DNA of 64,000 nucleotides from Marsupella aquatica (GCA_973895155.1 OZ316891.1:6233708-6297707); one strand, 5' to 3'; shown: positions 1 to 64,000, counted from the first letter of the stretch. Notes: generated by a model not told the origin, from the sequence alone. Made by a program: numbers and translations.

Positions 1-930
1 GTTTAGTCTTCCGGAACCAGGTATGCAGTTTTTCCAATCTGAGGAGGTGAATAGAAATAGTTTGATAAGAGAGGAGATATGTTATCCGATGGATGTCCTT
101 CTACAACAACTTGCAGAACAGGAGCCATTATTGAATGAGGGTCAAAGGGCAACATACAATGCAATACTTGCAGCGATGAGGGCTCAAGATGGATTAACAT
201 ACTTTATTGATGGACCTGGGGGGACGGGGAAAACGATTGTGGAGAATGTTCTACTTTGGCGAGTCCGTGCAGATGGGGACGTTGCACTGGCCGTAGCTTC
301 CTCGGGTATTGCAAGTTTTTTGTTAGATGGAGGACACACCACGCATTCATGATTCAAGTTACTATTGAAACCAATCTCGACATCGACATGTGCCATCCCA
401 AAACAATCTGACCTTGTTGGATTATTGCAGAGGGCAACTTTTATTTTGTGAGATGAAGCACCCATGATCCATTGGCATGGAGTGGAGGCGTTGGATAGAA
501 CTTTACGCAAGGTAATGATCGGATCTTTGGAGGGGTTATAGTTGTATTTGCAGGAGATTTTTGACAAGTACTTCTAGTGAAGGCAAGGGTAAGTCGTCCA
601 AAGATTGTGGGGTCATGTTTGAAGAAGTTGTGTATTTGGAGCTGTATACGTACTTTCAAGCTGAAAATATGCAGGCAAGAGTAACTCTGCATCTCCTGAA
701 TTTGGTAATGTTACATTTCCGGAGTGGCTACTAAAATTGGGCGATGATAAACTCCCAAAGGGAGGGCCTTCAAATAATCTAATTACTTGCCCTGAGTCTA
801 TGGTGGTGGATGGAGGACGTGTGGAATCATTGATTCATGCAATTTACCCATCTCTTGCTAATGTGGACGATAAGTTCCTAAGTGAGAGAACTATCTTGGC
901 TCCAACAAATGACAAGGCGCTTAAAATTAA
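1..930 (+). pseudogene. Decayed Helitron RepHel PIF1-family helicase fragment
   Basis: ORF 23-352 has LNEGQRATY...YFIDGPGGTGKT (Walker A)...ALAVASSGIASFLLDGGHTTHS. Continuation reads *FKLLL...FIL*DEAPM...EALDRTLRK, then AGDF*QVL, then ERTILAPTN (737-940). These are typical Helitron/PIF1 motifs, interrupted by stops and frameshifts. Confidence 0.92.
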
Positions 931-977
931 TAAACCCTAAACCCTAATCCTTAAACCCTAAACCCTAAACCCTAAAC
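931..977 (+). repeat. Interstitial plant telomere-type repeat (TAAACCC)n, ~6-7 units
   Basis: taaaccctaaaccctaatccttaaaccctaaaccctaaaccctaaac directly abuts the end of the helicase homology. Confidence 0.9.
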
Positions 978-1288
978 TCCTGAATTTGGTAATGGATTAT
1001 GTTCACTTTACACACTTTGCGTTTTTCCCTACTTTAGTGTTAGCATGCTAGGGAAAAAGGCCCTTAAGCCCGCCCCTAAGTGGGAGTTTTACCAACATGG
1101 TAGTGTGTCCATTTTGCCTTAGTTGTGTATACCACATGATCTTGCTACACAACCTTTTCAATGTGTTCATGTGGATACGTGTGGAAATATGACTACCATT
1201 GGCATTGGATGTACTAAGCTGTACTTTCTGATTTTTTCTGATGGTTATTTTCATCGATGGGTAGTTAGTCTTTCCGATAAGGGACAGG

Positions 1289-1584
1289 CTCGGGGGTCTT
1301 ACTATATGGGGACCTCCCCATCGCTTGCGACGTTTTTAGGCCTCGGACCCCCTAAAATGTAAGAATTTTTTTTAATTTTTTAACCCTATGAAGTTGGAAT
1401 ATTCTTGGAATATTCTAAAAATTGGATTAAAAAGACCCTAATGTTATTATAAGTCTCAAAATTGAATTTAAAAGACCCTATTGTTCTTCTACAAAAATTC
1501 TTAAGTCTTCTCTTAGAACCAATAAAATGACCCTATCCTTCGTCGCATGTGATATGCCATTTTTGTGGAAGTGAAACCCCCGAG
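1289..1584 (+). mobile_element. MITE family A copy 1 (296 bp, 14-bp TIR, 8-bp TSD; hAT-like)
   Basis: TIRs CTCGGGGGTCTTAC...GTGAAACCCCCGAG. Perfect TSD GGGACAGG at 1281-1288 and 1585-1592. Confidence 0.93.
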
Positions 1585-2006
1585 GGGACAGGTATTCTTC
1601 ACAAGGCAGATCTACCCCCTTCCCATGTGGGACATGCTCCCATTTTGTTGAGGTTTCTCCTATCATTTTAACAGAGAATGAGGAGAAAGTGCGTGATAGA
1701 ATTGCACACTTTCCCACTTTTGAAAACATGTATGAGCTTCTCGGTCCTAGTTCTGATTTAAAGTGGAACCCCCATGTTGCTGCAAGGAATTAAATTTCCC
1801 TTATGTAAATCTTGAGGATGTCTTTGGGGGCTTTTTTCTAATTTTTATTTTAAAATCTGTGAAACCCCTCGGGCACAACTTTGAACCCATGCCAAGACCT
1901 ATGAGTGACCACTATAGACTCTGTCAAGTGAGCTACCACACAACCATGCCTCTTTGGGGACTTTAAAGAAACAAGGAATTGTTACTTGAATGTGTTGTTA
2001 ATATAG

Positions 2007-2278
2007 CTTGGGAGCCTCACTCCAAGGGAGGTCCCATATCACGCACAAAGTTTTCAAGTAACAAACACTCTAAAACTAACTCTATATAGAACATTCTAGG
2101 AATATTCTCACATTTGGTATTAAAAAACCCCTATAGTTCTTATAAGTCTCAAATTTGGATTAAAACACCCATATATTTCTACAACAAACCTTTTAAAGTC
2201 TTCCCCCCCAATTGAATTAAAAAAACCCTTACTTCTTCGTGCGCAATGGGTCGGAAGAAAAGAAGTGAGGACCCCAGG
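2007..2278 (+). mobile_element. MITE family A, diverged copy
   Basis: Ends CTTGGGAGCCTCAC...GTGAGGACCCCAGG. Internal ttataagtctcaaatttggattaaaa is shared with the other copies. Flanks TAATATAG / TAGTGTAG (2 transitions). Confidence 0.7.
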
Positions 2279-2639
2279 TAGTGTAGACTGTTCTAGCCTG
2301 TAATGATTGTGAATGCATCATTACCCATTTAAGATTCATTGAGACCATTTTTGTAGCCCAAATTGATGTTGTGGTTGAAGATTCATTGGCAGTTTTAGTG
2401 TTTGTAGGTAAGTCTACAAATTCCAGTCCAAACACAAGAGAATTGGCAAAAACCCACTTATTATCAATGGAAAATACAAACACTCTAGGATTGTCTTTTT
2501 CGTAAGTAGGATTTAAGAATACCAATATCTTGAAGCTAGGTAAAAGTCACACAGTCATAAGGTATCATGATATATTTGATTTCTTACCTTAGAGGCATAT
2601 ATGTGACATTTTTCCTTTGTGCTTGGCACTGCAACATTT

Positions 2640-3135
2640 TTAAAAATCTGTCAAAACTCAATTTCAATCCGACATCTCTGAGCTAGCTCTAGATAGATAA
2701 TGGTACCGATTTTGGAGGCAAACAGCTCATTGAGTTTTTGGAACCTCATGGATATTGCCTCATCTTATCAGCACCATACCATCATGAGCAAAGTGGTATT
2801 GTGGAGTGATCAGTTGGCATTATTACTCAAATGAATGTGCCTTGCCATGTTAATCAATGCTCATCTCCCAAACAACTATGGCCGCAGGCAATTGCAACAG
2901 CTGTTTGCATCACCAATAGATCTCCTATGGCTGTCAACCCAAGGGATTGCACCTGCACCCTACACAAAGCTCCATCAGGCCTTTGACAGTCAGCATCACC
3001 ACAACATTCAACACTTCCGCACCTATGGTGGTACTAGCTGCTTATGTTGACTTCACACTCCGCCTAAGAAACGTCCTCGTGGGGAAAACATGTTGCATGT
3101 GCCCTGTAAAGGGTATCTGATTGGATACCATGCCA
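2640..3135 (+). pseudogene. Ty1/copia retrotransposon integrase remnant
   Basis: Hand translation: DNGTDFGG (2696), in-frame SAPYHHEQSGIVE* (2768-2809), PKQLWPQAIATAVCITNRSP, HFRTYG, KGYLIGY (~3108-3128). Matches the copia integrase core and downstream motifs; several frameshifts and stops. Confidence 0.85.
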
Positions 3136-4451
3136 ATGCATTGAATAACTGTGTGGTTTCCTTCTTCTAATGAGATTGTGTGGTCTTCTTATGTTCAATT
3201 TGATGAGTCTCCCGGCCCGTGCCGCCAAACTCGATCAGGCTATCAACTACATCAATACACTTCACACTACTTCAATTACCAGCAACGACTGTGTTGAACT
3301 GTTTCTTTATCACACCAAAATGTTAGTCTTTACATGGCCGGGGTTTAGGCTAGTGGTGACATTGTTAGTATTGAGGTTTCAGGCAAGGAGGGATGTGCTA
3401 TCAGCGGTTATTTGGCTAAACTAGCACTAACAGCACATAATTATATACATGTATAAACTTGTCTATAGTTTCACAGAATAGACAATCTATGTATGCATGG
3501 AATGAAGGACCTGAACCCTGCCTGAACCTCACAAATCCAGTCTATGCAACAATGATACAAATTTCAGGTGACAATGATCAATAGACAGGTTGGACTAATT
3601 AGTAAGTGTCAAAAGAATCTAGATTTCCAAGTACTCGAGCTCTAGACTAATATTTCCAACTCATTGATTATGATATATTTAATGGTTTTCCAGCTCCCCT
3701 AATATTGTGCAAATCATTTGAGGCACATTAAGAAAGTCACAATAAGATTGTATGTATCTTGATCACTTGTAAAATGAATGGGGTTCCTTAGTTGCAAATA
3801 TTGAAATTGTGTTAGTTTCCTATTGAAGACCTCCATGTCTTCACAGTTTACTAAAGCTACAAAAGCAAAAGAGTAAACTAATTATAGTGTATCAGTTTTG
3901 TAGCTTTTGGGCTAAACTTGCTATAATCCTTTTTTCTTAACAAGTATGCTGACATTTTAACATCTTTAGCCAATAAGGCCAGGGTTACATATATAGCAAA
4001 ATTTGCTAGTTTATCACTCTATTTTCTTCCATATATATACATCAATGAACTACTAACAAATCTAATGAAACATCCAATTGTGTCTCCAACTTGTGTCAAA
4101 CGGGGGTTGGAAAGTTATTGCTTGGGCCCAGGTAAACATCAAGACATCTAGAAACAAAGTAAGGGGCCGGGTATTTTGTTTATTTCAGGGAAGCACTAAG
4201 TAGATGTAGCCACTAATGAGGAAGTATAGGAACCATTCAAAAAGTGTCATGTGCCATCACATCTGATTTATCACATTTGATTGCCACATGTCAAAAAAAT
4301 ATTGGTGTTTTTTCTAGCTTCCAAAGGGGGTTGCTTAATAGGTCTGATTAATTGGGTGGTCAATAAAGATGCATTGCTCTCATGTTGGGTATGCAAATCC
4401 TCTTTCTATAGGTACTTAAGGAAAGTTTTCAATTCCTTAGAATGGCTTTAT

Positions 4452-4726
4452 CTCGGGGGTCTCACTATATGGAGGCCTTCCCATCATCTGCAACAACATT
4501 TTGAGGCCTTGGAAACCCCTAAAATGTAAGAAAGAAAATTATTTTCCTATAAATTTGGAATATCTTTTGATGAATTAGACTCATGTTTTATAAGTCTCAA
4601 AGTTGGATTTAAAAGACCCTATTATTCTTTTGAGAAAATTTTTAACCCTCCCCTTAGAATCAATGAAATGACCCCTATCATTTGTTGCATGTGATGTGTC
4701 ATTTTTGTAGAAGTGAAACCCCCAAG
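4452..4726 (+). mobile_element. MITE family A copy
   Basis: TIRs CTCGGGGGTCTCAC...GTGAAACCCCCAAG. TSD GGCTTTAT / GGATTTAT (1 mismatch). Body similar to 1289-1584. Confidence 0.9.
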
Positions 4727-4833
4727 GGATTTATATCTAATTCACCATGTTATGTTTCATATATTTTGGTTTCCTAAACTGTTGTACTTAGCCTCTCAAC
4801 TCAAGGAATCCAAAAATGTGATGGTAAAAAAGT

Positions 4834-5125
4834 CTCACGGGTCTCACTCTATGGATGCCTCCCTATCACCTGCGACGTATTTAGGCCTCGGACCCCCTAA
4901 AATGTAAGAAAAAAAATTATTTTTCAACCCCTATAAAGTTGGAATATTCTTGGAATATTCCAAAATTTTGGTTATAAAGACCCTAATGTTGTTATAAGTC
5001 TCAAAATTGGAAAATACCCTATTGTTCTTCTGCAAAAATTCTTAAGTCTTCCCTTCAAACCAATAAAATGACCCTATACTTCGTCGCACGTGATGTGTCA
5101 TTTTTGTGGAAGTGAAACCCCCGAG
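4834..5125 (+). mobile_element. MITE family A copy
   Basis: TIRs CTCACGGGTCTCAC...GTGAAACCCCCGAG. TSD AAAAAAGT / AAAAAATT (1 mismatch). Body closely similar to copy 1. Confidence 0.9.
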
Positions 5126-5979
5126 AAAAAATTTAACATGTTTTGATATGAAAAAATTTGATCAAAACCAAATTATATGCCTGGTTTTTCTAATACAAGG
5201 GTCTACAACTAAACTACCATCCTTCCTTTAACATAAAGCCATGGCCTTGCATTCAAATAGTGTGCCATGAGGTGCTCTATTTGAATAGTGTGCTTGGGGC
5301 TGGGCATTGCAAATATTCAAGTTTTGACTAATTATGGGTTTTAATTGTTTGTATTTGCAGGGTGTTGTTCAAAAATGGATGTTGTGTTCAAATGTTTGCT
5401 TTGTATTTCAATATTGGCATTGTCATATGATTCATGATTTTTTAACCGTTTGTGCTCAATGCTAGTAGAACAATTTATGGACACTCAGACTCAAACACAA
5501 CGTCAATATTCAAACACAATGTTGGGCTATACTCAAATTACATTGTGTTATAGAAAAATCCTTTTTCTTATGGAGACCCTTAAAATTGTATTTTTGAACA
5601 CATGGGCAATGTGTTTGGGGGAAGAAGGTAGCAAAGTGTTTGGGGGAAGAAGTTATAAAAAATGCAGTGCATATGCATTAACATAATACTCAAAAGTTGA
5701 GGAGGTATTGATGGTCTGCAATGTATCATGTAAGCATGGATTTTTTCCTGATTTGTTAGGATAAACCCAAACAGAGAAAAACTCATTCAATTCCCTCCCT
5801 TCAACAACTCTAGAAGACAACCACTTTAGACCCTTGGAAAACCCTAAAAATTGTAAACCTCAAATGAAGTATGGAAAATACCTCTATGGAGCTTGGGCTC
5901 AATAGATGCCCAAGCTCCCACAATGCCTATGCATTTGTCAAAACCCACCAAAGCAATGGTCACCCTGCATCATATATAT

Positions 5980-6470
5980 TATGTTCCCCAGCCTCCTATG
6001 TTACCATAAACCCTAAATGCCAAAGCTGAGGCTCTTACTCTCATAAATGATCATAATCTGACCCTAAACCCTCACCACTTAAGCCCTCCTATGTTTATGT
6101 AAAGAGCAAATGCCAAAACCCCTCTTACCCTCCTAAATTACCAAAAATTCATATGCCAAATCCCTCTTACCATATGTTAGTACCCAATGCCAAAGCCAAG
6201 GTCTCACCCTCCAAAATTACCATCAGACCCTTAACTCTAAACCCTTAAGCCGTCCTATGTTCCCTCTAAAATAACAAATGCCAAAACCCAAACTCCAAAC
6301 CTCTTATCTTTCTATGTTTCGTCGTGCTAATTAACTATGCTCCATGTATTACCATATTCAAACAAAACCCGAATCGTTTATCTCTCTTAAATTGGCCATA
6401 ATCTCAAACAACAATAGGATACACCATCCTTCATATCCCTCCAACCTTAAAACCCCTCCTACGTACCTTA
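5980..6470. repeat. Degenerate tandem motif region (cctcctatgtt, aaatgccaaa, aaaccct, ctcttacc)
   Basis: These motifs recur several times in similar order. Probably transposon subterminal repeats. Confidence 0.6.
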
Positions 6471-6939
6471 GCTTAAATTAGTCTTACCACTTATACACCC
6501 GCTTAGGTATACCCCCAACCTTAATTCAAAATTCAAATTCACACATGATGGGTGCAAGAAGAACATCTTCGCAATCTCAGGCGGAAACCTTGTTGCGAAC
6601 AAACTACCTTCGCAAATGAAGGCATTTGTGATGCTTTTTGCGAAAGGTTCTGCATTGCAAGTAGAGTTTGCAAACCCTATCTCCATTGACCCTTGCGAAT
6701 CCCAAGCGCGGAACGGCCAGGAGAACTATGCATTTTTTTCATTGGAAGAGCAAAGGTTAGGATGTGGGCAGAGTGATGGCAAGCAGAGGAGGTAGTGCTA
6801 GAGGTGATGGAGCTTCTGGTAGCAATGGGGGTAACAGAGGGGGGGAGGACCGACTGCAATCATACCTAGGTAAACCGCAACATCTGAGGGTTGGGAACTT
6901 GAGTTTTCCCACTCCGTTGTAGGTTCACTTGGCACTTGC

Positions 6940-6969
6940 ACCCGGATAAACCTTGGTACCAGCCCTAGT
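6940..6969 (+). mobile_element. Candidate Helitron 3' terminus (imperfect hairpin + CTAG|T)
   Basis: ACCCGG-ataaa-CCTTGGT (6940-6957), then CTAG at 6965-6968 followed by T. Same strand as the helicase remnant. The hairpin is imperfect. Confidence 0.4.
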
Positions 6970-7636
6970 ATATTTGGGATATTATATTGTAAAACCCACC
7001 TGGGAAGATGTCAAATTTTCCTTGTGATATCTACTATCCCACTTGGTATTCCTCTTAAAGTTTTCATCATTTGTTGATTTTTCTAGAAATGTAATCTGAT
7101 TTTTTGCGAGATTTTTCTGGTCTCAGATTTTCCCTTTTTCCATTTTTGTAGCGCCGAGTGAAATGACTAAAGCGTCTCAAGCTCTTCTTTCTAAAGGTAT
7201 CAATTATAAGAAATTTGGATGAATACCCACAAAGGTATGGCTTCAAAAGTGTGAGAGGGTACATACTTGACTTTCTATAGTTTCACCTCACAACTTAATT
7301 TGGTCATATCTTAGTCAATCTTTCATGGTTCTCTTCTCTTTAAATGTAACCAATTTAATGTGCTATGATGAAATATTTTCAATCCACTATTTGAATTTGA
7401 TTGCCTTACACATAAAAACATATCAATTCTTGTCACAACTAGTGATGAAGATGTTAAGTATGAATTTCGATCATTTCAAGACTCTCAAGCAACTAGATAG
7501 GGTCTTTGGATTTGACTTTGAAAAAACAATTGAAAGCTTAGGGGCTCAAAGTTAAGAATGATCTTGTATCTCACTAGTTTTGGATTGAATTTCTCAATTT
7601 ACGGCTTGTGTGTTCCAAAAGCCTCATATCCTTGGA

Positions 7637-8129
7637 TTGAATCCGAAGTGGTATATATGGTATCCCATTTTGTATTCAACTCCTGAACTTACACCATGTG
7701 CATTCTCACTTCTCATTTGTGTTATTGTGAGATATCGAATGGGATACGAATTATTAATCCCACTTCACATTCAACCTCTGCCTTTCAGACCTAACGTGAG
7801 AGATATTCAAAGATTGAATACCAAATGCGATACCAGGTATCCCACTTCGCATTCAACATTAAATTTTCTATCTTTTGATTCTAAAATGCGTGTGATTCAC
7901 CAGCTGAATGCAATGTGGGATACGCGGTATCCCATTTTGCATTCTACCTTGAATTTCCTATATTTCGCACCTAAATGCTTCATATTTAGAGGTTGAATGC
8001 AAAGTGGGATACCCCATATATGAATCCCACTTTGCATCCAATCTCATTTTCTCACGCTTATGACATTCAACCTGGATTTTTGAAGATTGAATCCCAAATG
8101 GGATACGCTGTATCTCATTTGGGATCCGT
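7637..8129. repeat. Array of six ~43-bp palindromes with ~90-bp period
   Basis: Units start at 7637, ~7727, 7814, 7904, 7993 and 8087. Consensus TTGAATGCAAAGTGGGATAC-nnn-GTATCCCACTTTGCATTCAA. Confidence 0.85.
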
Positions 8130-8316
8130 CCTCATCATTTTCAAAAGAACATATCATTCTCACTTGTTCTTCCAATCTGATTTGGGAGGATACAAATTTG
8201 CATAGAGTGCGGATTCCCAAGGAGCAAGAGAATGCGGGAGAAGAAGAAATGAGCGGGAAGATTTGAGTTGGGGCTCTTCTATTTATAGTTTCCCCTCAAC
8301 TGCGGTCAGTTTCTAA

Positions 8317-8538
8317 CTTGGGGGTTTCACTTCCACAAAAATGGCACATCACGTGCGATGAAATATATGGTCATTTTATTGATTCAAAGAGAAGGCTTAA
8401 GAATTTTCTGAGACAAACAATATGATTTTTTAAATCAAATTTTGAGACTTATATAAGAACATTAGTTTTTAGGGGGTCCAAGGCCTAAAAACATTGCAGA
8501 CCGTGATGGGGAGGCATTCATATGGTGAGACCCTCGAG
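8317..8538 (-). mobile_element. MITE family A copy, inverted, internally deleted (222 bp)
   Basis: CTTGGGGGTTTCAC...GTGAGACCCTCGAG. Perfect TSD GTTTCTAA at 8309-8316 and 8539-8546. Confidence 0.92.
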
Positions 8539-9842
8539 GTTTCTAACCACAGTTTCATTGTAGTCGGTTGAAAGCTATTGTTAAAAAGAATTTTCTAGGA
8601 ATATTTTTGACGGGTAAACCGACCTTCAAGTCCCTTTTACTGCATTTCTTTTTTCTTTTTTTTGGAAACTGTGGTGGGATACTAAACCCCCAAGAATATG
8701 GGAACACATATTGTCGGATGTAAAATATAGGTGAGTGCATAACACAAAGATAAACAAAAAATGGTGCACAAGTGCCAGTTCTTATCGATCCCGGTTGTGA
8801 TGTACAAAGTCCCTATGAGTTTAAGTTGGATGCACAAAGCAACAGCCAGGCTAGGGCAGGCAGAACCCATGTACTTTGCAAGGTTAATTTGGCCTTGGGA
8901 CTCATGAGACAAGCTTGGAGACTTAAGCCACAAGTTCCTATATAAAGTACTCAGGGCAAGCCATTCTAGTAGTACTCATTTCACATAAGTATGTATATTA
9001 ATTGTGAACACAAAAGTCAGAGTATATCATATTTTGGGAAATTTTTATTTGTCCAACCTAGTTTGAGTTGTGACAAACGGGATGGAATTCCATTATACCC
9101 ATGTGACCCAGTTATGACGTTGAATGAGTCACATCTCACATAATCCCTTATTTTGGTTTAGGATAAGTAAGTTTGACAGGAATTTCGTCACTCTTGAAGT
9201 TGTCTTTTTGTAAAGCTAGTCAAGTGAATCAATGAAATATGAAATTGTATTTGTTTTGGATGTGCTGGGTTATTGCAAACTATAGAGTGGAATACTGATT
9301 CAATTTAATTTTAGTGCTAAGTCCCCAAAAATTTATTTGACTGGTAATGATCACTTATGATGCGGCTAAAAAATGGTGATCATAATTTGATATAAATGGA
9401 AGCAACTACTGACAACACCCAAATTGACAAACTAGTGCCTATTGATTCTGTCTTGCTATGACTAATTATATGCAATTTTCTAGGAATATCTTTAATAATA
9501 ATATTATTATTATTATGAATATTCACTAATATTTAAGAAATTGATATATACGCCAACTAAGTATGCATGGCGGAGCCAGGGGACATTGTCTATTTAGTTA
9601 TGTTTTAAATAAAAATTCATCCTGCGTTTTAAGGAACTATTGTTGTGAATTAAACATTTCTTCCTGTCCTAGGTCTTGTGCTAGATTAGGGTATCGGGTG
9701 TTTAGCACAATGGCTGGGAGTGTGGAGTTTAGGAGGACACTTGGGTGGGGTTCATCTTTTGTTTTCAGCGTTGGGCCATGTAAGGTAAGGTGGCAAGTCA
9801 GCGTTGTCCTATGGACAGATGTAACCATATTTCTTTTATACT

Positions 9843-9902
9843 TTATACCGGTTAGTGATAATTTTATACATTATACCGGTTAGTGATAATTTTATACATT
9901 AT
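9843..9902. repeat. 28-bp perfect tandem duplication
   Basis: ttataccggttagtgataattttataca at 9843 and 9871. Confidence 0.95.
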
Positions 9903-10158
9903 TGTTCAAATTTCTGTAAAAGCATTTCTGTAAGAGAAAATAATATAGAAATATTACGTTTTCTCGAACGTTCGTTGTGGGCATTCTAACTCCTAGCGTC
10001 CCAGGAAGTGGAGAGGAGGGGAGAGGAGGCGTAGCATAATCGTGACTACGCGGCTTTGTTTTGTTTATTCTATTCGCGTCTCCACACAACGCAAGCGCAA
10101 GTGTGGACTCGTCAGGTCTAAAGAGTCGAAAAACGGAAGCAGCTGGTCACGTATAATA

Positions 10159-10349
10159 GCCTCCTAGGACGTCGTGGGACGACTGCGGGATCAGAATTAT
10201 CGAGCCCATTCGGCGATTGCTGAGCCTGCTGTGTCGTCCGTCTTTCCTGCTGAGCCTCCTAGGACGTGGTGGGACGACTGCGGGATCAGAATTCATCGAA
10301 GCCCATCCGGTGAGTGCTGAGCCTGCTGCGTCGTCCGTCTTTCCTGCTG
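10159..10349 (+). repeat. ~95-bp tandem duplication in the presumed 5' leader of the SIN3-like gene
   Basis: gcctcctaggacgt..gggacgactgcgggatcagaatt...gtcgtccgtctttcctgctg at 10159 and 10254. TATAAT at ~10152. Confidence 0.9.
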
Positions 10350-10380
10350 GGAGGAGCAGGAGGCTGGAGGAGGAGAAGCG

Positions 10381-13300
10381 ATGGCGTTTGCAATGCACGC
10401 AACCCTCGACTATATGTCGTTCGTGAAGAGTAGCTTAAATGACGAGCACAGACATGGTGAATTTTTGAAGGTCATCGAGGACGTCTCACACGATTTGAAG
10501 GCTCGGAGAATCGACAGAGACGGGGTGGGAGCGAGAGTGAGGCATGTGCTCAGAGGTTACCCGTTGCTCATTGATGGGTTCAACGTGTTTCTCCCCAAAG
10601 AGTACAAGATCTTTCTCAGTCCTGACGAGATACGAGTGAAGAAGAAGCAGCAGGCCCACTTCGACAATGCCATCGACTATCTCAACAAGGTGAAGACGCG
10701 GTTTCAGAGTGACGAGCATGTGTACTGGAAGTTTGTGTCCATCATGATTTGTTGGCGGAAGGGAACCATGTCAATCCAGGAAGTTCAGAAGGAGGTTATG
10801 CATCTCTTCAGTGAGCACTGTGATCTGGTCGACGAGTTCACCCGCGCGCTTTTTCATTTTGCCAGTCCAATATCCTCAATGGAGAAGACCGTCAGTGCGA
10901 TGGCTGCACCCGATGCTTCCGAATCACTGAATAGCTCGAGGGGAACGGGCATGTTTGAAGTGGAGGGGCAGTGGCAGACAGCAGGGGAGCAAGTAGCAAA
11001 TGCGGCGTCGCAGAGTATTAAGTGTGTTCGAGCTCCGGAAAGAATTAGAGACGAGACGAGTCAGGAAAGGATACCTGTTTCCGAGCTCGAGAAGGATCAG
11101 CAGAAGTCAAAAGATAAGGAGGAGAAAGATGCAGTGGATGAAGGCATGGAGAAGTATCCGGATGACCCGCTGATTGTGTGCTACAAGCGTAAGACTGCTC
11201 CCCGCTCTGCTCGGCGAGCCAACAAACTGATTCGACAGCAATCTCAGGCGGGGGAAGGTGGAGAAGCAATCGGGGGCCCATCGGGGTCTCCAGCAGACAA
11301 CATTCCTTCTTCCAAGCTCGCGAAGGATCAGCAGATCTCGAAAAATGAGAGCAGGAAGAGGGGCGGTGAGGTTGCTTGTAAAGGTGCAGTGGCTGACGGC
11401 AAGGAGAAGGATCCGGATGACTCGCAGTTTCTGCCCAACAAACGTAAGTCTGCTCTGCGACCCACCGAGCTGATTCGACAGCAGTCTCAGGTTGGCGAAG
11501 GTGGAGAAGTAAAGGAGGGCCCATCGGGGTCTCCAGCAGACAACATTCCTTCTTCCAAGCTCGAGAAGGATAAACAGAAGTCGAACGATGACCCGAACGA
11601 TGAGCTCGAGAGCAGGAAGAGAAGTGGTAAAGTTGTCTGTAAAGGTGCAGTGAATGACGGCAAGGAGAAGGATCCGGATGACTCGCAGATTTTGCGCTCC
11701 AAGCGTAAATCTGCTCTGCGACCGAACAAGCTGATTCGACAGCAATCTCAGTTTGGAAAGGGTAGAGAAGCAATGCAGGGCCCATCGGGGTCTCCAGCAG
11801 ACAACATTCCTTCTTCCAAGCTCGAGAAGGATCAGAAGAAGTCGAACGATGAGCTAGAGAGCAGGAAGAGGGGCGGTAAGGTTGTTTGGAAAGGTGCAGT
11901 GGATGACGGCAAGGAGAAGGATCCGGATGACTCGCAGTTTCTGCCCAACAAGCGTAAGTCTGCTCTGCTACCCACCGAGCTGATTCGACAGCGATCTCAG
12001 GTTGGCGAAGGTGGAGAAGTAAAGCAGGGCCCATCGGGATCTCCAGCAGACAACACTCCTTCCAAGCTCGAGAAGGATAAGCAGAAGTCGAACGATGATC
12101 TCGAGAGCAGGAAGAGAAGCGGTAAAGTTGTCTGTAAAGGTGCAGTGAATGATGGCAAGGAGAAGGATCCGGATGACTTGCAGATTTTGCGCTCCAAGCG
12201 TAAATCTGCTCTGCGACCTACCGAGCTGATTCGACAGCGATCTCAGGTTGGCAAAGGTGGAGAAGCAATGCAGGGCCCATCGGGGTCTCCAGCAGACAAC
12301 ATTCCTTCTTCCAAGCTCGAGAAGGATAAGAAGAAGTCGAACGATGAGCTAGACATCAGGAAGAGAGGCGGTAAGGTTGCTTGGAAAGGTGCAGTGGCTG
12401 ACGGCAAGGAGAAGGATCCGGATGACTCGCAGTTTCTGCCCAACAAGCGTAAGTCTGCTCTGCGACCCACCGAGCTGATTCGACAGCGATCTCAGGTTGG
12501 CGAAGGTGGAGAAGTAAAGCAGGGCCCATCGGGATCTCCAGCAGACAACATTCCTTCTTCCAAGCTCGAGAAGGATAAGCAGAAGTCGAACGATGAGCTC
12601 GAGAGCAGGAAGAGAAGTGGTAAGGTTATTGTTGAAGGTGCAGTGAATGACGGCAAGGAGAAGGATCCGGATGACTCGCACATTTTGCGCTACAAGCGCA
12701 GGTCTGCCCAGTGGGCCGACGAGCTGATTCAACAGCAATCTCAGGTGGGGGAAGGTGGAAAGGCAATGCAGGGCCCATTCGTGTCTCCCCTGCAGGAGAA
12801 TGACGACCAATTCTCGAAGAGTTCGCAGGAGCAGCAAGTTTTGTTCGACAAAGTGGAGGCTCTTGAAATTCCTAGCCTGAAGCCCTCATCACCTGTCAAC
12901 AAGGAGAACGATTCAAATGAGGGAATTGCGCAACTCTACCCTTTGAATGGGGAACGCTGTACGCCCAGCTACCGCCTCCTGCCCAAAAACAACCCAAAGG
13001 TATTTTCAACTCACCACTCAGAGCTAGCTTCTGGAGACCTCACCAACTGCTGCGTGTGTGTGGCACCTAAAAGTGATGACGATATTGTCAAGCGCAGGAA
13101 TAAAGATCATTCGAGGAAAGATGCGAGGAGTTTCCGATATGAAGATGCTCGGAATGAGCTCGATGCGCTAGTGGGACGGGCTGCCGATGCAGCTCAGAAA
13201 GTGAGAGACCTATTGGAATACATTAAGGATCCGAAATTCGAACAGCAGAAGCCTACATTTGTCTTAGAAGACCATTTCTCAGCTATCAATTTGATATGCA

Positions 13301-13527
13301 TCGAGCGCATCTATAAGGATCATGGGCTGGTGTTCAGTGACGAGTTACGCACAGGTCCATATACTGCTCTGCCTGTTGCACTTACTTTTTTGTGTCAGAA
13401 GCACGATGAATGGTTTCAGCGTCGGATCGATCTAGATGCAAAAAGTGTTGGCGGAGGTGTCCTCCGAATACGTAAGTCGCTCGATACTTCGACCCATCTC
13501 AATAGTAGGACAAGAAAAGCTTCGTAA
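10381..13527 (+). CDS. SIN3-like: Intronless, C-terminally truncated SIN3-like (SNL) paired amphipathic helix corepressor, 1048 aa
   Basis: PAH1 (LDYMSFVK...GYPLLIDGFNVFLPKEYKI), PAH2 (FDNAIDYLNKVKTRFQSDEHVY...LFSEHCDLVDEFT) and HDAC-interacting region (ERCTPSYRLLPK, FRYEDARNELD, CIERIYKDHGL, KSLD). No Sin3 C-terminal domain. Confidence 0.9.
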   Translation: MAFAMHATLDYMSFVKSSLNDEHRHGEFLKVIEDVSHDLKARRIDRDGVGARVRHVLRGYPLLIDGFNVFLPKEYKIFLSPDEIRVKKKQQAHFDNAIDYLNKVKTRFQSDEHVYWKFVSIMICWRKGTMSIQEVQKEVMHLFSEHCDLVDEFTRALFHFASPISSMEKTVSAMAAPDASESLNSSRGTGMFEVEGQWQTAGEQVANAASQSIKCVRAPERIRDETSQERIPVSELEKDQQKSKDKEEKDAVDEGMEKYPDDPLIVCYKRKTAPRSARRANKLIRQQSQAGEGGEAIGGPSGSPADNIPSSKLAKDQQISKNESRKRGGEVACKGAVADGKEKDPDDSQFLPNKRKSALRPTELIRQQSQVGEGGEVKEGPSGSPADNIPSSKLEKDKQKSNDDPNDELESRKRSGKVVCKGAVNDGKEKDPDDSQILRSKRKSALRPNKLIRQQSQFGKGREAMQGPSGSPADNIPSSKLEKDQKKSNDELESRKRGGKVVWKGAVDDGKEKDPDDSQFLPNKRKSALLPTELIRQRSQVGEGGEVKQGPSGSPADNTPSKLEKDKQKSNDDLESRKRSGKVVCKGAVNDGKEKDPDDLQILRSKRKSALRPTELIRQRSQVGKGGEAMQGPSGSPADNIPSSKLEKDKKKSNDELDIRKRGGKVAWKGAVADGKEKDPDDSQFLPNKRKSALRPTELIRQRSQVGEGGEVKQGPSGSPADNIPSSKLEKDKQKSNDELESRKRSGKVIVEGAVNDGKEKDPDDSHILRYKRRSAQWADELIQQQSQVGEGGKAMQGPFVSPLQENDDQFSKSSQEQQVLFDKVEALEIPSLKPSSPVNKENDSNEGIAQLYPLNGERCTPSYRLLPKNNPKVFSTHHSELASGDLTNCCVCVAPKSDDDIVKRRNKDHSRKDARSFRYEDARNELDALVGRAADAAQKVRDLLEYIKDPKFEQQKPTFVLEDHFSAINLICIERIYKDHGLVFSDELRTGPYTALPVALTFLCQKHDEWFQRRIDLDAKSVGGGVLRIRKSLDTSTHLNSRTRKAS
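11070..12790 (+). repeat. In-frame coding tandem repeat, 7 units of ~249 bp (83 aa), alternating A/B types
   Basis: The LIRQ/LIQQ motif recurs at about 11227, 11470, 11731, 11980, 12226, 12475 and 12724. Unit: GPSGSPADNIPSSKLEKD...KGAVxDGKEKDPDD...KRKSALRP. Confidence 0.97.
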
Positions 13528-16500
13528 AAGGCGAAAACTTTAGATGTGGATTTCGAAGCCCACGTTAGAAGTCATGCACGATATTTTGTTCCTTATCAGG
13601 AGGCTGAGACCCTTGAATGTATCTCGAAGTCGATGGAGATGGGACTTTCATTGTTATCGTTAGGAGGGGCTACCAACGTTCAGAGTTGACACCTGGAGAC
13701 AGCTAGCTCACTGCATTGCGCACCTAAAGCAATGGTGGCTAACTGATAGGACGTGGAGCCGTGGAGAGTGGTAAAACAAAGGAGGATGTTCATCCGACTT
13801 CACCACTAGGGACTCAAAGAGAACGCTTTGATCTATCAGTCAGAATATCACATAGATGCCAAATTTTCTAGATTCCTGTCAGGGAAAATTTGTGATCCCT
13901 GACAGAATGGATCAGGTCCGATTTTAGTCCTTCATTTTTGATTGGGAGGTTTTTGATTGAAGGCAAGGTAGTTGACGTTGGCGCTGACCAGCCTGAAAGT
14001 TTTTGATGGGAATGAATAAAAGACCGAGTCCGTTCAGAATTCTGGGATGTAGATCATATCGCTTGCTGTAGCAAGCGAAGAAGAATATCCTTCTAACTTA
14101 CGTCCTGGTGAATGCAGTCGAACTTTTATGTATCTAAAATAAGAACCTACCGTAGCACTGTGAATGGCACTTTAATATTGGAAACTCTGAGTCTGCACTA
14201 GAATTTGTACGTACTTAACCTGGCACCTCTGAGCCTGCGATAGGCTGGGCCACAAATGCCACTACACCAGTCCCATCGGTGCCATGGCTGAAAATCTTGA
14301 TGCAAAAGCTTACCTTTAATTCAGAGTTGAGGGTGTATTGCATCAAGCTGATCAGATAGACTTTTGAAATTTGAAAGGAAAGCTACGCTAGAATTTGAAA
14401 GAAATAATTGTTTTCGATTAGAGTGATAGATCAATGTTAGTTTGACTAGTGATCCAAGACAGGCTAATTGAAAAATAAGCTAGACTTTCAGATCGAGTGG
14501 ATGATCGAAGTTCTGCTTTTTAAATTTGCTATATACTGCTATTGAAGACTTGTTAGTGCGGCCAAGTGGTAAGAGAATCAGTTAGTAGCAAAACCGTGAT
14601 GAAAAGCAGACGTATATATATATATAATTGCTTCTGCTTTGATTGACGTCAATCGGTCAGAATCTGTCCGCTTCTCTAAATCTGATCATCATCGTCCAGT
14701 TTGGACCAGTGATACGCACAAGTGTATTTAGTGGGCAGTTTAAGTCTTAGACGTTTACTACGGTACTAGCTGTTTTCGATGACAGTTGTTGTGAGAGTGC
14801 CGCGGGTACGTGCCTCCCCATTTTCAATTCAATGCTCACCATGCACGCCACCCTCAATTCTCAACGGGTTCGCAGCGCATCGGGTAGTAGAGTGCTCGAC
14901 TTTGGGCAGTGAACCCGCAAGCAGAAATCATCATATCATTATATGTAGCTGAATCAATTTGTGCACAAGCCACATCTCGTGCTCGTTTGTGCTTAGCTCG
15001 CATTATTGACGATTGTGAGCAGCGGGGTGAGCAGTAGCGCAGCTTTTGAACAAAGATTACGCTATCGATGTATAGTCTAGCTCCAGTACGTCGAATCCCC
15101 AGTAAGAATAGACTGCAAGGAAGCGAAAACTTCCTCGAATTACAGTATGACGATGATGAGGCTGCTTCTGTTCGAGAGTACAGAGATAGTGGACTGTCGT
15201 AACTCTATCACTTTGTAGGCGCGAAGAACTCTACGAGATCGACGCCGAGTGTGTGGGCCCATCATGAATTTCCCGGTACGCAGTATGGTCTATCCGTACA
15301 TTTTTGAACAGTCTAGCTCGAAGTTCCTGTTGGCATTCCTATTGGCATTGTCAGTGTTGTTCTGTATTTGTGAAGAAACAAATCTCCTTTGAAGAAATAA
15401 ATTTCCTTTGAAGAAACAGTTAAATAAAGCAGACCCACATTTTGAGGGGTACATTCACTGCAGGGAACTCGCCCAACGTACAGGTCCTGCATGTGGCCGG
15501 TGACAAATTCAAGACGCTGTCATGCTGACTTACGGTTGAAGGACCTAAAATAATGTCTGCCGAATGATTACGGCTGCGTCAATCTATCATTAACAGCTAC
15601 TGCACCCATAGTTTCTCATGTCATGCTTCTCTTCGTATGTATTCGGCTGTTCTGTCTTCTTCAAAACTGCAATATTAGTTTTAGTTTTGTATGATAACAA
15701 TCAGTCTTCGAAGCTCTCGAATCCAGCTCTCTGCCAGCTTTTCTTTGTTCCCGAGTTCTAATCTGAACATCAAGCAAGCGTCGAAGAATTGATATTCACT
15801 CCTTCCAGTAGATGCAGCGAAATATTTAGCGAGAAATGTAGCTCAGGGCACTCGAGCCCCTCAAAACACTAATCTGTGTACTACACTGATAGCAAGAGAG
15901 CCGATTCATTGAATTTGCACAATGCATAGACTCTCGAAAATCATACTCCGTGTTGATTTAATTGCTCGAGCCGGGTTGGGAAGAGCAACCGAAGATGTTA
16001 TTGGGCTAGCTACTAGCCCCAAGTGTGTGTTCTGGCCTGAATGCACTTAGCTTTCTCGAGATAGCACCAAGCAACATTTGGACTGCTACTTTCATATGCT
16101 CACAATCTGATCTAGAGAGCGATCGGCCCTGCTTCCTGTTGCCACAACTGTAGAGATGTGGAAGAGGGGGGATGTTGTGGCAGAGCGGGAAACCAGCAAC
16201 GCCAAATGAATTTGCGCAATCATTGCGAGATTCCTCGAGCCACTCCTAAATGCGACTCAATCACTCTGGCTGTAGATAGTCAATTCCATCCTTGTCCATC
16301 CCTGTCCCTCTGGATGCTCCTTTTATAGTCACTGTTCATCTCCTCCTTTGCTTACTAACAAAAAGACGGTCAATGCCACATATTATCCACGTTCGTTCCA
16401 CCCTCCTGCTATAGTCATTGTTCATCTCTTCCTTGGCTGATCGACCCGTCCTTCCTTCCCCTCCTATATCTTACTGATAATTCGCAATGGAAACCTACTT

Positions 16501-17511
16501 TGAAAGCCTATTGTCTAGAGTGAAGCATCTAGACAGTAACTTCTAATTAATTTGAGCATAATTGAAGGTGAGGGTGAAGTTAGAAACGAGGGAGGGAGAG
16601 ATGAACCTGAAATAAACACTCTAACTGGAGGCATAATTGTGCAGACAAAAAGCAAAGACGGGGGAGAGATGAGAAAGACATCATGACCATTATTTTTTTC
16701 AAGGTACTTTTTGGTCCTCACTTCTATTTCCGCTCAAGGAACACGTAGTCAGGCTAGTAAGTTAATCATACCCACAGGCGTTAGAGGCTCATGGCGACTA
16801 AAATCTAATTACAAGTGTGCCAACTTTTAAATGCTACGTACTTTAATTTGAAAGTAAACTCGCACAGCATTGTTGCTCTCAGTAATGCACACTAAAAGCT
16901 GACTACTTCCGTGGCTAATCTAATCTGAAGGCAAGTATGAACATTGCAATTGATTCTCCTGCTTCGGCATCGTTGAGTCTATAGAAGTTTTTACCAGCCC
17001 AATTGTGGGCCAGAGCCTAACCATCATACCATCTAGTCGAACCTTACATCAATGTATAGTTCTCCAAAATGATCTTAATTTCCAGTACGCACGAGCCTTC
17101 AGGCGGACATCCCAATCATGTAGTTCACAGGTACATCAAGCCAATTCCTGCACAAAATATCTTTATATTGGAGTCCAAAATCACTGCAATAGTCATGCAA
17201 ATAACAGGAAATATCGGTTAATGGCAGTCACTTGATGAATACTCTCACAGACGCGTGCATCGTCAGTTCGACGTGTAGCGTCGTTATTAGGCAGTTGCCC
17301 CTCCGGAATTACAGCACTTCTTCCGACACCTCCACCTCGCAGGGTATGGGTTGAGGGTACTTTAAGCAGGACGTGGATGAATTTTACTCATTATTTCAGA
17401 CTCCCTACAGCAGAACAATGAGACAGCAGGGTGGGTTGTTGTCTGATTAATTTGGTAGCGATACAAGTCGTGATTTACGAACGTTTCGAAATAATCGTTC
17501 CATTCAAAACT

Positions 17512-20064
17512 ATGGAAGACTCCTGTGCTGTGTGTGCCGAGCCTTTGGAGTGGATCAGCTACGGGCCTTGCGGTCACCGTGAAGTGTGCTTTACATGCAT
17601 TGCACGGCTGCGCTTTGTCCTCAAGGACAAAAGCTGTTGCATTTGCAAGCGACATTGTCCAACGGTGTTTATTACGAAGGCTCTAGGTGCCTACACAAGG
17701 GTTGTGACAGATTGGGAATCGTTGCTGAATGACGGTAACCGCTCCGGGCAGAGGAATTTCTGGTATGACAGTGTTTTGGAAGCATACTTTGATGATGAGG
17801 GTCCCTTCAAGATCATCAAAGCAATGTGTACTCTATATTGTAGCATCTGTGAAAGGGCTGCTGAAGGAGAACGAGAATCAGTGGCCAACGGCATGATGCA
17901 AAAAGGCCACAAGTTTAAGAACATCGACAGCTTACGGCACCATCAGTCTACCGTGCACAAGGTATTCATGTGCCAATTGTGCTTAGAAGGCAGAAAGGTG
18001 TTCACAAGTGAACAGAAGTTATATTCCAAGACCCAACTGTATCTGCATTCTCGAAGGGGTGATTCAGAGGTTGACCATGACAATGAAGAGGAACAAGGGC
18101 AATTTTCGGGACATCCTATTTGTCATTTCTGCCGAAAGCCATTCTATGGCGACAATGAACTCTACCAGCACATGTCACGAGCTCATTACACCTGCCACAT
18201 TTGTCAAAGAGTCAGGCCAGGCCACTACGAATATTTTGCGAACTATGATAATCTAGAGGCCCACTTCCGACAAAGGCATTTGCTTTGTGATAATCACGAG
18301 TGTCTCGCCAAGAAGTTTGTTGTCTTTCCCAGCGAATCAGAGCTGAAGAGGCACAACGCCACGACACATGGTAAAACTATGTCACGTTCACAGAAAAATG
18401 CTGCGTTGCAATTACCGGTAAGTTTTCAGTACCGTCCACCTGGACAAGAGTGCCGACGAGTTGGCAGATATCAAGATGGTCGTCTTTACCCATTGACTGC
18501 GAGACATGACCGGTCTCTCGTTTTGCCTGTTAGTGGGGGGTCAGAAAATCTTGAAAATGCTGTTCCAAGTGCTGCTTCAGAATCGTGCGTCTTATCTCCC
18601 AGCTGCAGTAATGAGCCATCCGCAACGATGGACAGTCAAGGAATCACATCTCAGATTCGAGGTTCTGCTGACATTGAGCCTCGATATATCGCTGCTGTGG
18701 TGGGTTCGAGACCCTCGGCTCTTGGCGATTCAGCCTTCCCACCTCTACCAGGAAGTTCCAATTGTGCTCAACACCGAGTGACGCTGGCAACTCATGGCCC
18801 AGCCTCAATGGCAACTCTGATTGGTGGGATAGGATCAATGGGAGGTGCACGAGCAGGAATACAGGCCTTGAATGCGGTTGACGCCCCAGCAGGTTTTCAG
18901 ACTTCCCAAGCTCATAATAGTTTCCGACCCACTACTGGGAATGACAGCATTGGACTAGCCCATTCCAAGGTTGCTGTTAATAGCACACAGCCCTCGCCAG
19001 TTGCCATTCAAAGGGCAAATAACTATGGAAGAGCTTTAAACATCACAAATGGAATATTAGACAGGGAAATGGACGCTGATGCCAACCAACAAAGCAGCAA
19101 ACTTCTGCACTTAAGTGTTGAAGAGATTCGTACAGGGAATAAAGCTTTGGTACAGCGCATCCGTGCAGGGTTTGAAGGCAATGAGCAGAAGTTTGAAGAC
19201 TTTAAGGTTATATCTTCTCTTTACCGAAAAGGAGGATTAAGTTCGAAAGAGTACTATTTCCATATTGCATGCCTTGGCCTTTCGTATGTTGTTCCGGACC
19301 TGGCCAAACTCTGTCCTGACTCAAGCAAGGGGAAAGAGTTGATGGAATTACATAATGCTGGACTGCAGCTTACCAAGCATGGTGTTGACCCTACACGTGC
19401 ACTTGCTTGTCCGGCCGGGTCATTTTCAAGCTCTTCCTCAATTGCTGCTGCTCCAACGGTCAACGGCTCTAGTTCTTACTCGGGAATAAGTGCCTCTAGA
19501 GCACCAGCTACTGATGCTCGAGTTGAAGTCTTGTTCACTGATGGGTATCGTAATATGGCAGATTCCTGGAGTAGTCCCCCAAGTATTTCATGCACGATTG
19601 GTGTTGACGCCATGCGGAGCTCAGAGCGACAAATGTTAAATGAGCATGCGGCGGCGAGAGACCATACACCACCGCTGAGCGCCACTCCTCCTCTCCTTCC
19701 AAACTCTTCTCATACTCCTGTCTCTGAGAAGCCCTCGGCAGTGCTCGATGGAGGTTGGGTTTGTGGATCTTGTAGATCAGTGAACACTGAAGATTTTCGT
19801 CTGTGTGCTGTTTGTGGGGCTACTAAGCATAGTCAAGAGGCAAAAGGTGGAGTGTCCAGTTCTTTGGTTGGAAATGAGAGGACGAAGAAAAAGGCTGCTA
19901 AATTTGAAAGAGTTCGGCTGGGTGCAGGTTCAGCCTCATCTTCGTTAGATTCCACTGCATCTCCCGTAGTTCCGGCTGACGTGGACAATGGAAATAAGAA
20001 CTCGAGCAAATCACGATGTCGTGGGGTTTGGAAAAATGGTGGAGGCCAGAGGCTGTTTCAATAG
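17512..20064 (+). CDS. HEL2: Intronless RING/C2H2 E3 ubiquitin ligase HEL2/ZNF598 (ribosome quality control), ~850 aa
   Basis: ATG at 17512 gives MEDSCAVCAEPLEWISYGPCGHREVCFTCIARLRFVL..CCICK (RING). Also C2H2 fingers (GHPICHFCRKPFYGDNELYQHM, HYTCHIC), ECLAKKFVVF, a RanBP2-type finger WVCGSCRSVN...CAVCG, and the conserved tail GVWKNGGGQRLF. Confidence 0.93.
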   Translation: MEDSCAVCAEPLEWISYGPCGHREVCFTCIARLRFVLKDKSCCICKRHCPTVFITKALGAYTRVVTDWESLLNDGNRSGQRNFWYDSVLEAYFDDEGPFKIIKAMCTLYCSICERAAEGERESVANGMMQKGHKFKNIDSLRHHQSTVHKVFMCQLCLEGRKVFTSEQKLYSKTQLYLHSRRGDSEVDHDNEEEQGQFSGHPICHFCRKPFYGDNELYQHMSRAHYTCHICQRVRPGHYEYFANYDNLEAHFRQRHLLCDNHECLAKKFVVFPSESELKRHNATTHGKTMSRSQKNAALQLPVSFQYRPPGQECRRVGRYQDGRLYPLTARHDRSLVLPVSGGSENLENAVPSAASESCVLSPSCSNEPSATMDSQGITSQIRGSADIEPRYIAAVVGSRPSALGDSAFPPLPGSSNCAQHRVTLATHGPASMATLIGGIGSMGGARAGIQALNAVDAPAGFQTSQAHNSFRPTTGNDSIGLAHSKVAVNSTQPSPVAIQRANNYGRALNITNGILDREMDADANQQSSKLLHLSVEEIRTGNKALVQRIRAGFEGNEQKFEDFKVISSLYRKGGLSSKEYYFHIACLGLSYVVPDLAKLCPDSSKGKELMELHNAGLQLTKHGVDPTRALACPAGSFSSSSSIAAAPTVNGSSSYSGISASRAPATDARVEVLFTDGYRNMADSWSSPPSISCTIGVDAMRSSERQMLNEHAAARDHTPPLSATPPLLPNSSHTPVSEKPSAVLDGGWVCGSCRSVNTEDFRLCAVCGATKHSQEAKGGVSSSLVGNERTKKKAAKFERVRLGAGSASSSLDSTASPVVPADVDNGNKNSSKSRCRGVWKNGGGQRLFQ

Positions 20065-21041
20065 CCAAATTTAAGGACTGTTATGTATCGATGAGGCATG
20101 AAATCAAGGCCCGGTCAAGCTAGACTACATGATAGCATTTGTGGGTCGCAACAATTCCAAAGCTGTAATCATACACTTCAGGCATACAGGTTGTGCTTTC
20201 CTGTACGTTGAGCACTCATGTTTCAACAAGCTAATGAGTTACTGAAACTAGAATTCAAAATTTGAGCGCTGCACCATTGTTCTCTGCGTCAGGCATTATC
20301 GTTGATAAAGCTCTTAGTATTATAATTCAGGTTCTTAGCATTACAATTCAACTATTGAAGGACGAGATATGATTCATTTTACTTTCCTTGGGAGTGCTTT
20401 ATGATTTAGGGAGACTCCGAAGGAAAGTTGCTCTCCCTCCGCTAACTGTAATGAATTGTGTGCTGGAGCACATCTTCGCTCTTTAAATCCAAGCCAATGC
20501 GCAGTAAGATTTGAGCTTGAGTTTTGCTTTCAACTGAATCATGGCGTTCCCACATCGGCTCATCGTAATTGATGAAGGTTCACACTGCAAAAACAGTTCT
20601 GGAGTTGACGATGAGCCAGCGTAAAGGTAATCAACTAGAATCAGGAGACCAATGTAAGGTGAGGACAAATACTGCAATTTCTCTATTACATAGCAACAAA
20701 TTCAAGAACGATGGTCGGGGAAACAGTTAATGTAATAAGACTACACTCTGCAGTACTTTACAAAATCAGGGTCCATTCTTGACCACTCCTGCCTCTACAA
20801 GACGACATGAGCGGGTCCATTTCCATCGAATGGGTGGGCAGACTTAACTACCTCCCTCCCGCCTCCGGCCTGACAGAAGAGGCAACAATAACTGACGCTA
20901 GCTACGAGAATCAATTCTCAATCGCTCGATCGCATGGCAAAACTAAACGACCCACTGTTGGTAAGAGACGGAAGATCGACGATGCCCAGTTCCCAAAACG
21001 CATCGTTACTCACCAACTTTAATGATATTCGAACCCTTCAC

Positions 21042-22661
21042 CTAACTCCCCCAACTGTCTGGTGTAGACCTTCGGTTGCACATCATGGCAGGAACTGACA
21101 AGGCTAATGTCTTCAGCAGACTCACATCATCCTTTGAATTAGTACTTAGGCTAGAATATCGCCTTACTGCTGCCGCACTAAGCAAATCCTCGAAGAGCGA
21201 CATTTCGTCTGTATGCATAGGATCGTCGAACGATTTTGGATATGTTGATACCAAAGTACGTAGCTTCTTGTACGACACAATGTAAACTACCTGCTTCGAT
21301 AACCACTGTTGGTAAGACGACTCAAAATGACACTCTCTCGCATAGTTAGGGTCAGATTTGTCGAGCTCTTGCTCCCTATCTTTCGACTCTTCCTTCATCA
21401 ATTTTGTCTGCTCAGAGAAATTCGAGCGCGTTTCGAGAATAAACTTGTCCATTTTCTTTTGGTATAACTTCTCATACCCAGGGTCACACGGCTCAATTTC
21501 ATCTTCCATTGCTAACATATTTGCAACGTGCTGGTCGGCCTTGCTTCGGACAATGAACACTGGGATTCGGAACCGATTGCAGTTTTCAATGATACCTACG
21601 TCAGTCGTGGTGAAACGTGTATCATACACGACAATGACGAAGTCGAAGACAAACAAACCTTGCTGGTTGAAATACTGCCAATCTCGCACCTTGAGAGTCC
21701 CAGCACCTGGTATGTCATACCACACAAACCGTGAATACGGAAACTCTTGACGGAGGTCTGGATACCTCCTAATGGTTGATGTCGTCTCTGTCACCCCAAC
21801 TTTCGCTGCGCTGGAATGGTTGATTGTGAGACCGCGGAACGCATTTACTAGAGAGGATTTCCCGCTACCCGAGACACCAAAGACAGCAAAATGTAGCTTC
21901 TTGGGATCGTATTCAATCCACTTCATTGCAGCATCGTATTCCTCCCTAGTGGGCCATTCAATGGGTTGAATGCTTCGTTGGAGAGCGATTCGCGCATCTT
22001 TGGCGGCCTTCATAGCATCTTGTTCGCGCTGTTGTGAGGCCAGTCGGTCACCTTTCGGTTTGAGCCCCTTCGCACTGAATTTCTCGTCTGTGGGGCGTTT
22101 GGCGGCTCGTTGGGAGGCTCCGAATCGTTCTTCTTCAACTTTGAGCCTTGCAGCAAGTTTGACTTCTTCTGCGCGTTTTTCCGAGGCCCGTCGCTCAGCT
22201 CTGCGTCTGAACGTACATACTTGTGCTTGGTGTTGTTCTTCTGCGCTTTGCTTGGACGCCAATTGGTCAGATGCAGCTCGGAGCCTTTCAGCGTGTTCAT
22301 CTTCTTCTCGGCGTTTCATTTCAGCCCGCTGTTGGTATTCCGCACGCTGTTGTTCTTCTGCGCTTTGCTTGGACGCCAATTGGTCAGATGCAGCTCGGAG
22401 CCTTTCAGCGTGTTCTGCTTTCTCTCGGCGTTTCATTTCAGCCCGCTGTTGGTATTCCGCACGCTGTCGGTCAGCTTCAGCTTGACGCCTTGAGGCAAAT
22501 TGAGAATCCTCTGTTCCACATGTACATTTGATATACCCCTCAATCTCGCTCACTGTATCATTAGTAGGCATAGGTGGATTTGAAAACAATCTGCATACTA
22601 AACCAACCAAGCCTACAACGAGCCCAGCCGTAGCGGCTACAATCATTTCAAATGGGTTCAT
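21042..22661 (-). CDS. Immunity-related GTPase (IRG/IIGP p47-type) with N-terminal hydrophobic anchor and coiled coil, ~539 aa, intronless
   Basis: G1 AVFGVSGSGKSSLVNAFRGL, G2 VGVTETT, G3 WYDIPGAG, G4 VRSKAD. N-terminal IVAATAGLVVGLVGLVC. First ATG is at 22661; the ORF track starts at an upstream TTG. Confidence 0.9.
   Translation of the reverse strand: MNPFEMIVAATAGLVVGLVGLVCRLFSNPPMPTNDTVSEIEGYIKCTCGTEDSQFASRRQAEADRQRAEYQQRAEMKRREKAEHAERLRAASDQLASKQSAEEQQRAEYQQRAEMKRREEDEHAERLRAASDQLASKQSAEEQHQAQVCTFRRRAERRASEKRAEEVKLAARLKVEEERFGASQRAAKRPTDEKFSAKGLKPKGDRLASQQREQDAMKAAKDARIALQRSIQPIEWPTREEYDAAMKWIEYDPKKLHFAVFGVSGSGKSSLVNAFRGLTINHSSAAKVGVTETTSTIRRYPDLRQEFPYSRFVWYDIPGAGTLKVRDWQYFNQQGLFVFDFVIVVYDTRFTTTDVGIIENCNRFRIPVFIVRSKADQHVANMLAMEDEIEPCDPGYEKLYQKKMDKFILETRSNFSEQTKLMKEESKDREQELDKSDPNYARECHFESSYQQWLSKQVVYIVSYKKLRTLVSTYPKSFDDPMHTDEMSLFEDLLSAAAVRRYSSLSTNSKDDVSLLKTLALSVPAMMCNRRSTPDSWGS
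22231..22467 (-). repeat. 117-bp (39-aa) in-frame tandem duplication in the IRG coiled coil
   Basis: QRAEYQQRAEMKRRE(KA/ED)EHAERLRAASDQLASKQSAEEQ occurs twice; nucleotide starts at 22231 and 22348. Confidence 0.95.
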
Positions 22662-23136
22662 CACGCCCAAAAGTTACGAACTGCTCTTCGTTTGGTAAAG
22701 GAATTTATAAGGCAGACGTTGTTCTAGAGTACTGCGAGGGACTGTCCACAAATTACAGCAGCAGAAAGCAGGAGATCAAAGACGGTACAGGAAGGTGGCA
22801 GACAGACACGGACGAAACCGCACCGAGCTGATGTGCATGCAACGAACCCCGCCTCAGGTACAGGATGGTATCCAAACTTTGTTACCACAATATTGGCGAG
22901 GTCTCTGCAGCTCGATCGCAAGACGGCACCCAAGCCAACCCACGCCACGCCAAAGCTCAGATCAGCTCACTCCCCCGGCCCAGCCTCGGTGACAGACACA
23001 AGGAGTACAGGCCTCCCTCCACCTTTGTCACTTATCAATGGAGATCATTCGCGACGGGAAGACACAGAAGATCGAGGTTCAATAACCTTTAACGATTACG
23101 TACAGTACTTCTGTCTGTTTCGGTGATTGAAACTGT

Positions 23137-23490
23137 ACATGGCTGTAACACTTAGAGTGAAAGTTTCACGATTGGATTCGGTGAAAAAATGTTGAGTGAA
23201 TCATAGATTAGAGTGAAAGTTTCACGGTGGCAGTAAACAATGTGGCGAATCCCTGGTGACTTACATGACTTTAATAGCTTAGAGTGAAAGTGTCTTTGTA
23301 GCAGACTTAAATGACTCTAATAGCTTAGAGTGAGTTTCACGATTGCAGTAAACGACGTTGCAGTGACGAATCCCTGGTGCCTTACATGACTGTAAGCTAG
23401 CTTAGAGTGAAGTTTTCACGACAGCAGACCATGACTACAACCGCATAGAGTGAAAGCTTCACGATAGCTTAGAGTGAAAGTTTCACGATA
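23137..23490. repeat. Degenerate minisatellite with 7 copies of TAGAGTGAAAGTTTCACG upstream of the IRG gene
   Basis: Core copies near 23153, 23209, 23280, 23326, 23403, 23446 and 23470. The core contains the palindrome GTGAAA-G-TTTCAC. Confidence 0.9.
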
Positions 23491-26400
23491 TCAGTGGAAC
23501 GATGTTACTCTTGAGAATCCTTCATGACCTGCTCAGATGATATTTTTGGTGACATTATACTTGGCATGTGGTATTGGGGTTACTCGTTTATATATTCTGC
23601 CAAAGTGTATTTTTTTATACCGCTTTTAAGTAGGTTGCCAGTAAAGATGCTTAAAATAACAATACTGCCACTACTTATTATGTATTTGTAAATATGCCAC
23701 ACTTTTGCTCTACGGTTACTTGGGTTAAGCATAATGCCACATGTTTCTTCACAACTGGATCTGATTTCTGTAAAGGTTATTTTCGGTAGGTTGAAACTTC
23801 ACTTGCTTGCAGTACGTTTCACTGCGGTGTGGGGGAATTTTCATTTGAGAAACAGAGCAGACCTGCTGCTGTTATGTGGATCCGCTTTGATTTAATAACA
23901 GAGAAAGACAACACAGAACATGAAAGCAACACGAGAATGAAAAGCAACACGAGAAACAAAAGGAATGCTTGTCGCTCAGGTTGTCGTGTGGGGTGTTGAT
24001 CAGCGAAATGCAAAGGGAAAGGGAATTGAGCAGTGTGGAAGCTTGATCAGCAAACTCAGCTTGATCAAAGCTCATAGGGATCAGCAAAAGGAATTCTGGG
24101 AGCATCAAATTTAGGGTGCATGAACGGTTCTTCAAGTTTGATGATCTCTCTCAATTCAGTGATCAGTTTGGTTCTTCGGTTCGGTGATCAGTTTGCTTCG
24201 ATGATCGGCTGATGCAAAAATTCTGCAGCGCAACAATTTCTGGAGTGGAACGCAACATCGTGTTCTCAAGCTGCTCTTGAATTCTCTTTGATTTTAAGTT
24301 TTTTAGTGAATACTCAGTTTATTCCCCTTAATTTTCAAATTGCTCCCTATCCACATACTTTTCATTGAACTGCTCTCTCTTTATTGTGTTGCTTTTGTAT
24401 GAGACCCACCAGCAATTCATTTGAAAGAGCCTTAACTCTCAATACTACTTGTCGCTTTGAGGACGACTATGGCTGTCAATAAGTCCACTAATAATCAAAC
24501 CGTAAAATGGATTTAGTCCTGGGACCTACTACAGTCCTTGATTTTCGCATGCCAAAAGCAAATCTTAGCATTTAATCCAGAGATAATTTGGTGACGCACC
24601 GCAGACATAACATTACCCGAGCATCAATCGGATTCGTACAAAAAATAAGTAATGCTTGAAAATTTCTAGAAGTCGTTGTAACTCTCCTCCCCTAAATCCT
24701 CTACCTCACAGGGAACCTGTGGATAAGTGGTAACAAAAAGGGCTGCTTTTAGAAAATTGGTTTCTACACTAAAGAGCAATTCGAACGGCTAAAAATCTCA
24801 ACACTTGGAACTATGTTAGAACTGGAAGGAAGCAGATGATGCACGAACTTTAACGCGTGATATCTCCATACAACAGGGGTCGTTCAGCAATTGCAACGAA
24901 TGTAGTTCTAGCAGGTTTGAGCCAGATTCCAGCAAGTCTGACTGGAGCCAGTTGTCAAGCTTTGATTGTCTTTTCCAGATTCACAATTCATACTCGTTGT
25001 GGAGGACCGAGGAGAGGAGACTAAGAGCTCCACAGTTCATCATCTTCCACTCAAGACCCAGTTCGCAGGCTTTAGGGACGGTCGCTGGACGAAGCAATCC
25101 ATCACTACCGCCAAAAGGGGAGCTGGAATTCCCTTGTGCCCAGGTAATGTACCGCATGCAGACGTGCTCATCGATCGCTATAGACAGTGATGAAGCGCTC
25201 CGATCCCCACATATATGATCAGATCCACAAGATCGAAAAGGGTACTGAGATGGGCCACTCATAATTGCGTTTTTGCATAGCATGGTGGCTCTGGATCTCC
25301 CTGAGACGTTTTCTGAATCCACTGACATATCTCTGTTTTGTCCACCACACCCAGCACATCTTGCAGACAGTCTTACAATGATAGTGCATGCGGTGGATAC
25401 GATAAGTGCAGGATTGGGGCGTCTTCCCGGGAGCCTGCGCTTCGACAAGGTAGACTGTATTGCATTTTGAAGAAGTAAATTAAATGTGACCGACGCCATT
25501 TTAATGGAATGATTCCCGGGTAAACATGTACTACATGATTGTGAATAACATTGCATTACAAAAAAAGTTGGAGGTGGGTTCCACTATTTCCCCCGCCCCA
25601 CCGATCCCACCAAAGAAAAAGTTCGCTTTTGCTAGAAAAGTTCGTTGCCTCACGGACCAGCTTAATTGAAGGTTGACTACTCACTCTCATTTCGATTTTC
25701 TCTGCTCTAAATTTGATATTTCGAAGCTGTTTGCGGAATTGAAATGACCCTCTCCACCTTCAATGGAAAAATGTATTGTACTAACAATGAAAATAATAAA
25801 TCAACGAAAGAGATTGCTCTAGCTCATTCACTTGACATTGGAAAGATGTGTGATGTATTGGCATCAATTTATTATGCACACGATCAGAAGCAGAGAGGAG
25901 AATAGCAATGAATAGAAAAGATCTTTCGTAAGAATGCGCAGCTTCTGCCCCAGTTTGTGTCAAATTGAGATATCGAAGATAAGACACGTGTCAAGACAAG
26001 ATCTGTAAATATATTCATTGTGGGATCCAACGACTTCCATATCTGTTCAATGTTCGGCACTTCGGCAGGTTTTTTGCATGTGTAGAGGATTGCAGGGCGG
26101 GGGGGGAGGTAGTTGGGATTCATTGCGTGCAAATTGCTCTCGATATGGTGGACGGAATGATTGATTAGTTTGAGCACTGGACGACGTAAAACAGAACTAC
26201 AATAAACGGAAATCCAGAAGAGTGTGACCTGGTTGCCGCTCTCTCACTCGTCTCAACTTAGCACCACACAGCACAAGTTTAGGGTTTAGGGCGAGGACAT
26301 GTTTCACGTCGCGAGAAGTTCATGTGTTTTTTTTATTAATGCAAACATCCTTGGCAACGCTTTGTTTGTTTGGCGTGGGGCGCAGCCACATAACCTTTGC

Positions 26401-26808
26401 TTCTCAATTCAGCATATTCTCTCATGGATCGACGAGGACTCCGAGCTTTCAACACAATGACCTCTGTCTATTCCCTCCTGTTCTGAAGACATGTCTAGGG
26501 GGGGGCAAGCCACCGGCATAAAACTCCCTCCTGTACGACAAGTTGAAAACCTTGATGAAGCCTGAATCGGTATTGGCACAGAGTAGACTCTACCTATGTT
26601 TACAGCAATTGAACAATTTTTCCATTGATCCTCTTCAGCTAGGTTGCTTGAGTCTTGTCGTGTATAATTACTTTGAACATTACATGCACGTGGCATAGGT
26701 ACTAGTCTCCCAGCTTGTTATCTTGCCTTCACTCTGTTTCCATGTGTGAGCTTATTTGGCTAACTCTCTACACAATAGGGTAGCCCAGTGATTGCACATC
26801 AAAATGTG

Positions 26809-26985
26809 GAGGTATTTGCTTGATCACCCCCAAAATGAAACACTGTACTTGATAACCCCCTGAGGTCTATCAATGGTCCAGATCTGAGATCGTAAGGTCC
26901 ATCAATGGTCCAGATTGGGTAAAAATATTGAGGGGGTTGATTAAGCAAACCTTTTCCAGAAGGGTGTCTACTAAGCATATCTTTC
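26809..26985 (+). mobile_element. MITE family B copy 1 (~177 bp, long imperfect TIRs, 10-bp TSD; Mutator-like)
   Basis: GAGGTATTTGCT...AGCATATCTTTC. Flanks TCAAAATGTG / TAAAAATGTG. Homologous to 39607-39783. Confidence 0.8.
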
Positions 26986-27292
26986 TAAAAATGTGACAGT
27001 TGCATAGTAATTAGAATTTATAACACTCATTTTGATTTAAACACAAAAGTTAGGTTTCTAATGGTCTGGAATAAAATCTTCCATTGTATATTGTCACAAA
27101 TTTTGATATGCAATTACTGGGAGGAAAAGGTTGGTGTGCAAAAAGTGGATATTTTCCTCTACTAACAGTAGTGCAATGCCATAAGTAATGGCGGTAAATT
27201 TCATTTTTTTAATTTAGAAATAAAGTATACACTGACAAATCAATGTTGTACATCAAAATGATAAAATATTCCTAACATATGCAGTACATCCC

Positions 27293-27946
27293 TCATTTTG
27301 TCTGGGGTCTGGTTGAATAAGTAGACCTCCCAATACCGTGCATGCGTAACGGAGAATGTGGATTGGTGTTGTGGGAATGTGAGGAACGAGATTGTTGTGA
27401 CTTGTTTCTTGATTTTCCAGGGTATCTTCCACCCATTATAGTTGAAAATTTAGGTCGAAAAGGTTGCCTGCAATGTCTATTTGGCGATAAGCACGAAGAA
27501 CTATAAGATTGGCAGCAAGAGCTAGATTGCCCACCCAAAGCAGGATGTCCAAGAGCAACATCAAGCTGACTACCCAGGGCAGGGCGGCCAAAGTGTGTTG
27601 TTTGAGAGCGAATTATGCTTTGGGGAGGTGGTTGTGAAAGCGGGTGTGTCTCATCAGGGAACTCTGGATGCACATATGGGTTTATCCAAGGGCTGGGTTG
27701 TGGTCTACGAGACTTGTCTCGTTTATAGACCCTCAAACTTTGCATCCATAGAGAAATGTCATCATCACAATAAGGTAAATGGAGGTCCCTTTTGATCTTT
27801 GCTTCACTTCTTTTCATCAAGAAACTTGGAACCACTTCCTGGTCATTTTGCATCGGGGGTTGTGCACCTTGGAGGCGGAGTTTTTGTGACTGTATCCATT
27901 TTCTAAGGGCAGGGTTACCAGTTGACTTTTCCTTCTTTCGATGCAT
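27293..27946 (-). CDS. Hypothetical basic, S/P/Q-rich protein, 217 aa
   Basis: A 654-bp ATG-to-TGA ORF in AT-rich surroundings. No recognised domain; small internal repeat G(R/H)PALG.Q. Confidence 0.5.
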   Translation of the reverse strand: MHRKKEKSTGNPALRKWIQSQKLRLQGAQPPMQNDQEVVPSFLMKRSEAKIKRDLHLPYCDDDISLWMQSLRVYKRDKSRRPQPSPWINPYVHPEFPDETHPLSQPPPQSIIRSQTTHFGRPALGSQLDVALGHPALGGQSSSCCQSYSSSCLSPNRHCRQPFRPKFSTIMGGRYPGKSRNKSQQSRSSHSHNTNPHSPLRMHGIGRSTYSTRPQTK

Positions 27947-29349
27947 TTTTAGAGTTTGAGAAGTTAGCCAAATGTGTTAATGCTATCCAATTGTGGAACA
28001 AAGAGTGTTGACCGCTCTTGAAAGCTTACTACAATAGTCAAGAGTACTCCTCCGTATTATCTTGATTGATGTGGGCAGACTTCAGCACCCAACAATCACC
28101 AAAGTGAACTGGGAGCATCACCAGGATACTTAAAATTTTCACTCTTGAGTCAGCAATGGCTCTTTTTTATGTATGGTGACAACCATCACAACAGTTAGAA
28201 AAAACATATGCAAAGGCTATGATATTTAAATTTGCTAAATACTTCTACAGTAGACTGTACTTTACTAAAGTTGTATCTCCTAAGTTTACTGCTCTAACTT
28301 GTTGTTGTCATATTTAAAGTTAGTAAGCAGGTTAGCCGTGGTGAACAATACTCCAGGCCTGATGTCCACACGATAGATGTTTGTACTTGGATACTCTAAA
28401 GCGGGGATCTAATATTGGGTGATGTGACCAGCTTCATAGCAGCTATGTTCACTTCAATTCAGATGATAGTTGTTTGAACTTGGACACTTCAAAGAGATCA
28501 TTTAAAGTTTGAATAATTGACCAGTTTCATGGTGGCTAATTTGAGCGTGATGAAGAAAATGAATAATGTTTTAATCAGGGTTGTCTAAGAGCTTCAAACC
28601 CAAATAATGGTGGTAAAGTCCATACCATCATTGAAGGTCTTAGCAAGATAGATAGCTTTTAACATTTTTCCGATTGTCTGACTCTAAAACAAGTTTTGCT
28701 TTACCAAAAAAATTGCAGAATGAATGACCAGCAAGCAGACCGAGGGGGGGGGGGGGGAGTAACTAAAGTTTTAACATTAACTGAACGTTTTCAAAGCACA
28801 TGAAATTTTGTGTTTTCTTGTCACTATTTTTTGTTAGTAAAGTTGATTGTTCCATCTCAAAAATATATTTAATATTTCAAATGTGTTCAGATTTATGGGC
28901 GCCTATTTAGAGCCTACATTTGTAGTTAGTCAATTTATAGATTATATGCACTTCTTGATAAAAACACATGCACAAGTAAGATAAATTTGAAATGTCAGAT
29001 GATGCCAAGAAGACGACAGTGCTTGCCACGCTTTCCAAAAAACCCAACCAAAAATATAGATGAACAGCCTACAAGAAAAAATTCCAACTGTGCCCCTTAT
29101 TGGGCCTCTCCTTTATACCCTGATTTCCTTTATTTTGTGATATGAATGAAATCTCAACAATTTTAATAAACAATTCCAAAACACAAGCTCACACTTTTGA
29201 GAGAGTTTGACGGCAGTTTAAGTAGACCCGTCCAAGTATAAGTTAGCAGAATGATCGACAAATTCTCACTTAGGCTCACACTTGTCACAGCAAAACCTGC
29301 AGGTCAACATCAAGAGAAGTTCACTGAGCAAGCTTTAGATTTCTTAAGG

Positions 29350-29478
29350 CTCATGAGATAAATTATTTACGTCATACTGAAAGCTCAATAGCGAGATAAA
29401 TTAGTTACATCGGATGTGGGCCTCGGCACTCAATGGCGAGATAAATTAGTTACGTCGGATGTGGGCCACTGCCGAGGC
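29350..29478. promoter_or_regulatory. Triplicated GAGATAAATTAGTTAC motif with two TGGGCC (site II-like) elements, between divergent genes
   Basis: Copies at ~29355, 29393 and 29438, with gatgtgggcc after copies 2 and 3. TATATA at ~29486. Regulatory role inferred from position only. Confidence 0.4.
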
Positions 29479-31012
29479 GCTGTGGTATATATCACCAGGA
29501 AGACATTGAGATATACTATAATTGATATGGTGGATTCCTAATCATGGAACATGGGACCTGTTTTGGTATTGTAGTTGTTCAAAGTTGACCAGATGCACAT
29601 CCTCAAGAAAGAATGGGGGTATGAAGTCTCTTTTATTAGTACAGCAGACAAATAACATCAATGATGGATATCACACAAGTGGAGCTGGGATTAGGGATAT
29701 GAATTCTCTTGTTCCATAGATATAACAGAACGTTCTTCGATGGACTTCAAGGCATTCCAAAAGGTATTTACTTTTAATTGTTAACTTCCAGTTGTGCTGT
29801 TGTGGCTTGAGGAGACCATTATTAACAGTTATGTCTTGTTAAACTACCATATATGCTTGTTCATTCATTCTGTTTTGAATTGGACACAAGATTTGACACT
29901 ATTCTCATCAAAGTTTTGGGCATCAAGTTAGGTTCACTTGGCACAAACGTGTCATACTTATGTTCAACACATCATGATTGAGGTCATGTCCATTTCACAT
30001 GCTTGTCATGTCCATTTCATATGCTTGGCATGCTGGTTCCTAAAATATATACTTCTAGTACAAATCATGAATGAGATTTCAGCACAACATTCAAATCAAA
30101 GCACCTGATTATTCTAAATTGCTTTCAAGGGGGATTTCAACTGACTTTTCTCATTCTTCCACTTGTTATGGTGCATAATCAACATAGAAAATGTGACTCC
30201 CAATTGGATTTTCGTTTTTTTGTTTTTGACATCATTTTGGTCATTAAAACTGAGAAGCCTCGTCTCCTTTGCTACCGTACTTTAACTCTGTCTAGAACAT
30301 GTGATATTTGAACGTCAATTAATTGTTTCTGGAACAAGTGGTATGTGTATATTGATTGTTTCCATTCAATCATCAGGATCATCTCATCAATAGCTATTAA
30401 CACTGTCTAGAAAGGTGATTTATTACCTGATCCTAATTGTTTACCATCTTCAGAATTTGAACTTGAATTAATTGTGGATTGTACCAAATTGCATTTAATA
30501 CATGATTCACCAAATCTAACATACACTCTTCAGGATTCAGCTTGAAATTGGAGACAGATTGAAGGGGACAGAAATTTTCTTCCTATGATGAATTGCTGTT
30601 GTGTGTTTTCTTTGGCAGAAACTATCAACAAGCTAGTTTTTAATCAGACTGGAGTGCAATAATCCTCAAGTACATCTTGACTATCTTCCTTTCATCAGAA
30701 GAGCCTGGAGCAGAGCAAGATTTTCCAAATCACTGGGCCAAGGTATTGATGTGTTCGCTTTGGTAGAAACTGAAGAAGTTAGATACTCTGACAATAATGT
30801 GATTCAGGTGTTAAGTCCCTTATGAAATGAAAGCTCTTTACATTTAGAGCTAAGTTTCATACACAGATATGCAATGCATATGGCCCAAGCTAGAGTTCAG
30901 TGGTACCTAGCTAGATTTGGTAATGTCATCAGAGAGTCAGTGTGCTTTCTGTTACTGAATCAAAATGGACCTGATATATAGATTATAGATCGGAGGAAGA
31001 AAGCTTGCCAAA

Positions 31013-31333
31013 ATGTCTGGGTACGATATCAGTGCGGAGAGAGAGGAAGCTCGCCTTAATCCAAGGCGAAAGGCTATGGAAGATTATGGTGTCCGCCCAG
31101 ACGTCCACGATCTTCTACTACGCTTCATGACTGATCTCCTCACAACACAACCTCCAGATCCAGTAGGTTTCATGTACAAGTGGTCGATAGACGAGAAGAA
31201 GGAACCAAAGTGGAAGCCTCCCCCAATTGATGTGTTCAAGTCTCCACCAAAAAGTCCACCTAACAATACCAAGCCATCTGCATCTAAACGACCACAACCA
31301 GTCAAAGATTGTGCCGCCACAATTCACTTCTAG
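31013..31333 (+). CDS. Small protein with RIIa/Dpy-30-like dimerisation-docking motif and Pro/Lys-rich tail, 106 aa
   Basis: VHDLLLRFMTDLLTTQPPDPVGFMYKW fits the LLxxFxxxLLxxQPxDPxxF pattern. An acceptor attatag just upstream and apparent non-coding exons (~30619-30807) suggest a spliced 5' UTR. Confidence 0.7.
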   Translation: MSGYDISAEREEARLNPRRKAMEDYGVRPDVHDLLLRFMTDLLTTQPPDPVGFMYKWSIDEKKEPKWKPPPIDVFKSPPKSPPNNTKPSASKRPQPVKDCAATIHF

Positions 31334-33193
31334 AGTTGATTGAGTAGCTCCAATATCTTACAATTGGGTAAAACCCATGGGAAATATGTCTAGGTTTATA
31401 TATAAGAGCCATGATTTCCACCAGGATGAGAACATGATGCATCATCATTCTAAATTCTATCATTACGTGTAGCTACCGGCATAGCAATCACCACTTTTTA
31501 AGAACAAAAATGAGGATAGGTAGCAAGCTATGGGTGCCAACATCATGATAATGGATTGCTACTTTAGATTCTGCAAATGGGGAGCTTGAATATCAGAACC
31601 CATCGGTAGACTCAAAACATCTTATTCTTAATTATTTCATAGAGAACCACGGCTTCTAGTTTACAGCGATTGTAAATTGAAGCTAGGCTCTGGATGAGTA
31701 GTTTCCTAGATATAGCTCAATTTTGCCAGTATAGATGTAAAGAGCCAGGACAGCTGTGAATCAATAAAGTGTAAAATTTTGTCATATTGAACAACTCCTT
31801 GGAATAAACTATCACTATCATATGAAAGATGGATGCACAAATTTGCAATGATTGGTTGGTGTTGCATCCGCCTAATTTGCATCCATAGATAAGAAATGAC
31901 AGATTTTGCAAATTTGTTGGGGAGTCTCGATCATAATGTCATGCTTTAAAGATGTCCTCAGTACCAGTATATATTAAGGCAATATTCAAGGCAATATTCA
32001 GGGAAGTTTCTGGCAGTACGTCCTTGTTAAAGTTCAGAAGACTAATAGTCATCATGGAGATGGTTATATGTATAAGACCTGTTTGGAAATTAAGTGCGCT
32101 TAAACCTGTGACACATATTCAAGGTTTCCTCACTTTTGTGATAAACATGATTGTTCCGATTGACAAAAGGGGAGATCTTACTTGGATTGAACAGGTGGAG
32201 AGGAAGGCTCCGTGACAGGTTCAATGAGATTGGCTCTTACAGATAGATCTTGGTGGTGGTCTTCATGCAGCTTTTCAAGATTATGGAGCGAGAGTAGAGT
32301 GGTTTCTGTTTGCATACATGTATTTCCTGATTACATGGCTAAATTGGAAAACTTAGGGTGTATCAAATTGATAAGTAGTACAATGTAAGACTTTCTTCAA
32401 TCTTTTATAGTTTGTCAAATGTTCATACTCTGGTTATGAAAAAACTAATGAAACGATGGTTATGAGCCTCAATACAATATTTGGGTCATGTGATTAACAA
32501 GTTTTTCTAAATTTGAGCATTTCATGGCTAGGTGGGTGAAGAACAACTCAATTTATGTCTGTTCTTCTAAGGACCATTACATTGGCAAGCCCTCACTATT
32601 CTTTTGGTGGGGCAGACAAGGTGAATTTTACCATTGGAATTAATAGAAGGTTGCTACTGTGTCATAATTAAGCAAAGGGACTAACTAAAACTATTGCTTC
32701 AAACAAGCTTAATTTCAATGTCTCCCATAATCTTGGCCGCAACTCTACGCATCCCAATTGCAACACAGGAGCCCTTACTGCATTGCTTTGGTATTGTTTA
32801 TGAATACAATACAAGTATTTTTTTTACAAAGATGCCTTTGAAGCTTAAGAGTTACCATGGACAACTCTGCCCAATTCTACAAATGAAAATTATAGTGCTT
32901 GATATGAAGCCTAGACAGTGTTGAGCCATGGCTTCTTTGTGTGGGCAGGATTGATGGATGGAAACGAGGCTACATCATTTTCCTGAAAGACTCTTTGCAG
33001 TGTCTCCCTCAAATATTTGAATGTGAAACATATTAGTCAGGCTGAGAAAATGCATTGGTTTGATTGGGAAATTTATGTGAGTAAGAACAACTAAGGCAAT
33101 CATCCTTTGACAAATTGTGCCTTGGCCAAGTGGTGTCAAAAGGATTCATTGAGACCTGTCAAAGAATTTTCCACCGGAAAATTAATAGCCAAG

Positions 33194-35883
33194 ATGGCTA
33201 TGCATCCCATGATTATGCAGCAAAAAGTGGGGCGATTGGTACCTAAGGGCACCTCGCTAGACTATCCAGAAAATGCAAAAGTCATGCCTGACTTACCTCC
33301 TGAGGTGCATTCCAGTTTTCCTGCTTATTTTTGAGTACTTGTTCCTTGGTGATAAAATTTATCCTTTAACGAATCTTAGGTCTGGTGTTTGTATCAATCT
33401 GATTTCAAATGTTTTCAATGAGGCCTTCCAACACAACTTTTCTTTTCTGATTTTGGCAACCAAATAACCTCGTCCTACAGAAAATATTATATCATGGCAA
33501 CAAGAGTGATTCTGTATGTCTGCCAATCTTTAACAAACCCCTAGGTTTATCAATAGACTGAAACAATTTGTGGGTGGTGTTGTCGGCCTAGTATATTGGA
33601 CACAAGTACCAATAATTGTCTTATTGACTAGGAAAATGATTGTCAGTAGGTGTTATTATGAGAACAGTCTAAGCAGAGAATGAGAAAAGATATGACAGTT
33701 TAAAATAAAACCCTAACTTACTTGGATTACATTCCAGGATAATGTGGAAAGAGAGGCTGATTTCATGGGTGTATAGTTTATGACAGGACTTACAACCGTA
33801 GGTTTTTGTCAAAACACTATAACAATAGATGGAAGCTACTATCTTATTAGTAATTTGTTTCCTTGAGACACAATTTAGGCTGCTGCATTTTAGGGTTTTT
33901 CTACTAAGGCTAATACATGATTTCATGTGCAGGCTCGAGCTGCTCATGACTGGATTCATGAAAATATCAAGGATTCGGATATATTGGGCTTTAAGAACAG
34001 GACCCCAAGGAGGTGGAGTATTGCTGGCCCCCAAAAGTTTGTGCATTATACAAGAGATGAAGGTCATATCAAACTAAACAACCTTTGCACCCTTCCTCAC
34101 CTTCATATGAAGCCAGAGCTGAGAAGACTAGAATGTTGGTGGCTCCCAAAGCTTCCCAAAGTTGTGCATCCTGCAGTCTACCACCCACCTGTGCCTAGGG
34201 TATGTACATTTGTTTTTGGTTGCAAATTGACTGACTGGTGGACTGCAAGGATCAAACTTATCTGTTGAGAAGTAGCAGCACAGACAACTATAAGAATTCA
34301 CTAAACAAGCTTAAATTTCTTCAATGAGAGTCAAAGCCAGGACGAACAAAATTCTACTAGGGAGCAACATACTAAACTCAGGAAAAAAATTCTAAATGCA
34401 TAACTGGGCTTTTTTTTGGGGGGGGGGGGGGGGTGGGGGGTAGAGAGAGTGGAACTTATTTTGATTTTATACCTAGCTTCCATTTACTGACAACATGTTT
34501 CTAATTTTCAAGGTAATATGACAAAATGAGAAATTCTCTAAGTAACCACACAAGGTGCCCAGCTAAGGAAAAAGTAGAGATTGATGGTTGGGTGTATCAT
34601 CGTCAAGGTGGGAGAATTTGACAATATTGTCATTTTATTGAGTTTAGACAAGAAGAGTGCACACGATTTGGTCTAGACCCCAAATGTGGGCAGATGAAGC
34701 GCATTATGAACGATGGAATGTATCTGCACAGTACGATACCTACTCAGAAGTGGAAGCTAAAATATGGGAAAGGTGGGTTGGTTGTGTTTACTAGTACAAT
34801 TATTTTGCCAGACCGACAGTGTTTGAGCATGTGTCAAGAACCAGTCTTATTTTGCAAAATCTCAGATCATGAGCAATGATGCATTTTTGTGGTCGCTACA
34901 ATTTAAATAACACTGAATGATTCTTATGTTGTGACCTCTCCACGCCTCTTTTGATTGGTTTGAGTTCGGACTGAAACTGGATGATGAATGTGGTCCTCTT
35001 ACAAGAATGTAGCAAACATTTTGACAAAGGTAACTCAAACAAGTTTTACAAGGCAAACAAGGAGTCCGTCGACAAGTTAAGGAGAGATTACAAAAAATAC
35101 TTCTACAAGGAGAGGCCAAAAGTTATCATCCACCAACAGCTGAATAGCAGATTGAAGTACGTCATGCTCCACACTATAGTTTTCAAAACTTAGAAAAATA
35201 ATTGTAGGCTTATCTTTTTGTGAAGTTTGGAAGCCCTTATTCATATGCATAATGTACTACAGGAACTGGCACTAACATAATAATGAAAAGTTATTCATTG
35301 GAATTTTTCTCAAAAAATATTGGGTCTTTTCATACCATTTTACTTGCAGCCTTGGTGTTTTAGGTGAGAAATGATGGCCAATTCATTCTTATGTCCTTTA
35401 AGACACGTTTGTCCAATGGAACATGAAAAATCCTAATTTTTTTCTCAATTTCAAATTTGATAATCTGAAAATATAGGACCTGAAAAATGGGCCACTTTTG
35501 AATCAGGCATAGCACCTACTGGAGGCGCTAGTATCCAATTTCAGATTCTAGCAAGACATAATTGTAGGGTAAAACTTAGGGGTCAAACACATTTTGAAAA
35601 CTCTTATGGATGAGAAACAAGTGCTTATACAACTCCACCCCAGGTCGCCAACAAACTACTAAGCTCGTCGCTAAGTCCTTCTTTTGCAATTTAATTGTGC
35701 AGGCCAAGACGCTGGGACTTGGACGAACTCAAGAAACTGGATGATTGGGAATACTATTCCACAAAGCCAGTTCCATCATTAGACACATCTGAGTATGTGG
35801 GAACATCAAATGAGCCTTCAGAAGGGTCCATAATCTATGATCATGGCATGAATGACCCTAATGATGATTGGTGGGGGACCTGA
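33194..35883 (+). CDS. Five-exon gene, hypothetical 262-aa protein
   Basis: Exons 33194-33304, 33933-34199, 34694-34772, 35006-35156 and 35703-35883. All introns are GT-AG with consistent phases 0, 0, 1, 2; the total of 789 nt is open to TGA. The exon 4 acceptor is a weaker AAG. Confidence 0.7.
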
Positions 35884-37424
35884 TGAGGGACCTGATGCAG
35901 AGACGTTCTTTCGGTGCATGAACTGGAATGCTCTTCTTGAGCAGAAGTTGTCAATTTTAATTTGACCAACTGTAATTTAGTCTCCTCACTTGGAGGAAAT
36001 TTACGAAAGAATATTAAGCCCAAAGGAATTTTTCTGCCCATACCCATGCACGGAGTGCATAAAGTCATCAGTTAGTTTATATCTCAAATTTTGGTGTGAT
36101 AAGAGATTAGTACTCAGAATTTGAAATTTGAGATTAGTACAATTGAGATTTACATCTCAAATTTTATAAAATTTTCAGTGCATTCATTTGGATAGCTTCT
36201 GGATCTTTGTTTAATCTCAAATTTTCCTGTGATTGTTCTTTGATGTCCAATGTATTACCTCACAAAGTTTGACATTTTTATGAGACCAGTTCTCCATTAC
36301 CAATGAGCCCCCAAAATGGTCAGATAATATACACCAACTGCCAATATGGCATGTTCATCCTGGAACATGACTCTTTTTTTTGGTCTTGTAGTGATATAAT
36401 TCATTTGATTAGGTACATGTAAAATATATGTCAAGAAATTAATATCTGTTAATTAAGAGTGAGTGACAAAGTACACATGCAAAGAAAAGCACATATAACC
36501 AAGAAAATACACAGACACTAAAGAGTTGTGCACATAAAATACAATTTTCACTTGATTCTAGGTAATGACAATCAACTTAAGAAAAACCATAAATTTTGTA
36601 AAGGAAACCATGAGAGTAGCTTAGTACACCATATGTGCATATCGTTCAAATTCATTTCTCTCATTTTCATGAGAAAAAAGATAATTCACTAAGGAATGAT
36701 TAAAAAGGACAAATTAAACATTTATGAGGGGAGCCAAATACACTCAAAATACTCTAATTCACTAAAATTTAAAGGGGTCCAAAAGTTAATTCAAAATCAA
36801 ATAATACAAATGATTCACCTTGTTAAGGCACATTAAAATCAAAATAGTAAACACAAAATATGAATAAGACAAAATTTGAAAGGTGGATTCACCATATAGC
36901 AGTTTCATATATACCAATTGCCAACAAACACTTCATTTCTGTGAAGAACACTGAGTAATTCAGGCACTAGCCACAAAGCACCATTTTTTAGGAAGGACAC
37001 TTCAGTCTTGTGAAGGACTCTGAGAAAGGGTCCTATAGACCTTCAGTCTAGACTGTAGCCTCAAGAGTTTAGCATTATTTCGTTTACAACTACAATGGTT
37101 GGTCAAAGCATTTTGTCGAAGCTCTGCGTAGCCATCTGAGCTCTGCAATAAACACTGTCTTGTTCAAGACAGTCGCTTGCACCCGACCAGGTCGAAGCAT
37201 TTTCTCAAGCTCCCACAAAGAAATCTTAGCTCGATCTATTCACACTATGTCTGTCTTGTTTGCTACTACATTAGGCATTCATACATACTCAACACAGGAA
37301 TCTTGGCCTCTATGTAGTTTTAGATCATTCAGAGGTCCTAAATTCCTGTAATGATGGCCAGTGCACTTTACTTGAATGTCACAGATTGTTAGATAGACTA
37401 TCCAGAGTGCCCCGGTTTGAAGTG

Positions 37425-37887
37425 ACGGGCAACTTGCCGAGTTGCCCGACACGTAAACTCGGCATTTTCTGGACTAAAATACCTCTATTTGACACATATT
37501 CGCAATTATTTCCCGACCCGGCCCAACCCAAACTCTTCCTGGCCAAGACCCGGCCTCATCCCAGACCCTGCTGCCCTTTCCCCTCCCGGGCCCGGCCCTG
37601 CCCGGCACCTGGCCTGGCCCCTCCCCTCCCCCGGACCCAGCTTAACCATAGCCAGGGGCGGGAAGGGGTGGGCCGGGCCGGGTGAGGGGAGGGGAGGGGC
37701 CGGGTCCGGGTGAGAGGGTCCAGGAAGGGAAGGGTCCGACCGGGAAAAAGTCTGGTTTTGCAGGGCGCCCGGGATGGTCAGGCCGGCTCAGGCCAGGAGC
37801 TCATGGCCGGGCCAGGCCGGGAAGTACATGTTGAGACTGGGACATGGAGACCGGGACTGTCGGGGTGCCAACTTGGCGGTTGACTGC
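37425..37887. mobile_element. GC-rich fold-back element (C-rich left arm, G-rich right arm), probable degenerate MITE
   Basis: cccgacccggccc/cccctcccc blocks on the left and ggggaggggccgggtccggg blocks on the right of an axis at ~37640-37652. Ends ccgagttgcccgaca and tgtcgggg..caacttgg are roughly complementary. No TSD resolved. Confidence 0.55.
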
Positions 37888-39606
37888 CTCTAAAGGCTCT
37901 ATTTGCAGGGCAAGTCCAAACGGGGTATTAAAGTGCCCAAATTTTGAACATAAACAAGTGAGGACATTGAAGCTGGTTAAGCCATTTTCAGAGATTTATG
38001 GTGCCCCAATCCTTTGACACTTGCACCCCAACTTCAATGACACCCCACAATCACAGTAAGGTGTCCTTCAAAGAGTACCTCTGCATTGCAATGTAGAAAA
38101 TTATTGAGAAAACTCAAAGTAGGGTAGACTGAGCCCTCCCTGTTGGAAGTTCCCCAAATGAAAGAGTGTCCCTATGGCTCAAAGCCCCTGGCAATTTTGG
38201 AGAACAGACTCCACAGTGGGCTTTACCTTACACACAAGGGCTCGCCCAAACTGTAAGATGCCATGGCTCCAAGGACAACACAAGAAAGAGCAGGAAGGAG
38301 GCAAACTACTCGGTAGGCAAGAATTTGAGGGTTTGAAGGGAATGGCCTTACATCCCTTACATTCTTTACAGTACGGTAATGTAATGTCTGACCTCCTTGG
38401 TGAATTAGTCACCCAAATCAGAAGCTTGTCTGCATGCACCACGGTCGTTGATTTGATCAATGCAAAAATGACACCTGGCAACGAGGCATAGCCATGCATG
38501 CAGGCGTGTAAGACTGATATCATTTTACCACCAACAGGGGTACTTTACAGGGTGGTAAAATGGTTAAATTGGTCAGGATGCTGTCAACAATGAAAGTAGC
38601 CAGGACTGCACGACTCGAGCAAGCTACGATATATCAGTGTTTTCGAGGAATCCTGCCAGCGACCAGCTCTACTATGGTTATTACTGTTGCATTATTAGTA
38701 CTGCTGTATTATGGTCATGTATACACGACGTACAACGTACTCTACAGTGTATTAAAATTGTGGTACTTTCTTCACCGTGACGAGCGAAGTCCGCACGACG
38801 AGTAGATCTTCGACATGTCATCGTATTTTGTCAGGACGCGTTCCTCTGTACGCATCTGCAGTATCTATTCATCGTTTTCAATTTGTTTTCGTAAAGATAT
38901 TTTGTGAAAGGAAATTAATGCGGATGGACCATTGCAATACATTATTCCTTGCTTTTCAAGTGCTTTTGCCTATAGTAACCTCCGGGTGACGGGCATTATT
39001 AGCCACAACTTCAAGGAAAGCGAGGACTGTATTTAAGGTTTGAGGTTTTTAATGCCCACACTAACATCTAATAAGGGTTAATACTCTTCATTGAGAGGTT
39101 TTTTTAATTTCATACTTTCACTAAAATAGATGAGAAGTTAAGGATGCCCCATCCAGATCTCGCCTATGTATGATATTATATTACTTTCCATAAAACACCT
39201 CAAAGTACAACGAGGAAAATATTGAAAGGCTTAAGTTAAAATTGTGAAAAAGAAATTTGGATGGATCAGGACGTTTGACAAAAGGTTGGAAGGGATAACT
39301 ACAACTTGGATAGATTATTTTCAAACATTGCCTTGAACTAAGTGGAGGAGCAATATCTTTTCTTGTATAAATGGTCACACTTATGGGTCTCAAAATGTCC
39401 ATCCTAGTTGCACTCCATGGTTACACACTGTGGTCCATTTGAGCATTAATTTTTTCTTCTAATAAACTATTTATCTTCTTGTTCTTGGTTTAATATTTTC
39501 AGGGAAACAGATGATCTTATGGACACCTAAATCCTTTGAGAAAACCCCCATATGGACAAATGAAACCCGGAGAGACCTTTTTGTAGGCTAAGATAGTACT
39601 TTTTTT

Positions 39607-39783
39607 TAGGTATTTGTTTAATGGACCCCCAAAATGAAAATTGTTACTTGATCAACCCCCTGAGGTCTATCAACGGTCCAGATCTGAGATCAAAAAGTCC
39701 ATCAATGACCAGATTGGGGAAAAATATGGACGGGATTGATTAAGCAAATTTTTTCCAGAAGGGGTCTACTAAACATATCTCTC
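39607..39783 (+). mobile_element. MITE family B copy 2
   Basis: Shares aaccccctgaggtctatcaa.ggtccagatctgagatc with copy 1. Flanks TACTTTTTTT / TACTTTTCTC. Confidence 0.78.
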
Positions 39784-42700
39784 TACTTTTCTCTGGTATT
39801 ATTTTGGAGTTGAGCCGATCGATCCGGGTTACAAGGTTCATGGGGTGGATGCATTAATTGGGCTCTTGGTATCGAACGCAATGAAATTTAATTTTACTTT
39901 TCCGACCAATGCATCGGATTCTGCACAGGCCGTGTCTTCCTGACGCCGACTAATTGTTCGTTGAGATAATGGACGGTGGACATCGGTTCTTCTGCCACAA
40001 GAGTTATATTGACAGTCATGCAGATCGATCAGAATAATGCGCAAACCAATGGTCACTTGTATACCCCATTATAACAATATTCATTGTTTGTTAACTACTG
40101 CAAAATATCGGTTAGGAGTTAGGACGGTGGTTCTTTGTCTGTGCTGCAGAAACTTACTGTTGAACGGTTCCACCAGAAATTATAATTTAATCCCATTTCT
40201 GCAATCCAATCACTGAACTATTTATGTTTGCATTAAAGAAATGCTTTTTGGGGTTGGTCTTGTTATGGCATGAGATCATAACCCTACTGGAAAGATTCTT
40301 GGAAGTAATTATAGAGTCAGGAATTAAATCAATCGTCCACTTTGGTTCCTATAGTTGTAATTAGTTTGGTTTTGAATGTGATCTTTGATGAAAAAAAGAT
40401 TCTGCTAATCTGTAGCTAGAACATGCGCTTGCAAACATATTAGCCTAGTAGACCCTATTTTCATAGAGGTCATTTCTAATGAGATAGAGTCCTTGAGAAA
40501 TGTGCTGATATGTCAGGGTATTAGTAACTTAACGTTAAGGTGAACACCACCAGATCACCTTAACGTGTTCAGGCTTTGAGTAACTGGTGGTCCTTGGCCA
40601 TGTTTTGGTCTGGCAGGCTACCCCCTTTTTTCTCATAAATAAAATGCTCCTTTCAAGAAACAAACAAAAGTGCATTTTGGTTATGAAATTGAAATCCTTG
40701 ACCAGTTTTTGGTCTTGCCCGTTACTCCTCATCTTACTAGGTTTTAGTTTACCGCATAAATAAAGTGCTTCTTCAGTAAAGAAAACAAAAAACATTTTTA
40801 CTATCAAACTTAAAATGGTGACTGGCTTCGGTCCATTAGTAAGTTAAAATAACTATTGGCGATCTAGATCACGAATCAGGTTATGACTGCGGTAGTGGTT
40901 TACTGACAGCTAATCCTCCAAGATTACGTACAGTACAGCTCAATAATGATCGGTAACGAGTTATTACGGTTTGATATGATGAATGTCACGGTATCCTAAG
41001 TCACTGCAATCCTGGAGCTCAGAGTACAATGTACTTTGCTCCAAGCTCTTCGCCATGACGCCATGTCTTTCCTGTACAGGCCCGGAAGTCTGGAACTGAT
41101 GCCAACTCAAACAGCTTGCACTGAATTATCATCGGAAAGGTTATCCAATTAACAATTAATTAGTTCAACCCAAGTCCAAGTCAAAAGAATCAGGTGGAGA
41201 ATAATTTGTGATACTGAATCTTGGGCCTCCCCATCGCTCAATCCTGTCTGCTATTGCAATAGACTCGTCAGTAAATGATGCGTTCGAGACCCAACATAAC
41301 ACTTCATCATGACTTGTGAGTTTTAGATTTTGAGCACGAAATTACGGTACATTTCGCTGATCCCAAGGATTTTGATTAGTTAATCGTGACTGAGTCCTCT
41401 TCTCGATGACTCGATCTCTTTCTCCGTCGAGAATGATTGATTGATAGATTGATAATGTCGTTGCCGAAAGATCGAGGGCTTGTACTCCGTTTGCATGTCA
41501 TCGAGGGTATATGGGAGTGAGCTAAGCTGAGCTGCGCAGCTTAGCTTGGGTTGGTGTGGTTTGGCTGCCGTCGTGCGATCGAGCTACACCCGGAGCTACA
41601 GAGATCTCGCCAAAGTTCGTGGTGCCAAAGTTTTCGTATCCTCCTGTACTTCAGGCGTTGTTTGCTGCATGCTAGTCTTGACCGTCTCGTCTGCCAGCTT
41701 ACTGTAGCGAGTCCGACTTGGCTCTCTGGGTAGTCCGTCTCCTGTTGCTGCTGCAGCGTTCCTGAGTAGATGCCCGTTGCGTTGCTTGGTTGGCCGGGGA
41801 TTTGATTTCCATCAGGCCTCGATTCTGCGCCGTGTGGACCGTGAATGAGAGAGAGGGACGTTTACTGGATTCGGTTCACGACGCGTCTGCTTTTTCGCAT
41901 GTGAATGTGGGGGAGTCCATGATACATAATTATGCAGTGTTATTAAGAATGGTGGAGGTCGCCAGCAGCATCGGAAGGAGAAAAGTATGCACAATCGTGT
42001 TTGCTATGCGTGACGTTGTCTTTTCGATCCTGTACGCTTCAATGTGTCCTAATTAGTCTTTCGTACTTTACATCCCGGTACATCGTCGAAGGAGTTGACT
42101 GCGATGGCATGTTTCTTCTTTCTTTTTTCCCTTAGTGAATTTTCGTGATTCACCGCACATAAGGTGAGCCAGTTTTTGTTTGCTTTCTCTTACCTCTTCG
42201 ATTGTGCCCATCTTTCAGGCTCTCTGATGTGCCATTCAGCATCAACGCGGTCTCAAAGAAGCCCTGGCCTTCATGCCCAAGACGCTAAACTCATGGGAGA
42301 ACTGCAGCAAACTGATGTACGTCCTGTTGTCTTTCGTTCTAACAGCCAATGGGATGATTGAGCTATTTGCTCGAGTCTTATGTTCTTTACCCAGTTTTTA
42401 ACTTCACAGATTTGTTTGAGTTCGGACTCTGCAATCAATCTGTTAATCACAATGCTCTTTCATCTCTGTAGACATGTTCACAATTGGTGGCTTATGGCTG
42501 TCTGCCAGCTGCAACTTGGAGAGTATGATGCGAAAGACGAGGTCCTTGCTATCTTTGACACTCATATATTGGGAGCGGGCCTGGAGACAAGACTTCTCAG
42601 GTTCACTCGTGAAGCACGCTTTCTGTACGTGTGTTCTGCATTAGTTAACTCTACCGCACTGCACAAGCCCAAGAAATCTAGCTGCAGGTGTGACATCTGC

Positions 42701-43871
42701 AAAATCTATCAATACTGGCTCGAGTCAATTTTTTGGGTGTGATACAAGTATCATACTTGTGTCCAAATTGGGATTGGGCAGCTTACGACTTTTCCCAATC
42801 GAGGGCATCTTTTGGTGTTGGACACTGATTCCAATACAGACATTGCAAGCAAGGGGCTCGTAAACAGAGCCACATTGACGGGCTTGGTCTCTTCACAAGA
42901 CTAGACCTTCTGGGTCACAGCATTACTTTAGGACAACAAATTTTCACGATTGGCCGAATCAATGAAAGGATCAGGTAGTAGCCTTCAAGGTACTTCATTT
43001 CAGGCTTGCCTGTTACCAACTGTGCAAGAGTTTTACTTGAATTTTAGATACTAGGCCATGCATTCAGTTGCATCAGAGCAATCAGTTCTATTCGGTTTCG
43101 TCTAAGCCACGCTCTCAATTGATGGTGAGATTTCAGCATGTCGTACAGGAGCTTAGGTTACGCGGTACTTTTCGTGACGCATGTTATAAAGCACCACGAG
43201 GTCTCCAGACTTTCCCCATCTCTTGTCTCAGACAACTCTTTCTTCTCTTTGCGAGTATATCATTTTTCGAGTAGCGTTATTAAACCGGGACAGACACCAA
43301 TGGCTTAAAGGTATTCAAATGCGCAGAGAAGACCTGTCGTTACATATTCTGTTTTAGTTTGTCGTCAATCTTTGTAACAGCAGTTTGAGAACCAACTTTT
43401 GATTTATCAACAAAAGGATTACGGTGATGTCAGCCACACTCATTGCGATCGTTCATTCTTTGTTCTGGAGCAGCTGGTAAGGGTCATGTCCATGACGCCT
43501 CTTGGGTGTATGGTTGTGTTGCCAGGATCGAAAGTAGTAATGCCATGGAACAGGTTGGGAGACAACAAGACAACATCGTCAAGTGGTTTGATATCAGGAA
43601 GGAAAGTTCTTTCGAAGTACCGTGAGCCGCCTCATGCCAGCAATGTAATCTGGACGAGCTCGAGCTCCTTCTAGTGGGAACGCCAGCAAGCAAGCTAACT
43701 AGGCCCGTGCTATTCAGCGAATGAGACGTCGGGAAAGAAGTGAGATACATGTAGTGAAGCGGGCCTTTTGACTACGCGTTTTCTATCGGCAGAGTATTGG
43801 AAGGGAGTAGCGAAGTAGGAGTCACAGGATTTTTCTCAGGAATTTAGCGTAGACCAATTGTTCCGTCAGAA

Positions 43872-46800
43872 ATGGCGTCTGCATCCGTGTTCTCAGAGTC
43901 TCCTGGATCCGAGATGTCCGATGTGGTGCCGACAGCTGACACCAGTAGTCACTTCTCACTTCCATTCTCCATCATACGCAGCCAACGGGCCGCAGTAAGT
44001 TCACAGAACCAGCAGCAAGCAGCTCCGGCGCCTGCTCCAGGTGGTGTTGGGAAGCGGAACTCGCTGCAGGAGAAGATTCCCACGTTCAGGTCTATGATGA
44101 GCCTGACAAGTTTGAGAGACAAGCACAGCGGAAGCCTCAAAACAAGTGGCACACTTCGTTCGGACTCTAGTCTTAGTAACGGGACGATGAAGTCCAGTCT
44201 CCCGAGGAAGTCACCGAGTAATTTGAAAGCTGTTGAAGAAGGCGCAACGTTGGTGTGGAAGGACGTGACCGTCACAATTAGCAAAAAGAGAGAAGGGGTT
44301 TCCAAAGCAGTCCAGGGGGTGACTGGGTATGCCAGACCTGGCACAGTGTTGGCGTTGATGGGGCCGCCTGATTCTGGAAATTCTATGCTACTCAGGGCGC
44401 TGGCGGGTCAGTCTGCCTTCCTTTCTCTTTATCAGGTGCTGTAGTTTCTCATTCGTAGCTTCAATTCCCCACGGAACTTGAAGTGACAATTTCCCGTAGA
44501 ACATCTGATCATAAGAATTTCTTTAGACATTAAGCTGTGAGGCGGACGAGCCAGGACAGCTGCGGAAGGAAAACTCGAGCCACTCAAACTAGAAGCGCCC
44601 ACCAGTTCAGTTGCTATCTCGAGGGAAGAAGAAGTTGTTTCGCTCTCTCGGAACGTTTCCACAGATCTTTAGATGGATTCTCTTCTCGTGAGCCCGAAAA
44701 TCCTCAAACGCTAATACTGCGCACTGAAAAATTATTTGACGGACAGCTTGTGCAGAAAGTATGGAGTGGGTTTGTGTTTGTGTGTGCTGCAGTTCTTGCT
44801 AATCTATTTGGCAGGAGAATATAGAGGCGCCAACAGTTCAGTTGCAAATTACAGAGAAGAAGAAGTTGTCTCCTTCTGTGGGATCGTTTCCAAAGATCTT
44901 TAGATGGATTCTCTTCTCGTGAGCCAGGATATCCTAAGACGTTTTAGTTGCGCACTGAATTGGGAAAATTAGTAGGACAGCTTGTGCAGAGAAAATGGAG
45001 AAGAGGTTGTGTGTTGGTATGTGCTGAAGTTCTTTCTAATCTCTTGGCAGGTAAATTACCGTTAAATGCAAGAGTTTATGGTGAAATTCTGCGAAATGGA
45101 CAGGCGGAGAAATTAAAAGATGGCACTTATGTGAGCCTTCTTCATCACTGTACCCTAATAATCATTATGGGTGCATCCCTGTGAGTTTATACAGCAGTCA
45201 CTTCACAATTTTCCGGAACCTGTGATGAAGATCGGGAAGTCTAGTTGAAAGAAGACTCGTGTTCAGACTTTGACCGAGTTTTGTGAATAGACGGTAGTAA
45301 ATTTTGTAATTTCCAGCTGGATGTATAGACAGATCAGTGCTTATTTACAGACCTAGTCCTCGTCGATTATATCTTGCTGAGCGGAACTCTTTTGCAGCCT
45401 AGGAAAGTTCTGATTTCCCTTTTGTCCTGCACACCTGCTGTGGTTGTTCTTGTTTTGAACTTGACAAAGTCATGGGTCGTATTTGCAGGCGCTTGTGATG
45501 AAGGACGAAGACCTTACTGAAACATTAACCGTTCGAGAAACACTCTTTTACACTGCTCTCCTGCAATTGCCGGACAAACTTCCATGCTCAGAGAAGATAG
45601 CACGAGTAGATACACTGCTTTTCGAGATGGATCTTGAGGGTTTGGCGGACGCCCGTATTGGGAGATGCGGCGAAAGTGGAGGTCTCTCTTTGGGGAAGCG
45701 CAGACGAGTGATCATAGCCCTGCAACTTCTTAAAAACCCCTGGTTGATCCTAATAGATGATCCAATCAGGGCGCTTGACAGGTGAGAGAACGTGTTTTCC
45801 AACGAAGATGAAATCGAAAGAAACTGGAAAGTCAATCTAGTAATAATCCGAGAGGGTAATGAGAAAGATTGAATGTAGTCTACTGGTCCATCCTCATCGC
45901 TGAAAATTTGCGAAGAGAATGGGGTAAAATTGTCGGACATCAACCAAGCTGAATTCACTGTGCATTGAGCTGTGAGTTTAGTTCATTTCAGCACCGGTGC
46001 CATTTGTCCGTTACCCTTCGCATCCTAATCCAAATTTGTGTCTTGTATAAAATGCATTTTGGGGATTCAGGGACAATAATAGCCCGCAGTCCTCTTAAAT
46101 TTAATGAGAATTTTGACAACAAGTAACCTCTGTCCCCCCTTGATGTTCTGATCTCGTTTTGAATTTATTTTCCTTGGTCAGTGGCTTCGTCAAAAGTGGA
46201 TGAACAGCAATTTCAGCTGATATGAAGAACTGTAATATGACGCAGCTTGTCAGCATTTGTTGTGATGGGAATGCTGAGGAAGCTATCAAATAATGGTTGC
46301 ACAGTCGTGGTTGCTCTGGAGCAGATGAGCAGTGATATCTTCAACCTTCTTGATAAAGTCTGCCTCCTCTCATCTGGCAAGACGATCTTCTTTGGATCTA
46401 CTTCCGCAGCCCTTGAGGTGATCATCGGACACTGAACGGGAATTCCTCTCCCGCTAGACTGACATAAAGTTACTCAGTTTCCACTTTTCTGTGCCTTTCT
46501 CTTAATTTTGTCCTAAGTAGTTTTTGATTCGGTTGGCTAGGTTGATATTATGCAGTCCCTATTTCTGATTGATATCATTCCACTGAAGATGGTACCTTGA
46601 TGGTCACTTATTAGCAATGCATTAGTAGACTGGGAATGATCTGAAATGCGAGCAGGAAAACGAAAGAGGAGACCTTACATCACTGAAGGGTGTTTTATGT
46701 TGGTTTTCCAGCATTATGCAACTGCAGGGCTGATCTGTCCATCAATGTACAATCCAGCTGACCATCTTCTTCGGGCTATCAACCCAGACTATGACAAAGT

Positions 46801-49613
46801 GAATGCCCCTTTCAGATTCGGTCAGGTGAGTCTCATTGAAAAAAAATATGGTGACACTATAGATCACCATTACGGGAAGATTCTGCTCTTCTCGCTATCG
46901 AACATTTGAATTGAAATATCGCAACGTGATTGAACGACAAGCTGAGTAACAGTTGGCTTCTGAGCTGTACTTGTGCTGTATTTGAATCTATACTGAGATA
47001 AGTTTGTTCATGTAACCAGGATTCTGAAGGTGGAGATATGTGGGGTGAAATTGACACTGCAGTAATCATACGCACTTTGGAAAGCGCTTATCAAGCTTCT
47101 GGTGATGGTGCCGTTGTTCAGTCCATGGTCACCCATCTTTCTGAAAAGGTGAGACTCGGCTATCTTACGGGTTCTATTATCACAAACTGATCTGAGTTTC
47201 ATGTAGCACAAATTAAAAACATTTTGCTGTCATATTCTCTCATGGACAGGTCAACTAGATGACATCAATTCCCTGAAATTGATGAGTCAACAGTGCTTAT
47301 GTAAAAGGGATCGTGTAGATTCGGCAGATGAAGGTAGAGAACGGGCGAGCGGTTGCGCACAACGCCAGGATCACATGATCCAAAATCTCTAAATGGGGAG
47401 CAAATGTCTTGTAAACCTTCCATCCGTCTACTTTGGAAGGTAGCTGTGACAGAGCTTAATTACTTTTCTTTCGTTTCTTTCCTCAGGAGAAGATTGTTCT
47501 CGCCGTTGAAAGAAGACCTAATCCAGTGATTCGACTTGGAGTGTTGACTTGGAGATCATTTTTGAACATGTGGCGGGACTTTAATTACTTCTGGCTACGA
47601 CTGATCCTATCAACTCTGCTCACTCTATGCATTGGCACATTGGGCTCCAGAATTGGACACTCCTCGTCTTCCATACCAGTTACATCAGCACACCCACTTT
47701 GTCATGGAGCGTAAAGTGTTTTCAATGAGGATGATTCAAAGTCGAGACACAATTCGTTTTTCAACCGTGGATTCCTACCGGCATATACACAGAATGAAAT
47801 GATCCATATACTCGTTGGTTTAGTATCTACACGCAATTCAGATGTCCTGTTATGTATGTCGATGGTTTTTTTTTTAGTAAACTGGACCTTGTGATCTGGA
47901 ATGTGCAGGCAAGAGCTGCAGCAATATTCACAATGGTAGCAACTGTGTGTCTGATGGCGGTTTCAGGATTCCCATCCGTTGCGAAAGATATTAAGGTTTG
48001 TAGTCAATCATATCGTTGAAGGACTTTGAAATTGATTGGCTATCTTGGATCTTCGTCGTGACTACGTAAAGTGACGTACAAGAACTTTCGGGTACCTCAA
48101 TTTGTTCCTCTCTAGCTAAAGGGTTCTGTCATTTTTCCAAAAATTACAGATTACTTGTCATTGCAGGTGCACTTGAATGAAAGAGAGAGTGGCTACTCCG
48201 GCGTTGTTTCATTTACTACAGCCAACTTGCTATCATCGGCGCTCTACTTGCTTCTGATATCAATTGTCTGCTCTTCGGTGGGCTATTTTTTGTTGGGTCT
48301 TCAGTCCGACTTCAGCCCTTTTGTATACTTTGTGGTCAATTTGTTCCTCTGTCTAGTCATTACTGAAGGGTTGATGCTCCTTGTGGCCTCAATAATTCCC
48401 AGATTCTTGGAAGGGCTCATTGTAGTCTTGGCGATTCAGGTAATGAATTTTCTTCGTAGAAGTTTTGCCTATAGCACGTTTAACTAGGGCTGTAACCCAT
48501 GTCATTTTCCGGTTCCTTATGTGCCAACAGAATTGTTCTCCCAAATGAAGATCACTTATCTAAGTTGTAGTGAAGATTATGGCCTGATTTAGAATATGAG
48601 AATTCGAAATTAATGTTAGAGGCGTTCAGGAAACATGCAGCTAGAGGGCCACAAGTAACAGGCACTGTTTGGTTGTTTCAGCAATAGGAGAAGATGATAT
48701 GACTATTCAATTTAAACCTAGTATCTAGAAGATGAGCTTTGTGATGGAGGATATCGTTTGGGTCGAGGACTGAGTTTAATTGCATCTTAGATCTTGGCAG
48801 TTGGTGATGGAACAGATGGGCCCAGATAAAATTATCAGAAATTAGTAATTAAGTGTAGATCCCGTTTTGCAGGTACTTATGGTTATTGTGGCAAGATATT
48901 ATCAATTTTCAGAGGAGATCCCCGTGCCAGTATGGAAATACCCTGCGTCATACATACCATTTCATGGGTATGCCGTCGAGGTAAAGTCCCTGTGTTCTAA
49001 AATTTCCTCATCGGAGCATTCATGTGTAGAATGTGTTTTTTTCTCTCAGAATCTAACCTAGCGTCTTTGACTGCTTTATGCCTCCTATTTGATATTGTTC
49101 TGGGATAATGAAAAACAACTAGCCTTTGATAAGGATCTTGCTGTCAAATGGATTAGACGCTCATTAATTTGTCCGCTATAAACAACACAGCAAATGACGG
49201 CCAATTCGATCAGTGAATTTATTCTGTAAGGATGATTGTCATACTTTGCAAGTATTAGATGTTCCTCAAAGGCGTTGCCCTGCCAGATAGACTGTTTGGC
49301 TTGTGGGACCGATTCTGGAAAGAAAGTGAATTTGTACCTATCGCCTTTCTCTTGAAGTTGTACTCTGCCCTGGAACGTACAGGGATTGCTGCAAAACGAG
49401 TACAAAGCTACATCTTTTGCGTCATCAGCAAAGCACTCGCCACCGATTTCGGGGCAGAGAGCAATCGACATGGCTTACCCTTTTCCAGTAACAACAATTG
49501 GGAAGTGGAATATCTTGGCGGTCCTTGCGGGCATGGCAGGTGGATATCGGATCCTCTTGTGCATATCCGTGGCTATATGCCAGAAATTTCGGCCACGAGT
49601 GCATTTAGAGTAG
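43872..49613 (+). CDS. ABCG3-like: Half-size ABCG transporter, ABCG3/WBC3-like, degenerate NBD, 11 exons
   Basis: Exons 43872-44406, 45051-45130, 45489-45781, 46246-46417, 46712-46825, 47020-47148, 47487-47678, 47909-47995, 48167-48439, 48873-48980 and 49383-49613. Motifs: LVWKDVTV, GVTGYARPG, TLTVRETL, NPADHLLRAIN, DTAVIIRTLESAY (ABCG3-like), RSFLNMWRD..YFWLR, WKYPASYI.FH, GLLQNEY. Confidence 0.9.
44590..45050 (+). repeat. ~236-bp tandem duplication of the 3' end of intron 1 of the ABCG3-like gene
   Basis: agatctttagatggattctcttctcgtgagcc and ggacagcttgtgcaga occur twice. Both copies end in ctaatct..ttggcag (44814 and 45050). Confidence 0.9.
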
Positions 49614-52600
49614 TAATCCTGTTGAGGAATGGAGGGAAATCCCATTCTTCATGAAACAAAACTAAAAGAGATGCGGCAGGGAAAGCGGATCATGAATGAG
49701 AGATCCATCTGCTATCAAAATGACTCAATTGAATCTTGTTGATGTGAGTGTAATTCACAAGTGGGGTGATTAGTTACGCCTGCATATGTATATATACATA
49801 GAAAGGGGGAGCTCTATTCCATTTTTCACGTAGATTACTTTCTGGTAACGTGAACACTTGCACACCGGTAGGGAACTTAGAACAAGGGGTCGGAAACCCT
49901 TTCTACGAGGATGAACTGGACAGTTTCTGTGTACTATTGTTGCGGATGGACAGGTTTTAAAAACTGACATTTTGACTTAGAACGAGAGAATTAATTTACA
50001 GTACGCGACAATTTTCAAGTGACAGTTTCGGCACCACTTTTAGGTTAGAATAAATTATCCTGAGGCTTTTTGCAAGTGATACTATCACTAAGCTAGCTTT
50101 ATTCTCAAAGATTGACCGTTTCCTGTTGACCCATGCACAACTGCGCGCAATCAATTTGTCTTCGTGAGGCTAAGGTATGAAAGATGCAAATGCGGTGGGC
50201 CCATAAGTTCTACATGGCTCAGATATATTTTGAACCGACATACACGCACCACTCCTTAGTAGGTATTGTAACTTGAAGAAAACCTCTGATAGAGGTTACA
50301 TCACTTGCCTGCTGGAAGCGATGGAGGAGGAGAGGAGAGAACAAAATTCGGGCCATGCCCTGGCCATATGGAAGTCTTTTTGTGAGGAGAAATATCATTG
50401 TGGCAGGGTGCCATAGAGGCAACGTAGCTACCAACAGTTCGATCAGCTGCTTTGGAGATATCGCTCATTCCTGAGCAAGGGGATGATAGATTACTACAGT
50501 AGAGGCAGAGGAAAGATCTATGGTCCTCGCCAGCATCATAGATACAATCGATGACAGGTTGGGAAATGTTTCTTAAGAGGGTCCTGCCTCTCAGGTCTGG
50601 ATACAGATTGCGGTCGTTTCGACGGGAACCATGTGACTTGAATCCTCAACAGTTTTAAGAGATAAAATTGATTGAAGCTTGCAGAAATGTTCTGCAATAT
50701 AATAAGTAAAATTGATGAACGTTTGGGGAAATATTTCTTTGGAGGGTCCACGTCTAAGGTCTGCTTATATTCGAGAACTATGTGACTTAAAATTCCCGAT
50801 AAGTCCTTCACAACAAGGCCGAGTGATGCGGATGCGGCACTACAGCACCACTGGTAATCACACTACAGCACCACTGGTAATCACACATCAAAATGTGGCT
50901 GCATTCATTGATTGAAAGGAAAAAACTAGGATTATCACGGTATGCACAGGTGTGGTACATAGTATATGTCATATTTTGATGTGCAATTACCGGAAATCAT
51001 GGCCAGGACGAGACCACCAAAATGAAAGAATGATGACGATGACATGACAGCATTTATGTTTTGCTGGCTTTTCTTAATGTCTTAGTCTTTCCAGGAGGGC
51101 AGGAGCATCATTACCGTATGTGAGGATTCTGTGCATACGAAGCAGGGAAGCGCTAGAAATCTCCGCTTTGATTCAGTGTCTGGGCTCTCTCAAATCATAC
51201 ACTCAAAATGGCCAAACTATGGGGGTCTCCGTAATTGCATATCGAAATATCATATATACTTTATACCAACAACAACAACAACAACACACCATTAAGGTTA
51301 GGTGGATTTTCCAGAAGATGATGAACCAGATTGCTGAGTGCAAATCTGATGAATTTTCATGCCATGGTAAAATTGGATGTTTCTGTCATCTCACCGAGTG
51401 TTGTTCATTCTATGTAATTGGCTCCTTCGTTTTTATGTGCAATTACTGGGATGCCAACTATATAAGTTAGCTCAAGGCCAGCCCAAAGAATGGGCCGCAA
51501 CACAAATTGTTTATTGCTATGAATTTTTTTACATGGCAAAATATGTATAAAGGGTACACAGCTGCAAGAGTCATCAATGACAAGACTATCCATGACTGCC
51601 TGGTTCAATTCCTGGTTGTACAAGAGGTTGGCAACGATGCAGAAAATTACACCCCGGCCACCATAACTCTCCACCTCAATTGCAACATATGCAAGAGGGA
51701 TTAGTCTTGATTACATTAATTCTAGGCAAGGGAGATTATTGTCTTGGTGACATCTGCATTCCTCCATGCTCTAATAATTTGTGCATGATATATAACTCTT
51801 GAGACACATCAATGCTCTAGATCTAAGTATATGCCCATGCACAACTCATAAAATTGAAACACCCCCTTAGGTTGACCTCATTCCCATGCTCTAACCATTT
51901 GCCCACCCAAAACTCACCTCATTCCATGTTCTAACCATTTGCCCATGCAAAACTTTAAAATTGAGATACCACCTTCTGGTTCACTAATAAGTAGTGGGAA
52001 AAGGTCACATTTGCTACTGCAGTTCATTCTCCGCACAAAGACCTGCCCAAAAGAAAGTGCAATGAATCCATCCTTAACAAGGTGTATATTACAATGGCAG
52101 TAAGGATGAAGGGCCTTAGTATATATCATGATCCTTGCCTACTATACATGGAAGTTTAGAAGTAAGGATCATTGCAAGCTTGACGAGGGGGGGGGGGGCT
52201 CACTATGTCTCGGCCCCGGTCTCGGCCATAAATCATGTCCGATAATTTGAGTCATTTATCACTCCCCTAAGTCACTTTTTATAAAGTTGTATGACACCAA
52301 TCCTGCTAGAACACATATTTATGTCTTAATATCATTTATAACTTAATAAATCTCTCTCAACAATGATTAAAGTGAACCAATACTTTATTGTACGTGATTC
52401 CATGGAAATTACCACCCCAAGATAGCAAGTACCATAGTATGTACACACTGTTCATTACTGTTTTAATTAATTAATAATTAATGTTTTCAGGATTTGTTGC
52501 CGGAACAACTCGGGTACTCCATCATTATTGCCAATGGATTTTCCCACAATCATTCCGACAATCCAAATCCATCATTGATCAAGTCATTGGTTTACAAAAA

Positions 52601-54326
52601 CTGGATAATCCAATGATTTGTTTTGTACTTTCAGGTAGTTTTGCAACGCTGGGTCAAATGAACATCGGGATCAAAATTCCTAGCCAATTCAATGACATTG
52701 GCCTGGGTCAAAATGAACAAAATGAACAAATACCTAAATAGAACAAGAAACAAGAAAAAACAAAGAAACAAAGAAGAAAATAAAGATGAAACAACCAATA
52801 AAATAGAAATATATTAAAAAATGTTCCTAGTATCATCCAACCATATTTGGACTCAGCAAAATTGCAGTTGCCGTCACTCACCTTACATCCCCACACCCTT
52901 GCCGCACAACACCATGGCCACAATGATTAGGTGAGTGGTGGACCTAGCTAGCCACCCAACGCCCTTATTATTCTCATTATGTACTCTGGCTTAATTAAGT
53001 ACCCTTGGTGCCTGAAAGCCTACATGGAACTCCACAACCAAGTAACTCGATGCCTCTCTCACCGCATGCAGCAATTCCCATACCGGCTCCTATACAGAGC
53101 CGCACTTGCTCCTTAGCATGACCGTCGCTCAATGAACTCTACTTTTTGCACATGCAAGCAACCAAACCCATTGGTAAGCTATTGGTAAGCTACCTTAGCC
53201 CAAGACATTATCTCAACTCCCAAGATCATTGTCTTGCCTCAAGCTCAATAGTCGTTAGTAAGTAGGCGGGTAAGTAGGTCAGCAGATAGAACCTCACGGC
53301 AGGCCTAGCTCTCGGGCCCGCCTGGCCTTGCCATAAGCTGAAGCTACTTAGGCCAACACCCACTATTCATATATTCAAAACTGCCCCTCTAGCGGGGGCC
53401 GCCCTAGCTTCTCCGCTTTCTATTTGTCATTGGTTGACCGCCTACCTCCAAGATATGCCCATGGCCCAAATAGCTAGCTTGTCCCGAAGCTTGTCCCAAA
53501 CTTTGGGACCAATTCGGCCCCAACTTTAGCAACCATCTCTAACTAAGGCTCTAACTCAACTGAGAGTCTAGACTTAGGGAAAAATTGCACTTGGACCTCA
53601 ACCCACGGGCCCTCAGTCTTAACTAATACATGGAGGATGTGCGAACGCTCGAAGGGTAGTTTTTATTCATTTTAAACTAATAATTATAATTATTACTGGT
53701 AATAAGGAAATTTTAATGGTAAAATGGAAATAACAAGGGGTAAACACAAAAAGGGCCCGATCGCAGGGGGGTCCACTTCTTTTACATGGAGTGAGGGCCC
53801 AGGGACCTCAACACCCATGTCTACTCTCCGTCCGCTGCTCCCCGGGTTGTCCACAAGTCTCAGAGTACCATAGAGGAGCTTGGCATTGGAGTCAGCAACG
53901 TCAAAGCTAAGTGATAGGCTAGTTGAGTTTCACAACTATATGGATGCAACAAGAATATGACCTAAATGACCACATCCTTACAATGACAACATGGGCCCAA
54001 CAATTTAAGCATGGCCACAATGACAGCATAGCCGTGACAACCGTATGGCAACAATGACCAGATGGCCACAATAAAAATGGATGACAATGCACGGGCATTG
54101 CATCATCAACAAAGGCAAGGGAGAGGGGAGGGGAGGGGAGGCCACAATGGAGGGGTTTCACCCTCCTCCTTGCGCTGGGCAACTATGCATGCCTTGGCTT
54201 CCATCGCCTATATCACACTCACCCCCATATGTTTTCTTGTGTGTGGAACAACCTCTCTATGCAACACCCAAACGAATGCAACAATTCTTATACATGACAA
54301 TGTCTTTTTCCCTAGGATATCCTTCT

Positions 54327-54644
54327 CTTGAGGGGGTCACTTCCATGGAAGTGACACATCACGTGCGATGAAATAGAGGCCAATTTAAATGGGTGTGGCG
54401 GAAGACTTCCAAAGTTTGGTGGAAGAACACATAAGGCATGTTTGATTGACTGGTCGACTTTAAAGAACATGTATGCCTATTTAATTGTAGAAGATATTTT
54501 CTTTAAAGTTTTGAGGGTAAAAAATGACAAAATTTAAAGAAAGAAAGGGTTTTGTAAAAAATATTTTTCACTTATAAGTTAAGGGGGTCAAACACTAAAA
54601 CGTCGCATGCGATGTGTGACCCTCCATATAGTGAACCCCCCAAC
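54327..54644 (-). mobile_element. MITE family A, diverged inverted copy (318 bp)
   Basis: CTTGAGGGGGTCAC...GTGAACCCCCCAAC. Internal gacacatcacgtgcgatgaaata is shared with the 8317 copy. Perfect TSD ATCCTTCT. Confidence 0.82.
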
Positions 54645-55074
54645 ATCCTTCTCACGCCAATATCTTTTGCACAACGATGTCTTATGTGTAATGCACAGGT
54701 ATTGAGCTTGTTACGGACCCCCATGAGAAGTCTCTTGCAAATTCTCTGCCACGAGGTTGCACCACATCATCACAACCAGCCACAAACAGGAATGATCCTA
54801 CTTTTAACAATGACAAACATGCACATTCCTGTTTGTGGCAAAAGTAATGTAATTTTTGGGGCGCCATGCCGTAAATATTAAATGTAAAAAAACCAAAATA
54901 CAAAGGAAGAGATGTCATTTAGTAAAATAAAGTTACCATTATGATGTTTGTCAAAGATGTATAAGTGTTTTATATCAAAATGCTTGTATTTTTTAATTGT
55001 TTGCAAGTTTGAAAAAACCAATTGATAGAAATGTACATAGTTAAAACCCCTTTGGCTTCACATTGTAAAACTAA

Positions 55075-55520
55075 ATAATCAATCTCCTTAATACTTGATA
55101 AAATCTGTCAATGTTTGATTCATTGGAAAACTCAAGATCAAGATTTAGAAACATACTTAGACCTCTCATTGGAAAGCTAGAGTAAAATAAAAAACTCATC
55201 ATCTCCTTAGTACTTGACAAAATCTATCAATGTTAGGTTCATTGGAAAGCTAGAAAATTTCAGATACTCATGATCTCTCTAATTCTTGACAAATAGTCTC
55301 AATGTCACACATTAGAAAGCTGAAGAGATTGAAAACCTCATGATCTCTCTAGTATCGTGACAAAATTTGACAATGTCGAACTCAATGTTGGAAAACGAAA
55401 AGAATTCATGAACTCATGATCAAAATTTCTTATACTCACACTCATTGGAAAGGCAAAGAAATTCAAAAACTCATTTAGAACTTTACAAAATTTGTCAATC
55501 TGAGGCTCATTGGAAACCCT
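55075..55520. repeat. Degenerate ~70-bp minisatellite (~6-7 units)
   Basis: Recurring aactcatgatctc...acttgacaaaat...tcaatgt...tcattggaaa. Confidence 0.75.
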
Positions 55521-58500
55521 TTCTCGATTAAGAGATATCACAATCTCGTCATTGTCAAAAACTTAGCCGTTGCAAATTGATTTATTTGATCACATCGTCA
55601 TCGCTTGTCCACAATGCTTGCTTCCTGACTTGAATTGTTTGCATCCCTCTAGTCTTCAACTGAAGCTCACTGTGAAGACAAGTTGATGCCAAATGCAACC
55701 TCTATGTCAAAGAAACAATTGTTGGTCTCCCCCTCACACCATAGTTTTATTAAATAAAAAAAACTACAAATCCTTCGTGTGAAGTGATGGCTCGTTCATT
55801 TTATGTGTTCTTCCCACCGAATCAAAAAGCGCTCTTTGCCAACAGCTGAGTGTTGTCCTCCAGTCTGTCTTGTGGCGGTAATGTTCAATGTAACTCACAA
55901 ATTATCAATCAAGAATGGTAAAAACACAATTTCTCCAATAATGTGTAAGCAAAAACCGTCAAAAAACTTAATTCCTCCACATTCAACCTTTTGTTTGATA
56001 AATCTCCTCTATCTTTTGAGCGTTTTCTTTTATACAAGTACACACCAACACCATTGGGAGACTCAAAATTGTCAGTCACTGCCTTGCTGAAAATTGATTT
56101 CACTTCATCATGTACACATTCCTTGGATGAACATGGGGGTCCACGGATTAATTTACTATAAGTTATGCAATAACTATTGTAAATTGAACATAATGCCATG
56201 CCTTTCAAAAAGTGCATTTCTGGCCTTTGTGGAGCTTGAGTATAGCACAAAGAAGGCCATATTTGAACTAGCCTGAATGCCCAAGTTTTTTGCTCATAAT
56301 ATACTGTGAATAAATTGTTTCATGCCCATTCCAATTTCACCCCAACCTTAGCTGTGAGTCATAGCCTAGAGGTTATTGTTAGCTTTAGATGGCTCTACAA
56401 AGTAGATAGATACTAGCAGAATTTATCATCATGGCCAATGAACTTCTATCTTCGTGTACGCCAGGCTGCTGTAATTGACATCAATTATTTGTACAACGTA
56501 GGGTAGTGGTAGAAGCATCCCAATCCACCCTTTAAGCGCTGGCTGCCTTCATTAACCACTATCCATCATGGCAAGCATCATGCCTGTCCAACAAATGTCT
56601 ATTTCATTCCTGACTGTATCTTAGGGAATTGCACACAGACAGGCAGGCACCATCAAATGCCAAAAATCAATTGAGTCGTAAGTCTCGACAGGTGACAATG
56701 TGGGGCTCTAATGACTCCACATGGCACGGTTAATGAATGCTCAGATTCACAAGGGCAAGCGCCAATCCCTGTTTGTCCTGACCACTGACCGATGAGTGGA
56801 GGCTGCCCCTTAATTTTGAACATATTCCTGGTTCACAACGAGGGTTGAGATCTCTAAGTTCCTTTGCTTGAGAGCTTGGACCAATGTAGATGCGCCCTTA
56901 CACTCAGTGTGAAGTAGAACAAGCACATACGTTGTGAAGCTAGCAAGTTCACGGGCCCCAGAGTCCCTATTGTCTCAAGCTTGGTTGACAATCTTTGCAT
57001 TATGAACATGCGTACCTTAAGGTTAAGATTCCACCTGCTGGAGGGTCAGTTGATTACAATCAGCATAATTAGTTCTGCTAGATGTCGCCTCTTGGCTTCG
57101 GAAAACAAAATTCTATGATTCTATCGGTATCAACCGGAGGATATCAAAACGCCTTTCTGCTCTTAAAATTTGTGTGAATTTGCTAGCACGTACCTTCGAT
57201 AGTTATCCCGGTGAGGACCCTTTAGCTAGAACTTTTTTACGAATAGTCAGATTCTGGACCATCTAGACAGCCACCACTGAGGACATACAGTAGACTTCAG
57301 AAAATCTTGATTGTTCATCTATTTGACACAAATACAATTTAATTGGGAGGGGCCAGAAAGAAGGCAAAATGGAATCTTGAGAGAGAAACGAGTCCCCAAA
57401 GGTCATACCAAAATTGATAGCTGAGACGCTCAAACTTTATTTTCAAACTCTTCTCTTGTTAATTCCCCCATGAATGGCGAAAACGCGCGTACTGCGTGCT
57501 CATCTAATTTTGATGTCTTGACAATAGCTAAAAAGTACCTAGCACACACAATCCACTGGCATCCAGAGCATGTCGGCTTTTACACGAGCTGCAACACCTG
57601 AAGAAAATCGTCGGCTACCTTATGTAGATGTCGAGGTTGGCAAACAGTCATTACTCGCCATTTCACTCATCACGAGTCCTGAGGCATACCCCAGCTTTGC
57701 CTTAAACCTCAGATTTAGTGAAGGAAAACGGGATGATTACAGTTGGATCAAATTTCTCCACCGCACCAGACCACCACCATTGCCCACGCTCTGGGAACCC
57801 GTGCTGTTCTCCTCCGCCAGACGTGCTGCGTCCGTGTATATGACCTCCACATGGGATCGCCCCAGCTTCCATTTCGGTGGCGACAATAATCATGATGATA
57901 CTGTTGCCACTTCTCGATTCAATAAGCAATACTTGAATTCCTCAGAAGAGAAAACTCGCCCTGTCCAATCGGTCTAATTAGGTCAAACAAACTGTACCCG
58001 TAGCATCCATTCATTCAGTCTAGGATCGATGATAGCGTTCCATCTTCTTGACGAGCAACATCTGCAGTCCTCTCGGAGGATGAGATGGTCTTGAAGTCCG
58101 AAAGTCTTCCAGAACCGTCCGGAATTGAAAGTGGCGAAGGAACCAGACCAAGATGCACCTGATACGGGCCAACTCGGTATGACTTGCATGGGAATTAGAC
58201 TTTAAGTGGCTTTCTGTTCATGTTGACCGGAGGGACTGAGGTACAGGCTGCACGCACGCTCATGTAGATCGTTGTCTGGGCGCCAAGCTGCTGAATACGG
58301 GTCACTTTCAAGCGATGGTAGCTAGCTGGGCACTCGGGGCTGGGCAAAAGCATCAAGCATGACTACCATTTCGAGTAAGAGTTCGATTTCATACTCTGAA
58401 GCTTCTACGGAACAGTCATTGGCATACTCTGGCATGGATGCACGGTCCTTCAACGAAGGACCATCTAGCTTGAGCTGTCCTTGTGTTGGCCCCCCCCTCT

Positions 58501-60596
58501 CCAGTCCACCACCGTGCAGGTAGATAGCTTTCAATGTCTCCCATCTAGGGATGTACCCTCGTGGCTGCTGTATGCCATTGCATTTACGCCCCGGCCCAGA
58601 TGCACGCAGCAGCTCTCGTCAATTACATTGTACCTACAGTAATTGTATATTCCTTCATCTTCCCACTCACTCTTCAATACGACTTCACTATAGCCAGCAG
58701 CCCATGTTCAACCATAACTATGCATACACCCAGTTCTCCAATCAAGCTGTTGGACAACCTCCTTGAGCGACATCTGGTCAGCTTGGTTAAGCTTTATTCA
58801 CTATCCAGACCTACGGATTTGCTTTCCACACCGAGACGAATTTTAGCATGTGGACATTTCAATATCACCCACATCCCATCCAACCACATTTTCTCTAATG
58901 CTTTCCTGAATGCATGGCCGACGAATAAAAGGAACGTAGACGTTGCATGGAATCTCAACTTTAGTATGTACGACCAATTTCTGAGTGACGTTTTGGCTTA
59001 CTGTGCTCCACCGCAAGCTATGTAACAGATGTGATGTGCAAGCTACTGTAGTTTCGGAGTCGTTCTGCAATGATATAAAGCTATCATGTGGACAACTTTC
59101 TGGAAATTCCCGTACAAGACCGTATGAGAGGAAGCTCAAAAGGTATTCAACTAGTCCTCCACTAGTCAAGTCAATAGTAAAAATTCCCGTTTGAGTCCAG
59201 TGACAGCATGGAAAGTATTCCCCGTAAATTGAGTCCAGTGAAGTTTTGGTTCAAGCTCGTCATTAAGGATCGGCGGACGTCTTAAGAAGAACTGTGCTGG
59301 TTGAAAGATAAATCTGAGCCAAGCCCGTGAACCATACGGTTAGGGACAGTACACTACAAGTACAGTAGCTAGCAAGCGCGCAAGGCAGCAGGTTTGCGTT
59401 GAACATATCTTGTTGGGTGAGAGCCGTATGATCTGCAGAGTTTTCATGAGCAACCATATACTGTATTTTATGCGACTTCAAGCTGATACTTGAAAGTAAT
59501 TTGTGCTGTCAGCCTAGTGATGAGATCTGAGAAGAAGAAGAAGCTTATTGATTAGGTATTGGTTTCCATGACGTACATGTAAAACAACTTCATACAGTAC
59601 GCCAACAGCAGCCTTGATTGCAGTAGTGTGGTGTCGTTGTCGTCGTTATGGCATTTGGCGTACCGTGGGGAGAGCTGTCGTCGGAGTCTTGTAGACCTGG
59701 GCCGCCAGGTGAAGCCAACCAAAAGCGGTGACATGTCTCAAATTGAATATGGAAAGAATGCACGCGGAAAAGAGGGGAGGTCAGTCGGTGGTCGAGATCT
59801 TTCAAGAAGTATTGATATATTGTTCTTTCACTCACTCACTTCCAGTTGGTTGGGAAAGGAGCCAGCCATCGTTGTGCACATACTACTAGACATTACGGGG
59901 TGGTTGATGGACCTACCACCTTAAAAATTCTTCAACATTTGACTTCTTTTATCTCGTAAGAGACGGCAACAAACCGCATTGAAAGACAGGTACAGCGCCA
60001 GGTTGCATTGGAAGAATCGCTCTCCTCTTTCAGTTTTGAGTGATGTTTATATCGATCGTAGTGCTCAAGCTGAGAAGTTGACTGAAGTGGCAGCTAATCT
60101 ATAACTCCTGCTAATAAACGCTTCAGGATAGATCTCTGTAATCTGTATGGACCGTTCTAGCTAGACGCAATCCGTTCCAACCAAACTCTCATTCAAGCTG
60201 CTGGCGACTTGAGCTCTAGCCAGCTTCATTGCTCTGACTCACCAGAGTAAATCGAGCGTCAGTCAGAACATACAAATTTCCGCTATGGGTCGACTGACAT
60301 GGAAGTGTTTGACTGTTGTGTTGTCCTGTTGAGAAGGTGAGGTCGACATTCGTCGGAGCCAAGGTGGAGCATTAGCTCTGTTTTAGAGTTGGACCGTGGC
60401 AGCTAATTTCTGCTGGCCGGATAGGATATATGAGTGCTGCTGCAGATTCTGATTGTCTAGACTTCACTTCTCTGCAACGAGAAGTAAACTATTCCAGCAT
60501 CCATTGAGCTCATTATTTTCAAGTAGCAGGTTGCCTACAAGGAGCTTCATTCTAGAACAAGGTGAGGAAGAGGAGGGGTTGGGTAGCCCATCAAAG

Positions 60597-63500
60597 ATGT
60601 CAACGAGGAGTTTTGGGTCGATAATCTCCAGAGGCCCGGACCAACCTGGCGATGGAGAACCGGGGCGTGACTCACATTCAGGGAGCCTGAGTCCCTTGAG
60701 CGAGTCACTGTGGAGGAACAACCCCAAGTCAAGCAAAACGGATGTGTCTGAGCTGACTGGCGACATATCAGCAAGACTGACCTGGAATGATCTCTGCGTT
60801 TCGGTGACGACTCCCAAGGGGGAAACTCAAAAGGTTCTGCAAGGTCTTAACGGCTACGCTGAGCCTGGATACATGATGGCGATCATGGGGCCCTCCGGAT
60901 CTGGAAAGTCCACACTTCTCGACTCTCTGGCAGGTGAGATATGCAAATATAATTCGGATCACTACTAATCAACTGAATATCGTATGTCCCAACGTTATGA
61001 GTTCATTCTTGCAACAATCCCTACCCCTGCCCTTTTTTTTGGAATTAATAAGAAACTCCCCCAGCGGTTTTCTTCATACTTTCAATGTTTTTCTATGCGC
61101 TGCGATTGAAATTCATACTAGAGTCTACTGAGATAAACTCAACCTCAATCGCTGAACGATCTACTGGATCCAGAGGTTTAGTCTAGAAACTGCCTTTATT
61201 CTATCGCATAGAGAGACTTTGGCAGACATTATCTGGATGATCGAGCTTCTCTGCCGTCGTCACCAGACCTGAGCACCGAATCGTACAAAAGATGCGCTGC
61301 TCAGCTTGATTTATCTTCTATGGAGGGTTCTAAGGTATGCTTTCGAGGGGCACCTCAAATTATCCATAGAAGGAATACGGAATCGTTCAAAATATGACAT
61401 ATCTCTCTACTTTAAAGATACATAGCTAGGTGCTTTCCATGCACTGCATGAGGATCCCTTGCTGATGAGTTTCGATACGGGATCTGGTGTCCCCTCGCAT
61501 TGTAAACATGCCTGCACGGTACTTAAATCAGATCACACCAAATCAATTATGAAGAATCAGGGCGGCCCTATTCCATCGCCCGAGCAAATTAAGAGAACTC
61601 GGGCACGGCCTGTTCAGCTTGCACCAGAGGCAGTTTCTGATCGATGCTTTCTTGTCACAATTAACACAATCTCGTGACTCTGAATCTCGCATATCTACAC
61701 TTGGAGAGCTCATTTCTTCAGGGCTTCTTCACTTCGCAAACGCTAGCACTGATCAACTCTAGAATCTCGACTTGAATAAGTTTCTTTTGGGCTCCGGTCG
61801 TTTGTAACACGTCGGAGAACTAGTAATCTGCATGCCTATATTGCAGCCCGATGACAAATCGTGAAGGCGATCGCGAAATATAAGTGTAAACTTGAAGACC
61901 TCTCATTCGGAAAGCGGTGGTTAGATACCACAGCCGTACGGCAATCAATCCAAAACATAATGAAATGAAATAGCATTAGATGGCTTGGATTGTGGACAGA
62001 AGGATAGACCACCACTTCGTAACTCAATGTACGTGTCTGTTTCGTCTTGTGGATTGGGCAGGGAGGCTGGCGGGGAACGCCACCAAAACTGGTGAAATTC
62101 TCATCAATGGTCGCCGGAAGACCTTGTCTTATGGAATGGCGGTACGTGTTTCAGTCTAACTTTTCATTCAGGAAGACGTCTGGTTATAAGTACATAATAA
62201 GAACATTTCACCATCGAAATGTAGTATGATCTGTATTTATTATCTACCATAGAGAGATCTTCTGAGGATCCTTTCTCTTAGATTTAGCCCCGAGTGCGGG
62301 ACGATCATTGTGTAACGGCGGGTTGGTTTGCAGGCATACGTAACACAGCAAGACGATTTGATCGGAACGCTGACGGTTCGAGAGTCGGTGTACTACTCAG
62401 CTAGTCTGAGGTTGCCGGATTCCATGCCCAGGGCTGATAGAAAGGCCATAGCGGAAAGTACTATAGAGGAAATGGGGTTGAAGGAGTGTGCAGATACTCC
62501 CATCGGGAACTGGCATCTCAGAGGCCTGAGCGGCGGTGAGAAAAGGCGGGTTAGCATCGCCCTGGAGATCCTCACTCGTCCTCGCGTCCTGTTTCTTGAT
62601 GAACCAACTAGTGGACTCGACAGGTGAGCAGAATTACGTCCAAGATTGTCCATGCCATCGAAGCACATTTCTTAAGTCCGTCAGTAAGAAATTATACCGA
62701 AGTATCATACCCAAAGATTATTTCGCGAGTCTCGAGAATTCGGCTAATGTTGTGGGATCCTTACGATGCTTGACTACCGTCATTTCTGGAGTGGAAACTC
62801 TCTGGAAACTGACAATCCGGACCTTTGCGAAACCTGTCCGCACACCTTTGACGCATTTATTATGCGCTACGCTAGATTTCTTTTCACGACCTTATTAATT
62901 AATGTTAGTTATATATCTGTGATTAAGAAACACAGCATATAGTTGAATTGAATGACTGCCGACATGGAACAACATCAGAGAGCTCAAACACACGAAGCGC
63001 TCTGTGCCCCTTTTTGTGACTTTCGAATATAGCCAGCAAAATAGGATGTGTTGTCTCACTCGTACACACCTATGGTTGTTGAAAAGCAAGACTTCCGTCA
63101 GTAAGCAGCAGTGAGTTTATCACGCTTAGATAATAATCATTGGGCACAGATAGCGTTTGTACCTCCACTCCCTTATTTATACTGCCCAGGTAGTGGAGTA
63201 ATTGAGGTCAGAGGCCTAATTGAGAGCTCGGACAACTAACCCCATGTATCGCATTCCCACTTCTTTCTGGCGAATGTATTTATGTTTCATCTTGAGTAGT
63301 GGATTGCCAGCTAAGTTGATCGTACTAAATCACATACTTTATTACTTTATTTCCAAACCTTTTGAGTGGAGCTCTCAAGGACGAGTGGATTGGATTGTTA
63401 TGCTTTAATCACGTACCCTCTTGAGTTAGTCGTGGTGGGGAGCTACTACTAAGAATGGGAATGCCCAAGACGTATTCCATCATTGGGTTTTCTTTAATCG

Positions 63501-63898
63501 CCTTCTTGATTTCGTCGTGATGGGGAGCTACTAGAGGAATTGGAATGTCCGAGACTTACTCCATCATTCAGACAGCCAGACTGGAACCTAATTGCTAGCA
63601 GTACCCAGCAGACACAAGCACATATCAATTACAGGTTTCTGATGACAGGATCGCAAGAATAGGTCTCTGCTGTTGACGTCGCTGTGATTTGCACTGGGAT
63701 TGACCAAATTCATTTAAGTTTTGCAGCGCTTCAGCTTTCTTCGTGGTGACTACTCTGAGGAGTTTAGCCCGGGATGGGCGAACTGTCATCGCTTCAATCC
63801 ATCAGCCAAGCAGCGAAGTATTTGAGCTCTTTGACAACCTGTATCTCTTATCGTCCGGCAAAACAATATTTTTCGGGGAAGCACATAGTGCAATTGAG
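60597..63898 (+). CDS. ABCG11: Half-size ABCG transporter, ABCG11/WBC11-like (cuticular lipid export clade); 5' part, continues past the window end
   Basis: Exons 60597-60933, 62062-62141, 62334-62623 and 63727-63898. [10 protein letters not shown]...GDISARLTW, Walker [51 protein letters not shown] and [15 protein letters not shown] are all canonical. Confidence 0.93.
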
Positions 63899-64000
63899 GT
63901 ACAGGCCAAGTGCTTCTAGCGCAATTGTTGAATATTGATACACATTTGCCATCTGGCTCTAGAATGTAGCTATTTAGCCATACCATCACTAAGACAACAC

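Follow-up and report, generated by a model that had tools for sequence, protein, structure and literature searches.

Does a leafy liverwort carry an IRG-type GTPase gene of its own, where did the gene come from, and what might it do there? The accessible part of PMC1297648 (2005) reported no clear IRG outside vertebrates and regarded IRGs as a resistance system of vertebrates whose origin was obscure. The gene lies in a 64,000-nucleotide stretch of the Marsupella aquatica genome, hereafter the window. An earlier note on this DNA had described it as intact, intronless and membrane-anchored, and had proposed that it came from a fungus, given its close resemblance to basidiomycete proteins.

An intact IRG-like GTPase gene

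The gene is a single unbroken, intronless frame of 539 codons, with an in-frame stop directly upstream of the ATG and a protein that starts with MNPF. All GTPase motifs quoted in the earlier note were confirmed: G262-VSGSGKS-S270, GVTETT (289-294), YDIPG (315-319) and RSKAD (372-376). Pfam IIGP (PF05049) matched residues 252-382 with 79.5 bits (E 3.4e-22; cutoff 24), covering positions 32-158 of the 375 in the profile. In a search of PDB sequences, 13 of 13 matches were mouse IRGs (best E 1e-16). The features of the locus are as follows.

21042..22661, minus strand: IRG-like GTPase ORF, 539 aa (P0001); intact frame, Pfam IIGP, PDB matches
22581..22655, minus strand: hydrophobic helix, predicted membrane anchor, residues 3-27, without Gly2; Kyte-Doolittle, model, N-termini of Pezizales proteins
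22542..22586, minus strand: F-x-x-P-P-x-x-x-N-D-T-x-x-x-I motif, residues 26-40; common to fungal relatives
21972..22559, minus strand: long stalk of helices (residues 35-230), predicted to be a coiled coil; predicted structure
22231..22464, minus strand: tandem duplication of 117 nt (39 aa); copies 97% identical, missing from one allele
21153..21971, minus strand: IRG-type G domain with linker helix, residues 231-503; sequence alignment and structural match
Key residues of the G domain: G1 262-269, E292 (Irga6 E106), T294 (T108), D316, R349, D354, K374/D376
21288..21533, minus strand: helical insertion of 82 residues between G4 and the last strand; model and comparison
22703..22709, minus strand: weakly supported TATA-like element, 42 nt upstream of the ATG; read from the sequence
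17512..20064, plus strand: HEL2/ZNF598 paralogue, a neighbouring host gene; ties the locus to a leafy-liverwort genome

The two copies of the duplication occupy 22231-22347 and 22348-22464. Since it is missing from one contig of sequencing run X3, the duplication is polymorphic and recent; the earlier note had also called it recent. Within the window, no second copy of the GTPase gene was found by tblastn, and Rfam gave no matches. About 0.5-0.8 kb upstream of the gene (23137-23494), a 41-nt repeat occurs in six degenerate copies; it may be regulatory or represent a small satellite.

The gene lies in the liverwort genome

Run X1, which is possibly the source sample, gave one 4734-nt contig that covers 17527-22260 with 0 mismatches. 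This short-read contig joins the HEL2/ZNF598 gene to the G domain at a depth of 14.6, about that of the flanks, and therefore the GTPase gene is not contamination. In runs X3 and X4, from a second study, both the gene and its flanks were present as diverged alleles of similar depth, and X5, a low-depth run from a third study, also held a diverged allele. In X4, two versions were present at near-equal depth, both in the GTPase gene and in the flanks. Across 15000-28000, X3 and X4 contained two haplotypes about 2% apart at near-equal depth, which could be explained by pooling of plants, by polyploidy or by a pair of cryptic species.

The HEL2/ZNF598 neighbour was 80% identical to its counterpart in Calypogeia fissa, 71% in Marchantia and about 60% in seed plants, and it grouped with a Calypogeia paralogue (SH-aLRT 99). 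This affinity to Calypogeia indicates that the host is a leafy liverwort. This HEL2/ZNF598 neighbour is itself intronless and groups with the faster-evolving Calypogeia copy; it is possibly a retrocopy.

Fungal contamination or chimeric assembly, which a fungal-like sequence in an organism growing among fungi might suggest, is excluded by the contig that bridges the two genes and by the series of alleles, and it is further opposed by the closest named relatives among the matches listed, all of them liverwort genes from scaffolds 8-42 Mb long, and by a GC3 of 0.47 beside 0.43 and 0.56 in the neighbouring genes, so that we give it practically no weight.

Several other elements were seen in the window. 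A short repeat at 26810-26987 and 39608-39785, with copies 87% identical and a depth several hundred times that of the flanks, is likely a miniature transposon. A PIF1-like helicase fragment (23-352) is likely a Helitron remnant. An intronless SIN3-like ORF with PAH and Sin3 co-repressor domains and a long internal tandem repeat lies at 10381-13527, and first exons of two ABC transporter genes, ABCG-like by appearance, lie at 43872-44444 and 60597-60968. A 106-aa ORF at 31013-31333 had no Pfam match; its middle part presumably resembles a RIIa/Dpy-30 docking motif.

Allelic variation

The pooled runs contained 37 coding substitutions, of which 13 were synonymous and 24 non-synonymous, and none created a stop. 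Over the whole gene pN/pS was 0.52 and not significantly below 1 (p 0.07), with haplotypes pooled and transition bias ignored. The first 56 codons held nine non-synonymous and no synonymous changes (Fisher p 0.015 against the rest), and the remainder held 13 synonymous and 15 non-synonymous changes (pN/pS 0.32, p 0.003). Because the regions were chosen by domain, in addition to the pooling and the ignored bias, these figures are indicative. Two well-supported internal indels, of 6 and 117 nt, preserve the frame. A third indel removes 1 nt from the last codons and makes the protein just one residue longer. One X5 contig, at depth 4.3, carries an internal 1-nt deletion that is either an error or a broken allele.

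The gene thus appears to be constrained by purifying selection outside the N-terminus; the signal of selection holds for that part and not for the gene as a whole. The whole-gene ratio, the indels tolerated in the stalk and the possible frameshift allele in X5 would also suit a passenger gained by horizontal transfer and now subject to drift, whose frame is open by chance and which is functionless and little expressed. We regard this as quite improbable, since the substitutions include no stop, the two well-supported internal indels keep the frame, no catalytic residue is damaged, and there are a full-length relative (P0002) and four copies in Calypogeia.

The catalytic core resembles that of animal IRGs

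Residues of Irga6 were mapped onto the liverwort protein through a HMMER alignment. K82, G103, E106, T108, D126, R159, D164 and D186 of Irga6 correspond to K268, G289, E292, T294, D316, R349, D354 and D376. Among 119 aligned sequences, K268 was conserved in all, R349 in 118, and E292 and D354 in 117 each. The motifs of the GKS subtype are present (G1 GxxxxGKS at G262-S269, G2 T294, G3 DxxG at D316-G319, G4 KxD at K374-D376), and Ala320, which aligns with Irga6 Ile130, is a small residue and not Gln. Ten residues of the Irga6 catalytic interface could be mapped: five are identical (G103, E106, T108, R159, D164), S132 is conservatively replaced by T, and four are changed (E77, T102, K161, K162); N191 and K196 fall outside the mapping. 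The protein is like mouse Irga6/IIGP1 and the other GKS-type p47 GTPases in its G-domain fold, GKS P-loop and switch-I Glu and Thr, and like Irga6 in keeping the equivalents of R159 and D164 and the G4 KxD. Its sequence identity to fish IRG domains is only 25-29%.

According to the available part of PMC3042988, Glu106 is essential for GTP hydrolysis in Irga6, within a G-domain dimer. On the strength of this biochemistry, the liverwort protein is likely an active GTPase that would use E292 in G-domain-to-G-domain dimers.

Outside the core the two proteins differ. Irga6 has about 413 residues, and the helical domain at the C-terminus of IRGs (about 150 residues) is absent from the liverwort protein. 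Where Irga6 has its N-terminal helical domain, the liverwort protein has a hydrophobic helix together with a stalk about 190 residues long, the G4 insert is 82 residues long, and Gly2 is missing. The designation of the gene as an IRG-type GTPase thus stands for the sequence, fold and motifs of the G domain, and not for the C-terminal region. We rejected its classification as a classical IRG because that domain is absent; the protein is IRG-like at its catalytic core and outside IRG membership by domain architecture. For the same reason, the suggestion that it attacks pathogen-containing membranes as IRGs do is an analogy only.

Predicted anchor, stalk and G domain

An AlphaFold model was built from the alignment of 119 sequences (mean pLDDT 81.6). 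It contains a helix at residues 3-27, long helices between 35 and 230 (35-138, 142-184 and 204-230), an alpha/beta G domain that starts at residue 256, an insert of helices (396-456) and, last, a short tail; pLDDT is below 50 at residues 137-152 and 181-202. The 17 best structural matches were all IRGs (Z 15.3-19.6), headed by Irga6 (1tpz; Z 19.6, rmsd 2.1 over 184 residues), and mitofusins came next (Z 14-15). The match to Irga6 stops at about model residue 503, which corresponds to Irga6 255, and 36 residues are left.

The N-terminal hydrophobic helix of the earlier note was found again, with a mean Kyte-Doolittle value of 2.22 over residues 7-25. In a search within the fetched set, residues 1-48 matched the N-termini of proteins from the Pezizales Ascobolus, Tricharina and Wilcoxina. 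Among 252 sequences scanned, 51 had a looser N-x-T-x-x-x-I pattern within the first 120 residues and 107 started with MG; the liverwort protein has no such N-myristoylation glycine. Lacking the C-terminal helical domain, the protein would have to bind membranes through its N-terminal helix, and the model suggests that residues 3-27 probably hold the GTPase in a membrane in place of that domain. In many relatives such a helix occurs together with Gly2.

The G4 insert of 82 residues is long compared with that of a fish IRG (39) and of three fungal proteins (45-57). It is also long in Ascobolus (71), Ceratodon (66) and the liverworts (82-84).

Relatives in fungi and bryophytes

A protein search gave 709 matches, and the best 120 included 81 from fungi, four from Calypogeia, two from Ceratodon and 33 without a taxon. 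Among the taxon-assigned members of these 120, none came from a vascular plant, an alga, an animal or a prokaryote. The best match among those listed was P0002 (73% identity), and the Calypogeia relatives were about 60% identical to the liverwort protein. An exhaustive search gave 1863 proteins, the best 150 of which included another Ceratodon protein, the third, and a single fish protein that has three IRG domains. Homologues from algae, hornworts or Marchantia may stand further down, beyond the best 120 of 709 and 150 of 1863 matches. In prokaryote genomes, only two weak archaeal matches were found, over 31-39 residues (E 6e-5 and 2e-4), which did not suit as an outgroup. Viral contigs gave no relative, either with the single protein or with the alignment as query, and there is thus no sign of a viral carrier. 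In the Atlas, the domain was nearest to an IIGP cluster made up mostly of basidiomycete proteins; clusters from chordates, rotifers and bacteria came after it.

Uncharacterised proteins named as containing an interferon-inducible GTPase domain occur in Pezizales (Ascobolus, Tricharina, Wilcoxina, Trichophaea, Sphaerosporella) and in Agaricomycetes (Phlegmacium, Boletales). They share the full architecture of the liverwort protein, namely a hydrophobic helix, an N-x-T motif, a coiled coil, a G domain and a short tail, at 37-55% domain identity. Unlike it, many relatives start with MG, and those of boletes often have two G domains. In the best 120 of 709 matches, Phlegmacium, Tricharina and Calypogeia had several copies per genome, often on contigs of equal length. 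In loci L001 and L004, whose closest match is a Wilcoxina protein, the T348/R349 junction is interrupted by a GT-AG intron of about 55 nt. The liverwort gene has no such intron, and 13 of the best 150 matches end at this position. An ankyrin-repeat gene with a short N-terminal exon (L004, 3032-6162) lies near the fungal-type IRG gene.

Four Calypogeia fissa proteins (P0041-P0043 and P0047) fell in the same clade as the Marsupella protein at 61-67% domain identity, and three of Ceratodon purpureus (P0274, P0085, P0090) at 46-53%. In P0085 and P0090 the IIGP domain is fused to a kinase and, unlike in the Marsupella protein, the membrane helix is missing; P0389 is a kinase-IIGP protein with a C-terminal HMA domain. 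Pfam found no match in the N-terminal region of the three kinase-IIGP proteins, whose N-termini may be MLKL-like. HMA domains act as integrated decoys in plant immune receptors, and these proteins are candidate kinase immune receptors with an integrated GTPase. A search for long or fused forms gave three matches among 889 candidates and no animal outgroup. Beside the moss proteins stood environmental sequences (P0049-P0064), full-length and apparently intronless, two of them on contigs of 252 and 468 kb.

The earlier note had placed IRGs outside the standard flowering-plant families and pictured a possible undescribed plant module. Plant members do exist, as the Calypogeia and Ceratodon genes show, and the Marsupella gene is not unique: IIGP is tabulated in 60 of 115 bryophyte genomes and six of 300 tracheophyte genomes, and also in algal domain combinations, in the available data of PMC13069868. 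Any transfer would therefore be old and not peculiar to the Marsupella genome. IIGP goes unmentioned in the main text of that paper. No paper describing a plant or fungal IRG-like family was found in the literature searched, most subscription papers lying outside its scope, and the IIGP term was absent from the stored portions of the supplements of PMC11228847 and PMC12890914.

Phylogeny and origin

From about 300 domains, careful trees were built with 56 and with 43 of them, the former under LG+C20 PMSF and the latter after removal of Ascobolus and of all sequences without a taxon. The root was formed by the three domains of the one fish protein, on a very long branch. In the 56-domain tree, the Marsupella protein, P0002 and Calypogeia formed a clade (100/99), which joined Ceratodon, eight further sequences without a taxon and two Ascobolus proteins (96/92). 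A branch with 98/100 support separated 18 other Agaricomycetes from all of these, Pezizales and Phlegmacium. Bryophytes were nested among fungi in 975 of 1000 bootstrap trees, fungi were monophyletic in none, and the root fell on the stem of plants plus Ascobolus in 25. In the 43-domain tree, liverworts and moss formed one clade (100/98) that was sister to Pezizales (89/80), and fungi were monophyletic in two of 1000 bootstraps.

Nearest to the bryophyte proteins in these trees are Pezizales ascomycetes and Phlegmacium. A basidiomycete donor was rejected, since the highest scores come from boletes, which rank so high through having two G domains. Path lengths, which do not depend on the root, were 1.16 from the Marsupella protein to Pezizales, 1.10 to Phlegmacium, 1.45 between Pezizales and the other Agaricomycetes, and 5.1 between fungi and fish. 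The gene is likely of fungal origin and acquired by horizontal transfer, and the sequences further suggest that it was likely acquired from an ascomycete before the lineage split from Calypogeia. The nesting and the fungal nearest relatives favour the proposed transfer, but fungal monophyly withstood the AU tests (p 0.103 and p 0.141), and with the single fish outgroup this makes the transfer likely, not proven.

The AU result would also allow vertical inheritance, in which fungi and bryophytes retained an IRG-like GTPase of early eukaryotes that most vascular plants lost. Table S4 of PMC13069868 lists IIGP as an ancestral domain with losses at N3, N4 and N10 (tracheophytes, mosses plus liverworts, and Mesostigma plus Chlorokybus, as the figure text reads), and the algal domain combinations and the IIGP-like clusters of rotifers, chordates and bacteria point the same way. 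However, its screen for transfers considered prokaryote and virus donors only. Moreover, trimmed domains of the Marsupella protein and the best fungal proteins are 53-55% identical and those of fungi and fish 23-33%, although fungi and animals are closer kin. The Marsupella protein is also closer to Pezizales than Pezizales are to other Agaricomycetes, and a plant clade excluding fungi and fish was narrowly rejected (p 0.029), a result driven by Ascobolus, which was included in that test. Vertical inheritance is therefore improbable.

A history of two separate transfers, into liverworts and into mosses from a lineage related to Ascobolus, or of one old transfer followed by back-transfer into Ascobolus, fares much better and is quite possible, though we lean somewhat against it; it is compatible with either of the functions discussed below. 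Two Ascobolus proteins group with moss and environmental sequences (99/94) inside the bryophyte-containing clade, the same rejection of plant monophyly fits such a history, and the long G4 insert is common to Ascobolus, Ceratodon and the liverworts. However, the Ascobolus branch is long (0.36 stem), liverworts and moss form one clade when Ascobolus is left out, and the environmental sequences that group there could be moss or fungus, except P0274, which is Ceratodon. The position of the Ascobolus immersus proteins P0080 and P0088 may mean that they are closest to the donor or that they came from a plant.

Some Pezizales parasitise mosses and liverworts, which would give a route for transfer from an ascomycete. 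The proposed direction, host group and defence role are those of known fungus-to-bryophyte transfers, such as fruit-body lectins, microbial-type terpene synthases and KP4 killer proteins (accessible parts of PMC12513842 and PMC12890914). Unlike these lectins, enzymes and toxins, the Marsupella protein is a large GTPase, predicted to be membrane-bound, and neither paper names it in its main text. PMC12513842 reports 1,809 transferred families and no GTPase in its main text; its HGT tables (Supplementary Data 8-11) may contain the family.

Possible function

Our best explanation is an ascomycete-derived, IRG-type GTPase of liverworts that would act in defence as an anchored, stalked, GTP-hydrolysing dimer. 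The N-terminal helix would sit in a membrane, the long stalk would hold the G domain away from it, and the G domains would dimerise and hydrolyse GTP as in Irga6, with E292 as the catalytic residue. GTP binding would then drive the clustering or tethering of membranes. This could take place at the interface with a microbe or in a cell-death response; for such clustering or tethering we see about even odds. As a whole, the explanation is put forward tentatively, at slightly less than even probability.

A role in defence is likely in our reading of the sequences, because the genes occur in several copies, with a patchy distribution and a variable N-terminus, and because kinase-IRG fusions exist, with and without HMA. 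The features counted as hints, each of them indirect, are the multi-copy genomes of Phlegmacium, Tricharina and Calypogeia, the tandem G domains of boletes, the kinase-IIGP proteins of Ceratodon, the kinase-IIGP-HMA protein P0389, and the 9:0 ratio of non-synonymous to synonymous changes in the N-terminal 56 codons.

A serious rival is that the protein, equally fungal in origin and active as a GTPase, serves a housekeeping or metabolic role at membranes, at lipid droplets or oil bodies or as an organelle tether. The IRG protein GM4951 reaches lipid droplets through its N-terminal helices (accessible part of PMC12749288), and homology to the IRG family therefore does not fix the function. The layout of anchor, stalk and GTPase would suit a tether, and mitofusins follow IRGs among the structural matches. 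We nevertheless consider such a role unlikely, as the patchiness among bryophytes, the expansion of copies, the variable stalk and the kinase and HMA fusions would fit genes driven by conflict better. In Marchantia, the accessory gene Mp4g05240, which encodes an interferon-induced IFI6/IFI27-like domain, is listed as 'up' at two infection time points in supplement file 2 of PMC12890914, as far as that file is available. It is another animal-immunity-like domain in a liverwort.

Implications

Transfers from fungi to bryophytes are already known to be common, and IIGP has been tabulated in about half of bryophyte genomes. The Marsupella gene belongs to an uncharacterised fungal-type subfamily that was probably borrowed by bryophytes. 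A widespread subfamily of fungi and bryophytes with the same catalytic core and a different predicted anchor bears on the origin of IRGs and on how a G domain may act alone. Ceratodon is a tractable moss with both stand-alone and kinase-fused copies, and the question can thus be tested by knockout and imaging.

A bolder view, speculative and rather doubtful at present, is that fungi have a large, undescribed IRG-based defence system of their own, made of membrane-anchored, stalked GTPases that are often tandem and clustered. Mosses and liverworts would have taken it from Pezizales-like fungi, possibly twice, and mosses would have built it into kinase receptors that also contain an integrated HMA domain. 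If this were true, IRG-type cell-autonomous immunity would exist in three kingdoms, and the bryophyte version would be a borrowed fungal weapon.
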